Position numbers and translations under genes: made by a program. DNA of 64,000 nt from Zygnema circumcarinatum SAG 698-1b (Eukaryota > Plantae > Zygnematophyceae): NCBI GenBank assembly GCA_037447605.1, contig CM074805.1:3629361-3693360 (forward strand), read 5' to 3'. How positions within the stretch are numbered: position 1 is the stretch's first letter; each line of letters starts with the position of its first letter. The notes under the pieces were generated by a model. That model had not been told where the DNA came from and made no database searches. It was given only the letters and a program-made list of their open reading frames with translations. Positions 1-64,000 of this stretch are shown in pieces.

Positions 1-175
1 GCAGAGTAGAGGCTTGCCAGTGTGTGGTGAAGCTTTACAGCATAAGGGGGACACTCTTGTAGTGGAGTAGAGAAGCGCAGGAGGGGCTCTTGTTGTGTTC
101 TTGTACTCCGTTTTGAAGTTAAGAGTTTTCAGCATTTGTGCATTCTCTTATCTTCTGAATCTTCGATCTGTTCAT

Positions 176-641
176 TCATTCTTTGCTTGGGGCAGTCTTT
201 GCTTTGTGAGTGTGATTCTGTGTTTCCGCAAGGCTGGCGTCTCCTAGTCCAAGGAGTAGTGGGATGTCATCCTCGGAGGGATCCTCTACTAGGACCGGAG
301 GCTCCACATCTACATAAACTGTACGCGCTGACAGAAACAAATCAAGCAAATTCCCTCCTTTTTCTTATCCTTTTTTGCCATACCTGCAACGAGTCATGCC
401 GTGGTTTGCCTAGTATATAATCAGAGCCCAACTACGGATTAAAATCGTGGTTTATTTGACTGACACGTTGATTTAAGAATGACATTTGGGTTGTAGGGCT
501 AACGAAAAGCCGGAATACAGTGAGTTTTTTGGGGCCGAAGTGGTGCCGGGAGATGATGCTGAAGGCTTCTTGGATGGAGCCGTGGAATAGAGTTTCGTTT
601 GCAGGTATGAGGGAGAGGAGGGATTTTGTTTGTTGGATTTG
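176..641 (-). CDS. Possible 3' exons of an unidentified gene (hypothetical)
   Basis: Putative acceptor ctaagcattag| at 641 opens QIQQTKSLLSLIPANETLFHGSIQEAFSIISRHHFGPKKLTVFRLF. A second putative exon after tgtcag| reads TVYVDVEPPVLVEDPSEDDIPLLLGLGDASLAE...KE* (stop 176-178). No family recognised. Confidence 0.25.
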
Positions 642-1477
642 CTAATGCTTAGGAGTTTGTGGGGCGTTTTACAAGAGGTGGTCCTTTTAACGGCAGGTGT
701 TGGCAGCTTGATGACGCACAATGCGGCAAAGCATTGCATGTATCGCTTACTTGATGCGCAACGTATTTTGACAGCAAGATGCGGCATTGAGCTCACGATG
801 GCGATGATGTCATCACATGTACATGGACAAAATCAGCATGGGGAACCACGAGGAACTGGTCGCAAAGGACCTAAGCACAAATGAAAAAAGTTAGGAGTGG
901 ACAACTACGCCTCGCCTCCACAACGAAGCCCTCCCTCGAAGCAGCCGCGAAGGTCGCCGATCGATGCGTGCCACATCGCGTGCGAAATTGGCACATTGAC
1001 GAATTTGTATATTAGATAAAGAAAAATTGTTTTCATTTCTTCGCCTGTTGATCCACGCTTCAAGCAATAGTATGCAGCACCGAGTAATTGATGCATGAAC
1101 AATTCCCTTTCAGTGCTCGAGGCTTTGTTCGAGGCTTTGTAAGGTTCTAGTTTTATTTGATTTTTCAAATAAATTGAAGGGCCCTTCGTCCTGAGGGAGG
1201 GCAGACGCAACCTGTTCCCTCGTCGTCCGCCCGTCGCGGCCCGCTCAGATTTTGAAAAAAGAGCTGTTCGCCTTTGAAGGTTGAACAGCAGAAATACACA
1301 CACGCTCGAATTTTACTTTTTCCTTTCTCAACTCGCTGACAGCCTGGACCCGCCCCGTGGTTCCCTGCGAGCTCTCGCCTGGACCTGTGAACAGCGCTTC
1401 TGCTGTCCGCCCACACAACTGTGCTGCGCGTAACCGATTTGTCCTGTAACCTTAACAAACTGCACGGGACCAATAGC

Positions 1478-1479
<2 letters not shown>

Positions 1480-1522
<43 letters not shown>

Positions 1523-1545
1523 GAGAGAGAGAGAGCGAGAGAGAG
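1480..1545 (+). repeat. (GA)n microsatellite
   Basis: About 30 near-perfect GA dinucleotides, lying upstream of the NIPA-like gene. Confidence 0.95.
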
Positions 1546-2094
1546 GGGGCGGGGAGGTCGTGAGAGGTGCTGCACAGTCAGTCCATAGTGCGAACGTGAC
1601 CAAACGAGCCAATGGCGTGCGTCGCATTACGAAAGGAACATCGCATATCGCCGATATATGCTCAGTACGTCGCATTTCGGAACACTACTGATGTTGAACG
1701 AAATAATAATGTAAGCACCAAGCCTGGCCCTTATTTAGATTACCACTGCACTTGGACAACAAAAATATGAGATAAATGCATGGAAACAGCCGCAGTTCGA
1801 AATTCCGTGCGTTCCTCCCTCCAAGTTTTTCGTGACAAACCGCAGAAATGTGACCCGAAGTCCAATAATTCTGCTAGAGTGCGGCGGTTGCAAATGGGGG
1901 CTAAGAGCCAAAAGGGCTACGGTACCGTGCTTCCCTGCAGGCGGCCTGCATGCTTCCCCACCTCCCTCCCTCCTTGCAGCAGGACGTGGGGGCGCTCTGC
2001 GCAGTGCAGGCGTCGTCTCCAAAGGCGCGCATCCTCAGCCGCATTGGGAAACAATATCCACCTTTTTAGGGTCTTCACTGGATGATTTCCGACC

Positions 2095-5000
2095 ATGAAG
2101 GACGATTCACGAGGAAAGAAACTTCAGCAAGCCCTTGAGCGCTTGGACCGGGCGACTCCAGCTTCCAAGTGCGCCTTTCTCTGCTTGCCGCCGTGCAAAC
2201 TGAATGTCCCTCTGCTCGTTCTGTGTGAAATCTGTTTATTGAGAGCTGCATTGGTTTTTTATTATTGAACGCTTGTCCAAGGACTGGCTGCACAGACTCC
2301 TGCAGCCAGGGAAACCCTCCTTATTTCCCTTCCTTCTTCTTCTCCTCTGTTGTATCACTTGCCCCACCATTCTTTTTCCCCTCTGCATCTTTCCGCTTCT
2401 CGAATAATTTTGCATCTGAATGATTCCTTTCTCGCCTCTGAATGATTTTGCTTCGGCAGGTTTTCAGTTTCGAAAGTTTTGGTGCAGTTATATCCTGTTG
2501 ATATTGTACACGCTGTGCGTTAGTCTGCGCTTCAAGCCGACAAATCTCTTGAAACTTCTTTCTCTTGCAGCTCCGTTGCAGCTACCTCGGCAGCTGCAGA
2601 TAATGGCGTGGGCCGCTCTCCCAGACGCCATGGTTTTCCTCGGCCGCTCTCCTCCCTCGCTGCAGTCAGCACTTCTGCCGCCCCCTCGTGGTCGCTCCCT
2701 TGGACTGCGTCGTCGCTAGGTTTCGCGCCAACCCCCTCCCCTCCGCAGTGCCGCCCTTGGGATCGTGGGGACCTGCTACGCCGTTTGGCGACTTTTAAGT
2801 CCACCACTTGGTTTGGAAAACCACAGGTACATGCGTATGCGTCAGAATTGGAATTCCTAGTACGCACATTGTCCTTTTATTTCTTGCTTCGTAACTTTCT
2901 GAAGTGTTGATGCTGATGGTTCCTATAATTGTTGAATGTGCTGGCCTGGTTGTGTGGAAAAAAATCGTTAAGTGTAGAACGTGCAATTCCTTTAAAGCTC
3001 AGGGTGAAGTGTTTCGCTGATTCCCTTTATGTTGTTGGGTGCAGATTGCTGGGCCTGTGGCTTGTGCATGCAGAGGGTGGGTGAATGTAGATGCCGATCT
3101 TTTGGCGTGTGAATCTTGCGGATCGTGTCTAACTTTTGCCACACCGGCAACATGGCAGCGTCAACAAGGTCGGCCTATTGATAACGCATGGATGCATTGT
3201 CTAAGTTGGTAGATGTTCGTTTTTATCCGGGAGCATGAGGTTGAATCTACACTTGCTCATGCTATAGCTCGTTGTTTATCACTTCTGCTTTAATGTACCA
3301 TAAATTGGGGATCTTCTGTCGCTGCGAAACGCTTCCAATTTTCTGCCTCGCGTACGGTTGTTCGTTATCAATTACAACGATTGAAAAGATTATAAGCCCG
3401 TGAGATAAACCTTCTGTTTAGACAATTTATGGACGTACGTTTCCCTTTGCAGTGGAACGAGCGGCTGAGGAATTTGCCACAAAGTTGAATGCTGGCCATA
3501 AGCCCTTATGCCCTTGGCAAGACAACCCCTCTCTGGAGACACTTGTCTGCTTTCCTCCAGAGTCCCCATCAAGCCTCATTCTAGGGTTCAGAGAACGTTG
3601 TGAAGCTTTGCTCCAGCTTCCGGTTTTGCCGTCAGTCTCAGCCGCAGCCTTAGAAAACATACGGGCACTTCGTGGAGAAGCTGTAGACCGACTTTTGGCC
3701 ACGAAGCAGGGGATTCCTTTACCTGGAGGACAAGATGCAGAAGATTATGAATTCGCGCAGTATTGTCAGGTATAGTGGTACTTGATTTCGTTGCTTGAAA
3801 TTGTTCAATTGTCTCCTTTTGTCAATCACATGGATTTGAATAATCCCTGCTCGGCTTGGGACAGACTTGGCTGGTGTGACGATACCTTCTCTGCTGCATT
3901 GCTCACTGTCGTCACGTGTTTGTCTGTTGCAGTCTCTGCAGCTCATAGCTCTCTGTGGCTGGGAACCTCGGCTATTGAGCAATTATGTTGACCAGCAGCC
4001 TTCACATGGTTTAGGAAGTCCTTCACGCACTCCACATGACATCGCAGCGATAGATAGATCCATTCTTCAAGGTTCTAGTGCAGGCCAAGATGGGGATGGA
4101 ACTGCGGAGCAAGGTATTGTGAGGACTCCACTAGTCAGACGCAATGGAGGAAAACATGGGGGTGCAATTGACTTCAGTTCACCCTTTGGAGCTTTGGGAA
4201 GTGGTGCTGCTGAGGACTACGGCAGCAATTTTGGCCCAACTTGGGCAGTGCTTTCATGCTCTCTATGCGGTTCGAGCCGCGGACTTTGGGATGTCCGGCT
4301 GCACAAACGGCCTGGTTTTGGCCTGGGTTTGGGAACGGAAGCAGAATTGGTGGCACTTGATGGCGTGGAAGAAGGAGCGCATGGTCATGAGAGTGGACAG
4401 AGGGTTTCAAGACAGTTGGGAGAAGAAGAGGTAGAAGGGCAGACATCAAAGATTGGAGAACTTGGAGTAGCTCCTCAGGAGGCAGAAGTTTTTGAAAGAA
4501 CAAATGGACACGGCCATGCTCAGGCAAAGGCAGAGGAGATTGCTACTAAAGATGTGGAAGTCATAGGAGATGCTGAGGCAGCCATGGCTGCTAAGGGGAC
4601 AGATGAGTCAGGAGGAACTCCAAGCCGGGCTGAAGTAGACCCATCTTCTGCAGCAGAAAGGGTTGTTCTCGAGAGGACAGCAAGCACAAGGGATTTTTCA
4701 AGCCCTGAGGAGAAACTAATGGGAGGGGGGCTGCCTGGATTTTGCTTCCAGCCTTGGGGGGGACAAGGTAGTGCTGGCAAGGAAGTTGTGGGGCAGGTCC
4801 TACAGGAAAGCCACCTCACTATGCCGGTAGGTGATGCGTCTGGCAAGGGTGAATTATTCGACCTTAGCTTGACCATAGCAGGGGGGCCTCCTCCTACTCG
4901 TCTAAATGCTGCGGGTGATTCTCCTCCAGTATTTGGATCGTTTTCCAGGATTCCTGCATTTGGGAGGCCTCAACCTAGTGAAATACAAGCTCCGGTTGCT

Positions 5001-7325
5001 TCTTATGAATCTAGGGGTCCGACAGCAGTCCCGAGTCAGAGGGAAAGGTTTGACGCGGCTGTGGCAAGCACACATTATCCTGGTAGCCCGTCTAGAGGGA
5101 TTAAACGGGCTGCCGACAGTGCAGAGGGAATGGTATTGGAACAGGATGCAGGGGAAGCTGAAGAAGCAGAAGTGGAGGGGGGGCTTGGGAAGATGAGGGA
5201 GAGCTCTTTTCACGATGTAACCGAGCAATCTTTTGCCCTGAGGAATGGGAAGCGGCGCTGCACTGGTCGGGTGGGCCACTCAGTGGAGAAGGGAGCTGAA
5301 GTTCAGCTTCATGCTAGTACGATAGGATTTGATAGGCAAGAAGCAGCAAGGACCGTTGAAGATGATGATGCAATGGATGTATGCATGAATGCTAGGAGTG
5401 ACCCACCTCGCAGGCAAAATAGGGAAGGTCCAAGTCCTGGCAGTGTTGATGCGACAAACATGGGAACTGTGGAGGGGGGGTTGGAGGTTGACGACCGGAA
5501 CGAGGGAAGAGAGCAGCCTCAAAGCAATTCAGCCTCAAATGAAAAGGTCAGGGGGGGGGTGGAAGGGGGCAGCAGCGGTGCTGATGCTCAGCATACGCCT
5601 ACAGCTGTTGAAGGAGATAGGATTCCTCTACCAACAAGATCTGTAGGGATGAGGCTAGGAGGCATGGACAGGGACACACGAGGTATCTCGAATTCAGGAG
5701 GAAGGTATAAAAGAGCTGCAGGAGAATTAAAGGCTGGGAATCCGGGAGATGTACCTAGGGCTTCAAGTGTGTATGCAACGAACACAGATTTTTCATCAAA
5801 GGAAGAGAATTCAGCTGATTCTGTGGACAATCGGCCCTATCGTATGGAAACTGAGGGAGTTGTCAACATGGCGCCTGCGGGAGCCGTGACAGGAGAAGGG
5901 GATGCTGCTGCTCGTGCTAGTCCAAGTGCTCCTCGGGGTAGTATGTTTGGAAGGCGAATAGTCGAAGGAGAAGCACAGAGTTTTCGAGAGGGTGAGCAAC
6001 AAGGAGAATACAGTGCGGAGATCGTTGGCGGTCTCGTTAGAGAAGTGGATGTTATGGTTGGTGAAATGGAAGCGAGTAAAAGTGATGAGGGTGGGGGAGA
6101 AGCTGGCACAGCCACAGATGCTGCCATCATAAGCACAGGAACTGGAAATGGTGACGCATATGGTGGAGGTGGGAGCGTAGATATGATTGCCAGTCATGAA
6201 GCGGAGGCAGAGGCCCAAGACGGACATGTGGTCGATCATTTTCTAGCGACCCCGGCTGACGAAGTCTCCCTTCAAGGGAGGACTATTGAAGAAGGACGAG
6301 ACTATCCTCCCAGACATAGTGTGGTAGGAAACTTAGAGCCTGCGACTGATGGAACAGGCACATGTGCAGTTACTGGAGAGCAAGAAGGCATGGGAGATGC
6401 CCAAGTGGAGAGTCCTTCATATGCTGACACGTGGCGGGAGTCTGCAGGTGCTGGAGTGCCCGTTGCAGCTTCATGGGCTCAACCACCAGCTACTGTAAGC
6501 ATAGGAGGAGACAGTGTGGGAATGGGGGCCAGTAGGCGAGGAGGCGAAGCTACCTGGACCAGAACGGGGAGGCTTGAGGAGGTGGTGGGAGGAGAGCAGG
6601 GTAATGGAGGTGAGTTTGGAGGCTTTTATAATACGGAGCCAGCAACAAGTGTTGGGGGCTTTGGTGTTGCTGCTAGAGCAGCTGGAGGTGGTGGGGGCGG
6701 TGGTGGAGATGGGGAGCCTGGGGGGAGTAGCGGTGATGGGGGGGTAGGAGGAGGAGGAGGTGATCCGGAGGATAGTGATGATGGAGGTGATGCTGCTAGT
6801 GAGGAGGGTGGTGGCAATACACGGGACACCACTTGTGGGTTGCTGCTTGGTGGCGTGGAAGTTCTTGGGAAGGAAAGCAGGCGGGGAGGCGACATTGAGA
6901 TGGAGGAGCAAGCAAGCCCCACAGCAGGTGGGAGAGCCTTGAAGGAGGCTCCCTTTACTGCAGTAGGAGACAATGAAGGCGTGAATCGTGGCCCTGTTGC
7001 TGCTGGGAGCCTGGGCCATGGAGTACTCCGCTGGGCAGGCTCAGGAGGTCTTGGGCCTGGGCTCAATGTAGGGGCTGAAGTTTCCGAGGGTCTGGTGGAG
7101 TTCGACCCCTTAAGGCAGCACAGGCATTTCTGTCCATGGGTCAATTCCGGTGGGTTTGCCTCCAGTGGAGCCGCTGCACTGCCTGGTTGGCAGCAGTGTT
7201 TGGACGCCTTAGACGCCCTGGAGACAGGGAAGCGTCATTCGTCTGCTCGGAGGGTTCAGGGGTCAGATTTCATCTCACCGTTTAGAGCACGGGCGGCAGA
7301 CATTGACCCCAAAAGGTTAGAATGA
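2095..7325 (+). CDS. ZC3HC1: C3HC zinc-finger / NIPA (ZC3HC1, Rsm1/Pml39, plant ILP1)-like protein, 5 exons
   Basis: In-frame GT-AG exons 2095-2168, 2571-2826, 3045-3168, 3453-3769, 3933-7325. Family motifs: CRPWDRGDLLRRLATFK, CACRGWVN, CESC, HKPLCPW, LIALCGWEPR, CSLCG, and terminal EFDPLRQHRHFCPWVN. The 3' end could include a further small exon. Confidence 0.85.
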
Positions 7326-7876
7326 GTAGCGCTAAAGGCGTTTGTTCATTGCAGACTTTGGGAATAAAGACTTCGGTGTCAGATGTTGTTTGTTTGTACA
7401 TGTATGCTCCTTTCACTTTCTTGTATTGCGGAAGGTTGCAACTGTGCAATGATCGGTGTCTTCTGGCTCACATTTACATGATTTTTCGAGGCTGGAATCT
7501 TCAACCTACATTTAACTAGACATGGCAAATACTCAAAACTTAGTTACAAGAGGATACGAGCGAACGTTTTTACCCATAGCAATGTGTATAACCTTTTTAA
7601 AAAATAAATAATGACACTTTTCCTTTATTACCCCTACCTCAATTTCCACTTGAAGAGAGCAGTAATGACATAGATCTTCAACTATTTAATGATGCACGCA
7701 GAGTGTGTGGATTTCGTTTTTGAACGCACGTTAGCCGGGAGCGTCCTCCCACGCCTCACCTCTGTCGAATTGGTCGTAGAGCTTTAAAATATGTGACCAC
7801 ATAACGATAAAGACCGTTAAAATAAGAAGGTTGAAGCCATTGGTCGCGCCATTCACTTGGTCGCTGGGAACGACCG

Positions 7877-10800
7877 TCACCCGGCATCGCAGTGCTCGCG
7901 TTTATTCACAAATTTAATCAATGTTCGCGCCAGAAGCGCCTTGTTGGCGGGCTTCGTGAGGTAGCCGTCCATCCCGCAGGAGAGGCACCTCTCCTCGTCG
8001 CTGGCCATGGCGTGCGCCGTGAGAGCGATGATGGGAAGGTGCACCTGCCGGGCCTTCTCCGCCGCTCGTATGGCCGCCGTGGCCGAGTATCCATCCAGGC
8101 GTGGCATCTGCAGCAACACAAAGCACTCCCGGTGTCAGGTTGCTTCGCTGCAGCAGCTCTCCATGCGAGAGGAGGAGAGGGGGGAGGGGGAGGAGGGGGG
8201 GGGGGGAGGCGGGAGGAGGCAGGGGAGGAGGGACGGGGGGGGGNNNNNNNNNNGGGGAGGGGGGAGGGGGGAGTGAGTCAGTCCTACTTGGCAGTCCATG
8301 ATAACAGCGTCGAATGGCAATGTCTCTCCACTGTGAGTGTCAAGCACCGCCTCTAAAGCTGCTTGCCCATCGTTCACTGCTTGCACCTTCGCTCCGAGCT
8401 TCTCCAGCATGGTGACTGCCAACCGCCGCAAGATGGGTGTGTCCTCCGCCACCAGTATGTGCATGTCTTTCAGTGCATCAGCGGGGGGCTCCTCCTCCTT
8501 CCGCGGCGATTTCGCTTTCCTCCCTGCTTGCTTTCTCAGTAACTCTTCGTTCTCCTCTCCCTTTGAGTCTCTCACGTTATCTAGATTGGTAGGAGCCGCA
8601 AGCGATCCTCCCTCAGCATCCTGCGGTTGAGAAGCGTCCTCTGGCAACCCTCTCTTGGGAAGAAGGGACTCCACCTCAAGGAAAAAAGCCTTGCTCTGCA
8701 CTGCAACCGTTGGCACGAGAAGCGGAGACCCCACCTCCTCTCCCACAGGTTCCATAGGACCACTCCTCCTTCCTGGCCATGGAGATTCGGCTTGTTGCTG
8801 CCTTAGAAGGGGAACTGACCCAGTGGGAGAGGGTGACAAGGGGCTGAGTCGCATTGGCGATAGGAGCAGCATCTCCTGAGTAGGTTTGGGAGATGGAATA
8901 CGCAGAGTGGGAGAGCCATTGGAGTTCAGGCGAGGTAGCTGCGGACTCTTTGGTGAAAGAATAGTTTGGGGGCGTTCATAGGCTGAGCGTTGTGAATTGG
9001 CAGCCAATCGAGAAGGGGGACTGCCAAAATTCGGAATCTCTGGGGGTTGCAGGTTGCCGAACTCAAGGGGTGGAAAGAGATCAGGGCGAGGTCGCAAATG
9101 GGGTTCGGAATAGAACGTAGTTAGGTTTTCATCTTGCAGCCACTCCTGCAGTTGCAGCTGCTCTGTTCCTCTACTGACTGGGATAGAACTCGTTCTTCGC
9201 GGAGGAGGAGTGCGAGGCATAGGTGTGTTATAGGGCTCTACCAAACTGTCTGGCAAGCCCCCATGGGCCATGCTAGCAATTTCTGTCCCTATTTCAATGC
9301 CACTTGCAAGAAGGGCTTGTCCTCCCATCCCGGTAAACCTCGCAGAATCAGTGAGTTTCACAGAACCCATCTTCTCTATCCGTCGTGACGATGTTCCCGG
9401 AATACTTTCACCCCAATCTGAGCTCCCCAAGCGAGGGGGGGGAAGCATCGCTTCCGAACTCAGCCTTCTCATTTCGCCACTGTATCTTCGGCCTATCGAC
9501 TTCCAAATATGGCCTGAGACTTCCGCTGCAGTACTCCCTTCCCCATCCCTCCCTTTAGCCCCCTCTTTCTCAGTATCTGCTGACCTGCCCCGCCCACCTG
9601 CAGGAGTCTGCACCTTCGCAGAAACTGCCAGATGGACCCCAGTCCCTTGGGCTACAAGCATATCCTGCTGCAGGTTTTGAAGAGGATGCTTCCACTCACT
9701 CTCTGCATCCGTCTCCTCCCGTTCATACACATTCACCATGCAGAGGAGGAGACCCCACAGCTTGCTTGCGTAGAGCGGCTTCGTGGCGATGTAAGGGCTG
9801 CCCGCCTTCCGCAGCTCATTGCGGACCCCAATGGGAGTGCTGGGAGAGAGAATGCATGCAACTTCCGCCCCTCTTCTGTGAAAGTAGTCGAGTCTTGATA
9901 GATACCCCCTAGCCTCATCCATATCGGGAGGAATTCTCGCCAAGCCGGGCATCAAACTGACATCTACCAACACTAGCAGCTGCTCTTCAGCCCCTTCCTC
10001 TGCCTCAGCCCCTCCTCCTTTCCCATCTCTCACAGCTTTGCCGCCATGGTTCGTCCTCCCCCGAGCCCACTCCTCCACTGAGAGGACGGTGTCAGCCCAG
10101 CTTGTGGACTTCTTTGCTTGCAGCCCTTTTCTTGCTAGCCAGTCGGCAACAATAGTGAGGTTGATCCCTGCAGGCATGCCAAGAAGAATGCCGGCTTTTC
10201 GCAGTTTCTGAGGGACAATATCACTCCGGAAGCTCAGGTTTCGTTCTACCGGTGGTTCTATGGTGACGGATAAGTCATTTATTTGCACAGGTTCCGTTTC
10301 CGCCTGTTGGAGGACCACATGGAACCCAATCCGTGTGCCCATCCCTCCCTTGGGCAGAATGGCAATTTCGCCGCCCATGGCTTCCACAAACCCCCTGACC
10401 AGGGACAAACCTAATCCTGAACCCCCTATGCTGCATCCAAAAACTTAAGTTTCGTTTATTGAGAAGAAAAAGCATAAAAAAACACGAGTAATCAAACAGA
10501 CCGCAACAAACAAAAGCTCATCACGAGTTTCTCATGCCTCCCGTGCAGCGTTCCCTTCCTCCCCTGATCTCACCTTCTCGTGGTGGAAGCATCGCCCTGC
10601 ACAAAGTGTTCAAACACTGTCTCCCACTTGCTGGGATCAATACCTGCTCCCCTCCCGAAAGCTCTTCCCCTCCCGTTAGGTTCGTTCCGTACACTGCTCC
10701 TAGTCATGCATCCAAACGAAAATGCCTCTGCAGCATAAAGGAGGCTCACCAAGACCGGTATCTTCAATCTCAAAGTAAATGGTAATAGTGTTGCGAGAAT

Positions 10801-13800
10801 CTTTGAAGAGTTCCGAAGACTTGGTCTCCTCCCTCCCTTGGTGCAGCACCCATCCGCGGATCCAAATCCACCCGCTGGAGGTGAACTTTATGGAGTTCGA
10901 GAGCAGATTTGCAAAAATCTGACGGAAGCGAGCACAGTCTCCGAGCACCTCCTTGGGCATGTCATCTGCACAGGGGGGGAAGGCAATGGGGGGGTCTCAG
11001 CACCAATGCATGCATGCATGCCTGCACCATGGCAATACCGGCATCAAGAAATGCAGTTTCTCTGCCAAAAAGAGGCGGGCATTGGCACCTGATAGGTCGA
11101 GGCCAACATCAACTCCTGCAGTCGTGCAGTGCACGGCGAACATCTCCACGAGCGACTCCAACTCTCCAGTCGGGTCAAACACCTCCACTTCCAGATCCAA
11201 CTTGCCTTCTTCCACCTGCACAGCCAAACTCTCATTCCACTCTTATCGTTTGGCGGGAATTGCATGGCAATAGGCCTTGCATAAACCCCCTCGGGCTGAG
11301 ATGAGATGGGCTGCCCGTTCGGCACCTTGCTGAGGTCAAGAATGTTGTTGAGGATGCCCAGCAGGGCCATGGCGCAGCGGCGGATCTGAGAGACGATCTC
11401 GGCCTGGTCCACTGTGAGCGCCTGGTCGCACTGCAGGATGTCCATCAGCCCGATGATGCCGGCCATGGGGGTGCGCAGCTCGTGGCTGCGCCCTCGACAG
11501 GACTAGGGTTAGGGTTAGGGTTAGGGTTAGGGTTAGGGTTAGGGTTAGGGTTAGGGTTAGGGTTAGGGTTAGGGTTAGGGTTAGGGTTAGCGTTAGGGTT
11601 AGGGTTAGGGTTAGGGTTAGGGTTAGGGTTAGGGTTAGGGTTAGGGTTAGCGTTAGGGTTAGGGTTAGGGTTAGGGTTAGGGTTAGGGTTAGATTTAGGG
11701 TTAGGGTTAGGGTTAGGGTTAGGGTTAGGGTTAGGCTTAGGATTAGGGTTAGGGTTAGGGTTAGGGTTAGGGTTAGGGTTTATGGTTAGGATTAGGGTTA
11801 GGGTTAGGGTTAGGCTTAGGATTAGGGTTAGGGTTAGGGTTAGGGTTTATGGTTAGGATTAGGGTTAGGGTTAGGGTTAGGGTTTATGGTTAGGATTAGG
11901 ATTAGGGTTAGGGTTAGGGTTAGGGTTAGGGTTAGGGTTAGGGTTAGGCTTAGGATTAGGGTTAGGGTTCGGATTAGGGTTAAGGTTAGGGTTAGGGTTA
12001 GGGTTTATGGTTAGGATTAGGGTTAGGGTTAGGGTTAGGCTTAGGATTAGGGTTAGGGCTAGGGTTAAGGTTAGGGTTAGGGTTTATGGTTAGGATTAGG
12101 GTAGGGTTAGGGTTAGGGTTAGGCTTAGGATTAGGGTTGGGGTTAGGGTTAGAGTTAGGGTTAGGGTTAGGGTTAGGGTTAGGGTTAGGGTTAGGGTTAG
12201 GGTTAGGGTTAGGGTTAGGGTTAGGGTTAGGCTTAGGATTAGGGTTAGGGTTAGGATTAGGGTTAAGGTTAGGGTTAGGGTTAGGGTTTATGGTTAGGAT
12301 TAGGATTAGGGTTAGGGTTAGGCTTAGGATTAGGGTTAGGGTTACGGTTAGGGTTTATCGTTAGGATTAGGGTTAGGGTTAGGGTTAGGGTTTATGGTTA
12401 GGATTAGGGTTGGGGTTAGGGTTAGGGTTAGGTTTAGGGTTGGGGTTAGGGTTAGGGTTAGGGTTTATGGTTAGGATTAGGGTTAGGGTTAGGGTTAGGG
12501 TTTATGGTTAGGATTAGGATTAGGGTTAGATTTAGGGTTAGGGTTAGGGTTAGGCTTAGGGTTAACGTTAGGGTTAGGGTTAGGATTAGGGTAGGGTTAG
12601 GGTCAGGGTTAGGGTTAGGGTTAGGGTTAGGGTTAGCGTTAGGGTTAGGGTTAGGGTTAGGGTTAGGGTTAGGGTTAGAAATTGGGTTAGGGTTAGGATT
12701 GGGGATAAAAAATTAGGGTTAGGTTAGGGTTATGTGTTAAGGTTAGGCCTAGGGTTCCGGTTACACGTAGGGTTAGGGTTAGGGTTAGGGTTAGGGTAGG
12801 GTTAGGGTTTGGGTTAGGGTTAGGGTTAGGGTTAGAGTTAGGATAAGGGTTACGGTTAGGGTTAGATTTAGGGTTAGGGTTAGGGTTAGAATTAGGGTTA
12901 GGGTTAGGGTTGGAGAAGGGGGTAGATGGGGGAGGAGGAGGGGAGGGAGGGGTTAGGGGTAGGGGGGGAAGGAGAGAAGGGGGTAGGGCGGGTCGAGGGG
13001 GTATGGGGGATAAACAGGGTAGAGGGAATAGGGTTTTAAGGTTAAGGCTAAAGATAGGGTAGGTTAGGGCTAGGGGTAGGGTGCGGGCAAGGGGCAGGGG
13101 TAGAGTTGGTGGTGCAGGGTGGCGGGTGGGGGTGGGGGTAGGGTCAGAGTTTGGCAAAGATGTAACTGAGGCTTTCAGAAATGGCGAAAGAACCACGAAG
13201 GAACTAGGGAGATACGGAGTCAAGGGAAAGGGTCGTGGACAGATAGTGGAAGGATTTCTTCATCAGAATCGAGGCGTGGTCATACCTCATGTTGGCCATG
13301 AACTGAGTCTTGTAATCCCCCGGAGTTTCCACCTTGGTTCGCATCGAGGGTTCCGTGCTCTCTACTATTTGGGGCAGCATCACTTCTGGGGGTTTTTCCG
13401 TCATAGCAGTGTGAAGAACTATGGCCAGAGTTCCTAGAATGAAAATCCCACATGTGGCGGCAATTATAACTACAATCGCGATATAGTTTTCGTGACGAAG
13501 ATTTCCACAAATGTCGGCTGGAAGTAGCAGCACCACCACCTGCCCGGAGATGCAGAAAGATAGGGGCCATGAGAGAGGAAGAAAAAGAGAGAGGGAGGGG
13601 AAGTTGGGACAAGGAGGGGGGCACATGTCGATCTCGTCAAATAAAAACTTGGACATGGTTATCTTACCAGCGATAGCCCGTCTTGAACTACAGGCTTCGT
13701 GTTGATGCTGTAACTACTTCCATTTACGTCAATCGACAAATGTGACGTTTCTTTGAGCAGCAGCTGCTGCTTCGCCCCATTATACTCTTCGAAAATCCGC

Positions 13801-16065
13801 TTTGAGGATTTGCTGATTTCAGGCGCCCTTGCTTCTGTCGCAGGGATGACTTCTCCTTCTGAAGCAGTCCCCAGAGAGGAAGCAATGAGCCTCCCGTCCT
13901 GCAAAGGGGAGCATGCTCAGCCATGCTTCTGGGGGAGAGAATACAGGACCCCTCAGAGTGAAGCAACCAGCTCAGCTCGCTCGTCTGCAGCACTTAATCG
14001 ACTGTATGTTTCGGTCAACATTCTTTGCGGATTTGAAAGTGTAGACTGAATTTTCGTCTTCATCATCATCATCATACCATCATCACGCACAGAGCCTTAC
14101 CTGAGACATAGCATAAGAAATCGCCCCTTCTGCCATGTACTCCCTCAAGCTTCTTTCAAAGCTGCTTAGTCTCATCCCAACTTTTCCGGTTCCCCAAACG
14201 GCTCCGCTTGCAGTTCCGTTCACAGTTGCCGTTACTGCAAGTATCGGGCCCCCCTCCTTCAAGAAGTTCCATGTTCCTCCACTGAAGTTGCTAATAACGG
14301 CCCCGTTCAGAGAAGCTACCTGGACAGAACTACTGCTAAAGTTTAAAGCAAGAGAGCTCGAAAATTCCCTCCCAATGGGCTGTCCGGAGAACCTATCGCT
14401 GCCACTGAAAAAGTAATTTGAAGGAGCCATTGATGTTGCCGAGCTCCTATTATTGAATGCGTAAATTTGTACATTCGCAGTCAGAGACTCAAAGTAAGAG
14501 AGGAACGTGCTGTCGGGCCGCTCAACGCTTACGATCGACTCACTTCCAAGAATTCTAAAAGTGTAGAAAGTCGGCGGCTGTACCTGCAGAAAAAGCGAAA
14601 GAAAACCACACCGAAAAAGACTTCTAATGAGGCCCCTAAGTTTTTAAGTTTTCTTAGGTTTTCTTTCTTAGTTTTCTTAGGTTTTGGGTTCAGGGAGGCT
14701 GGAAACTTCCATCAGTAGCAGCTCATAAAGGGTTAAATGTGAACGGTTTTAAAGTGGAGGCGGAACAAAAACATGGGCAAATAAATGGCTTGTGAAGTTC
14801 ATAAAAAATCATGGTCTCGTGAATGCATTGATCATGCCGCCGCATGAGAATGTGATCGCCTTATGAGGTCAGCATCATTTGCGTGGCTAGCCAAGACCAG
14901 AGGGATTTTTCCCATTAAGAAAGAACGAGATTGGCGCAAGGAGTCGCAGCGATAAATAGAAAAGATTCTCTTCGGCGGCTTCAACATGCACGATGCCCTC
15001 CTTCCTTCCCCCCCCCCCTTCCTGTATGCCAGAAATTACTTGTTTCCTGCATAGCATAAAATCTATTTTTTTTAACCGGCAGGCAGGCAGCAAGGGAGGC
15101 AGCAGGGCGGTCGACCTGCGCGGCCTCCCCCTCCCCCCCCCCCGCGGGGGCGGCCGCGAGGAGGGAGGCGTAGGCGGCGAGCGCGGCGGCGGTCCTCCCC
15201 GCGAGGCCCCTCCACGCGTCCGCGACGCGCGCGGCCTGCGCCCGCCGGACCGCGCCGCAGCCCTCCGCAAGGGACGCGCCGCCGTACGCGGCGGTCAGCC
15301 GCCACGCGAGGGCCACGACCAGGCCGAGGAGGATCGCGCCGCCGCCCTGCAAGCAAGGGGAAGAGGGAGGGAGGGAGGGAGGGAGGGAGGGAGGGAGGGG
15401 TCAGATAAGGCAGGCTGCAATAGGCTCTCAAGGAGAAGAGAAATGCGCGTTCAGTTGAGTTTGTCAAAGAACTGAGATGGAGGGTGATCAATGGCCGAAT
15501 AAGGTCAAATAGAGCAACGGAAGAAGCTTGGTTTTTGGGAGAGATTAACTGGATTTCTTAGCAGTTCTCTGTTTTGCCTTGATAGGTTAAGTAAACAGAT
15601 TGTCTTTTGAAAGTGAGACTGGAAGAACTTGCATTGCATAAGGCTGAGCCTAATGAGGGACAGAGCACCAGTGGGACCCAACGCAGAGTGACAGTAGGCA
15701 GCCCTTTAGGAAAAAACATGCGAATGAACAGTCAAGATCCAGGAAGGCAAAGTCCAAAAGGAGAAGAAGGAAGGGAGGCTTGCGTGAGAGGGCAGAGTCA
15801 GGGAGCAGTTAAGAAATAAAAAACCGTGTTCCTTCATGACTTTCCAATGACATATGTGCGAAAGCCTTCCTAAATGTCCCTGCAATGGCAAGAACATCCT
15901 CACCATCATCCCAATCCGCCAGGCCAGAAGCCACAAATATCCCCTGCCTCGCCGCTCCTTCGCCACGCACTCATTCTGCACGACACGTGGCCCCAGGCTG
16001 CGCTGCCGCGGCTCCACTGGCAGCAGAGGGGGGCCGTCCCGCAGGGGGCTTCCCGCCCTCGCCAT
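7877..16065 (-). CDS. AHK1: Membrane-bound hybrid histidine kinase, AHK1/CKI1 type (TM - extracellular loop - TM - HisKA - HATPase - degenerate receiver - receiver)
   Basis: Exons (approx.) 16065-15904, 15346-15116, probable 14583-14533, ~14446-14100, ~13901-13660, 13539-13286, 11485-11326, 11215-11089, 10965-~10750, ~10650-10575, 10430-8288, 8107-7877. H-box YKTQFMANM|[11 protein letters not shown]-box [16 protein letters not shown]1 EIEDTG, G2 GGSGLGLSL, receiver ILVAED...IMDCQ|MP...IIALTAHA...YLTKP. TM1 WRIGMM|[15 protein letters not shown] and SQ|DGRLIASS match remembered AHK1 segments. Confidence 0.9.
11504..12912 (+). repeat. Interstitial (TTAGGG)n telomere-like array inside the 1800-bp kinase intron 11486-13285
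   Basis: Roughly 230 hexamer units, near-pure at the left end, with TTAGGA, TTAGGC, TTAGCG and TTTATGG variants further right. It grades into a G/A-rich tract to about 13140. Confidence 0.97.
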
Positions 16066-16889
16066 GGCTGCCGCGCCCAAGCCGGATCTCAACCCTTCCT
16101 TTCGAAATCCAGGCTGTGCCCTGCCGCAGCTACCATCGCCACATGTGCAGGAGCCCGCCCGCCCGCCCGCCCGCCGGAGGAGAGCCTCTCCGGAAAGGAT
16201 AGGCCGAGACGGCCACGGGCTAGAGGGGCGGAGACAGAGAGAGAGAGAGAGATGGGGGGAGAGAGAGAGAGAGAGAGGGGGGTGAGGGAGGGAGGGAGGG
16301 AGGGGCCGGGTGGAGACGGCGGGCGGCGGCGGTCGGTGGTCGCCGTCGGCAGCCGTCGGAGCCGTACACCCTATGTACGGATGGCCCTTCGTACCGTACG
16401 GCGCCCGCCCTCCCGCGGCCGCGCGTGGCGGGCACCGGCGGGTCGGCCCCGACCGTACAGTAACGGCCGCCGCGGCCGAGACGTCACCTTTGGGCTTTTC
16501 TGAGAATTAATTGTTAACCGTACGCGTTGTCGGCTTCATCCGCCGCGTGACCGTACGAAGGGTGCCACGTGTGCGCGGGGGCGGCCGGCGGGCCCGCCTG
16601 CGAGGGCGACAAGAGGGGGACGCCCGCCCCCGATAGGCGGCACCAGGCGCCGTACGGTACGGGCGGGCGGGAAGAGGTGTACGGGTGGCTGGGGGCGGCG
16701 CGGTCGAGCGAGGGAGGGCCCCTGGGGCCAGAGGCGGCGGAGGGCGGCAAGCGGCCACGTGGCGCGACCGGACCGGACCAGGGCGGGCCGAGGGAGAGGG
16801 AGGCGCCGTACGGGCTTTTGGCAGCGTCATTCACTCTCTCTCGTTCTCTTTCTCCCTCTCTCGCTCTCTCTCTCTCACTCTCTCTCTCC

Positions 16890-16941
16890 CCAATCCCCAT
16901 GCTCCCATGCATGCATGCATGCATGGGAGCATGGGGATTGG
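16890..16941. repeat. Perfect 52-bp palindrome with a (CATG)n / RY-repeat centre
   Basis: ccaatccccatgctcccatgcatgca|tgcatgcatgggagcatggggattgg is its own reverse complement, with no spacer. Confidence 0.95.
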
Positions 16942-18893
16942 CACGACCCGGCCAACGCAGAGGAGTAAAGAGGAGAGGAGCCGCCTGCCTGCGCAGGGAA
17001 CGAACGAAACAATAAGCGAGAGAGGCGTGAGCAAACCATGACCGCTTCCAGACACTGCCGCCGCCATTCAAACCGGTCCTGTGCATTGCGCATGCATGCT
17101 GCACGTCAGGCAGCAGCAGCCTGCAACACCTGGACCCTCCTGCTACACGGTTTCCAAACGAGAGGCTCCGACAGGCTCGTTGTAGCCCTTCAAAGACCGA
17201 CGGAACCACGTTACTGCCACGAGCAGAAACCCCGGCACGGCCTTCACTGCACCGCGCTGCGGCCCTGCATGGCGGCATCCTCCGCCTTCCAAGCGAACCC
17301 ACGCTCGTTGGCACTGGGATCAGTGAGAAGATCGATGGCCTCGCACGCGGCCAGATTTGACACCTAGTTGCAGCCGGCACAAAGTCTTCCGGTTGCATGA
17401 CTCCAGCAGCCTCCCCGACTACACCCATGCCTTCTGTGCAAACTTACTCGATACGCATTTGGTTGGCCGGTGAAACAGCTTGACGGCCGGCCGCGTCACG
17501 TGACACGTGCGCCCGCCTAGCGGCTGACGCCCGGCACAGACCGCGCGGGGGCGGACCCACCCGCTGCAAGGGCGGGCCTCCCTCCCCTGGAAACTCCCTC
17601 GGGCTGTGACATGTTGTTCGCCTTGGGAGGGAAAACAGCAGACATGCGCACTCACAGAAGAATTTCGGATTTATTTGCCCAAGTCACATGTCAGGGCCCC
17701 CCGAAACTAGAGTCCTGGATCCGGCCCTGATGCCTTTTGCGGCTCCGTGGTGTCGAGAGTGCAACAGCACCTGCACGCATGAAGAATGCTGCGGCATCGA
17801 CGTGCGTGCAGAGGGGGTTGGATATCGCGCCTGTGGTTGAAGAATAACGCCTTTCAAGGGGGGCTGCCATTGGGCGACCGACACATGTCCCCTGAGGACC
17901 CTGGGGAGATGTTGTTTGGTGGTCATGCTGAAAGCTGCTCTTTCGAGGCTGCTGCTTTGCATGCAAGGTCGAACATAGAATTCCAAATCTGCGCCAGGTA
18001 CAACTATGATTGTTTTCTTTAACCTTCTTTTCCAAAACCCCGTCATCCTTTGCCTTTGACTGTCTTCTTGTTCATTGTCCTCGCTCCCGAGGGAGGGAGG
18101 GGAGGGAGGGAGGGGAGGNNNNNNNNNNAGGTAGGGGGGAGGAGGGAGGGAGGGGAGTGAGGGAGGGGAGGGGAGGGAGGGGAGGGATGGAGGGGAGGGT
18201 TCAGGCTAGGGTTGGGGGCACGGGGCACGGGCATGCCCAGGGGGGGGGCATGCCCCCCATTTTTGACCGTCCGTGCCCGGGGCACGCCTCCAAAAATTTT
18301 CCCCATATATTTCGTGCCCCCCCGTGCCCCCTGTCACGTGACGCTTACCTCGTACGACCAGGCCCGGGCCGGTGTAGCGTAACGGAGCTGCGTTCGACGG
18401 ATTTGCGTCTGTTCGATTGTACTTGTCGTATGCATCTTCCGTGTCACGGATCAACGGAATTCAGGAGCTGCCAACGGAGACTGAGAGAAGGCGGCGCCAT
18501 GCGTTGGCGGCCCACGGAACAGCACACCATCCAGCAAGGCGCACCCGGGAACACCGCCAGAGGCCGCCGATTATCATTCGTTGACCTATCCGAAGGCTCC
18601 ACGTAGTCAGTCAGGCCTCTCAGTGGGCAGTTGGCCAATCAGAGGCTGTCACTGCTAGGACTCAAGATCTATTGTCAGTGTTAAGTAGATGGGATGTCAG
18701 TGATGCTGTTTTGTCTTTTAGTGCTGGGCTTAGTATTTGTATTTGCTGTGTGGTTTGTCTTCTTGTTCTTCTTTCTTCTTTTCCTTCCTCTTCAGTTACA
18801 GCAACAGATGCTAAGTAAGAGATAGAGAGAGAGAGAGTTCCATGCCATAGATAGANNNNNNNNNNGACAGACGGCCTATCCCTGATTGAACGC

Positions 18894-20276
18894 ATGGTTC
18901 ATCAACTCATGGGAGACAAGGCTAAGATCGGCATTACCTTGTCACAGTTGATGCAGCTTGTACCAGGTGCTGCCGCCGTAGTTCGAAAGCTGGCCGACAG
19001 TGCAGAGGCCACCCTGCGGCCTCCCACAGCTCCTATGACATCTCCTCCGGACGTCCCCTCGCCGGCCGATATCCACCACATGGCTACGGCGTCTCCGCCG
19101 GACCCAGTCCGCTCCCCTCGCCATCCTCCTCGCCAGATTCAGATCCTCCCTCTCATCCCNNNNNNNNNNTTACCAGATGTGGACCTGATTCTCCACGGCG
19201 TCTCCCCTGAGGACCGATGGTTCTCGGCCCTGGACATGCAGAAGTCCTTCTGGCAGATTCCCCTGCGACAGGCTGATCGCTGCAAGACAGGGCTTCGCAC
19301 AGCCACGCGCTTTGTGCAATGGACAGTGCTACCATTCGGGCTCAAGAATTCCAGCCAGACTCACCAGCGCCTGGCCAACCAGGTGTTTGGCCCCTGTCGT
19401 GCCTTCTGCGAACCTTATGTGGATGATGCTTCGATCCACAGCAAGGACTGGTCCTCCCACCTGCAGCACATTGACCAAGTCCTGCAACAGCTCATCAGTG
19501 CGCGTCTGAAGATTGCACCCAAGAAGTGCAAATGGGGCCACCAGGAGATCACTCATCTCGGGCACCGCCTCGGCATCAATGGCCTGAAACCATCACTCGA
19601 TAAGATTGAAGCGATTGCCCTCATGCCGATTCCACAGACCCTCACTCAGCTCAAGTCCTTCTTGGGGCTCACCTCATTCTATCGCCGGTTCATCAAGGGA
19701 TATGCCCTTATCGCGCGTCCCCTCCATGCCTTGGAGAAGCACGGAGTCCAGTACGAATGGAGCCGAGCGCAGGATTTGGCCTTCCACGCGCTCAAGAGTG
19801 CCCTCCTTCAGGCTCCTTGCCTGCATCAATTCGACCCCAGCCTTCCCACCATTATTGACGCTGACTGGAGTCAGACAGGCTTTGGGGCAGTGGCCAGCCA
19901 AGCATTCTCAGATGGGGAACACCCAGTCAGTTATGCAAGCAGGGTCTGTTCAGAAACCGAGACCAAGTATAGCCCTACTGAGGGAGAGGCCGCGGCTATC
20001 CTCTGGGCACTCGAGAAGTTCAAGCTCTTCACGGCCTACCAGCCCGTTATCATCCGGACTGACCACATGCCCCTCACTTGGCTGCACATCATGGCTACCC
20101 TACGCCCTAAGTTTGCACGATGGGTGATGAAGTTGGAGGAGTACAATGTACTCAAAGTCACTCACCGTCCCGGCCGTAGTCACGGCAATGCTGACGGCCT
20201 CAGTCGCAACCCCTCGGCTCCCCTCCTGCATACGATCAGGCCGTCCCCCAGGCCATCCTCCACCCACCCACTGTAG
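18894..20276 (+). CDS. Gypsy Pol fragment: reverse transcriptase and RNase H
   Basis: ALDMQKSFWQI, LPFGLKNS, YVDD, FLGLTSFYRRFI, DADWSQTGFGAV, YSPTEGEAAAI, IRTDH, ADGLSR. Spans an N gap. Confidence 0.9.
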   Translation: MVHQLMGDKAKIGITLSQLMQLVPGAAAVVRKLADSAEATLRPPTAPMTSPPDVPSPADIHHMATASPPDPVRSPRHPPRQIQILPLIXXXXLPDVDLILHGVSPEDRWFSALDMQKSFWQIPLRQADRCKTGLRTATRFVQWTVLPFGLKNSSQTHQRLANQVFGPCRAFCEPYVDDASIHSKDWSSHLQHIDQVLQQLISARLKIAPKKCKWGHQEITHLGHRLGINGLKPSLDKIEAIALMPIPQTLTQLKSFLGLTSFYRRFIKGYALIARPLHALEKHGVQYEWSRAQDLAFHALKSALLQAPCLHQFDPSLPTIIDADWSQTGFGAVASQAFSDGEHPVSYASRVCSETETKYSPTEGEAAAILWALEKFKLFTAYQPVIIRTDHMPLTWLHIMATLRPKFARWVMKLEEYNVLKVTHRPGRSHGNADGLSRNPSAPLLHTIRPSPRPSSTHPL

Positions 20277-20759
20277 AACCCCTGAGCATCTTCCCATTGA
20301 GATCTTTTATTGCGCTCAAGCCACGCATGATGTCCTCTTCGCGGATGGGCTGTCCGACATTCGACGCAGCCACCACCACCCTCCATCAGCCCAGGAGGAC
20401 CCTGACTTCACTTACGGACACCCCGCAGCGGATCGTGCAGAACTCCCTCATATGGATGACGATAAGCGCTCCACTTGCACCTCATTTCCCGGCGCCAATG
20501 GCGTACACTCCAGACTCCTCCCCTTCTGCGCTCGTTACTTGACCCGCCGCGCTGCCCCTTTTCCGGACACCGAGAGGGCTCGGCTGCTCCGCCGCTCTCG
20601 GAACTTCTCTGTTGATGATGACGGACAGATACTGTACCTCCCCTCTGGCCTTCCTGTTCCTTTCCCCAATGAACGCATGGAGATTCTGGATGTCGCCCAC
20701 GATTCTCAGCCCGGCGGATTCCACCTCGGNNNNNNNNNNTGACGGCCATCATTCACCGC

Positions 20760-21449
20760 CACTCTATACCCTACTCTGTCCACTCTGACAACGGCACCGA
20801 ATACAAGGGGGCATTCGCCAAGCTCATGCAGGACTTCCGCATCATTCACCACACCTCCAGCCCCTACTCCCCCTGGCAGAATGGGCTGGCAGAACGTACC
20901 ATTCAGACGGTCAAGGATGCGTGCGTCCGCGGCTGCGCGGAGCTGGAGGCGGACTGGCGCGAGGTCATCCCCTCCCTGGTCTTCACGTATAACACCTCCG
21001 TCCACTCCTCCACGGGCTTCTCTCCCTACGAGCTTCTCTATGGCCGTAAGCCCCGTATTCCCCTTGACCTCCTCTCTGCTGAGCCCCTCTTCTACGATGA
21101 CGCGCCTCCCCCGGATCGGGTCGCCCAGCTGCAGCTCCTGGCCCTCCGCTTCCAAACCCTAGATTCCATGGCCTCCCACCACCTCGACCGCGCGCACAGA
21201 CGACAACTCACCGACTTTGGGAGGCGCCGACGCGCTGCTCTCCCGCCCAATCAGGTGGCGCCACGTCAGCTCATTTGGCTCAGGAATCTTGCCAAACCTA
21301 CTCCACGGGCTTTTCTGTGGTTGGGCCCCTTCATTTGTGTCGGTCCGTCGGAGATCCCAGGTTGGGCCGTCGTTTCGGAAGGCCCTGACTCTAGTGGAAA
21401 CGCCCGGCGCTGGCGTTCACATTGGATCGACATTCGCGCCGCCACGTAA
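20760..21449 (+). CDS. Gypsy integrase core and C-terminus
   Basis: SDNGTEY, SPWQNGLAERT (DDE core), YNTSVHSSTGFSPYELLYG, GPY/F-type WLGPF. No chromodomain. Confidence 0.9.
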   Translation, partial: HSIPYSVHSDNGTEYKGAFAKLMQDFRIIHHTSSPYSPWQNGLAERTIQTVKDACVRGCAELEADWREVIPSLVFTYNTSVHSSTGFSPYELLYGRKPRIPLDLLSAEPLFYDDAPPPDRVAQLQLLALRFQTLDSMASHHLDRAHRRQLTDFGRRRRAALPPNQVAPRQLIWLRNLAKPTPRAFLWLGPFICVGPSEIPGWAVVSEGPDSSGNARRWRSHWIDIRAAT

Positions 21450-22779
21450 GCGGTTCCTCCCCCCCGCGATGGCTGACCGTTTGCGCCCAACAGCGCGGCC
21501 TCCTCCGTACCCCCCCTGCCATGACGACTCCTCATTGGTCCATTTCTAATTCCCGCCACTTTTTGCCGCTTCGCCCACATTGCGCCTGTCGGCCGTAACT
21601 TTCGATTTCGAATTTGTCTTACTCCCTCCTCCACCTCCGATCCCGCCGATACTCCCCATTTCCGAATGTACGCGGAAGCTTCTCCAGACGGCCGCCGACT
21701 CCTCTCGCGCGGTCCACCGTCCACGTCATCCTGGTCCCTTCCCCTGCCCTTTGTCTCTTCTTCCTTGCGCCCGCAGGGGCGTGCGCTTGTTTCCCCCCCC
21801 CCGGCATGTGCTACAGATGTAGCGTAACGGAGCTGCGTTCGACGGATTTGCGTCTGTTCGATTGTACTTGTCGTATGCATCTTCCGTGTCACGGATCAAC
21901 GGAATTCAGGAGCTGCCAACGGAGACTGAGAGAAGGCGGCGCCATGCGTNNNNNNNNNNGGAACATCTTCAGGATCCCTACGTCTTCCGCTGCGCGTACC
22001 TCTGAATCCCCCGGATCCTGGCTCTATGCTGCAGGCAGACCCACAGAACCAACCCAACCCTTCATTAGTTTCAGCACGGACGCGCGTGTGGCCGTACAGC
22101 ACCTGCAGCTAGCTCAGCAGTCTTTGTTCAACCCCACTTATCTTGTGCTACACCGGTGACGATTGTTGTGTTGAGTACTGTCCGTACTTTTCATATTTTC
22201 CCGTACATGTGTACCTTTATCCGTACGTTTAGTACATTCATATGTACTTTCTGTACCTTAATCCGTACCGTTTTTAAAATAGTATATTCTTTTTGGGGCC
22301 GATTTGAATTGCTCAATGCAGTCACGTCACGGGGCACGAAAAAGGGGCATGCCCCCCCCCAAGGGGGGGGGGGCACGTGCCCCTGGGCACGGGTCGGAGG
22401 GGGACCGTGCCCCCAACCCTAGTTCAGGCTGATCACCTAACGCGCCGCCGACCGCGTGGAGGGGCCGGGCCGCCTCGCTGACAGGAAACCCACAAACTAA
22501 AAACCGCAAACTAGATGGCGTCACCAAAACGGTCCCAGGTCCCCCATTCCGTTCCTCTTCTCCTCCCCCGTCCCGGCGCTGTACCCCCTTTGCACCCCTT
22601 CTCCGCCCCGCTATCCGTAGTATTTGGCTCCTGTCTTGTTCCCCTGCGTGCCCCGCAGCCTACGTCAGCAGTTTTTCTCCGTCGCTAAACGACGAAGTCT
22701 CCTCGGCTCCAACACGGCAAGTCATCCGCCTCGAGCATATTCTGCGCCTCTTGTCCGTCACCCCCATGTCACTCTTCCC

Positions 22780-22930
22780 GTAAAATCCAATCAGGGCCGC
22801 CCACGTGTCCCGCCGCCGCGGCGGCTACCCAGAATCGCCAGATACGCCACCAGCATGCGCCGACAAATTTGGCAGTACATCAGCCAATGGAAGCTTGCCA
22901 CGTCTTCAAACGAATACACGTGGCACGCCA
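22780..22930. promoter_or_regulatory. CCAAT boxes and G-box/ABRE-like motifs upstream of the large low-complexity gene
   Basis: ccaatca, cccacgtgtc, agccaatg, gccacgtc and acacgtggc within 150 bp. A telo-box (tttagggtt) lies at about 23461. Confidence 0.35.
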
Positions 22931-23785
22931 CATTTGGTTCCCATTGAAGGAGTCTCTTTCAAAAAAGGAGCCCCCCAGTCCCCCCCCACCAATAAAAGCA
23001 GGGGTCCGTACCGGCTCATCCGTATGGACTGCCGGCCGGCCCGGCCAGCTGTCGGCCGGCCGAAGCACACGCCCCACGGTGGGCCGGATTCGGACCGTAC
23101 GGACGGACGGCCGCTTGCGGACCGTCATTGTACGGCGACCAAACCGCTTCCGATTCCGACCGCGGTCCGTACGGCCATCCCTGTTTCCCTTCCGTATGGT
23201 TCGTACATCGCGACCGCTTAAGAGCCTCCCCCGCCCGCGCTTTTGTCCCCCTCCGTCGTTGGGCGCCCTCGCGCCCTCTCGCTCCTCGCCCTCTCTCTCC
23301 CTATCTCGCTCTCTCTCTCTCTCCCACTCTCTCCCACTCTCTCTCCGGGGGGTGGTCGAGAAGGAACAGAGGTACATGGACGGAGGGTTGGAGATGTTCT
23401 GGAGTTGGGAATGTTCTGCAGGGAGCGGGCTGTACGGCTGGAGACGCGCGGAGTCTCGGCTTTAGGGTTGGGGTTTTCCTTCGTCTTCGAGGCCTACAGG
23501 CGCGCAAATTAGGATGAGGAATGGCTGCGACGCAGAGGTGATAATTACGCGAAGGGCGCAAGCGAATCGCTTGTTGCATGATGTTGACGTTAAGGTTTCA
23601 ACACCTGCAAATAGGGCGCCTGGCGAAGCCTTGTCTCGCTAATCAATTAATATTTTCGCGAAATGTCCTGGAGTTTTTTATGCTCTCGTGGGATTAGGTT
23701 CTGATCATCTGCATGGGGATCGGCACCAGTAGTTACATTTACAATTTGGTGTGAGCGCTTTTTTGCACCTTCTGGATAGGCAGCC

Positions 23786-26700
23786 ATGGCTAGTAGTAGC
23801 AGAGACATGGCGAACATGGACTGCAACTCGGACAGCACTTCCAGAGGTGGGAGCAAATCAGGCGGGAGCCAGAGAGCGAGAGAGAGGGAGAGAGTTAGAG
23901 GAATAGGAGGCTCAATCGGGGACGAGAGAGGGTTAGAGAGCAAGGCCTCAGTCCTGGAGCCAGGAATCTCGTCAAACAATGTCGCCTCCAAGCCTTTTCT
24001 TTTTGGAAACTCGCAGGCAGACTTGGGTTTAGTTCCAAATTCTGCGCACCCCGCTCCTCAGAGCTCTTCAGGGCCGAAAGAAGGAGTTCCTGGAGCCCCT
24101 CCGATCGGAAATAGGCCTGCGCCATCTACTGGAGTCGCTGCTCCTAACAGAGCAGCGGGTGACTGGACTGAAGCTGTAGCAGCAGCCCTTTCAGCTTACC
24201 ACGCTTCAGTCACTCCCGACGCTGCTAGCAATGCAGCTGCAGCTCTTCTGCGAGGCGGACTGGTCGGAGCAACACCTCCCCGCGGACAAAGTGAATTTGA
24301 AGCAAAGAATCGTCACCAGGAATCTGAGCAGGGGAGGGTGGGTGACCGACAGGCCAACATTGCTCACCCTGTGACGTTGCCAGTCCAAAAGCAGAGAGGC
24401 GGTAGGGCAGCAAAAGCCGGTCCAGGGTCCAGGGGGGGTCCAGGGTCCAGGGGAGGCACTGGAGCTCGAGTTCGGAGAGCAAAGGAAAAAGCTGCGGCTG
24501 CAGCCGCCGCAGCAGCTGCAGCTGCTGCTCAGCCTGTGGGTTCAGGACAGAGGGAGGGGGTTCAAGGAGCTTCAAACACTATGCTCCGCCCAGCTGCAGG
24601 TTCTCTAGTGGCTGTTGCAGCTGCAAGGGGACAAGCTTTTCCGCAGGGGGGTGTACATATGGAGTCTTCTAGAGGGGCTCCTGATCTCGCATTAGGGCTG
24701 CTCTCTCAGTGCAGTGTGAAAGGGAAGCGGGGCAGCGTAAACGTGACAGGAAGCGTGGGTTCTGCTGGTAGCGCCCATTGGCATGGAGGGTCCAGGAGTG
24801 CTAATCAGGGGGTTGCAGAGCTGCCGGCTGAGCAGCTGCGGCAGGCAATTGGTGGAGGTAATGCAGGGGGACGGATGCCGCATCGAAGAATGCTGCAATT
24901 GAACGGTGAAAGCGCGCATTTCCAAGGTGAAACTCTCGTCCGCGTCTCTCGGCTGAAACTCTGAAGGCAGAAAGGTTGAGAATGAGGTCATGTCTCACAT
25001 TCGCCAACTCACTGAGTCATGCAGCTCCTTGTTACTCTGTACCTCGGCACCTTTGCAAGGTATCTCCTTTTCTAGCATTTCTTAGGGGTAGCACCTCGAT
25101 TCTGTCACCGGAAACACCTTGACGTAAGGGATTTTTGGTATATGTTTGTGAACAGGCTCTGCCCCCTACGAATTAGAACCTTCTGTGAAGAATGTGAAAG
25201 CCGAAGAAGCAAGAAACCTAGGAGCCGCGTATCGGCAGGCTACTTTTCCTGAACAAAGCATGTTGCGAAAGGAAGAGATGGAAAGCAGGGATGGAAGGGA
25301 GCCTCTGCCACCTATGGCGAATTCTTATGAGAATGGACTGACTCTGAGTGAGTGTACCGCACCATGCTGCCTTTTTTTCTTGTTGTTATTTCTACTTTTT
25401 CGTTTAGGCAGTTAAAACAGTTCTTGCATCGACACGTTATCAGCGAGGGAATTGAGGTTTAAGAAGACTCCTTAAAGTTTTTGTTTGGTTCCCTTTTCAT
25501 GCAGGTATGGATGGCTTAGGCAGCAGTAGACCTGTAGATTTAAGCAAGCACACCACCGACATTCCCTTTGAAAACCTTTTGGCGGGATATTTTCCCAAAC
25601 CTGCGCATATGAATCAATCGAAAAGAGACCGAGCAGGACAGGTTGAAGGAGATTCATCATCAGGGGTAACCAACCGTCCTGTCCTTGAAATGGGCTCAGA
25701 AGTGGAGGTGTTGTAGGGAGAGCTGTACGTCTCCATATTGTAGAGAACGCATGTTCATCACTTCTGTTAGAACTCCTTGATTTAAAGGTTTCTAGGCTTG
25801 TTTTTGTGGTGTGAATGGGAGTAAAAACCAAGCTCCGCTTTAGAATGATTCAGGCTGTGTAGAAATCTGGAAGGTTAGTCATAGTTCTGTAATGTCTTCC
25901 CCTCTTGACATGCTGAGAACGACTGTATTTCTTCGTGGTTTCTTTGCAGGCTTGGAGTGTACTTGGACTCATGATGGCCAGTTGGGGACTCAATGGCGTT
26001 GCCCCATCTAGCAGCTCACCAATGGAAGGAATGTATTGGAATGGTAATGTTGCAGGCAAAACTGTTGACTCGGTAAGTCCCCTCTAAAACCTGCCTTTAG
26101 AAAACTGGGAACTGGAAACTGGAAACTGGGAACTGGGAATGCAGTTTTAAGGACGGTCCAAACTGAGGCAGGGTGGGATACGAGCTTTCATGTCAACGAA
26201 AAGGAAATTTAGGTCAATTGAAAACTGGTTCAATTGAGTTCCTTCTGTAACGAAGCACTGGTTTGGGGTCGCAGAGCTATGGAGGGAGAGCCCAACCAAG
26301 TCTCCAGTATTCGCCAAGAAAGCAGCCACACATTTTTTCTGTCAACAGTCTTCCGTTACTCAGTCTGGAGGATTTTATGGCCAAGCTGGAATGGCCAGGT
26401 GGCGAATTTCAATTGGATGCCATGTTGCGGCAAGGCATTATAGAGTCCGGATTGGGGAAAGAAAGATTTTCAATTGGTGCAGAAAGTTCCGGGTTGGGAG
26501 ATGCACTGAATGTGGAAGGAGATGAGGGGGCGACGGGAGATAGGCTTATGCATATGCATGCTGATGCAGAAGCAGGAAGGGGGGGGGTGGAGAGGGAGGC
26601 AGCTAAAGTATATAGTTTAGAGGATGGGCAGAGAGATGTGGATGAGAGGTCGTTGGGTCGGCAATCACTATTGGAAGGGAGCGGAGGAAAGGTAGATGGA

Positions 26701-29700
26701 GGGAGATTTGAAGTAAGTGGAAAGATGAACGGCATTGAAGAAGGGAGGAGTCTGTGGTCGGATAGCAGCAAGGCGCAGGAAGTGAAGGAAGAGGAGCAAA
26801 ATACAAGGCTACCTCTCCCGCTCGCCTCTGAGATGAATAGTGCGAATAGAGTAGCCATTGGGGAGAGTAAGCAGCCGGAGGAGAGGACAAGAGGCATGGC
26901 TGGAGGGGCTGAAGATCGATGGGGAAATGCAGAAAGGGATGTCGCAGAAACGGTGGAAGGAAGGAGTGGGTTGGAAGGGAGAGGGGGCGGGAGGGGAGAC
27001 GCAGAAGAAGCTGATGTAAGTAGTGGAAATAGTGGTGCTATTCTAGCTGAGGCACGGTCGCATTCTAGAACAATTGTGGAGGATGAGGAAGTCAAAAGGA
27101 AAAGCAGGAGGGCGGATGAAGGGGACGAGAGAGAAACGAAGAAGGGGAGACTGGAGGAGACATCAGTCGGAGAGATTGCAGAAGCTCAAAGGGAGCAAAG
27201 CATTGCAAAAATGAAAAGTCTTGAGCCTGCAAGGGCAGTTGATTTGGAAGGAATTGAGGAGGCTGATGAAGGAGGAGGCCCTCCCGCACCTTACGGCAGC
27301 AATGCAGGAGTGGATGGGAAGGCAAAGCTGAAAGGGCGGACAATTGGAAGTGGTGCAAAAGGGTACAAGAAAGAGAAGGAAAGTTCTGCAAGTGAAAAGT
27401 CGGGAGGCAGCAAAGAAGTAAGGGGAGCTCCGGCGGAAGGGGCTGGGGCAGGGAAAGAATCACATAGAGTCAAGGAACGAACTTTGAAGGAGAGAAGAGA
27501 GGCTGCAAAGTTGCGTGTGCAGATGGGAAAGCAGGAGAAGCAGGTGACAGAGGGTTCTCCTTTGCCTCCCAGCCCTGCCTCTACCTCTCCCCTTGATGCG
27601 TCTCCAAGCAACAGTCTCTCTCTCCCTGCTCCCCAGGAGGTGCCTGGAGGCACAACTCAGACTCGAACAGCAGCTGAGGAAGATGTGGGAGATGTGAGTG
27701 ACAGGAGTGGGAGTGGAGGCACTGCATCTGCCACAGGTGGAGAGACAACTCCTCCTCCTGCAGCCGGATTAGCCGGTGAAGGGAGGCCAACTACCACCAG
27801 CCGCCCTCCCTCGTCCTCTACCCAAAGCATTGTTTCCTCAGCCATGCCTGCTGTCAACGGAATCAGCAGCCAACCCCCAGCTTCACTCAATTCTGCGTTA
27901 CCTTTCGAATCTACTACGGTTGAAACAGAGCAGCAGCAACAGAAGTGGGCTGAAAGGGAAGGAATGTATGCGAGAATGCTCGCTGTGGGAGACCCCTTGA
28001 TGCAGGGAGCAGTCCTGGGAGCCCAAACACTCCCTCGTGCTCGCCCCTCTAAAGCTGTTCCTCGGAGAAAGGCATCTCCCTTCTCTGCAGCCCTTACCGC
28101 TGCAAGCAAAGCCTTCAATGCGGGAGGGCTCCCTGCAGGGCCCCGTTCCTCCCCCTCCTCTGCAGCTTCTGCTTTGGCCCAGTCCTTAGCCTCGGGGACA
28201 GGTCTGGGGAAAGGGGGGAAGGAGAGAAAGCATTCAGAAGAGATCAGCAAACTGCGACTGGATGATCCGAACGATGCGGGCGAGGAAGGGAGCAGTGAAC
28301 TTGAGGGGGGAAAGGGGACAAGGGGAGGGACAGGAATGCATAGGCGAGCGTTGAGTCTGAGTAGCATTCCGAGCATTGATCCTGTAAGGGGGCTTTTGGA
28401 GCTGTCAAGTGCAGGGAAAGCTCAGCATGCAATGCAGCAATTGGGTTCGGATACTGGGGGGAAAGCTGCTTCAACTATTTGGCCAGCATTGAGTGGCGAT
28501 GAAGCCTCTTCTAGGCAGGTGACTGAAGGGACATTGAGTGCTGCGTTAGCAGCTGCAACAAGGGCTGCAGCAGGATCATCTCCGGCAGTAGGAGGCAGAG
28601 TTTCCCATCCTTCTGAAGGGGGAGTTGCCATCTCTGCTTCAGGAGATAGCAGGCTACCTCCGCTGAGTCCAGTTCGGAACGACGCATCTCGAAAGCAGAG
28701 AACAACGCTGCAGACTCCAAAGGTGAGCAAAGAGATTGAAAGATCAGGTAAGGGGGGGGGGACCGGGAGAGCGGTAGAATCACGGGAAGGTCAAATGAAG
28801 GTGGAAGGAGAAGTAGCTTTGACTTCGTATAAAGATGGGGATAAAGAGGTGGCCCTTGAGGCCCTGCTTGCGTCGATAGCTTCAAGAGTGACAGCTATAG
28901 AGGGGAATAGGAGCAGTGCAGATGAGGGGGGGACGAGCATATTGGAGAAAGGGGCTGAAGCCGTGAAGAATGAAGAAGGACGGGAGACTCAGTTGAAGGG
29001 AGAGGTGAGTGAAGGTTTTGCGATTAGGCAAGCTTCACAGAAAAATGGCTTCGAAGGGACAGGGGGTAGTGGAGGAGAGGTCAATAAGGCAGGTGCTGCA
29101 GGGAAAGTTTCCGTAAAAAATGAGGGCATTGAAGTTCTTGCTGAGTATGCACTGGAAATAGAGGGCACGGAAAGTGCCGGCAATTTGGATCAGAAAGGCA
29201 CCGAAAAGAAAGGAGAGCAAAGAAGAGACCAAGGAACATCGATAGCCACATATGATGCCGAAACTGACTCGCACCAAGGTGAGGGTGTACAGAAGAATGG
29301 AGCTGAGCCTGGGCAGGAAAATGTTCCAAGTGGTGGAACTGTTGAAAATAAAGAAGCTGCTTTGGCAGAAAGCCAAGAACGAACTGTAGAGCGTGCACTG
29401 CTGCAAGAAGAAGGAACTTCCAGAAAACGAATGAGAATGCGAGTAGGGGAGAGTGGGAGGTCTGGTAGTCGTGGATTGGGCAAGGTGAAGGATGTGGCGG
29501 AGTCACCAGATGGAGAGAGTGGGGAGCAAAGCACGAACGGGAACAGTACAAAGAATGGTGAGCCTTGGGTCAAACGATTCAAAGCCACAAAAGAGGATGG
29601 AGTGAACGTGAAAGCGGAAGCCATAGAGAAGCAGAGGTCAGCGTTTGTTGGGCAAAGTGATAGCGTTGTGCGGAGTGGGAGTGAGCCCGAGAAGCGAGGC

Positions 29701-31223
29701 GAAGGGGGAGAGGATGAGAGAGGTGGGACAGCACTCGCGAGCATTAAGAAAGAACCCGTGGAAGGGAGGGAGGCTGGCAATGGAAAGGCCAGTCATGAGG
29801 GAAGAAGCAGTCTGGCCACAAAAGGCAATGATTCGATGAGTGATGAGAGCGACCTTGAGATGGACGATGACTCAGGTGAGCCTTTGCTGTTACGGAACAG
29901 AACACTGCAGATAATGGACATTTCAGTTTTTTCCTTCTCTATCATAAACCTTGACTTGCTGTGTCCGGCCAAAGTTGAGGCATGCTATAAGCGGGGAGGC
30001 GAGTGGAGTGCAAGGGGAGCTGCTTGCTACACCTTCCTTCTTCTGATCTTGACCTGCAATGGGAGGGGTATTTTGATTCTGCAGATGCCATGTCTCCTGG
30101 GGCAGCGGCAGCAGCTCTTATGTTGTGCAGCCTCTCTGGGGGGCATGTGGGCTTACGCGTGCTGGAAGAGAGGGAGAGTGAGAAGATGAAGGCATCGAAA
30201 CCACTGCACGTGCGCGGTAAGGGTGGATCGCAGAGTGGAAGCAGAGCTGCTGTCAAGGTCGGTAGTCCGCGCACAGAGCGACCAAAAAGTATTCAGGAAG
30301 TGAAAGTGAAGCATGGAAGAGATGACAATGCTGGAACGAGCTCTGCTCAGAAAGATCGCGGGAAAGCAGCAGGTGCTAGATCGAAACAGGAGGCAGGCAA
30401 AGCAGTAACCCCTCGGAAGAGAGCTGAAAGAGGGGGTGCAGCAGCTGGGAGTGAGGGAGGAAAATTTGGGAGCGGTTCTGCGAAGGAAGACGCTCTGCCC
30501 CTCGGCAGTGTGGTAGTGAAGGGGACGGCTACCAAACGACCCCCTTCACCACTTCCTTCGAAAGGATATGCTGTGGGAGAGGCAAAGGGAGTGCTCCCTC
30601 CCAACGTGTCAAGTTTAAGGATGCGACCTCCATCTCCGTCGACCAAGGCGCCGCCATCACCTCAGAGCAGAGAGAAAAGGCTTTCATTGGATGCAAGTCG
30701 AGACGACAGTCAGGAGTCGGGTCCGGTTGCAAAAGGAAGAGTGAGAAAAAGAGGAGGAGGTGGGTTGAAGGGGCAGACCACGGGGAGGTGTGGGGATGCG
30801 GAACGAATGGAGGGACCGGTTGGAGCATTAGGAGGGGAGAGGGCGAGTTTGGAAATGAGAGGGAAGGGGCAGGAGGAGGAGGCAGAAGAGGAGGACGTGA
30901 CAAGACATCGGATGGCAGGGGAGGAGGGAAATGGTAGGGTTAAAGGTGATGGGGAGGTGAAAAGAGACGAGAACGTGCATGGTGGAGGGGAAGATTCCAA
31001 GGAAATGAGAAGGCGGAAAAAGCGGCGAGAAGATGATCAAGGGTTGTCAGGGAAGGGGGTGGGAGGAATTAGAGGAGATGGAGGAGAGAAGAGGGGAGAA
31101 AGGAAAGGACAGCAGGAGAGTTCTGAAGGCAATGAAGAAAGACTGCACCCTGGCGTTAAGGTCAGAAGACTTTCATCCATAGAGCTTGCGAGTAGGATGG
31201 GACACGGCAAAGCAGGGAAGTGA
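23786..31223 (+). CDS. Very large, mostly disordered hypothetical protein (over 2000 aa), multi-exon
   Basis: Long open frames 23786-24964, ~26350-29875 and 30085-31223. The 29875|GT...AG|30085 splice is in frame. Small candidate exons lie near 25185-25350, 25507-25707 and 25951-26071. G/E/S/A/R-rich, with basic NLS-like stretches. Internal exon joins are uncertain. Confidence 0.65.
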
Positions 31224-32153
31224 TGGTGTGGGTTCCCCCTTCCCTTTGCAGACCAGTGTGAACCGCATTCGAAGCTCCTGATTGGGAGCTTACCACCTCA
31301 GATCAAACCACCTCTAATTTTGGCAGGACATTGCTTAGGCTGCTGTAGGTTCATTCGTGATTGTCAGGCTAGCTTTCTTTTCCTGTTCGTGAGGTTCAGT
31401 TTGTGTATATAAATGGCCTCAACATCGGGTACCTATTCCGATCTCACTTGTTCTGTTCCTACGGCGGTTGTGAATGTTCTATGCTACTGTAACTCATCAA
31501 GTTAAATTGTGAAAGTGGCTCTGCACAAAATGGATGTGGAGCGCAATGTCAGCATAAGGCCATTCTTTTATTCTCAATGCTATTCACTCATTCGTGCACG
31601 TCAAAACTCTCCTTGTTTGTTTTGTATCTCCTCACCCTTTTGCTTTTGGGCAGCAATTTTAACGCCTATCTTGTACATGAGAGTGCTGCATGTGATGTAT
31701 GGGTTGTATGGCACGTGTGGATGTATGGTTGCATGATACAACCGATTGTAGTTGCACACGAAAATAGCATGTTACTCGTTTTTTTTTTTTTTTCCCCTCC
31801 ACTTATGTTTGTCTTTTACTGTTTCATTCTAGAAAGAAAAAAAAAGAAAGAAAGTCCGATGTCGTTTTGAAAGTACCGTATACAGTCAGGAAGATGTCAA
31901 TGTTCCGACATCCGGACCAGTGCTCACTGAAACTGTTCAGGCGCAAAACTTTCGCGAAATCAGTTCCTATGTCGGCTATGTGCAGTAAAAGTGTTCAGCT
32001 CCGCGAGACTGTATGCGACTTCGCGGTTTTCGAGGCGTATCGTTTCTCAAGCCAATTGCTTCTGTTTCAGACGCGGCCTCAAGAGGAAGAAATGTTGAAA
32101 GAGTGGAGGCAGCAGCCAGCAGTGCAGCCATGCTGCAAACCTACCTTTCAACC

Positions 32154-34412
32154 TTACGCTGCTCCAAAGATAGGCGGCCCCGCTGGCAGGGTCGGGGCCG
32201 TCTCTGGGCGCACAATTTTAAGGAGGGGATGTTGAAAATCCGCGTGGCCTTCCCGCGCTTCGCAGCGTTCGCACATGTCAAAGTCGGGACAGATTGTGCA
32301 GCGATAGCGGATGCCTACAATGGGGAAAGTCCTGTTCACGCGGTAGACACAGTCAGTTCGGCGCTGCTTTCAACAAGTGACTGCAAGTGAGAGAGCTACA
32401 CAGTTGCTTAGCTGCACAGACGAGAAGACGCGGAGTTCAGCGCAGGTTTAGAGACGAGATGAGACTTACCCGCAGACATCGCATTTGACTCCCATGTGGA
32501 CGAACCCTCTCCGGGACCAAAGGGCGAGATTGCGACCATAGAGATGCATTTTGGAGGTGTCGATGCGAAGCATGAGATGGTCGTGATAATGAATGGGCCC
32601 CAAAAGGGAGTGCTTATCGGGGCAGCATTTTTCGCAGAGGTCATAGTCAGGGCACACCGTACACCTGTACTGCAGTGCTCCGACTCTCACCCTCTCATAG
32701 CAGCCATCACAGGTGTACGCTACAGCAGCCGGTGGAGCGGTCCACATGGAAGGAGGAGAAGCTGTTGAGCTGCCTCCTTCTGTCGGCCGCCCAGAAAATA
32801 ACTGTGACACCAGGGAGCCGAAAAAGTCCCCTTTGGTTTGAGCCTCTTTCATCTTCTTGGAGATGGCCGCCATGGCTGCTTCTTCCACAGCTCCTGTGCT
32901 GGTTGCTAAGTACCACTGCACTGTCACTCGCACAGGATAGCGCTCATCTCGGCGGTATCGTGAAAGCAGCCATGGGTGTGGAAAGAGCCCCTGAGCTTCA
33001 CCAACGCTCACTATGGCTGGCTCAACTGTTCCATCTGCAGACATCGCAAGGAAGCCATCGTCTATGGCGGAAGGAGTAAGCGCAGGAGAGGAGAGCGCAG
33101 AGAAGGCGAAGAACTGCGAACTTGAAGGTGCATTAGAATGGTTCGCCCCAAACGCTGCAGGGCTAGCAGAAGCGGTTCCGAATAAGCTGCAGCTTGGAGA
33201 AGAAGAAGACGAAGGCGAAACTCCAAAGGCTGGAGAAGGAGCGCTGCCTAATGAGAAGCAACTCGAAGCAAAAGTTGGGGCGGAAAACGGATTGTTTGAT
33301 GCTGGCGACGAACACGGATAGACGGGGTTATGCGCTTTTGTAAGAGGCACCTGCACACAGATTCACAGAAAGAGTTCACGTCTCTCAGATCGGTCCTGAA
33401 TAATGGAAATTTGAAGTGTTTATATTATTGATTAGGAAGTTCCTGTTACTCTTAATCACCTACCTGTATGACGAGAACAACATTCTGGCGGCGCTCTTCT
33501 GAAGTCATCACGCCCTCCGCAAATACTCCGCGCTGCAGTCGGTCGCTTTCCAGGCGTATTCCAACAAAGGGACATTTCAAACCGTGGGCATTGTGCCATA
33601 GGCGCTTGTCTGCTCCTGCAAAAGCACACACACACAAAACTCAAGCAAAAGGTCTGTGAAGATATCAAATTGTCTCCTCGGAGAACCTCTCCACTATCAA
33701 GTGCGCGGCCGTTCGGATTGTAGCGTAAGAAACTGCACGTTTATGCTGATTCCATAACGAGCAAATACTTACCTTGTGCCGCAGTTAAAATCTGAACACT
33801 GCTCCCGTGCGCCGTAACCAAAATTACTAATACCGCTGCGTTTTCCTGCTCCAAGGAAGTTCCAAAAGCATGCAGCTCGAGGTTGAACACAGTCTTCTCA
33901 TTCGCAGATTTCCCCACTGGAAGGAGCGCTGCCTGTGAAGTGACGACAGCGTGGGAGTCTCTCGTCGGAGCGAGCAGGCCGTGCTGCTGAAACGGAGCTA
34001 CATTCTTGATGTTGCGCAGAACTTCGTTCAAGGGAACAGAACGCAGCTCACCAGGTCTATTCAAAGGAGATGAGACGAAACGAGAGTAGGCATCGAACGG
34101 GTTCAAAAAAATAGGGTTCCCAATATCGAAAACTAGGGGAATGCTCGCCATGGGAACGTCCCACGAAAAATCAGCAAAGTTAGGATTTCGGATGAGGGGC
34201 ATGCGGAAACCATCCGCAACCACTGATAAGTTTCCAAGGAAAGGGCCAAAATTCGAAAACTTGAAGCGCCCGCAGTCCTCCCACGAAGTGTTGGTTATTT
34301 GCAAACCGTATTTCGCCGCCATAGCCTGCGCTTCTGCATCTTGATACAGGCTTGACGCCCTTTGGAAAGCTTCTGTTCGCTGACAATAAAGAGGAGTAGA
34401 GCCGCCTCCCAT
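32154..34412 (-). CDS. Uncharacterised globular domain fused to two ZZ-type zinc fingers
   Basis: In-frame exons 34412-33773, 33615-33464, 33350-32470, 32331-32154. ZZ1: CDGC...YRCTVCPDYDLCEKC...HYHDH. ZZ2 is reassembled by splicing: HMGVKCDVCG|TFPIVGIRYRCTICPDFDMCERC...H..FQH. The start codon may lie further upstream. Confidence 0.85.
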
Positions 34413-34669
34413 GAGTGCGAGAGACGCCAACAACTCGCCGCTAAGTACCCTCCGCGCGTGCGATAACGGGAAACCGGAGCTGCCTGTAGGGATTGTGTCT
34501 CTTTTCCTCCACACCTTCGTGCTGCCTCTCTCCCTCCCCCCCTCCCCCTTCTCTCCCTCTCCCTCTCCTCCGCCACGGCCCCCAGGCGGCTCCCCGCGCT
34601 TTGTAGCCGGAGAGAGGGTGCCCCTGCGCCGCTGAAGGGCGAGGACTGTACAGCCAGATGGCAGGCGCT

Positions 34670-34880
34670 GACTGGTTCACGTCGGTTGCGTGCTATCCAC
34701 GCAATGACTTGCCGTGCACTGCACGCCGCCGGGTCAAAGAGGAATCTAACTGCCAATGACGCACTGCCACGTTTACATCCACGTGGACAGCAAGGACATC
34801 CACGTGGTGGAATCACGCCGTCGACCAATCCTGACTCAGAGCGCGTCGGGGCGAATCAGCGGCAGCCACGTCATCCAGCT
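34670..34880. promoter_or_regulatory. G-box (ACGT-core) cluster upstream of the ZZ gene
   Basis: ttcacgtc, gccacgtt, acatccacgtgg twice (direct repeat) and gccacgtca, plus ccaat boxes, 250-470 bp upstream of the ATG. Confidence 0.4.
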
Positions 34881-35049
34881 CCTATCGCAGCCAGCGAGGA
34901 CGAGCCGGTAACCCGGCGGGCCGTTGACCGTTGACTGCAGCCCGCCGTCCGTACACTCAGCAGCTGCGGCCGGGCGGAAGCATTGTCGTATTCGCGGGCG
35001 GGTGGACTGCGGTTGATCAAGTCGACTTTTCGTACTGTTCGGGTCGGTA

Positions 35050-36155
35050 CAGTAGGGGGTCCTCATATTTTCCACCCTGGTTCCGGGCAAAAAGAGGCGA
35101 AAATATTAAATTTGCATATATAAGGTTCGTGTTACGAATAGACGGGCGGTATTATGTTAGAGTTCATGTTGAACCGTACGTATCGCACCGTACCATATCG
35201 TACCGTACCGTACTGTATCATTTAGAATCGTATCGTATCGTGACATATCGTGACGCATGTACTGTGGTACATACTGTCGTCATCCAACCATCGGGGAGTT
35301 TCGTATCGTATCGATCATATCGTATTGTATTGTATCGTATCGTATCGAAGTCAAGAAGACGGGGAGAAGAGCGAGCGCCTCTTACGGCGGCACGAGCGGG
35401 GAGATTAGGTGCGTTTTGCGTAAGCCCGTACAGTAGGACCCCGTCATATTTTCCACCTACATTTGGCAAAAATCGGGCGAAAATATTGTATTTGGCAAAT
35501 ATAAGGTCCGTGTTACCAATAGGCGAGCGGAATTATGTTAGAGTTTATGTGTGTCCGTACATATCGTATCGTATCGTATCGTGTCGTTTTCTGTCATATC
35601 GCAGCGCATCGTACCGTAACGTATCGTGGCAAACCGCATACAGTACATGAAGCACGCCTTAGCGTTTACTGAGGCAGCAAACCGAACAGCTTCGAGCCCG
35701 TAACGGCTACTACAGCTCGTACGGCTAAGTACGGATATAGCCGTATCGGGGCGTATCGTATCGTATCGAAGCCAAGAAGAAGTGGAGAAGAGCGAGCGCC
35801 TCTTACGGCGGCACGTGCGGGGAGAACAGGTGAGTTTTGCGTAAGCCCGTGACGGCTAGTACAGCTAGTACGGGTAGTACGGTTAGTACGGTTAGTTTGG
35901 ATAGTACGGACAGTACGGCTAACACAAGTTACCGTACAAAAAGGTGGTTTCGGCAAAATCGGGGCGAATTTCTTGGGGACGCACTTTTGATGGTGGAAAA
36001 TATGACGGGGTCCTACTGTAACGGCTAGTACAGATAGTACGGACAGTACGAACAGTACGGCTAACACAAGTTACCGTACAAAAAAGTGGTTTCGGCAAAA
36101 TTGGGGCGAAAATATTGAGGACGCACTCCTTGGGGTGGTAAATACGAGGACCCCC
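35050..36155. mobile_element. Tc1/mariner-type MITE, outer copy, interrupted by a sister copy
   Basis: TA|CAGTAGGGGGTCCTCATATTTTCCACC left end; degenerate right end GGTGGTAAATACGAGGACCCCC. Internal modules and (CGTAT)n tract are shared with the other copies. Confidence 0.75.
35431..36018. mobile_element. Tc1/mariner-type MITE, inner copy (588 bp)
   Basis: Perfect 27-bp TIR CAGTAGGACCCCGTCATATTTTCCACC, with a TA duplicated on both sides. Confidence 0.9.
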
Positions 36156-36550
36156 CCCGGTGGACACCTTCCTTCGCCAGTGCGCCCATCGCTCCTTCGA
36201 GATGCACGGCCCCGGAAGCCCTCCTCCGGCGATCTTGGCTACCTTTTATCGACAGCGTATTTCCGTCGCCCTTCAGCGTTGCCTCGCTTCTACGCTTCTT
36301 CGGCGTGCTGCAGTTGTTGGTGATCGTGTTGGTGGACTTCCGCCGCTCCCTCCTCGCGACGTGCCTCACATCGGTGACCTTCGCGGCTGCTTCTAGGGCT
36401 GCGTTGTTGTGCCTAGGCGTAGTTTTCCGCTCTAGCTTTGTTTTATTGTGTTTTGGTCCTTTGTGACCAGTCCTTCGTGGTTCCACATTTTGCCTTTGTC
36501 CATGTACATTTGATGGCCTCGCCATCGCGAGTTCAATGAAAGTTTCCCTT

Positions 36551-39500
36551 TGTAGCGTAGTGGAGCTGCGCTCGACGGATCCGCGTCAGTTCCGTTGTAC
36601 TTGACATATGCCTCTTCAGTGTCACGGACCGGCATAATCCAGGAGCTGCGGACGGAGAATGCGAGAAGGCGGCGCCATGTGTTGGCGGCCCACGGAACAG
36701 CACACCATCCAGCAAGGCNNNNNNNNNNATGACAGAGGCAGGGGTTCCAGAGGGGGTCTGTCTTGCCTGTGGCACGAATCATAATCCGAGGCTGCGCTGT
36801 GGGCCATGGACCTGCACTTTCTGCCAGATTACGGGACATGATGCCCGTGTATGCATGCGGAGACTCTCCAGTGAGAAAGCCCGAAAGGGGAAGGATGCAG
36901 CTGCAGGGAGCTCTCTTGCAGAGATCACTTTCATGGACATGCTCCCGCTACCCACACACACCACCACTTGAGAAAACCCATGCCCTCACCGCCCACCTCC
37001 TTCACTCCTCTTATACTCATCCCAAGAAAGTCCACATCCATCTCAGACTCCTATGGAGTCCTCCTGGATAAACGCCTTAGGCCGAAGTCCGGGATCTGGC
37101 TGCCCGCACACATCGCTACCGACATTGCCGCAAAGATTGCAACCGCTTGGTCTGAATCCCCTGGTCACCTCTGGTGGGAGAGTGTCAAGCCCAGACGCAT
37201 TTATTGCAGCCGCCTTGGCGCAGCTCCCCAGGAACCAGTGATCCTCATTCGCATCCCCCGCCATCTCCCTCGCCAAACGCTGCAAATGCCAGCTCCTTCC
37301 GCACTGCCTCCACACTGCCGAGAACCTCCGCCCTCCCTCTTCCACGGTCATCCTTGTTCCATGCTTGAGGAGGGATACTGACATTTTACCGGTGGGAGGC
37401 GCTGGCGGCTGCATGCCGTAGCCGCATAGCCGCGACAGAGGACATGTACGTGAATCTCCCTATCGCCTCGGGCGTGCCCGCTGCTTATCCTCAAGCGCCG
37501 ACACGCACTACCTCCCCTCGGCCAGATGTGGCCTATATCCCCTCATTGAACGATGGTTCATCGCCTACGGGGACAGTACAAGATCGAATTACCTTGTCAC
37601 GCTTGGGATGCAGCTTGGTTCCGTGCCTACTGTAGTTCAGCTGGTTTACGCTGCAGGCCACTGCAGCCTCCCACGTTCCTATGGCACCTCCTCCCGCATC
37701 CTCGGGCCAGATATATTAATTACATGGCTAACGCTTCTTCCATTCTCGCTCGCTCTCCTCCCGCCACGCCCCTTTTGCCGCATTCATATGTCCTCCCTCT
37801 CATCCCAACACCCAATGTGCGGATCATTGTCAATGTATGGCTGAATGGCCATCCTAGCAAGGCCATGATAGACACTGGAGCTATGCGCACAGTTCTGTCT
37901 AAACCAGTGATGAAGGCTACAGGTGTTAAGTTGGACAAGACACTTGAACCCATCCCCAGATATGTGGGGGTTGAGGGTAGTCTGCATGAAGGTTTGGGCA
38001 GTGCACAGGTGATCATCAGCCTTGGAGAGATGGGAGCCACAGTGAATGCGGTCATCACTGCCGCTGAGCATTATTTTATCCTGCTTGGCTCAGATTGGCT
38101 CATTGCAATGGGGGCACAAATTGACTTTTCCACATGTCAGCTGCACTTATCTACTGGAGGGACAGATTGCTCCTTCCCCATAATACTTGAGTCCCTTGCC
38201 ACCTCCGCCTTCCCCAAACGACACGCCACGGCGCAGGTCTCATACCCAGAGATCAACATGTACCATGCGGTCGGCAGTCCCCATTCTTCCTATGGATCTG
38301 CCAATTCTGATACTGAGGAAGAGACTCCCCCTCCTGCTCCTCCGGGTCCAGCCCTCTGTGCGCAGACAGAAGACCTTTTGCCGCCGGTGATAGCTACACC
38401 CAGCTTCCCCGCCCACGAGACCATCAGTGATGAAGAGTGGCTGAAGATAGAGGGACAGATGCGATTGGGGCCAGCAGTACTCTCAGACCCAATCAAGCAT
38501 TCGCAATTGCGACAAGTGCTGCGCCGCAATCACCTAGTTTTTGCCCGCCATGCACTCGACATCGGAAAGACCCACCTGATTGAGCATCACATCGATACGG
38601 GAGATTCCCCCCCAGTGATGACCATGACCCCTTATCGCTTTTCCGCTGCTCAACAGGCCGATGTCGAAAGACAGATCGATGAGAATGTGGCTGCCGGATT
38701 GATGGAACCCGGAGAAGGACCTTGGGCCAGCCCGGCCGTTTTGCCACCAAAGCCGGATGGCACTTTCGCTTCGCGGAGACTATCGAAACTCGAACGCAGC
38801 GGGATCTAAGTGGGATCCTTTTATACATTGCCTCTGGGATAGGGACTTTATTCTCCACGGGCGCCTCCCCGATGACCAAGAGCCCAAGATCGATATGCGT
38901 AAGTCCTTCTCGCATCCTTTGCGACAAAGCCAATCGCCGCAAAGATGGCTTTTTGCACGCCACACACGCCAGGCAGTGGACAAGGCTTCCCTTTGGGCTC
39001 AAGAATTCCAGCCAAACTCACCAGCGCCTGGCCAACCAGGTCTTCGGTCCCTGTCGCGCCTTCTGCGAACCGTATGTGGATGATGCTTCCCTCCACAGCA
39101 AGGATTGGTCCTCCCACCTGCAACACATTGACCAAGTACTGCAACAGCTCATCAGTGCGAGTTTGAAGATTGCCCCCAAGAAATGCAAGCGGGGCCATCA
39201 GGAGATCACTCACCTAGGACATCGTCTTGGCATCAATGGACTGAAGCCATCACTCGACAAAATTGAGGCCATTGACCTCATGCCAGTTCCACAGAACCTC
39301 ACTCAGCTCAAATCTTTCTTGGGACTCACCTCATTCTATCGCCGGTTCATCAAGGGTTATGCCCTTATCGCGCGTCCCCTACATGCCTTGGAGAAACACG
39401 GAGTCCACTACGAATGGAGCCGAGCGCAAGATCTGTCCTTCAATGCACTCAAGAGTGCCCTCGCCAGAGCTCCTTATGCGCATCAATTCAACCCACCACT

Positions 39501-42500
39501 TACAATCATTGGCGCCCGGTGGAGTGGGAGGCGGGCTTTGGGAGAAGGCGTGGCGATCAAGCATTCTCGATGGGGAACACCGGTCCGTTTATGCGGTCTG
39601 ATTAAACCAAAGGGCCAAGAATGCGACCCCCTCACGAGGCGAGGGCAGCCCGGCTATTCTCACAGGCACTCGAGGGGTTTAAAGCTCAACTACGACTACC
39701 GGCCATTGTCGTGGTTGACACGCTACTTTCCATGCGCACATCATGGCTACCTGGGCCAGGATTTGCCGCGTTGGGTGATGAAGTTGAGGAGTATAATGTA
39801 CTTCAAGGTCACTTCACCGCCTCGACTCCTGAGCCACTCAAGCAATGCAGACGCCCTCGGCCAAACTTTGGCTCCACTCCTTCGCCACACGATCCGCCGC
39901 CTCAACTCCATCATCCCACCCACCCTTCAACCCCGAAAGACCTTCCCATCGAGATTTTATTGCAAATCAAGACTCCGCATGATGTCATATTCGCCGATGG
40001 GCTGATTGATATTCCGGCCACGGCCACCACCCTCCATCGCTGGCAAGACCCTGACTTCACCCACGGCCACCCTCATGCGGATCCTTGGGAACTCCTCATG
40101 GATGACGACGGCGAAGCTCCCTTTCTTCCTCCCTCACTTCCCGAAAGTGCCAATGACGCTCACTGGACTCTCTTCTCGCTACGCCATGACTCACACACCG
40201 CCTCTTTATCACCGACACCGGAGAGGCTCGCCATTCCGCTGAATCCTCGGCGATGATGATGGTCAGATTCTCTACCTCCCTCCGCCTTCCTGCTCCTTCC
40301 CCAACGGCGCCATGGAAATCCCGATGTCGCCCACGATGCCAGCAGAAGCCTCCGCCGATTCCACCTGGCCGTAAGAAGATGGTCGCCATGCCGCAGAGCG
40401 CCATTATCGCCCCGACTCCATGCATGCTATGGAGCCGAGCACAGCCGAAACCTCAAGCACTGCTGCCAACGCCACTCTCCACCGCCAACCCCTAGGGATG
40501 GGTGAGATCCGGATACGAGGCGTTGCAGAAGATTGGAACATTGACACCTTTTCTATCCCCCAGCTCGGCACCCCCTCTGGCTACATTCGGGTATTCCTAG
40601 CAGTGGACAGATACACCAAATGGGTGGAAGTTCACGCTACACCTAAGCACTAGTCCATACTCGCTGCTCTCTCGACGCTAATATTCACCGGGCTACTTTC
40701 CCCTACTGCTCACTCGACAATGGCATCAATATTAAAGGGGCGTTTGCTGCCTATGCAAGACTTCCGCGATTATTCACCGCATTCTCAAATTTCTACTCCC
40801 CGCGTATCGGGCTTAACGCAGACCATATGACCGCCAAGGACGCTGTAGCCCGCAAGCGCGCTGAGCCGGAGGCGGATCATACAGGTCATCCTCCCCTCGC
40901 CTACTTTACAACACTTCGTGCACTCCTCCACCGCTTTCCTACAGCCTTATGGCCGTAGAAGCTCCCGCGATTCCCTTGACCTCCTCTCCCTCGCTGAGCT
41001 CTCACGGCGACGCTTCCCCTGCATCGGGTAGCTCCGCCTTCCTAGCCTCCGCTTCCAAACCCTAGATTCCATGGCATCCCACCGCCTCGAACGCGCGCAC
41101 AGACGACAACTCACCGACTTTGGGAGGCGCCGACGCGCTGCTCTCCCGCCCAAACAGGTCCCGCCACGTCAGCTCATTTCTCTGGCTCAGGAATCTCGCC
41201 AAACCGAGTCAACGGGCTCCTCCGTGGTTGGGCCCCTTATTTTGTGTCGGTCCGTCGGAGATCCCGGGTTGGGCCATCATTTCGGAGGGCCCTGACTCCA
41301 GTGGGAACGCCCGGCGCTGGCGTTCACACTGGATCGACATTCGTGCCGCCACGTCAGCGGTTCCTCCCCCCCGCGATGGCTGACCGTTCGCGACCGACAG
41401 CGCAGCCTCCTCCGTACCCACCCCTGCCATGACTACTCCTCATTGGTCCATTTCTACCCCGCCACTTTGCCACTACCAACATTTCGCCACCGTCGCCTTT
41501 CCGAGCAAGGTCATAAAGCAATTTTTCTCCCTTGCTTAATGTACGCTGAAGCTTTCCATATGGCTACCGATTTCGCTTAATGGGCGGCCTCTCCGCCTGC
41601 ATCATTGTTTCTCCTTCCTTCTCTTCATTGGCAGGGCGGCGCTTTGTTTTTCTCGCATGTGCTATGTGATGTAGCGTAGTGGAGCTGCTAAGCTGACGGA
41701 TCCGCTGCCAGTTCCGCGTGTACTTTACATATGCCTTTTCAGTGTCACTTCTGACCGCATACCTAGAGCCGCCATTTTATAATGGCGCAGAAGGCGGGCG
41801 CCATGTGTTGGCGCTCCACGGAACAAGACACCATCCAAGGCGCGACTTCGGAGCGCCAGACAATGCCGCCGACCGCCATTTGTTGACCCATCGGCTGCCC
41901 ACGAGTCGGCCAGGCTCTCGCTGGCAGTTGGCCAATCGGTGACTGCCAATGCTAAGACTGGGTGATCTACCGCCGCATAAGTAGATGGGATGTCAGTGAT
42001 GCTAGTTTGTCTTTTAGTGTTGGGCTTAGTATTTGTATTTGCTGTGTGGTTTGTTGTCTTGTTCTGCTTTTTCTGCCTCTTCAGCTCCAGCAACAGATGC
42101 TAGGTAAGAGAGAGAGAGAGAGAGTTCCATTGCATAGAGAGAAAGAGAAAGAGTCTTCTTGCTGATAGCATTTAGACATCCCATTCAGCCCAGCCAGACA
42201 AAGATTTCAGTGAGAAGACACTTTCATTGTAATGACAATCCCCCGCCAATCGCTGGCTGGGGTGAGTTTCCAAAACACAACCTTTATCTAAGCTGAGTCC
42301 TATTTTCCCCTTGCTGTCACTATGCCAAGCTACCATCTTGTGATATCCTGCCTTACACTCCTCCTAATGACCGATGATAACTAGAAGTCTAGCGAAGAGA
42401 ATAGCCGAAGAGAGGACAGGGGAAGAGAGCCCCCAAGGAAGGGCTCTTTGCGCATCGAGTCCAGCCGCCGGTGGGAACATCTTCAGGATCCCTACGTCTT

Positions 42501-42666
42501 CCGCTGCGCGTACCTCTGAATCCCCCGGATCCTGGCTCTATGCTGCAGGCAGACCCACAGCACCAACACAACCCTTCATCAGTTTCAGCACGGACGCGCG
42601 AGTGGCCGTACAGCACCTGCGACTAGCTCAGCAGTCTCCCCTTAACCCCACTTATCTTGTGCTACA
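36551..42666 (+). mobile_element. Ty3/Gypsy LTR retrotransposon, copy 2 (same family, diverged subfamily)
   Basis: TGTAGC...GCTACA ends, 4-bp TSD CCTT, 3' LTR 41670-42666 (997 bp). Gag zinc knuckle CTFCQITGHDARVC (~36810-36850), protease AMIDTGA (~37870), RT YVDD (~39075), then RNase H and integrase remnants with many frameshifts. Confidence 0.93.
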
Positions 42667-43455
42667 CCTTCGTTGTTTCCCCCCACTGTACAGTGCGAAA
42701 TCAGTACGGTTCCGTATATCAAAATGTACGAACAATAGACCATAGCCAGACCATAGTCCACAGACCATAGACCGTCGACCATAGGTCAACTGCGACCGAG
42801 GTAGCGGCGCATGCCCGATGGTCTGATGGCCCCATGGGCCGGTCCACCATCCATGCATGGCCCATCCCATGTTTCTTTATTGCATGCTTCCAGATGGGAG
42901 ATCTAACTTATCCTCACGTCAGGCAAAAGTCAGAGATTATCTCCTGGTTTTGGGTTTTTTGCTGTTAACGCGCCTCAGCGCCCTCCCTCCAAAGTCAATG
43001 GGAAGGGTCCTTTCGGGTTGTACTGCAGAACCGAAGCTCCACAGCAAGCCCGGGACTAAACACGGGGACTCAAACACTGCTGAATTTGAATCTCCCCACC
43101 ACGGGTAGCGCACAGGCCAGAGGAGCAGCAAGCTTGGTAACAAATTGTGAGCAACACCAAATGCTGCACTGCTAGTAGAGAAGTAAAAGTGCATTGCTTT
43201 CATACTCACATAAAAGTATTCGAACAAAAATATCATCTCTCTTTTTCTAGAAACAACAATAACGTAAAGACACTGCACGTAGGGGGGGGGCTGTACATCA
43301 GCATACGTATACACTGCGGAAATGAACTCCTAGGGGAAACAACAAAATTAACTAATTAAAAAAGAGCTGCAAACCACCGGATAAATAATAATCTTATAAG
43401 TTGTACAACACAGATTTGTGAATATATGCCCCTATCTAGTCCCGACATGGACTAG

Positions 43456-46400
43456 TCAAGAGGGCTCGACTTTCCGCACTGCCACCGACAGTCTTTGGAT
43501 CTTGTCTGCCATTTCCCCTAGCACTCGCCCCCTTGTGCCTGCACCCTCCTCCTCCAGAAACTTTACGGATCTCACGCAGAGATGCAAGTACAGCTTGATC
43601 TCGTTCAGGAGCACCACCTTGGCAGACACGGCTACCCCAAGTTCCACCACTCCGTCCATCCCATCCACAGAGTCGTCATCCGCCCTCTTCTCAATGCTAT
43701 GCTCGTCGAGCATGGAGCTCTCGCGAGCATCCTGCAGCCACGCCATGACTGACTCGCTCACCCGCCTCAAAGGGGAATCCACGTTCCCTTCACTGCCATC
43801 GGGGGAGCCTCCCCAGTGAGGTGCGCCCTTCACTGTTCCCCATCTTGATGGCCGAGGAGTCCCTTGTGAAACATCGTTCCGCCGACCCCCTCCACCCATA
43901 TCTCCTGGATGGATTACTTTTCCATGACTGTCAGGAGTTCCCGTTGACAGACCAGGAGAGAGAGGAAGCAAAGACTGACTGCGTGATGGGTGCGGCTGCT
44001 CTCTAGAAGTATGTTTTGTCCTTAGGAGGGTCTCCAGAACATGCTCCTTTTCTAAAGCGCCAAGCCCTGCCTCCAAGAGCAAAGCCACAACAGACCGCCT
44101 CGGCTTGCTGTCCCCTCGCTCTGCCCACATTTCCAATTCTCGACGCAACAAACCACTCCATATGTCCACTTCTTCAAGAGCCAATTCCCAAGGGGACTGC
44201 ATCGAAACCTCCATGCGAGCAACAGGTAGCCGCGAAAGGAGCCCCGGAAACCATGCCTTCGCTCTCAGACGCAGCTTTTTGCTCCAACTTGCACCGCCTT
44301 CAGAAGGAGGTCCAGGACTGTCTCCTGGTGACAGATTAGGGCTGCCCCCCCGCATAAAGTCTGGTCCAGAAGAGGCTGAGCTTGGAGAGTTTCTTTCCGC
44401 TGCAGGCATGACAGCAAAGAAATCCCGGAAAGGGCCTGCAAGCTTCAGAGGTGAAACTTCTAGTGGCGGCAAGGAGTCACTTGCGGAAGACCCTGCGGTC
44501 GTCTCCACAGGACGGAGCGCCAACACCTGGAGAAAGGAGTGAAGCTTTAGGAGAGCGCAACTCAGGAAGCTGAATCATTGCATAGACTTTTTGACGTAGA
44601 GTAAGGAGGCGGCAATCACAACATAGGGTCGAGTTCAGGCTTTCGATGTACAAAACATGGGTTGATGTGACAGGGCTCTTCAAACAGGGCAAGAACCACT
44701 GCCTTCTGGGCCTCCTATACCATTCCACTAAGAACAGGACATCACTATAAAAGTTTCAGACAAATGAAGTGGACAGGTGTACAAAACACTTTGCAGACAC
44801 GACAACAACAATTATCTGTTCACCTCCCAACAGAACGGGATATTCATTACCTACCGCACTGCTTCTGCCATTCCGTTAACCGCTCTGTTTGCCTTTGGTC
44901 AGTCATTCACGAAGGGAGGACACTACGCAGGACGTCTAAAGGAAGAGACACTCCTTGTACAAATATTGGAGCTTATGTACCATGTATAACCGCATGCTAA
45001 ATGGATGAATGCCATACAGTCCTCGTAATCTAATCCACAAGTCACACCTTGCATACTATAAATCACACAATAAGTTTTAAACAAGCCGATGAGTTCACAA
45101 ACACGCACACTCCAGGTTCACTAGCTTTCGGAGAACAAATACCTTATGCCAAAGTTCAAAACCCTCATGACGTGGGACCCTCTGTGTGCAAGTGTGGCAA
45201 TCAGAAGCCGACAGGACAACAAGATGCAAAAACTGAAACGGATTGGGTGCAAGAGATGTAAGCATAGTTAAGGCAGTAATGATGAGTCTAAATACATCGA
45301 AGAGACAAGACGATGACAACAATGGATGAAGGACGCAAAAAAGACGAATACCGTGCATCCCATTTGAGGAGCTCCTGTCAGTTAACCGCTTGAAAGGGAT
45401 ACTTTGCACTTATTATACCCAAACTGACTTCCTCACCTGTATTACGCTGACGTGTGGTAGCACTGAGCCTTCTGGAGGAAGCGCAGCATCTGCCACCAGT
45501 CGCAGCCGATTTGGGCCCCCAGCCCGCCTCTCAAAGGCCTTTCTCAGCTTGTCGGCTAAGCTTGCAGTGGTACAGCTCCTGCACAATCAGTGTATCAGTG
45601 AACATCCGTCAGCCCCCTTTTTGACCATCTTCCGCGATGGCATTCTCGCCACACTATGTGTTTTAGGCTTCCACAAATGCTTCCCAGCTTTTGCGTAGCA
45701 GGCTTCCCTGGCTTTAAATTATTCTAAATTTATCCTCTCATGTATTCAACGAAGCGACTTGGGATGAAATTTGAGGACGCCTTCAACAGGAAACAGCAGT
45801 CGCAATCGAATGCACCTAGCCAACCAACATTTGAGAGGAAGCGTCATTCAAGCAGGGTAAGCAGAGGAGCATACTCCCACCTGGGCTCCCGATAGACGAA
45901 CTCCTTTCCATCCAGAATTGAACCGAAACGCTCTCCATGGAAGCTCACAAGGAAGAAAGCTGATTCTGCCGAGCTGGCAGCCCGTGGTTGCGCGTCTTGG
46001 CAGGCAGCCATGGTCGCATAGACCTGCTCGAGACCGCGATGGCAGCGAACGAGGCCCTTGATGTTGCCCCGCTTCTTGTGGAGGGCCACCAAAACTTCAA
46101 ACACCTGCGGCACAGTACATGGCACAGAAAGCAGCACCTCAGCTCACCAAAAAAGTTCCATTTTATCACAGAATTTCAGAACCATCCAATGCCAAAAAGC
46201 CCAGGCAGGATTTGGACTTCACAAGGCATGAAGACGATGCAAGGGAGAGGGAGAGAGGTAAAGGCTTCATCTTGGCAAGAACTGAAGGACGCCGAGACGT
46301 GGACAGACTAGGAAAGACTCGAACCCCACTCCTATGAGCTTGGGATGTTCTGTTCTCCACACATGATGAGAGGGCCAAAGGGCAATTTCTTGAGAGTTCG

Positions 46401-49400
46401 AAGCATACCTCAGCAGCTAAGCCAAACAGACCACCGGCTGTAAAAAGTTCCCCTGCTGTCTGCAAATACTCGGCCGCCACATCCTCCCTCACCTGCAAAT
46501 ATCCTTCCACCTGCCCCAAAACAAAGCTCGTCCAGCCTCCTTCCTCCCCAGGGGCCCTTAGACCCAAAGACTGCATGATAGCTTGGGAGGACTGCCTCTC
46601 TAATCGCCCCCCTCCCATCCTGACAGGTGCATTCCGATCGCTGACGGACGCATTCCGATCATTGAGCCCCTTCCCTTCTGCAAGTCCTTTCCCTTCTGAG
46701 GTCGTTGCGCTGCCCGCTTTAATTCGGGCCCAAGTGGCTTCAAATGACTGGTCCAGAGCTGTTTCTTGCACGTCTGACACCTGGCTTGTTTCCTGCACTG
46801 ACTCCTGATTTTCGTCAGGTTGCAATGTCTTCTTTCTGCTCTGCAGCCCATTTCTAATCTCTGCCTGCGAAAAGTGTGCATTCAGCAGCCCCTCCAGTTG
46901 GTTGCCTCTCCCAGTTGGCAGCACCCCCTCAAGTTGGTTGCTTCTCCCACTTGGCAGCAGTCCCTCAAGTTGGTTGCCTCTCCCACTTGGCAGCAGTCCC
47001 TCAAGTTGGTTGCCTCTCCCACTTGGCAGCAACCCCTCAAGTTGGTTGCCTCTTCCACTTGGCAGCAGTCCCTCAAATTGGTTGCCTCTCCCACTTGGCA
47101 GCAACCCCTCAAGTTGGTTGCCTCTCCCACTTGGTAGCAGCCCCTCCAATTGATTCCCTTTCGCACTTGATCTCCACAGCCCAGAGACGCCACCACCGCC
47201 GCCGGCACCAATGCTTTCCTTCGGGCTCTCTTTTGGACTCTGCTTTGCTGCCGCCCTCAGGAGACCTTGGCTGACCTTTGGCATGTCTGGACAGATTCTT
47301 TGAAGTAGACTCAGATGCCTCCTGCTAAATCCCCATTCACTTTCGTCTTGAAGCCCCAAAAGGTATTGCAAGATGATACCTGCTGCTGCCACACGACATT
47401 GTGCGGCTTCTGCGAAGCCCGCAGGAAGGCAGTCGAGATGGCTAAGGCTGAGTTGCTGCAGCCAATGAAGACGAAGGTCGGGAACATGGGCGCTCGCATT
47501 GGAGCAAGCCAACTGACATTCAGCAATAGCATGAAGGTCGCTCGCTTGGGACTTCTGCACTCAAAAAACCACAGCCATCGAGATTGATACTCAATGCCTA
47601 GCATTGCAAAATGACTTAGTGCAAGCAATCACTGCTGGTTTTAGCCACCATTGTCCCGGAGCCAAACGTGAGACTCTCAAACTGATAGAATCTGAAATAA
47701 AACGAGAATCATCATGGGCTCTTAAACGATAACCTACAAACCTACACGGAGAAAGCATTGGCATCATTCCAACCTTTACTGCCCCACCCCTCCCCCACTT
47801 TCCCCCTCGCCCCTCTACCCTCGAACCACCCTTAACCACCCTAAATGCTCACACTCCGAGCCGATCACTGCAGTACACTTCACAGCAAAGTGGACTCACC
47901 GCAACAACGTACTCTCGCCACATGTTGATGTAGTGCTTTATCACAGCACACATCCCCTTCAGCTCCTCCCACCTCCAGCTCCCTGCTAGTTCCTCTAGGC
48001 CATTCTCCGGCAGACTGTAGTCCCGCAGAAGCTCCTCACAGTAATTTTTGGAGCACATCATTCTAAGAAGTGCCCTAAGTCGGGCTTTTGACACTGCGTC
48101 CCATTTTTTTGGTCCTGCCGCAGGCCAGTCTTCACTCCCAGTCAAACTGGTGGAGGACCAAGGAGGACTGCTTTCAGAACTGGCCACACCTCGATCTCCT
48201 GCTCTCTCACGCTGCGCTACAGTGTCTGATCGCAAACCTCTCGATTCCAAATGATTATTCGCGAGAGCAGCTGGCTCAGACCCTGCAGACGCAGCCTCTG
48301 CAAGGCTTTGCCTGAGAGCACTTATGAATGGAGGAGGGGCTGAGTCAGACAATTGTCCATGGTTGAACGAGAGTGACGAACTAAGAACATCAGTCTGTTG
48401 GCTCGGTTTAAGATGTACATTATGTTCTGCAGTTGTCTGCTCTAATTCACCCAATGGAGCACCAAAATCTGCTGAATTACGGGCAGAATTACGTCCTGAA
48501 CCTCGGCCTTTCAGCGGCCGTAAATCATCGTCCTTCTGATCCTGGCTGGCTGGGGGACTGCTCTCTCTCCAATCTGGTCTATCTCCCCATGAGGTTGGTG
48601 CTTCAACAGAGCCATTCTGCCTTTCTGGCCAATACCCACGCCCAGGCAGCGGAAAATCGTCATCGTTCTGCAATTCTGATCCAGTGAGGTCTGAAAATAT
48701 CTTCTTCGCTCTTGATGTCATCCTCTTCCACTGAGATGTTCTTGCATGCTGCGCATCTGGTGAAGGAAAGAAAGCAAAGTTGCGAGGGGGAGATGCCCCA
48801 GGAGCATGAGCTGCGCCTGACTGCTCTGCAAGCGATGCATCGAGTGAGTCTGAACCCGGGCCACCTTGGGGCCGCAAATGGGAGTACAGATCCAACGTGC
48901 TGGAAGGGGGCTCCTGCACAGTGGCAGTCTGGGAAGAGCTGTTTGGCTGCTTCAAGAGGTCAGCCACAGCAAGGGTGAGGGCCATGGTCATGGTGGCCAC
49001 CGACCCATGTTCATGGTACGAGTCCTGCAGCACAACAGGAACCATCAGGAACTTGTATCGACTCTCTTGCTCGAAACTTGCTCAGAAGAAGTTTGAAATA
49101 GACTTACAATGACCTTGCTTTGCTCAAACTCAGTTCAAGTTCAGTTCCAGTTCAGTTCAATGCTGCATATTCTGACGAACGCTTACCTTTACAAGAAGCT
49201 AGATTGTCCTGCCACTTACATGTTGACAACTAGTCCTAATGGCATTCATGGGATGTGTTCAATGGAGAATTAACAATTCCAGCATAACGGAAAATAAAAA
49301 TCGGAGTCCTGCCTGGAACATCAGACCTTTCGAAGAGACGAATTTAAGATTTAAATGGGGAGGGACAGGTGGACATGAAATTCGTCCTTGAGCTCACTGC

Positions 49401-51548
49401 CATCTTCACGGAACCATATAGGACGAATTGGAAAAAGAACAGATGCTTCTTTCAGAAAGAGCATCACCGGATTTTGTTCTTTAATTCTTCAACTCTCAAT
49501 TGTAAGGAGCTGGAAGAAAATGACTTACCGCCATGAGCAAAAGCAGGCCAATTAAAGCACGATCTCGCAGTCCTTCCAGATCACTGAACAACACCTCCTG
49601 CAGCAGCCAACGGCAGGTAGTGCGTAGGAGCTGTCCCCCACTGGCCTTCCCGAAAAGGACCTTGCCATGGCGCCGTACCTGCAACCGAGACAAGCATCCC
49701 CTGCATTGAATAACAGAAATATTTGTACCCAAAGTTGCTGGGAGAAGAGCCTCCCACTCCGTTTCTGTGACGTGTATTTTGTTCTGCTGGCAAATTGAAA
49801 CAGCTTCCAGCTTCAATGGAGACATGCGGATGCAAATGCTTGACCTCCTTTATTGCCCCAGAGCATAGGTGAACAAGTGTTCGTCTCCAGCACCTTCCAA
49901 TCTAAATCTAAGACCTGAATTTTGCAATAGCGTGTATATGCCCAACAGAGACTCTGCAAGAGCATTGGTAGTTAAGTTGGTTGTGAAGAGGTAAGAAGGG
50001 TGGAACGACACTCACCAACTTGTCGAACAATGGAACAAAAAAAGACCACGCCGGCAGAGAGAGGGGAAGGCGATGGAATGCTGCAAACGGAGCCCATATG
50101 AATTCTTCCACAGTGGCACCATCTACCTCCTGTTGAGATCTTTGAATGGCGTCTGAGAGCAATTCTACAATGGCATGAACTGGTCGGACGCTCAAGGTGC
50201 CCGAAGCCCGCGGATGCATCTGAAACGAAGCACCCCGAACTCACTTTAGCATCCCACTCCACAACATGTCTTGCAGTAAACTTGGCTATACTTTACTAAC
50301 TTGTGCCGTGAACTGCTAGCTGTTTTGCTACCGGCATAAAAAAATGAGCTTGGAATCAGAGACAAGCATTTCCAAGACAGTGGCTTATGGTTAACTAAAA
50401 TCATGAGCACAGAAATCAGTAACCACAACGCAAATTCTCGAAGTCAGAAGTCCAGAGGCTTCAGAAAATTGGTTGTCAATCTCCTCTGAATTTCCAAAGG
50501 CCTCACAGCACCTCAGTTACAGAACAGTAAAAACTATATTGAAACCATAATGAGCCATGACAAGCATGATCCCACCTTAGACTGGAGGTACCAATAACGC
50601 AGGCAACCCTTTCACGATGTATTTGCACGGTAGGCGTATGCACTCACCAGTGAATGGTCCGAAAGCTGCTGTGCTAGGAAGTGGTACAGCTGTACCCATG
50701 CCTCCCCTCCAATAGACTCCGCTTCGCACGTCTCAACCTGGAGCTGCATCAAATTGAGTAGCACTTCCTGTTTCTCCTCCTCTGCCAGAAGTTGAGAAAG
50801 ACACCCTGCACCTGCCTCCTCTGCTGCATTCCCTTGCTGCTGATCGACTTCTGGAGCTCCAATGACGGAGCCTTGCCTTGACGGCGTAGCTTTTATGTTG
50901 AGTGCCATCTGGGAAATGGAAAAGTGAGAAACAATCATTACAACGTCTTGCAGAAAAGCATCATAGCGTGTCTGATGCTACTTGCCCTCGTCTCCATAAG
51001 AGCTAACCTGCCGATTAGTAGTAAAGAAACATTACAAACTATGTCGAAATATTTGTACGACGACGGTCTTTGCAGAGTGAATAATAGCACTTGCGTGCTC
51101 CTCAGAAGTACATCATGTGATTCTGTTTCCAAAGTGTGAATCATCACCCTTGTTGATATCCTAAAGGACGAGAAAACCTCAGCATCGGCATCCCATATAC
51201 AACCAATTCTGATAGTTTCCAAGCCTTCAACTTACAGCACAGAAAAGCCGCCCAGTCACACAAGGCCCTCAGGCTTACCTCTAACACTCCTTCCGAACAG
51301 GCGTCCAAAACGCGTACCTATCGCCATCACAACCCCTCCATCCCCTCCCACCTTCGCCCCTTCCTACCTACTCCCCCTCATACCTATTTCCCTCTTCCTC
51401 CTCCCCTCCCGCTAATGCACTCCGATCCGCGCTCCCGGCGTTCCCGCGCTGCTGGGGATGCGCAGCAACAGGAGCAGGAGCAGGCAGAGGCGCAGCACGG
51501 CGGCGCGGCGCAGGGCGGCCCTTGCCCTGGCCCTGGCCCTGCCGCCAT
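43456..51548 (-). CDS. DOCK-family (SPIKE1-like) DHR2 protein, divergent and apparently N-terminally short
   Basis: Segments matching remembered SPK1 sequence in the correct order: LSLPAWSFFVPLFDKL, KARLRALL...LLRDYSLPEN...WRWEELK, VPDLRLHWLQQL...FAEAAQCRVAAAG, LLQRICP, YLQTAGELF, LVRCHRGLEQVY, FLVSFHGERFG..LDGKEFVYREP, FPGLLSRLPV...SPWELALEEV. The 5' end (ATG at 51548) and several exon borders are uncertain. Confidence 0.8.
46884..47159 (-). repeat. 36-bp coding minisatellite (about 7.7 units) encoding GNQLEGLLPSGR
   Basis: Unit ggcaaccaacttgagggactgctgccaagtgggaga, in frame within ORF 46166-47560. Confidence 0.95.
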
Positions 51549-52074
51549 TGAAGAGGGCCGTACGGCAGCAGGGCCGGTCGCGCCAGCCAGCCACCCAGCC
51601 TTACCCGCGGCTCGCCCGCCCGCCCGGCTGGCCCCGCCCCGGCCCGGGCCCGCCTGCTCTGCCTGCCTGCCCCGCCCGCCTGTCAGAGCGAGCCAGCCAG
51701 CCAGCCAGCCAGCCAGCCGACCGGGCCGGCCGCGGATCGCGCCGCTCCGGGATCGCCTCCGCTCCGCTCTTGGAAGCACCGCCAATGGCGGGGCGCCACG
51801 CCCACGCTTGTACGCACGTGGCGAGGAGCCATTGGGCGAGGTGAGGCTCGCCGCAACAAAGCGCCGCGCGGGAGGTGCTGGGGACGACGGCCCACGTGGC
51901 GCCGCGCTTGTCGGTCGCGGTCGCGGTCGAGGTCGAGGAGCTGCGGGAGGCAGGGCCGGGCCGGGCAGGCGGGATCTTTTGTGGCCCGCCCGCTCGCCGA
52001 CAGACAGACAGACAGACAGACAGACAGGCAGATAGATATTACTACAGTACGGTGAAGGTACCCGCGGAGGAGTA

Positions 52075-52504
52075 CAGTACCCCCCCTTAATATTTTCCAC
52101 CCTAGTACTTGCGTTACCCAAGGAATTCGCCCTGATTTTGAGGAAACCACTTTTAGTACGGTAAGTCTGTGTTAATGTATTTAGGGGTGTTAACCTAACC
52201 TGACCTATTTTTCAATACAAAATCTGCGGATTTCAAACATGGGTCACGCTATTCTGGTGTACGGTAAGTACGGACACGATCTCTATGTCTTACGGTTTAT
52301 GTACGGCACCAATAGGATCTCGCGACAGGGCCCGCCGGGCGGCCATGCGTCTCCGTACAGAGAGAAGCATTACGGCCGCAGCCCGGACTCTAACATAATA
52401 CCGCCCGCCAACTTGTTAACACGGAATCCCTTATATTTGCAAATTCCAAGATTTTCGCCCCATATTTGCCGAAACCATGGCGAAAATATTAGGGTGGTCT
52501 ACTG
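52075..52504. mobile_element. Tc1/mariner-type MITE (same family as 35431-36018, opposite orientation)
   Basis: TA|CAGTAC...TAATATTTT left end and AAAATATTAGGGTGGTCTACTG|TA right end. Internal modules are the reverse complement of those in 53386-53799. Confidence 0.75.
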
Positions 52505-52599
52505 TACCGTGCTGCCGTACAGGAAAGACATCTGCCGTTGGATTTTGCACAGGTCGGCTCAACAGCCATGGACAACCATGGACAACCATGGACAAAACC

Positions 52600-52900
52600 A
52601 TCACAGATCGGACCATTAGACAAACCAGTCGACTGGTTGGCAACCAGTGGTTGCGGACCGAAACAACCATTCGACTGGTTGCCAACCATTCGACTTGTTT
52701 GGAACCAGTGGATGCCACTGGTTGGCAACCAGTCGACTGGTTTGGAACCAGTGGATGCCACTGGTTGGCAACCATTCGACTGGTTGGCAACCAGTGCCGC
52801 CGGATCGAAACAACCATTCGACTGGTTGCGAACCAGTGGCGCAGGACTGAAACAACCATTCGACTGGTTCGGAACCAGTGATCCAATGGTTGGCAACCAT
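52600..52900. repeat. Array of short self-complementary motifs, left part
   Basis: Irregular repeats of TGGTTG(G/C)CAACCA, CAGTCGACTG and AACCATTCGACTGG. Confidence 0.85.
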
Positions 52901-53074
52901 TGAATTTCTGAAATTATGCCTTTTTGCAAAAATGGGTCGTTTGTGTTTTTTGGTTGGTTGCCAACCGTTGACAACTAGTGTAAAAAGCCTGATGCGTACA
53001 GATACGTACGGATTCGTACAGCAGAATCGTACGGTTGTACGGAGATTTTGTACGGCCGAACCGTAATAGTTTTC

Positions 53075-54110
53075 GGAAAATGATACAGCGGCCCCACCTC
53101 TTGGATATCGGTGCCCCCTTTTGGGAAAATTGTACTTTTTTTTTTTGGCTAATCACCCCCCCCCCTTGGAACTTTCGGGAGGAGAGATCTTGTAGACAAT
53201 CGGACCCCGCGCCTCGCGCGCAGGATCCGACCGTGCACCGACGTACGGCGCCGCGCATCGCGGCGTGGCCCGCGAGATGCGGCGAGCCTACGGAAAAGTT
53301 GTCCTCACCTGACCCGTTTGGGTCAAAGGTTGCCACGTGGCAGTCTGCCATTGGACAGCCCTGCTGCCGGTCCCCCATGCCGATACAGTGGACCCCCATA
53401 ATATTTTCGCCATGGCTTCGGCAAATACTGGGCGAAAATATTGTAATTTGCAAATATAAGGTCCGTGTTACCAATAGGCGAGCGGTATTATGTTAGAGTT
53501 CATGTCTGTTCGTATGTATCGTATCGTATCGTATCGTACCGTGATTTAGATACACGAGCTCCTATTGGTGCCGTACGTATATCGTACGACCAATAGATTT
53601 AATTCGTATTTACCGTACAGCGTAAAAGCGTGACCCATGTTTGAAATCCGTTTCGATTAACAAATTTTGTATTGGAGAATAGGTCAGGTTAGGTTAACAC
53701 CCCTAATACGTTAACATGGAGTTACCGTACAAAAAGGTGGTTTCGGCAAAATCGGGGCAAATTTCTTGGGGACGCACTGTACAAGGTGGGGGTCCACTGT
53801 ATCGGCATGGGGGACCGGCAGCAGGGCTGGCCAATGGCAGACTGCCACGTGGCAACCTCTGACCCAAACGGGTCAGGTTAGGACAACTTTTCCGTAGGCT
53901 CGCCGCATCTCGCGGGCCACGCCGCGATGCGCGGTGCCGTACGTCGGTGCACGGTCGGATCCTGCGCGCGAGGCGCGGGGTCCGATTGTCTACAAGATCT
54001 CTCCTCCCGAAAGATCCAAGGGGAGGGGTGATTAGCCAAAAAAAAAAAGTACAATTTTTCCCAAAAGGGGGCGCCGATATCCAAAAGGTGGGGCCGCTGT
54101 ATCATTTTCC
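53075..54110. mobile_element. Long-TIR foldback / MULE-like non-autonomous element
   Basis: Inverted arms 53075-53385 and 53800-54110 (311 bp each, few mismatches), termini GGAAAATG...CATTTTCC, flanked by the 8-bp direct repeat TAGTTTTC (53067-53074 and 54111-54118). Confidence 0.8.
53386..53799. mobile_element. Tc1/mariner-type MITE forming the entire spacer of the foldback element
   Basis: TA|CAGTGGACCCCCA...TGGGGGTCCACTG|TA. Shares the ataaggtccgtgttaccaataggcgagcgg and aaggtggtttcggcaaaatcgggg modules with the 35-kb copies. Confidence 0.8.
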
Positions 54111-54174
54111 TAGTTTTCTCCGAAACGCCGACGGCATTTTGGTAACTGTAGCGTTCAGTTCGCTACAACTAGTG

Positions 54175-54490
54175 ATTTAATGGTTGCCAACCATTTGATT
54201 TAATGGATATAACCATTCGACTGGTTGCCAACCAGTGGATCCACTGGTTGGCAACCAGTCGACTGATTGCCAACCAGTAGACGTCCAACCATTGCCATCC
54301 AATGGTTGTCCAATGGTTGTCCAATGGTTGCCGATCCACTGGTCCGAACTGTGAAAACCATGGACGGCAATGGTTGGACGTCCAATGCCTCGCAGCCATT
54401 GGTATCCAATGGTTGGAAACATCGCCAGTGGTTGCTCGGGTCGCGATTCGCAAATCAATGGTTCGCAACCATTGCCAACGGTTAATCCAA
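54175..54490. repeat. Array of short self-complementary motifs, right part
   Basis: Same motifs as 52600-52900 (TGGTTGCCAACCA, CCAATGGTTG, CAGTCGACTG). Confidence 0.85.
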
Positions 54491-55988
54491 TGGCCCGACT
54501 ACCGTGAGTCTGACATGCCCTATAGTGGGGATGGGGGCGTTGGATAGTGCGACTTACATGTTACAACTTTTGTTGCTTCTTGTGGTGCTTCAAAGTATAT
54601 AGTTTTGTGGAACCGCGATTCGTGTTCGCCCATATATGAAGGACTTCATTGCTATGACGACTTTGGAGGATAAAACGGTTTGAAATTGCCATCACGATGA
54701 TAAAGCCATCAAAGGTACATATGAAAAAACCTGAAAGGGTAACAATTGACCATAAGATGAAAAAAAATTGTAAGCGGGACGCTAATACTGGGCCTAACGA
54801 CACGCTTTACGGTCCCCAACGTAGGCCAATCGCACTAAAGTGGGGCATGTCAGCGAACCAATACTGTACGACTGCAGAGAAACGTGGCCGATATAAAAGC
54901 GTCGGCGTAACCGGAGAAGGGTACTCGTGAGTGGTCAATGCCAGTCCTTTTCCCTCGTACGAGAATGAAAGTGCCACCCACTCGTGGTTTGAGGCGGCCG
55001 CGCGTGGTTTTCTGCAACAACGTGCATGCGACATCACGCGCGCGTTGTTGCCGTTGTTGCGCGTGGGGGTGCTCGCCTGGGGGTGCTTGCGTCACGTGAC
55101 GGTCGAGGCGCATGGACTGGAACTGGTGCCGGCACTGCAGTTACCGCCGGTCACCCCGTCGCCGCAAGCGACAAAAAGTTGACAGTCACAGAGACACCTC
55201 CCGACCGGCTTGCAAGTTGCAGGTCCTGCAAACGCTTGAAGCCAGCCGGCGTCTGCAAGCAAAGTGCCGAGCAGACCAGGGCAGAGCGGAGCAGAGCGCT
55301 AAGCAGGCTGAGATTCAGGGCTCCAGCTCGGCTCGTGGCAGACCTCGTCCTGGCGGTGCAGGCAGGCCTCGAGGCGGTAGTTACGGCTGAAAGAACATTG
55401 GAAGAGTGTGTATTCTTCGGGACGACGGGAAGGCTAACACACTTTACAGGCAGTGTTCAACTGTGGATGCTGACTAGAGGTTGTTTAATATAACAGGCTT
55501 GCAAGGACATAAATGGTCTATTCTGAATACATGCTTGCAAGAAATATCTTATTTCAGCATTGTTCGTGGACGCAGGAAGCCCGCCATTTTCACGGAAAAG
55601 CAAAGAGCTTTCCCATACCGGTCCAACCTGCAGTGCAAGAGAATTAATACTATCTTGTGACGACTGCCACACATCAAAGGGACAGCATATCAACGTTTCG
55701 AACGTGCCATCCGAGCTCATAGTACATCTGCACCAATCAGAATGGATCGATCGCTTCAGCTTGGCGTACTTGCATAGTGAGCCGCGGCAATGATTTGCAG
55801 CTTATTCTGGCATTGCCAATACATTATCTGATGCACATGTTGTTGCTCTTTTCTCACTTGGAAACGAATCGCTGATTATTATTTCCGGTGGTTTCGTGCT
55901 TGGTGTTTTGGTCAGTACTGGCTTCCTGATGCATGTGCTGAAGAGAAACGGATATTGTGGGCTCTTGGGATAAAGAGTGTACATAATT

Positions 55989-58900
55989 ATGTCGTGGTGG
56001 CTATCGTCGTGGAAGAATCCTGCAAAACCGCGTGTACTTACTGCAACAGAAACTGTTGCTGCTGAAGCATTGGCAGCAACCCGGATTATGGGAGGACCAC
56101 TAAGTAAGCAACAGTCTAAGGTAATTCTGATCAGTTTGATCGTCGCTGGCCTTCCGGTTTCATTTTATTGCATGATTTTCGGGTAACGTTGGGGACCCTC
56201 TATTGGTACACTGCCTGCTAGAAGGGAGGACAATGAGTCGCTTCGCATCGAACTAGCGCAACTAACCAGGTATAGGGAAGTATTGAGAAGGCAATGCGGT
56301 CTCCATTGTGCTTCGTTCATTTCAAGTGTAATGCCACTGCTGTTGTACTTTGTTAAGGTAACAATATTTTTTTGAAAAGACGCAATTGTTTTGGAAGCCA
56401 TATTGAACCTTCAGCCGGACACCCAATCTTTATGTGTTTCTTCAGATTAAGGACGGGCTAAATAGGCTACATTCTCCTATATGTCATCCCGACGATTCGA
56501 ATGGAGTTGTTTCACAGGCGTATTTAAACGTTAACAACATGACTGGCTTAAAAGAAGATCAGCAAGATGAGGGCTTGACAGAAACGTTCGAAGCGACATC
56601 GACACAAAGACAAGCTCTTTTAAATCCAATAGAAGCAAGACCTGAATCGGAGCAAACACCAGGGAATTGTCGGGAACCAGTCGACGAGGAAACTCGTACT
56701 GATGCTGACGAAGGTATGTCGTCGGCAATCTGCGTCCGGCGAAACATTTAAGGACGAGAAAGTGTTCACGATAGCAGTGACTCCCGCGAGTTACCTTAAT
56801 ATGCCTGGCATCTGGACCATGCAGGTGACAGTGAACCTTTCTGCATGAACTCCTGCCAATTGCACGAGATTGACAACAGCAGTCATACAGTTGGATCTTC
56901 GATACTCAAAGCAACTACTGACTGTACAAGAACAATCTTTTCCACCAACAGAAGTGAGGATTCGGAGTATGCTCAATATAACGAAGGCATCGCTGAACTA
57001 AATGAACCAAAGGTAAGCTCCTCCCGCCGATGAATGCAAAAGCGCCAGGTTGTATTGGAACACTTGAAATACCCTAAGGCATCATTTCATTACGTTATGT
57101 GCGGTTGATGCCCTTTCAACTCATACACTATTTTCCCTGATGTTTATTATTATTACCAAGAACAATTTATGAGCTCGCCTTTTCAGAGCACTCGTCCCAA
57201 TGTCTGTTGCTGCAGTCTAATGCACAATGTGATGTAATGTCTAATGTCTGATGCGACATACAGAGATGTACACCACACGAGTGGAGTGATCGTTGCGAAA
57301 AAAAAAACGACTGTGAAGAGACGTCCAGCCTTCCTGAAGTGGATTTGAAGCAAATACGTGTAAACGACTCCCAAGTTTATCGGACCTGTTTTTCTCCACA
57401 AGTGAACGACGAGGGTGCTAGTGAATTTGAAACTTATAAAGCTGATGCTGAACTGAGAAGTTCCCAAAAAAAGCCCCCGACAGCACCATCAAAAGCGTCG
57501 AACTTCAGACACTGTGGAAAAGGTGCATCATCCACTTTACAATCACACCCATCCACGCATCATATTGGGATTTTTTTGAGAGTCTCTTATCGATCTGATT
57601 TGCTGCTGACATACTAAGAGATTTTGTGGTAAGTGATCCTGCTCCTTCTGTACAGGTGGTGACGGAATGTCGAACCCTGATTTTGAAGTTCACCAGTTAG
57701 TCATTCCAATTGAATACAGATCGCAGGGCGTATGTTGCAAGATGGGAAGTAAATGTTCAGGAGAAGGTGATAGAAACGACATCAGAACAACAGAACAGAG
57801 GAGCAAGTACAGGAGCGGTTTCACTCATGAGAGAACAAAGGTGAGATGTTTTGACATTACCTGGAATTCAAATGACTAGGTGGAGACTAGCAAAGCTTAT
57901 GCCAGTGGCACATAAGCCACAAAAAAATGTCTTGCCTTTAGCTAACAGTGACATTAGGTAGAAAGAAAAGAAAAAAAGTTGGCTTCCGGCCGCCAGACTT
58001 GGAGGAAGTAAACTGTCTCTGTAAAGTGTTTGGTCACATAGGAAGGCACTCGCCCAGAATTCGAGAGGGCTTTATTGGTACAGCATACCCAGTTGTGCAT
58101 GCGTGTACGCGCGTGCATGTTCATGGGTGCGGCATGCATTTACATTTTCGATTAATCAGGGCACATTCAACTTATGAATGCTTCAATAATATATCAATAA
58201 AGTTTGAATTTGCTATGCATTACGCGACTCGTGCTAGTTTTTATTTTTCCATTAACCTCATGAACCTTTTGCCGTTCAACAGAGAGAAATTTCCATCGGT
58301 ATGCACTCAGTGGAGGTCATGGAAGTATCCTGCCAATGTCAGATTGAAGCATTGCTGCTAGCAGAAAAGAAGAAGCCATTGTTGGACTCGGACGTCTGTG
58401 ACTCACTCCGAATAGATGAGCTGACTGACAAAGTTATGCTCCAGCGTGATTCAGAAATCGACAATACCAGCCCAAGCTCCCCTCTTACTGCTGTGCAATT
58501 CCATTTTCCATCAGTCGAAGGATGCGTGGCAGAAGGTGTTCCCCATTCCTCTCACCAGGAGGAGCAAGGATTAGGATCGACAGCAATGGACCTGCACGAT
58601 CCGGCAAATGCGCATGGGCCTCATTCTATCTTGCAGTCATCTAACGATTTTAGAACTGCAGTATTACTTCCTGGAGAACAAGAACCAATGGCGTGTGAGC
58701 ACGAGGAAGCAAGAGCAATAGCGCCCGAGTTTGAGAGGGACCAGGTTGAGAAATGCAACTCTGATATGGGACTAAGTCAGCTAGGCGTGGACTTTAGTGG
58801 CCTCCAGACACAAAGCAGCAGGGCAGGAAAAAAACAGTCTAACGGCCGACCTAGTTGTGTCCTTTCTGCTGCTGAGGAGAAGTCTTCTGACGATGCTGGT

Positions 58901-61900
58901 GATAAAAGAGAAACAATGACTGTGACGCAATTACAACTAGAGGATGGTGAAACGAACATCGTTTTCTGTGCATCCCAGGATGAAACGGAAACGGCTTTCC
59001 TGTTTGGTGAGCAAATGCCCGCAGAGTGCCAAACACAGCCAGATCTCAGGAGCGAATGGGAAAATGGTGATGAGAAGCATGGAGGCTTACAGAACTTAAA
59101 TGCGCACTACGAGTCCAAGAACGGCGACTTCAAAAGTGCTGGACAGTTGTTGTGGGAAGAACTGATGGAGTCTCAGAAAGTAGAGGAAGGGCAGAGTTTA
59201 TTGAGTCGTCAAGGAGGAAAGCAACCTACAGATCCCCGCATGCAGCCTACCATAAAAAAAGCGGAAGGATGTAATGAACGGCCATTCACATCTGCTTCAG
59301 ACTCCACGAGGATAACTCCTGTCTCAGGAAAAATTGCAATAAATTTCTCACAAGAGCTATTCGACCAGGAAAACAAAGACACGAAGCAAGATCGGATACC
59401 ATGCTGCTCGAAGATTCGAACATCACCAGTATCGAAGCACATGACGGAAACTGCCAACGGTTCAAAGGATGATGAAGGTAACCACAGGCATAGGAGCACA
59501 CGTATGGAGTCATTGCAAGGGATTCAAATTCATGGTACTCAAGGAGGTCGACTCGACCTAGACACAACTACGAGCAAAGGAAGCAGGAGTGTTGGTGTCT
59601 CTGAACCCGAGCTTAATACTGTGGGGCTATATGCAAAGCACGGAATTGACATAGTAAACGACGGTAAGCCGTCCATGTTATCTCTAGCGGCCGCTTCTCA
59701 ACCAGAAAAGGCATTGAGTGACATCACAAGGGAAGGCATCTTCCACGACAGTCAAGGGGATGGAGTAGACATAATTTTACCCGAGTTGAAAGTGGATAGT
59801 GCACATATCAGAGAAGGTATTTCGGCAGAGTTGTCCCGACAAGGAGTACAGGAAACAAAGGCGGATAACCAGAGAACTAGCGGTTGCCATGGCAACAACA
59901 ACTCCCAGACTGCACAGCATGACTCCCATGGGATAGTCAAGCGAACGACGACGAACACAAGTTGCAAACCAGAGCATGTACATGATACCCTTAGAAAAGA
60001 AAACAAAAAACCACTGAGAGAGCCAGAATCTTCCGAGATATCTCGAGTTCCTGAAGGAGAAATGTATGGTGTGACTCAGGACCTAAACGCTGATAAAGGT
60101 ATTTTTCCTTATCGACTAGCTCATCCAGAATTAGGTCCCGAATTTTTCTCAAAGCACACGAACATCCCAAGGTCCATCTTCGAAGATGCTGAAGTTGGAG
60201 AGATGCTAGTTCTAGAAGAACCTTTAAAGGTTTTGGAATTCGAATCTACGAACCAGACACCCATGGACCCAGCTAAAGTGGAGGTCACAAGGGCTGATGG
60301 ATTCGAGACGAGTGTGCGATCTTCTACCTTGGTGTTCCTGTTGCAGCAGGAGCTGAGTGAACGAACAACATTACCGAGGTTGCTGTCGAGAAACAATATG
60401 CCTAAAGGCATTACAGAAGACATGAAGGTGGTTATTGAAACTTTTCCTGAGGAGGAAGCGAGACTTCAAGACCTAGATGTCCAATGGAAGCCAGAAAGCC
60501 CCTTAGAGACATGTCAGAAGTTCGTGCAAACAACTGGTGTGTCTGAATGTCAAGCCTCCAATCATTATGAGCAGCTGGCTTCACAACAGCCTTGTGAGGT
60601 GACGACCTGGGTAATTGATTCCGACCATGAGACATTGGAAGATTTACAATTCGTGAAACCCATCCACAAAAGAGAATCACCAATTTCATTCAACTGCCCT
60701 GTCTGCAATGTCTGTAAGGAGAACGGAGGGGGCCGGCTGCTGATCAGCTGTGACAGATGTCCTGCAATGTGTCACATGGACTGCGTTCGTATGACTCTTA
60801 TCGAGGCTTTCGACTTAGGTTGGGTTTGCGATGAATGCACGGGGCGAAGTTGTCAGGTACGGTGCCGAACGACTTAGTTCTGCGCTCACCATATTCATAA
60901 AGCACCACTCCGTTTTCAACCGTTTCTTATGTGTATCTGGGCTGGGAGCATCACTGGGCAGGCATTGAAGAAAACGACCGAGCAGTCCTGCAGCCTTGGG
61001 CTGAAGGCCTCTGAAGATATCACGAAGCCCATACCTTTGGACGTCATTGGATCCTCTGTTCCTGAAGTGCAAACGTCAAAACTTGAAGCGAGCTCAAAGA
61101 AAATCACCTCCAGAAAACGGCATGTGCCAATCATGCTAGCCGAGAAAGACTTCACAATTAGAGGAACAGAAAATCCCACAGTCGATTCATTTGGTGAAAA
61201 AGCCCAGAGAAACATTAATCAAGTTCAAATGCAGGGGATTCTGCAAGAAAGGGAACCAACCAGGCTGAGTCTCTGGTCACGGGAGAGTTTGGAACAGCGA
61301 ACCAGTCATTCGAACGAAATGCCAAAGAGTTTGGAAGTGGAAGCAAACGATGAGAGTGTTGCTCTCAAGGAGGAAAGCCAATGCACTTGTGAACAACATG
61401 ACGTTACAGGGGGCAGGAGACAACGCAAGATGAGAAGTTCAATCAGAAGTCAAAGGCTCGGAACAGGTGTTAAGAGAATTGCAGGTTTAACAAGTAAGGA
61501 TTACGGTAATTTAGAGAGAAATCAAAGACGGCAAGTAGATAGGGTCCATGTGCGAAAGACCGAAGACGAAAGGAGATCTGGATTCAATACATCTCTTACA
61601 GAAGAACTTTCTGCGAACGAGGAAAAGCAGAGGACAAAACAAGGTTCTCATTACTCCCAGAGGGATCAGGCAGCAGGGAACAGTGACAGGATTAAAGGCA
61701 ATAGGGCCGAACGTTCACCAAGGACACAGAAGAAACGCAAAATTTTCCCGGAGGAGACCACTCTGAGAAGCACACTGTCAGTAGGCTTGGACCGAGAAGA
61801 ATCTCAAGAGGATTTGGAGGAACGAACGCGAGGAGCTTCCAAACGAAGCAAGAGATCTCAGAAGCCTCGAGATGATCTACTTGCTCACAAATTTACGGTG

Positions 61901-62953
61901 TCAGCCAGCGATTACAAAGATAATCGGCTAAATATCCGTTCAAGCCAGGCTCGAGTACAAACGGTTCATGTCTCTGCCGAAGGCCTTCCAACAAAGCGTG
62001 AAAGAAGCTTCAGTAATGTTCACTCTCAGGAGAAGACAAAAGCTGCGCCTATGTTACCTGGTAAGTGACAAGGCTGCCTGGAATCCCCTCGAGTCTCTAA
62101 GGGTGGCTGTTCAATTGCAGCCGTAGTTAGATGAGGATCAGCACTTATGCTTGCTTGGCCCGAGTTCGAAATGACGAAGAACGGAGAAGTCTTACTTTTC
62201 GAATTCCCTTTTCGCACGCTCTTTTCCTGCCTCAGATGCACGTGTCCCAGCTAACTCAAACGGCAGCGCGGAGCCTTCTCTCAGTCATCCTGAAAAAAAG
62301 TAAGATACGTATCCAGCATTTCGTTCTGTCAAGCTTTAAATGCTGGTGGTGACGTGTCTCATGTTGCATTTTCTCAGAGACTTGTCCATGCTAACCTCAA
62401 GCATGTAGAAAACATATATATATGTTTTGCTTTAAAAAAACTGAGAATTTGCAAGTACTGTCAACGATGGCATGCTCGTCAACAATGAAATAGTAATGCT
62501 ATTAAGTTGAATGAATTTCATAGTTGTGCATTTGAGATAGCTCGGGTCTGACGAACTCGCTGTGCGTTTCCAGAGAAAGCGTAGTAACTAGTAACGATCC
62601 TATCCGAAAGCGAAGGGAGAACCGATTTTGGTCCCGAGAAGAGGAGGCAGCTCTAAGAGTGCGCCCTTCCTTTCCTGAGACCTTTTACAGCTCGGGATTT
62701 TTTCGGTTACCGTTGCATGATACACTCGCCTATCAGGCATGGCTACTACTATTTCGAGCATCCCGTGTTGCAGAGATCAGACAATAACCTAATCTATCCT
62801 TTTCTGTGTGATCTTTCATCCTTCCAGGATGGAGTCACGCAGTATGGGACATGTTGGCGTGACATTTTGGAAAGCGCAAGGGATAAATTCAACGATCAAC
62901 GCACTGCAGTGGACTTGAAAGACAAGTGGCGGAATCTCATGAAGAAGCGCTGA
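55989..62953 (+). CDS. TRF-like protein: long disordered region, PHD finger, C-terminal telobox-type Myb domain
   Basis: PHD C4HC3 motif CNVC...CDRCPAMCHMDC...WVCDEC (~60700-60840). Myb domain spliced from ~62590-62658 and 62829-62953: RKRRENRFWSREEEAALR|DGVTQYGTCWRDIL...RTAVDLKDKWRNL. Long exons ~58330-60857 and ~60950-62060. The 5' exons and start are low confidence. Confidence 0.8.
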
Positions 62954-63643
62954 GTTCCAACCGGTACGACAACAACCATACGTGGGGCTGTGTGAATTCA
63001 TGCTCGACAGATATAGCAGCTTTGGCATGCCCATCATTCACATTAAACGCCACTGTTGCTCGCTCTATCTACTATTTTTGGTGCCACCATACAAAAACCG
63101 TAGAATATTACATTTCCGTTCCAAAACCGCAGATTCCAACTCTATCATGCCAATCACGAAAGTAGGTCAGATGGTTCAAGGTCAAGACTCTCACAAACAT
63201 CATCATCACTTCGCTCACTTCATTGGAAATCTTCAGAAAACGCTAATTATTGCCCAAAAGAATTTTGTTGAATGATACAAAAATCTCAATTTGTTTGACA
63301 CTTGTATTGACGCCAACGCTGCATGCCTACAACCCTGTTTGACCGTTCGGCCATGCCAAGTCCTCGCTACAAAATTGCTTTTGCATTTGCAATACCCCTA
63401 TCTAGTTTTCCTCAGAACCTCTTCAAGGGCATACGCCAAATGAATGGTTGTCCAATTCCCGTGGTGCTGCGCACCGTCCCTAACAGCGGGAGGCGCACAC
63501 CTCTCGAAAGCTGCAGTTACGTTACCTTTTTTATTCTATACTCGAGCTCTTTCCTCATTTGAGGCCGTTTTGTGAGAAACCTCATCCATAAAATGCACAG
63601 AGAAAGGAAAGCCCGAGGCAAAAAAACAGAGCTGCTTGAAAAC

Positions 63644-63830
63644 TCAGCTGCTGGCCACTCCTTGCTGCTGCTCACTCGTCCTCCTCTGCCTCTCCTTCCT
63701 TGTGGGAAAGATGTACAGAGCGTCGTAGTCGTGACTGGGAAGGGCCGCCTGGTACTCAAACTTGTAGTTGTCCACCGCCATGCGGACCACCTCTTCCCGA
63801 GGGGGGTAGTGGAGGCTTTTGCGAGCTTCC
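63644..63830 (-). CDS. Probable terminal exon of a gene continuing beyond the window
   Basis: Acceptor ctggacag| then EARKSLHYPPREEVVRMAVDNYKFEYQAALPSHDYDALYIFPTRKERQRR...SS*, with GC3-rich codons. Family not recognised. Confidence 0.45.
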
Positions 63831-64000
63831 CTGTCCAGAGATACGGTTCAGGCAATGAGTCGTACCGTCTGCACGTCGTCACCTCAAAAAGGAGGACGAA
63901 AATTCCCCCAAAAAGAAGGAAAAGAAAAACGAGCCCCAGGGAGAGGACCATTGAGAACCTACAAGGAAGCACCTGTGGCTTACCTCATAAAGAAGGCGGT

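Follow-up and report, generated by a model that had tools for sequence, protein, structure and literature searches.

Selective autophagy linked to ubiquitin and N-degrons has a characteristic set of modules, namely PB1, ZZ, CUE and ubiquitin domains. p62/SQSTM1, an autophagy receptor and N-recognin, has the architecture PB1-ZZ-LIR-UBA, while NBR1 and the fission-yeast Nbr1 combine a PB1 domain with one to three ZZ fingers and the FW beta-sandwich. ZZ fingers are also found in BIG/UBR4 and KCMF1 of the N-degron pathway. In the ZZ finger of p62 the residues D129, D147 and D149 clamp the alpha-NH3+ group of the substrate together with the first peptide bond, and N132 reads the N-terminal side chain (PMC6098011). 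Fungal Nbr1 binds its cargo through both the ZZ and the FW domains (PMC9582228).

Here we describe a gene of the streptophyte alga Zygnema circumcarinatum SAG 698-1b, located in a window of 64,000 nt (contig CM074805.1, positions 3,629,361 to 3,693,360), the product of which carries two ZZ fingers behind a predicted beta-sandwich domain. The protein resembles p62 in that the best solved relative of its second finger (ZZ2) is the p62 ZZ, in the acidic triad of both fingers and in the presence of PB1 and ZZ among the relatives of its N-terminal domain. It differs from p62 in having two ZZ fingers and no PB1, UBA or recognised LIR, and the bulk of it is made up of a predicted beta-sandwich, about 330 residues long and unrelated to p62. 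With NBR1 it has in common the ZZ fingers and, as predicted, an Ig-like beta-sandwich of a type that also occurs in bacteria, but the domain described here is about three times larger than FW and has other conserved motifs. Kinship to the FW domain was considered and rejected, as there was no Pfam match and FW structures were missing from the structural neighbours. The ZZ of BIG is the best solved relative of the first finger (ZZ1), which also matched that of KCMF1; unlike BIG/UBR4, however, the protein lacks a UBR box, a RING and any other ligase module, and unaided ubiquitylation by it is therefore impossible.

Gene structure and transcript

The gene occupies positions 32154-34412 on the minus strand, and this is exactly the span from ATG to stop of a four-exon gene (Table 1), in agreement with the preliminary description of the region, which was made from the sequence alone. 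The coding sequence of 1851 nt encodes 616 amino acids and the stop codon. All three GT..AG introns are spliced out in RNA-derived contigs from four runs of three studies, a single contig of 2382 nt covers 31779-34558 with all three exon junctions, and the contigs show no sequence differences from the genome in this gene. The acceptor of intron 3 is the only one that restores the reading frame. That the exons of the ZZ fingers could be a separate gene had been named as a possibility; they are not, because the intron-less contigs of the three studies run unbroken through all four exons. A poly(A) end at 31779 was proposed and withdrawn, there being a genome-encoded T-run at 31780-31793. An Rfam search of 30000-37000 gave no match.

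Table 1. Features of the ZZ-finger gene, with positions counted from the first letter of the window.
Feature	Position	Strand	Residues (aa)	Remarks
Exon 1	33773..34412	minus	1-213 + one base	ATG at 34412; contigs contiguous over 33772-34558; WED, MPLIRNPNF, RDSH...SQAALLP and AVLVILV...GSS blocks
Intron 1	33616..33772	minus		157 nt, GT..AG; absent from contigs of four runs
Exon 2	33464..33615	minus	214-264	Contig-supported
Intron 2	33351..33463	minus		113 nt, GT..AG; contig-supported
Exon 3	32470..33350	minus	265-558	Contig-supported; end of domain N-part, FG-rich loop, domain C-part, ZZ1, start of ZZ2
Intron 3	32332..32469	minus		138 nt, GT..AG; interrupts ZZ2 after CDVCG; contig-supported
Exon 4	32154..32331	minus	558-616 + stop	Remainder of ZZ2 and tail
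Domain N-part	33342..34340	minus	25-267	Introns 1 and 2 inside span; phmmer and family alignment
GPFLGNLSV	34221..34247	minus	56-64	Replaces family motif GP-N-I-S-D-M-T-L; invariant Asp changed to Asn61
AFGT	33858..33869	minus	182-185	Replaces N-Y-Q-S (95-99% conserved in the family)
Expanded disordered loop	33030..33341	minus	268-371	104 aa; three FG dipeptides
Domain C-part	32778..33029	minus	372-455	Blocks RDERYPVRVTVQWY, GSLV and GRPTE; family alignment
ZZ1	32577..32711	minus	478-522	CDGC...CPDYDLC...HxxxH; Pfam ZZ 6.7e-8
ZZ2	32229..32483	minus	554-592	Intron 3 inside span; CDVC...CPDFDMC...GHADFQH; Pfam ZZ 2.2e-9
C-terminal tail	32157..32177	minus		PPIFGAA; PP-x-FG tail common to green-algal orthologues

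A large family without a name

The N-terminal part of the protein, about 450 aa, had been singled out by eight conserved-looking blocks and assigned to a functionally unannotated family of cyanobacteria, planctomycetes/myxobacteria, protists and giant viruses. All eight blocks were found (aa 39-50, 71-87, 146-165, 193-205, 258-267, 398-417, 438-445 and 451-455), and each coincides with a conserved block of the family alignment (224 sequences). In an exhaustive phmmer search, exon 1 retrieved 419 representative clusters with E<=1e-3, the best of them at 4.3e-27; a word-index search with the same exon gave no match, which is a length-window effect. ZZ-bearing orthologues align with the protein over its whole length, at 31-38% identity and with E down to 1e-107.

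The family comprises at least 3,149 protein clusters at E<=1e-10. Members are present in the genomes of at least 572 bacterial species (among them cyanobacteria, myxobacteria, planctomycetes and spirochaetes) and, outside the bacteria, in giant viruses, protists, Mucoromycota/early fungi and green algae, so that the range suggested earlier was borne out by the searches. None of the relatives found is labelled as a land-plant protein, in line with the earlier remark that the family was not familiar from land plants. The lack of annotation was confirmed as well: neither by sequence nor by profile did the domain match anything in Pfam, NCBIfam, PADLOC, PHROGs or PDB, and Pfam searches at E<=10 with members consisting of the core only returned nothing relevant. 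In the literature no description was found of such a domain with the fusion partners considered below.

Conservation from bacteria to algae reaches 85% or more in about 70 alignment columns, many of which hold Asp, Glu, Arg, Asn, Gln, Ser, Thr or Tyr; in 57 of the 70 this gene has the identical residue. The motif set of the family is present in the protein as WED-x2-R, PNF-x-D, RD, SAQ, IQVPL, RD-x-R-x-P-x-R-x-T-x-Q-x-Y, GSLV and RPTE. Among the residues that had appeared invariant in the single sequence, W-E-D (98, 95 and 99%), the first R-D (86 and 96%) and the second R-D (99 and 96%) are well conserved in the 224 sequences, but the His of R-D-x-H is conserved in only 61% and the last Arg of R-D-x-R in only 73%. 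As a separate observation, which goes against reading the protein as an adaptor, the many invariant polar residues are no less suggestive of an enzyme than of a binding module.

In the tree the gene groups with orthologues of the same architecture from the streptophyte algae Mesotaenium and Spirogloea, with which it also has the N-terminal Met-Gly-Gly-Gly (MGGG) in common. Horizontal acquisition or loss in embryophytes had been offered as explanations of the distribution. A recent horizontal transfer into this alga is contradicted by the tree, and loss is the better option because the gene groups with other streptophyte algae.

In bacteria the protein consists of the domain alone and has a signal-like N-terminus, which argues against a ubiquitin-related ancestral ligand. 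A signal-like N-terminus was seen in none of the 15 members from eukaryotes. In the bacterial gene neighbourhoods (two loci read by hand and 80 loci clustered) each neighbour family recurs in 7 of the 80 loci at most, and gene context therefore offers no functional clue.

These properties bear on the function first suggested for the beta-sandwich, an undescribed enzyme which the ZZ fingers would recruit to N-degron or autophagy substrates that are then modified or cleaved. The conserved polar and charged columns look like those commonly seen in active sites, many secreted hydrolases resemble the bacterial members in having a single domain and a signal-like N-terminus, and enzymes of the ubiquitin system are commonly fused to targeting modules such as ZZ, CUE and PB1. 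On the other hand, the family alignment contains no invariant Cys or His, and neither the sequence nor the fold resembles a known enzyme. With the changes in this copy that are described below also taken into account, an enzymatic role of the kind suggested from the motifs seems unlikely.

Fold and structural neighbours

The fold is predicted from the models of two relatives, P0001 and P0002. The model of P0001 is confident (pLDDT 92.9) and shows a beta-sandwich, and that of P0002 is likewise of high confidence. Foldseek with the model against PDB gave no match at E<=1e-3, the wide VIA-align search with its second look found no chain at Z>=5 among 48,161 representatives, and the Atlas shape search reached a TM by query of at most 0.39. 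Thousands of proteins share this domain of about 330 residues, which is well folded, has no name in any domain library and has no clear likeness among solved structures.

The nearest solved folds are those of RhoGDI2 (Z 4.9, 113 residues aligned) and the YAP-binding domain of TEAD2 (Z 4.4; TEAD YAP-binding domains in general at Z 4.0-4.4 with up to 175 residues aligned), all below Z 5 and hence under the usual noise level of the tool, where models without a true match typically have a best Z of 7-8. Both neighbours have an Ig-like sandwich fold that encloses a lipid pocket, and on this modelled likeness the domain might be a sandwich of the RhoGDI/TEAD type binding a lipid or a lipidated protein, a chaperone or sensor for which the ZZ fingers would provide a second contact. 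The sequence identity, however, is 5-10%, no motif is in common, and the conserved residues of the family are mostly polar rather than hydrophobic. The MGGG start of the streptophyte orthologues follows the usual pattern for myristoylation in Mesotaenium; in this gene, with Pro at position 7, it does not. We therefore regard lipid binding of this type as improbable.

The domain is divided by a loop, and the Ser/Phe/Pro linker with FG-like repeats noticed earlier inside the domain is real. Five residues, Ser, Pro, Ala, Phe and Gly, account for 72% of its composition, and its 104 aa compare with a median of 39 aa for the equivalent loop across the family. An FG-rich, expanded loop is seen in all ZZ-type orthologues; the loop has low confidence in the models of both relatives and is disordered in that of the Mesotaenium orthologue.

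ZZ fingers

Both fingers were detected by Pfam PF00569 above its gathering cut-off of 21.4 bits (ZZ1 32.7 bits, ZZ2 37.4 bits), and the Mesotaenium orthologue was modelled with pLDDT values of about 80-92 across its ZZ fingers. All 16 zinc ligands are present, each finger having the pattern CxxC...CxxC...CxxC...H..H, and the ligand set of ZZ2 becomes whole only once intron 3 is spliced out. The nearest solved relative of ZZ1 is the ZZ of Arabidopsis BIG (E 2.7e-8, 55 residues aligned including the H-x3-H end), with S. pombe Nbr1, p62 and KCMF1 ZZ also among its matches to solved structures, and that of ZZ2 is the p62 ZZ (E 2.4e-8). The fission-yeast Nbr1 ZZ is among the best solved matches, at 1.3e-7 and 7.7e-8.

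The fingers had been described as of the p62/NBR1 type with the acidic residues kept, and these matches to p62, Nbr1 and BIG agree with that. Equivalents of p62 Asp129, Asp147 and Asp149 are found in both, in CDGC/CPDYD of ZZ1 and CDVC/CPDFD of ZZ2. The equivalent of Asn132 is absent, the residue after the first CxxC being Tyr in ZZ1 and Gly in ZZ2, and since it is not kept in either finger a specificity for N-terminal Arg or Tyr is not to be assumed.

Lost residues and divergence of the algal copy

The invariant Asp of the family is replaced in this gene: among 222 sequences that column has 220 Asp, one Gln and a single Asn, which is the one found here. The N-Y-Q motif is changed to A-F-G, and this fast-evolving copy is the only one to lack both the Asp and the motif. 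We infer, from this joint loss solely, that Asp and N-Y-Q may form one site. At 69 conserved columns this gene has 13 changes, compared with a family median of 2, the third-highest count among 218 sequences, and its end branch in the tree is 0.89 as against 0.30 for the Mesotaenium sister. Because Asp and N-Y-Q are replaced and the branch is long, the beta-sandwich here has most likely left its ancestral chemistry or ligand binding behind. Judged by these motifs, even if the family were catalytic this member would probably be inactive, which further weakens the case for an enzyme in this alga. The copy is a natural mutant of the most invariant site of the family, and is for that reason useful for separating the function of the scaffold from that of the site.

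The same branch length and count of changes would be expected of a relaxed, fast-evolving gene that has no specific function remaining and is drifting towards loss. The frame of 616 codons is nevertheless intact over four exons and correctly spliced in the contigs of the three studies, and 57 of the 70 conserved columns, the complete zinc ligands and both acidic triads are still in place. A decaying gene is thus a very unlikely explanation.

Fusion partners and possible role

The family had also been described as sometimes fused to ubiquitin-like domains, and the architecture survey found fusions to ubiquitin, PB1 or CUE. Among 52 relatives scanned, ZZ was present in 13, CUE in five, PB1 in two and ubiquitin in one, in addition to SAM and a RanBP zinc finger; relatives may bear PB1, CUE, ubiquitin or SAM modules instead of ZZ fingers or alongside them. 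Eukaryotic architectures include PB1-domain-ZZ, PB1-CUE-domain and CUE-domain, and PB1 is carried by relatives P0017, P0055 and P0318. The order domain-ZZ-ZZ is common to Mesotaenium, Spirogloea, Bryopsis, Mucoromycota and an oomycete. The repeated company of PB1, ZZ, CUE and ubiquitin in eukaryotes therefore gives a concrete and testable lead to the role of the domain, and it also points to a proteostasis machinery that is apparently missing from land plants and present in their closest algal relatives.

In the protein itself Pfam matched no PB1 in any exon product and no FW (N_BRCA1_IG) or UBA, and the tails contain no conserved candidate for an ATG8-interacting motif (AIM/LIR), a motif too degenerate to be called from sequence. 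Since AIM/LIR, UBA and PB1 were not found here, the link to autophagy comes only from the domain company of the relatives.

The protein is tentatively read as a non-catalytic, cytosolic multi-domain adaptor, built of a diverged member of the family, an FG-rich disordered loop and two ZZ fingers of the p62/BIG type, and this could well be its nature. In such an adaptor the ZZ fingers would dock free protein N-termini. By analogy with NBR1, the beta-sandwich might offer a second recognition surface, the part played there by FW, and the FG-rich loop may contribute weak multivalent contacts. In this alga the sandwich would then be a scaffold, similar to a pseudoenzyme. Together the parts may serve ubiquitin- or autophagy-linked protein sorting. 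The interpretation given in the preliminary description is supported in part, with the family, its range, the fusions, the ZZ triad and the FG insert upheld and horizontal acquisition not supported.

A wider proposal, at present doubtful, is that the beta-sandwich is a new module for cargo or ligand recognition, or for catalysis, which with PB1, ZZ, CUE or ubiquitin as partners would define a class of sorting receptors that resemble p62/NBR1 and are so far undescribed. Such receptors would have been lost in land plants and exchanged with giant viruses and bacteria, and the copy described here would have a dead site. If that were true, the receptor class would span algae, early fungi, oomycetes, amoebae and foraminifera, and the algal dead-site copy would separate the scaffold function from the ancestral site.

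The N-Terminal Domain and its Family

The N-terminal domain of the gene, lying ahead of its two ZZ fingers, represents a real and large protein family without a name. The exon 1 product (213 aa) had no matches in Pfam, NCBIfam or the PDB sequences. Searched exhaustively with phmmer, 1.84 billion representatives yielded 419 clusters at E <= 1e-3, of which 144 reached E <= 1e-10 (top identity 42%); with a family profile the number at E <= 1e-10 rose to 3,149 or more, all the named ones being "hypothetical". No Pfam family fell on this domain in any of the 52 members scanned, and core-only and bacterial members had no hit in Pfam, NCBIfam, PADLOC or PHROGs even at lenient settings, in agreement with the functionally unannotated family of the preliminary description.

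Eukaryotic members are found in streptophyte algae (Mesotaenium endlicherianum, Spirogloea muscicola), the chlorophyte Bryopsis, Mucoromycota (Endogone, Umbelopsis), oomycetes (Saprolegnia, Achlya), the foraminifer Elphidium and the amoeba Stereomyxa. At least 572 species-representative bacterial genomes scanned positive; the carriers include many cyanobacteria (among them Acaryochloris marina MBIC11017, a complete genome), Myxococcota, Anaerolineae/Chloroflexota, Spirochaetota, Planctomycetota, Vulcanimicrobiota and Omnitrophota. Clear giant-virus members are those of Marseillevirus LCMAC202 and Moumouvirus goulette (34-40% identity, TM 0.85-0.86). No land-plant protein was named in the best 120 profile matches or in the best 118 relatives of the Mesotaenium orthologue. 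The searches thus recovered the distribution given in the preliminary description, which is confirmed as an observation and most of whose background statements hold up.

A core-only member (P0001, 361 aa), modelled from a 120-sequence alignment (pLDDT 92.9, pTM 0.92), is predicted to have a helical hairpin at its N-terminus and, after it, a large, mainly antiparallel beta-sandwich with three short helices. Foldseek of the domain model against the PDB gave nothing at E <= 1e-3, and VIA-align against all representatives gave no Z >= 5, the top value being 4.7 (MSP domain). A second VIA-align look aligned the model with RhoGDI2 over 113 residues (Z 4.9) and with TEAD YAP-binding domains over as many as 175 (Z 4.0-4.4); these values are below the usual background stated for the tool, and the fold therefore gives no functional reading. 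A lipid-pocket sandwich is an improbable alternative reading. The domain lies outside all the family and fold libraries searched. When the full-length Mesotaenium orthologue is modelled, the same domain has pLDDT above 90, the inserted loop is disordered (41-52) and the two ZZ fingers, carried on flexible linkers, are folded at about 80-92.

Apart from the two genuine members in giant viruses, a Foldseek comparison of model m54abe11e9fc1 with BFVD matched uncharacterised nimavirus (wsv390), baculovirus (P22.2, Ac17-like), ascovirus, iridovirus, nudivirus and pithovirus proteins (E 1e-7 to 1e-4, TM about 0.3-0.5). Large DNA-virus proteins of no assigned function may have a common sandwich core.

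Gene Structure

Gene parts and other features in the window
Feature	Position	Strand	Remarks
Coding sequence	34412-32154	-	1851 nt, 616 aa; ORFs joined via three GT..AG introns
Exon 1	34412-33773	-	in ORF 33741-34514
Exon 2	33615-33464	-	in ORF 33452-33637
Exon 3	33350-32470	-	in ORF 32466-33356
Exon 4	32331-32154	-	in ORF 32154-32339
N-terminal MGGG	34400-34412	-	
C-terminal PP-x-FG tail	32157-32177	-	
Span of 2382-nt transcript contig	31779-34558		
T-run	31780-31793		about 14 T
Two ORFs	26263-31223	+	1308 aa, then 406 aa (Lys/Gly/Glu-rich)
Tandem repeats	34931-36144		dense pentamer (TCGTA/TATCG) and 142-bp repeats
Retroelement remnants	37553-40005	+	gag-type aspartyl protease (8.7e-9), reverse transcriptase (1.3e-14)
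TTAGGG-type array	11504-12911		long, 233 copies

The acceptor of intron 3 (32331/32332) restores the frame and completes ZZ2. In four public runs, which come from three studies, contigs lack precisely the introns of 138, 113 and 157 nt, and a single 2382-nt contig contains every junction with zero sequence differences from the genome. One mRNA therefore carries the N-terminal domain together with the two ZZ fingers, which rules out that the ZZ exons belong to a gene of their own. Minor contigs of lower depth still contain intron 1 or intron 3. The ATG at 34412 is the earliest in-frame ATG of its ORF, and the MGGG start is common to the 616-aa window protein and its Mesotaenium (P0002) and Spirogloea (P0151) orthologues. 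No poly(A) site is claimed at 31779, since the apparent A-tail coincides with the genomic T-run, where several transcript contigs break and which mimics a poly(A) end of this minus-strand gene.

ZZ Fingers and Domain Partners

The ZZ part of the protein is ordinary. ZZ (PF00569) is the sole Pfam family in the gene (6.7e-8 in exon 3, 2.2e-9 in exon 4). Among solved structures ZZ2 is nearest to the p62/SQSTM1 ZZ (2.4e-8), then to fission-yeast Nbr1, BIG and HERC2, and ZZ1 to Arabidopsis BIG (2.7e-8), with fission-yeast Nbr1, p62, HERC2, CBP/p300 and KCMF1 also matched. In p62 the alpha-NH3+ of the substrate is gripped by Asp129 and Asp149 and its first peptide bond by Asp147, with Asn132 as the reader of the side chain (PMC6098011). 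As previously described, both fingers keep the acidic residues: the three Asp align in ZZ1 (CDGC-Y...CPDYDLC) and ZZ2 (CDVC-G...CPDFDMC), whereas the Asn132 equivalent is absent from both. Reading of free N-termini is thus plausible from the aligned residues, and specificity is not implied. Across orthologues the triad is best preserved in ZZ1; in ZZ2 it is preserved in streptophyte algae only.

Pfam domains on the 52 longer members were ZZ (13), CUE (5), PB1 (2) and ubiquitin (1, bearing out the occasional ubiquitin-like fusions suggested before), with one each of SAM, RanBP-type zinc finger, START, FH2 and a weak UBR box. The architectures seen include PB1-domain-ZZ, PB1-CUE-domain, PB1-domain, CUE-domain, domain-SAM and domain-ZZ-ZZ. 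The pairing of PB1 with ZZ is the hallmark of p62/NBR1, and NBR1, like the gene described here with its predicted beta-sandwich, joins ZZ fingers to such a fold, in its case a bacterial-type Ig-like one (FW) used in cargo recognition (PMC9582228). In bacteria the family gene stands alone, the top neighbour family occurring in at most 7 of 80 loci, and 71 of the 72 bacterial copies vs. none of 15 eukaryotic ones have a hydrophobic signal-like segment at the N-terminus. Both features make ubiquitin itself an unlikely ancestral ligand or substrate. One cyanobacterial MAG (L008) has two tandem family copies.

The Ser/Phe/Pro linker with FG repeats, already noticed within the domain, lies between IQVPL and VEPAI. 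In the window protein it measures 104 aa, where the median of the family is 39, and contains 28 Ser, 18 Ala, 13 Pro and 10 Phe together with three FG dipeptides. It is FG-rich in all domain-ZZ-ZZ orthologues (46-146 aa, 2-9 FG dipeptides) and hence a conserved subfamily trait, not noise. The PP-x-FG tail is common to green-algal proteins; fungal orthologues have another common tail, RVW-x-SEDL-x-QIGL. The final eight residues of the modelled Mesotaenium orthologue climb to pLDDT 69 from 45 in the stretch before them, a hint that its tail may dock somewhere.

Divergence and History of the Zygnema Copy

The window protein is identical at 57 of the 70 columns conserved to at least 85%. Its 13 deviations at 69 such columns, vs. 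a median of two in 217 relatives, are the third-highest count and hit the two most constant motifs of the family: GP-N-I-S-D-M-T-L is changed to GPFLGNLSV, and N-Y-Q-S to A-F-G-T with the next Pro replaced by Ala. Transcript contigs corroborate both. The motif Asp is invariant in 220 sequences, the sole exceptions being Asn in the window protein and Gln in the Spirogloea gene model, which looks locally misannotated. The latter (SM000172S03045) reads GPCIRQGAFF vs. GPNISDMTL in all relatives, probably a local annotation or splice error and not a second natural loss.

We infer that the two motifs form the key site of the family and that this site has been lost in the window protein. That the protein is a non-catalytic adaptor, its ZZ fingers docking free N-termini, is the preferred though tentative reading, somewhat short of probable. 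An enzymatic N-domain, as proposed earlier, is rather unlikely. Decay of the gene would account for the deviations and is quite improbable; the frame, splicing, other fold-defining motifs and both ZZ fingers appear still constrained.

Among 97 core sequences placed in a midpoint-rooted tree, the window protein clusters with Mesotaenium and Spirogloea (SH-aLRT 96), on an end branch of 0.89 vs. 0.30 for Mesotaenium. Thirteen of the 14 ZZ-bearing members fall in one clade, together with Bryopsis, Mucoromycota and oomycetes (support 81-85). Of the two histories offered before, vertical descent in the green lineage with loss in embryophytes fits this grouping and recent horizontal acquisition by Zygnema does not. 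The named bacteria form a single tight, short-branched clade (support 100) amid far more diverse eukaryote-type sequences, which would fit a single transfer followed by spread among bacteria, with no direction implied. The invariant-site loss, the stand-alone bacterial members with their signal-like N-terminus, the PB1 and CUE partners and the vertical rather than horizontal history are all new relative to the preliminary description.

Surrounding DNA

Upstream of the gene are the retroelement remnants, with the tandem repeats in between. Neither plus-strand ORF at the other side has Pfam matches. A 6.1-kb transcript contig terminates near 31793, so the two ORFs may form a large neighbouring gene that converges on the ZZ gene, its 3' end adjoining the 3' UTR of the latter.
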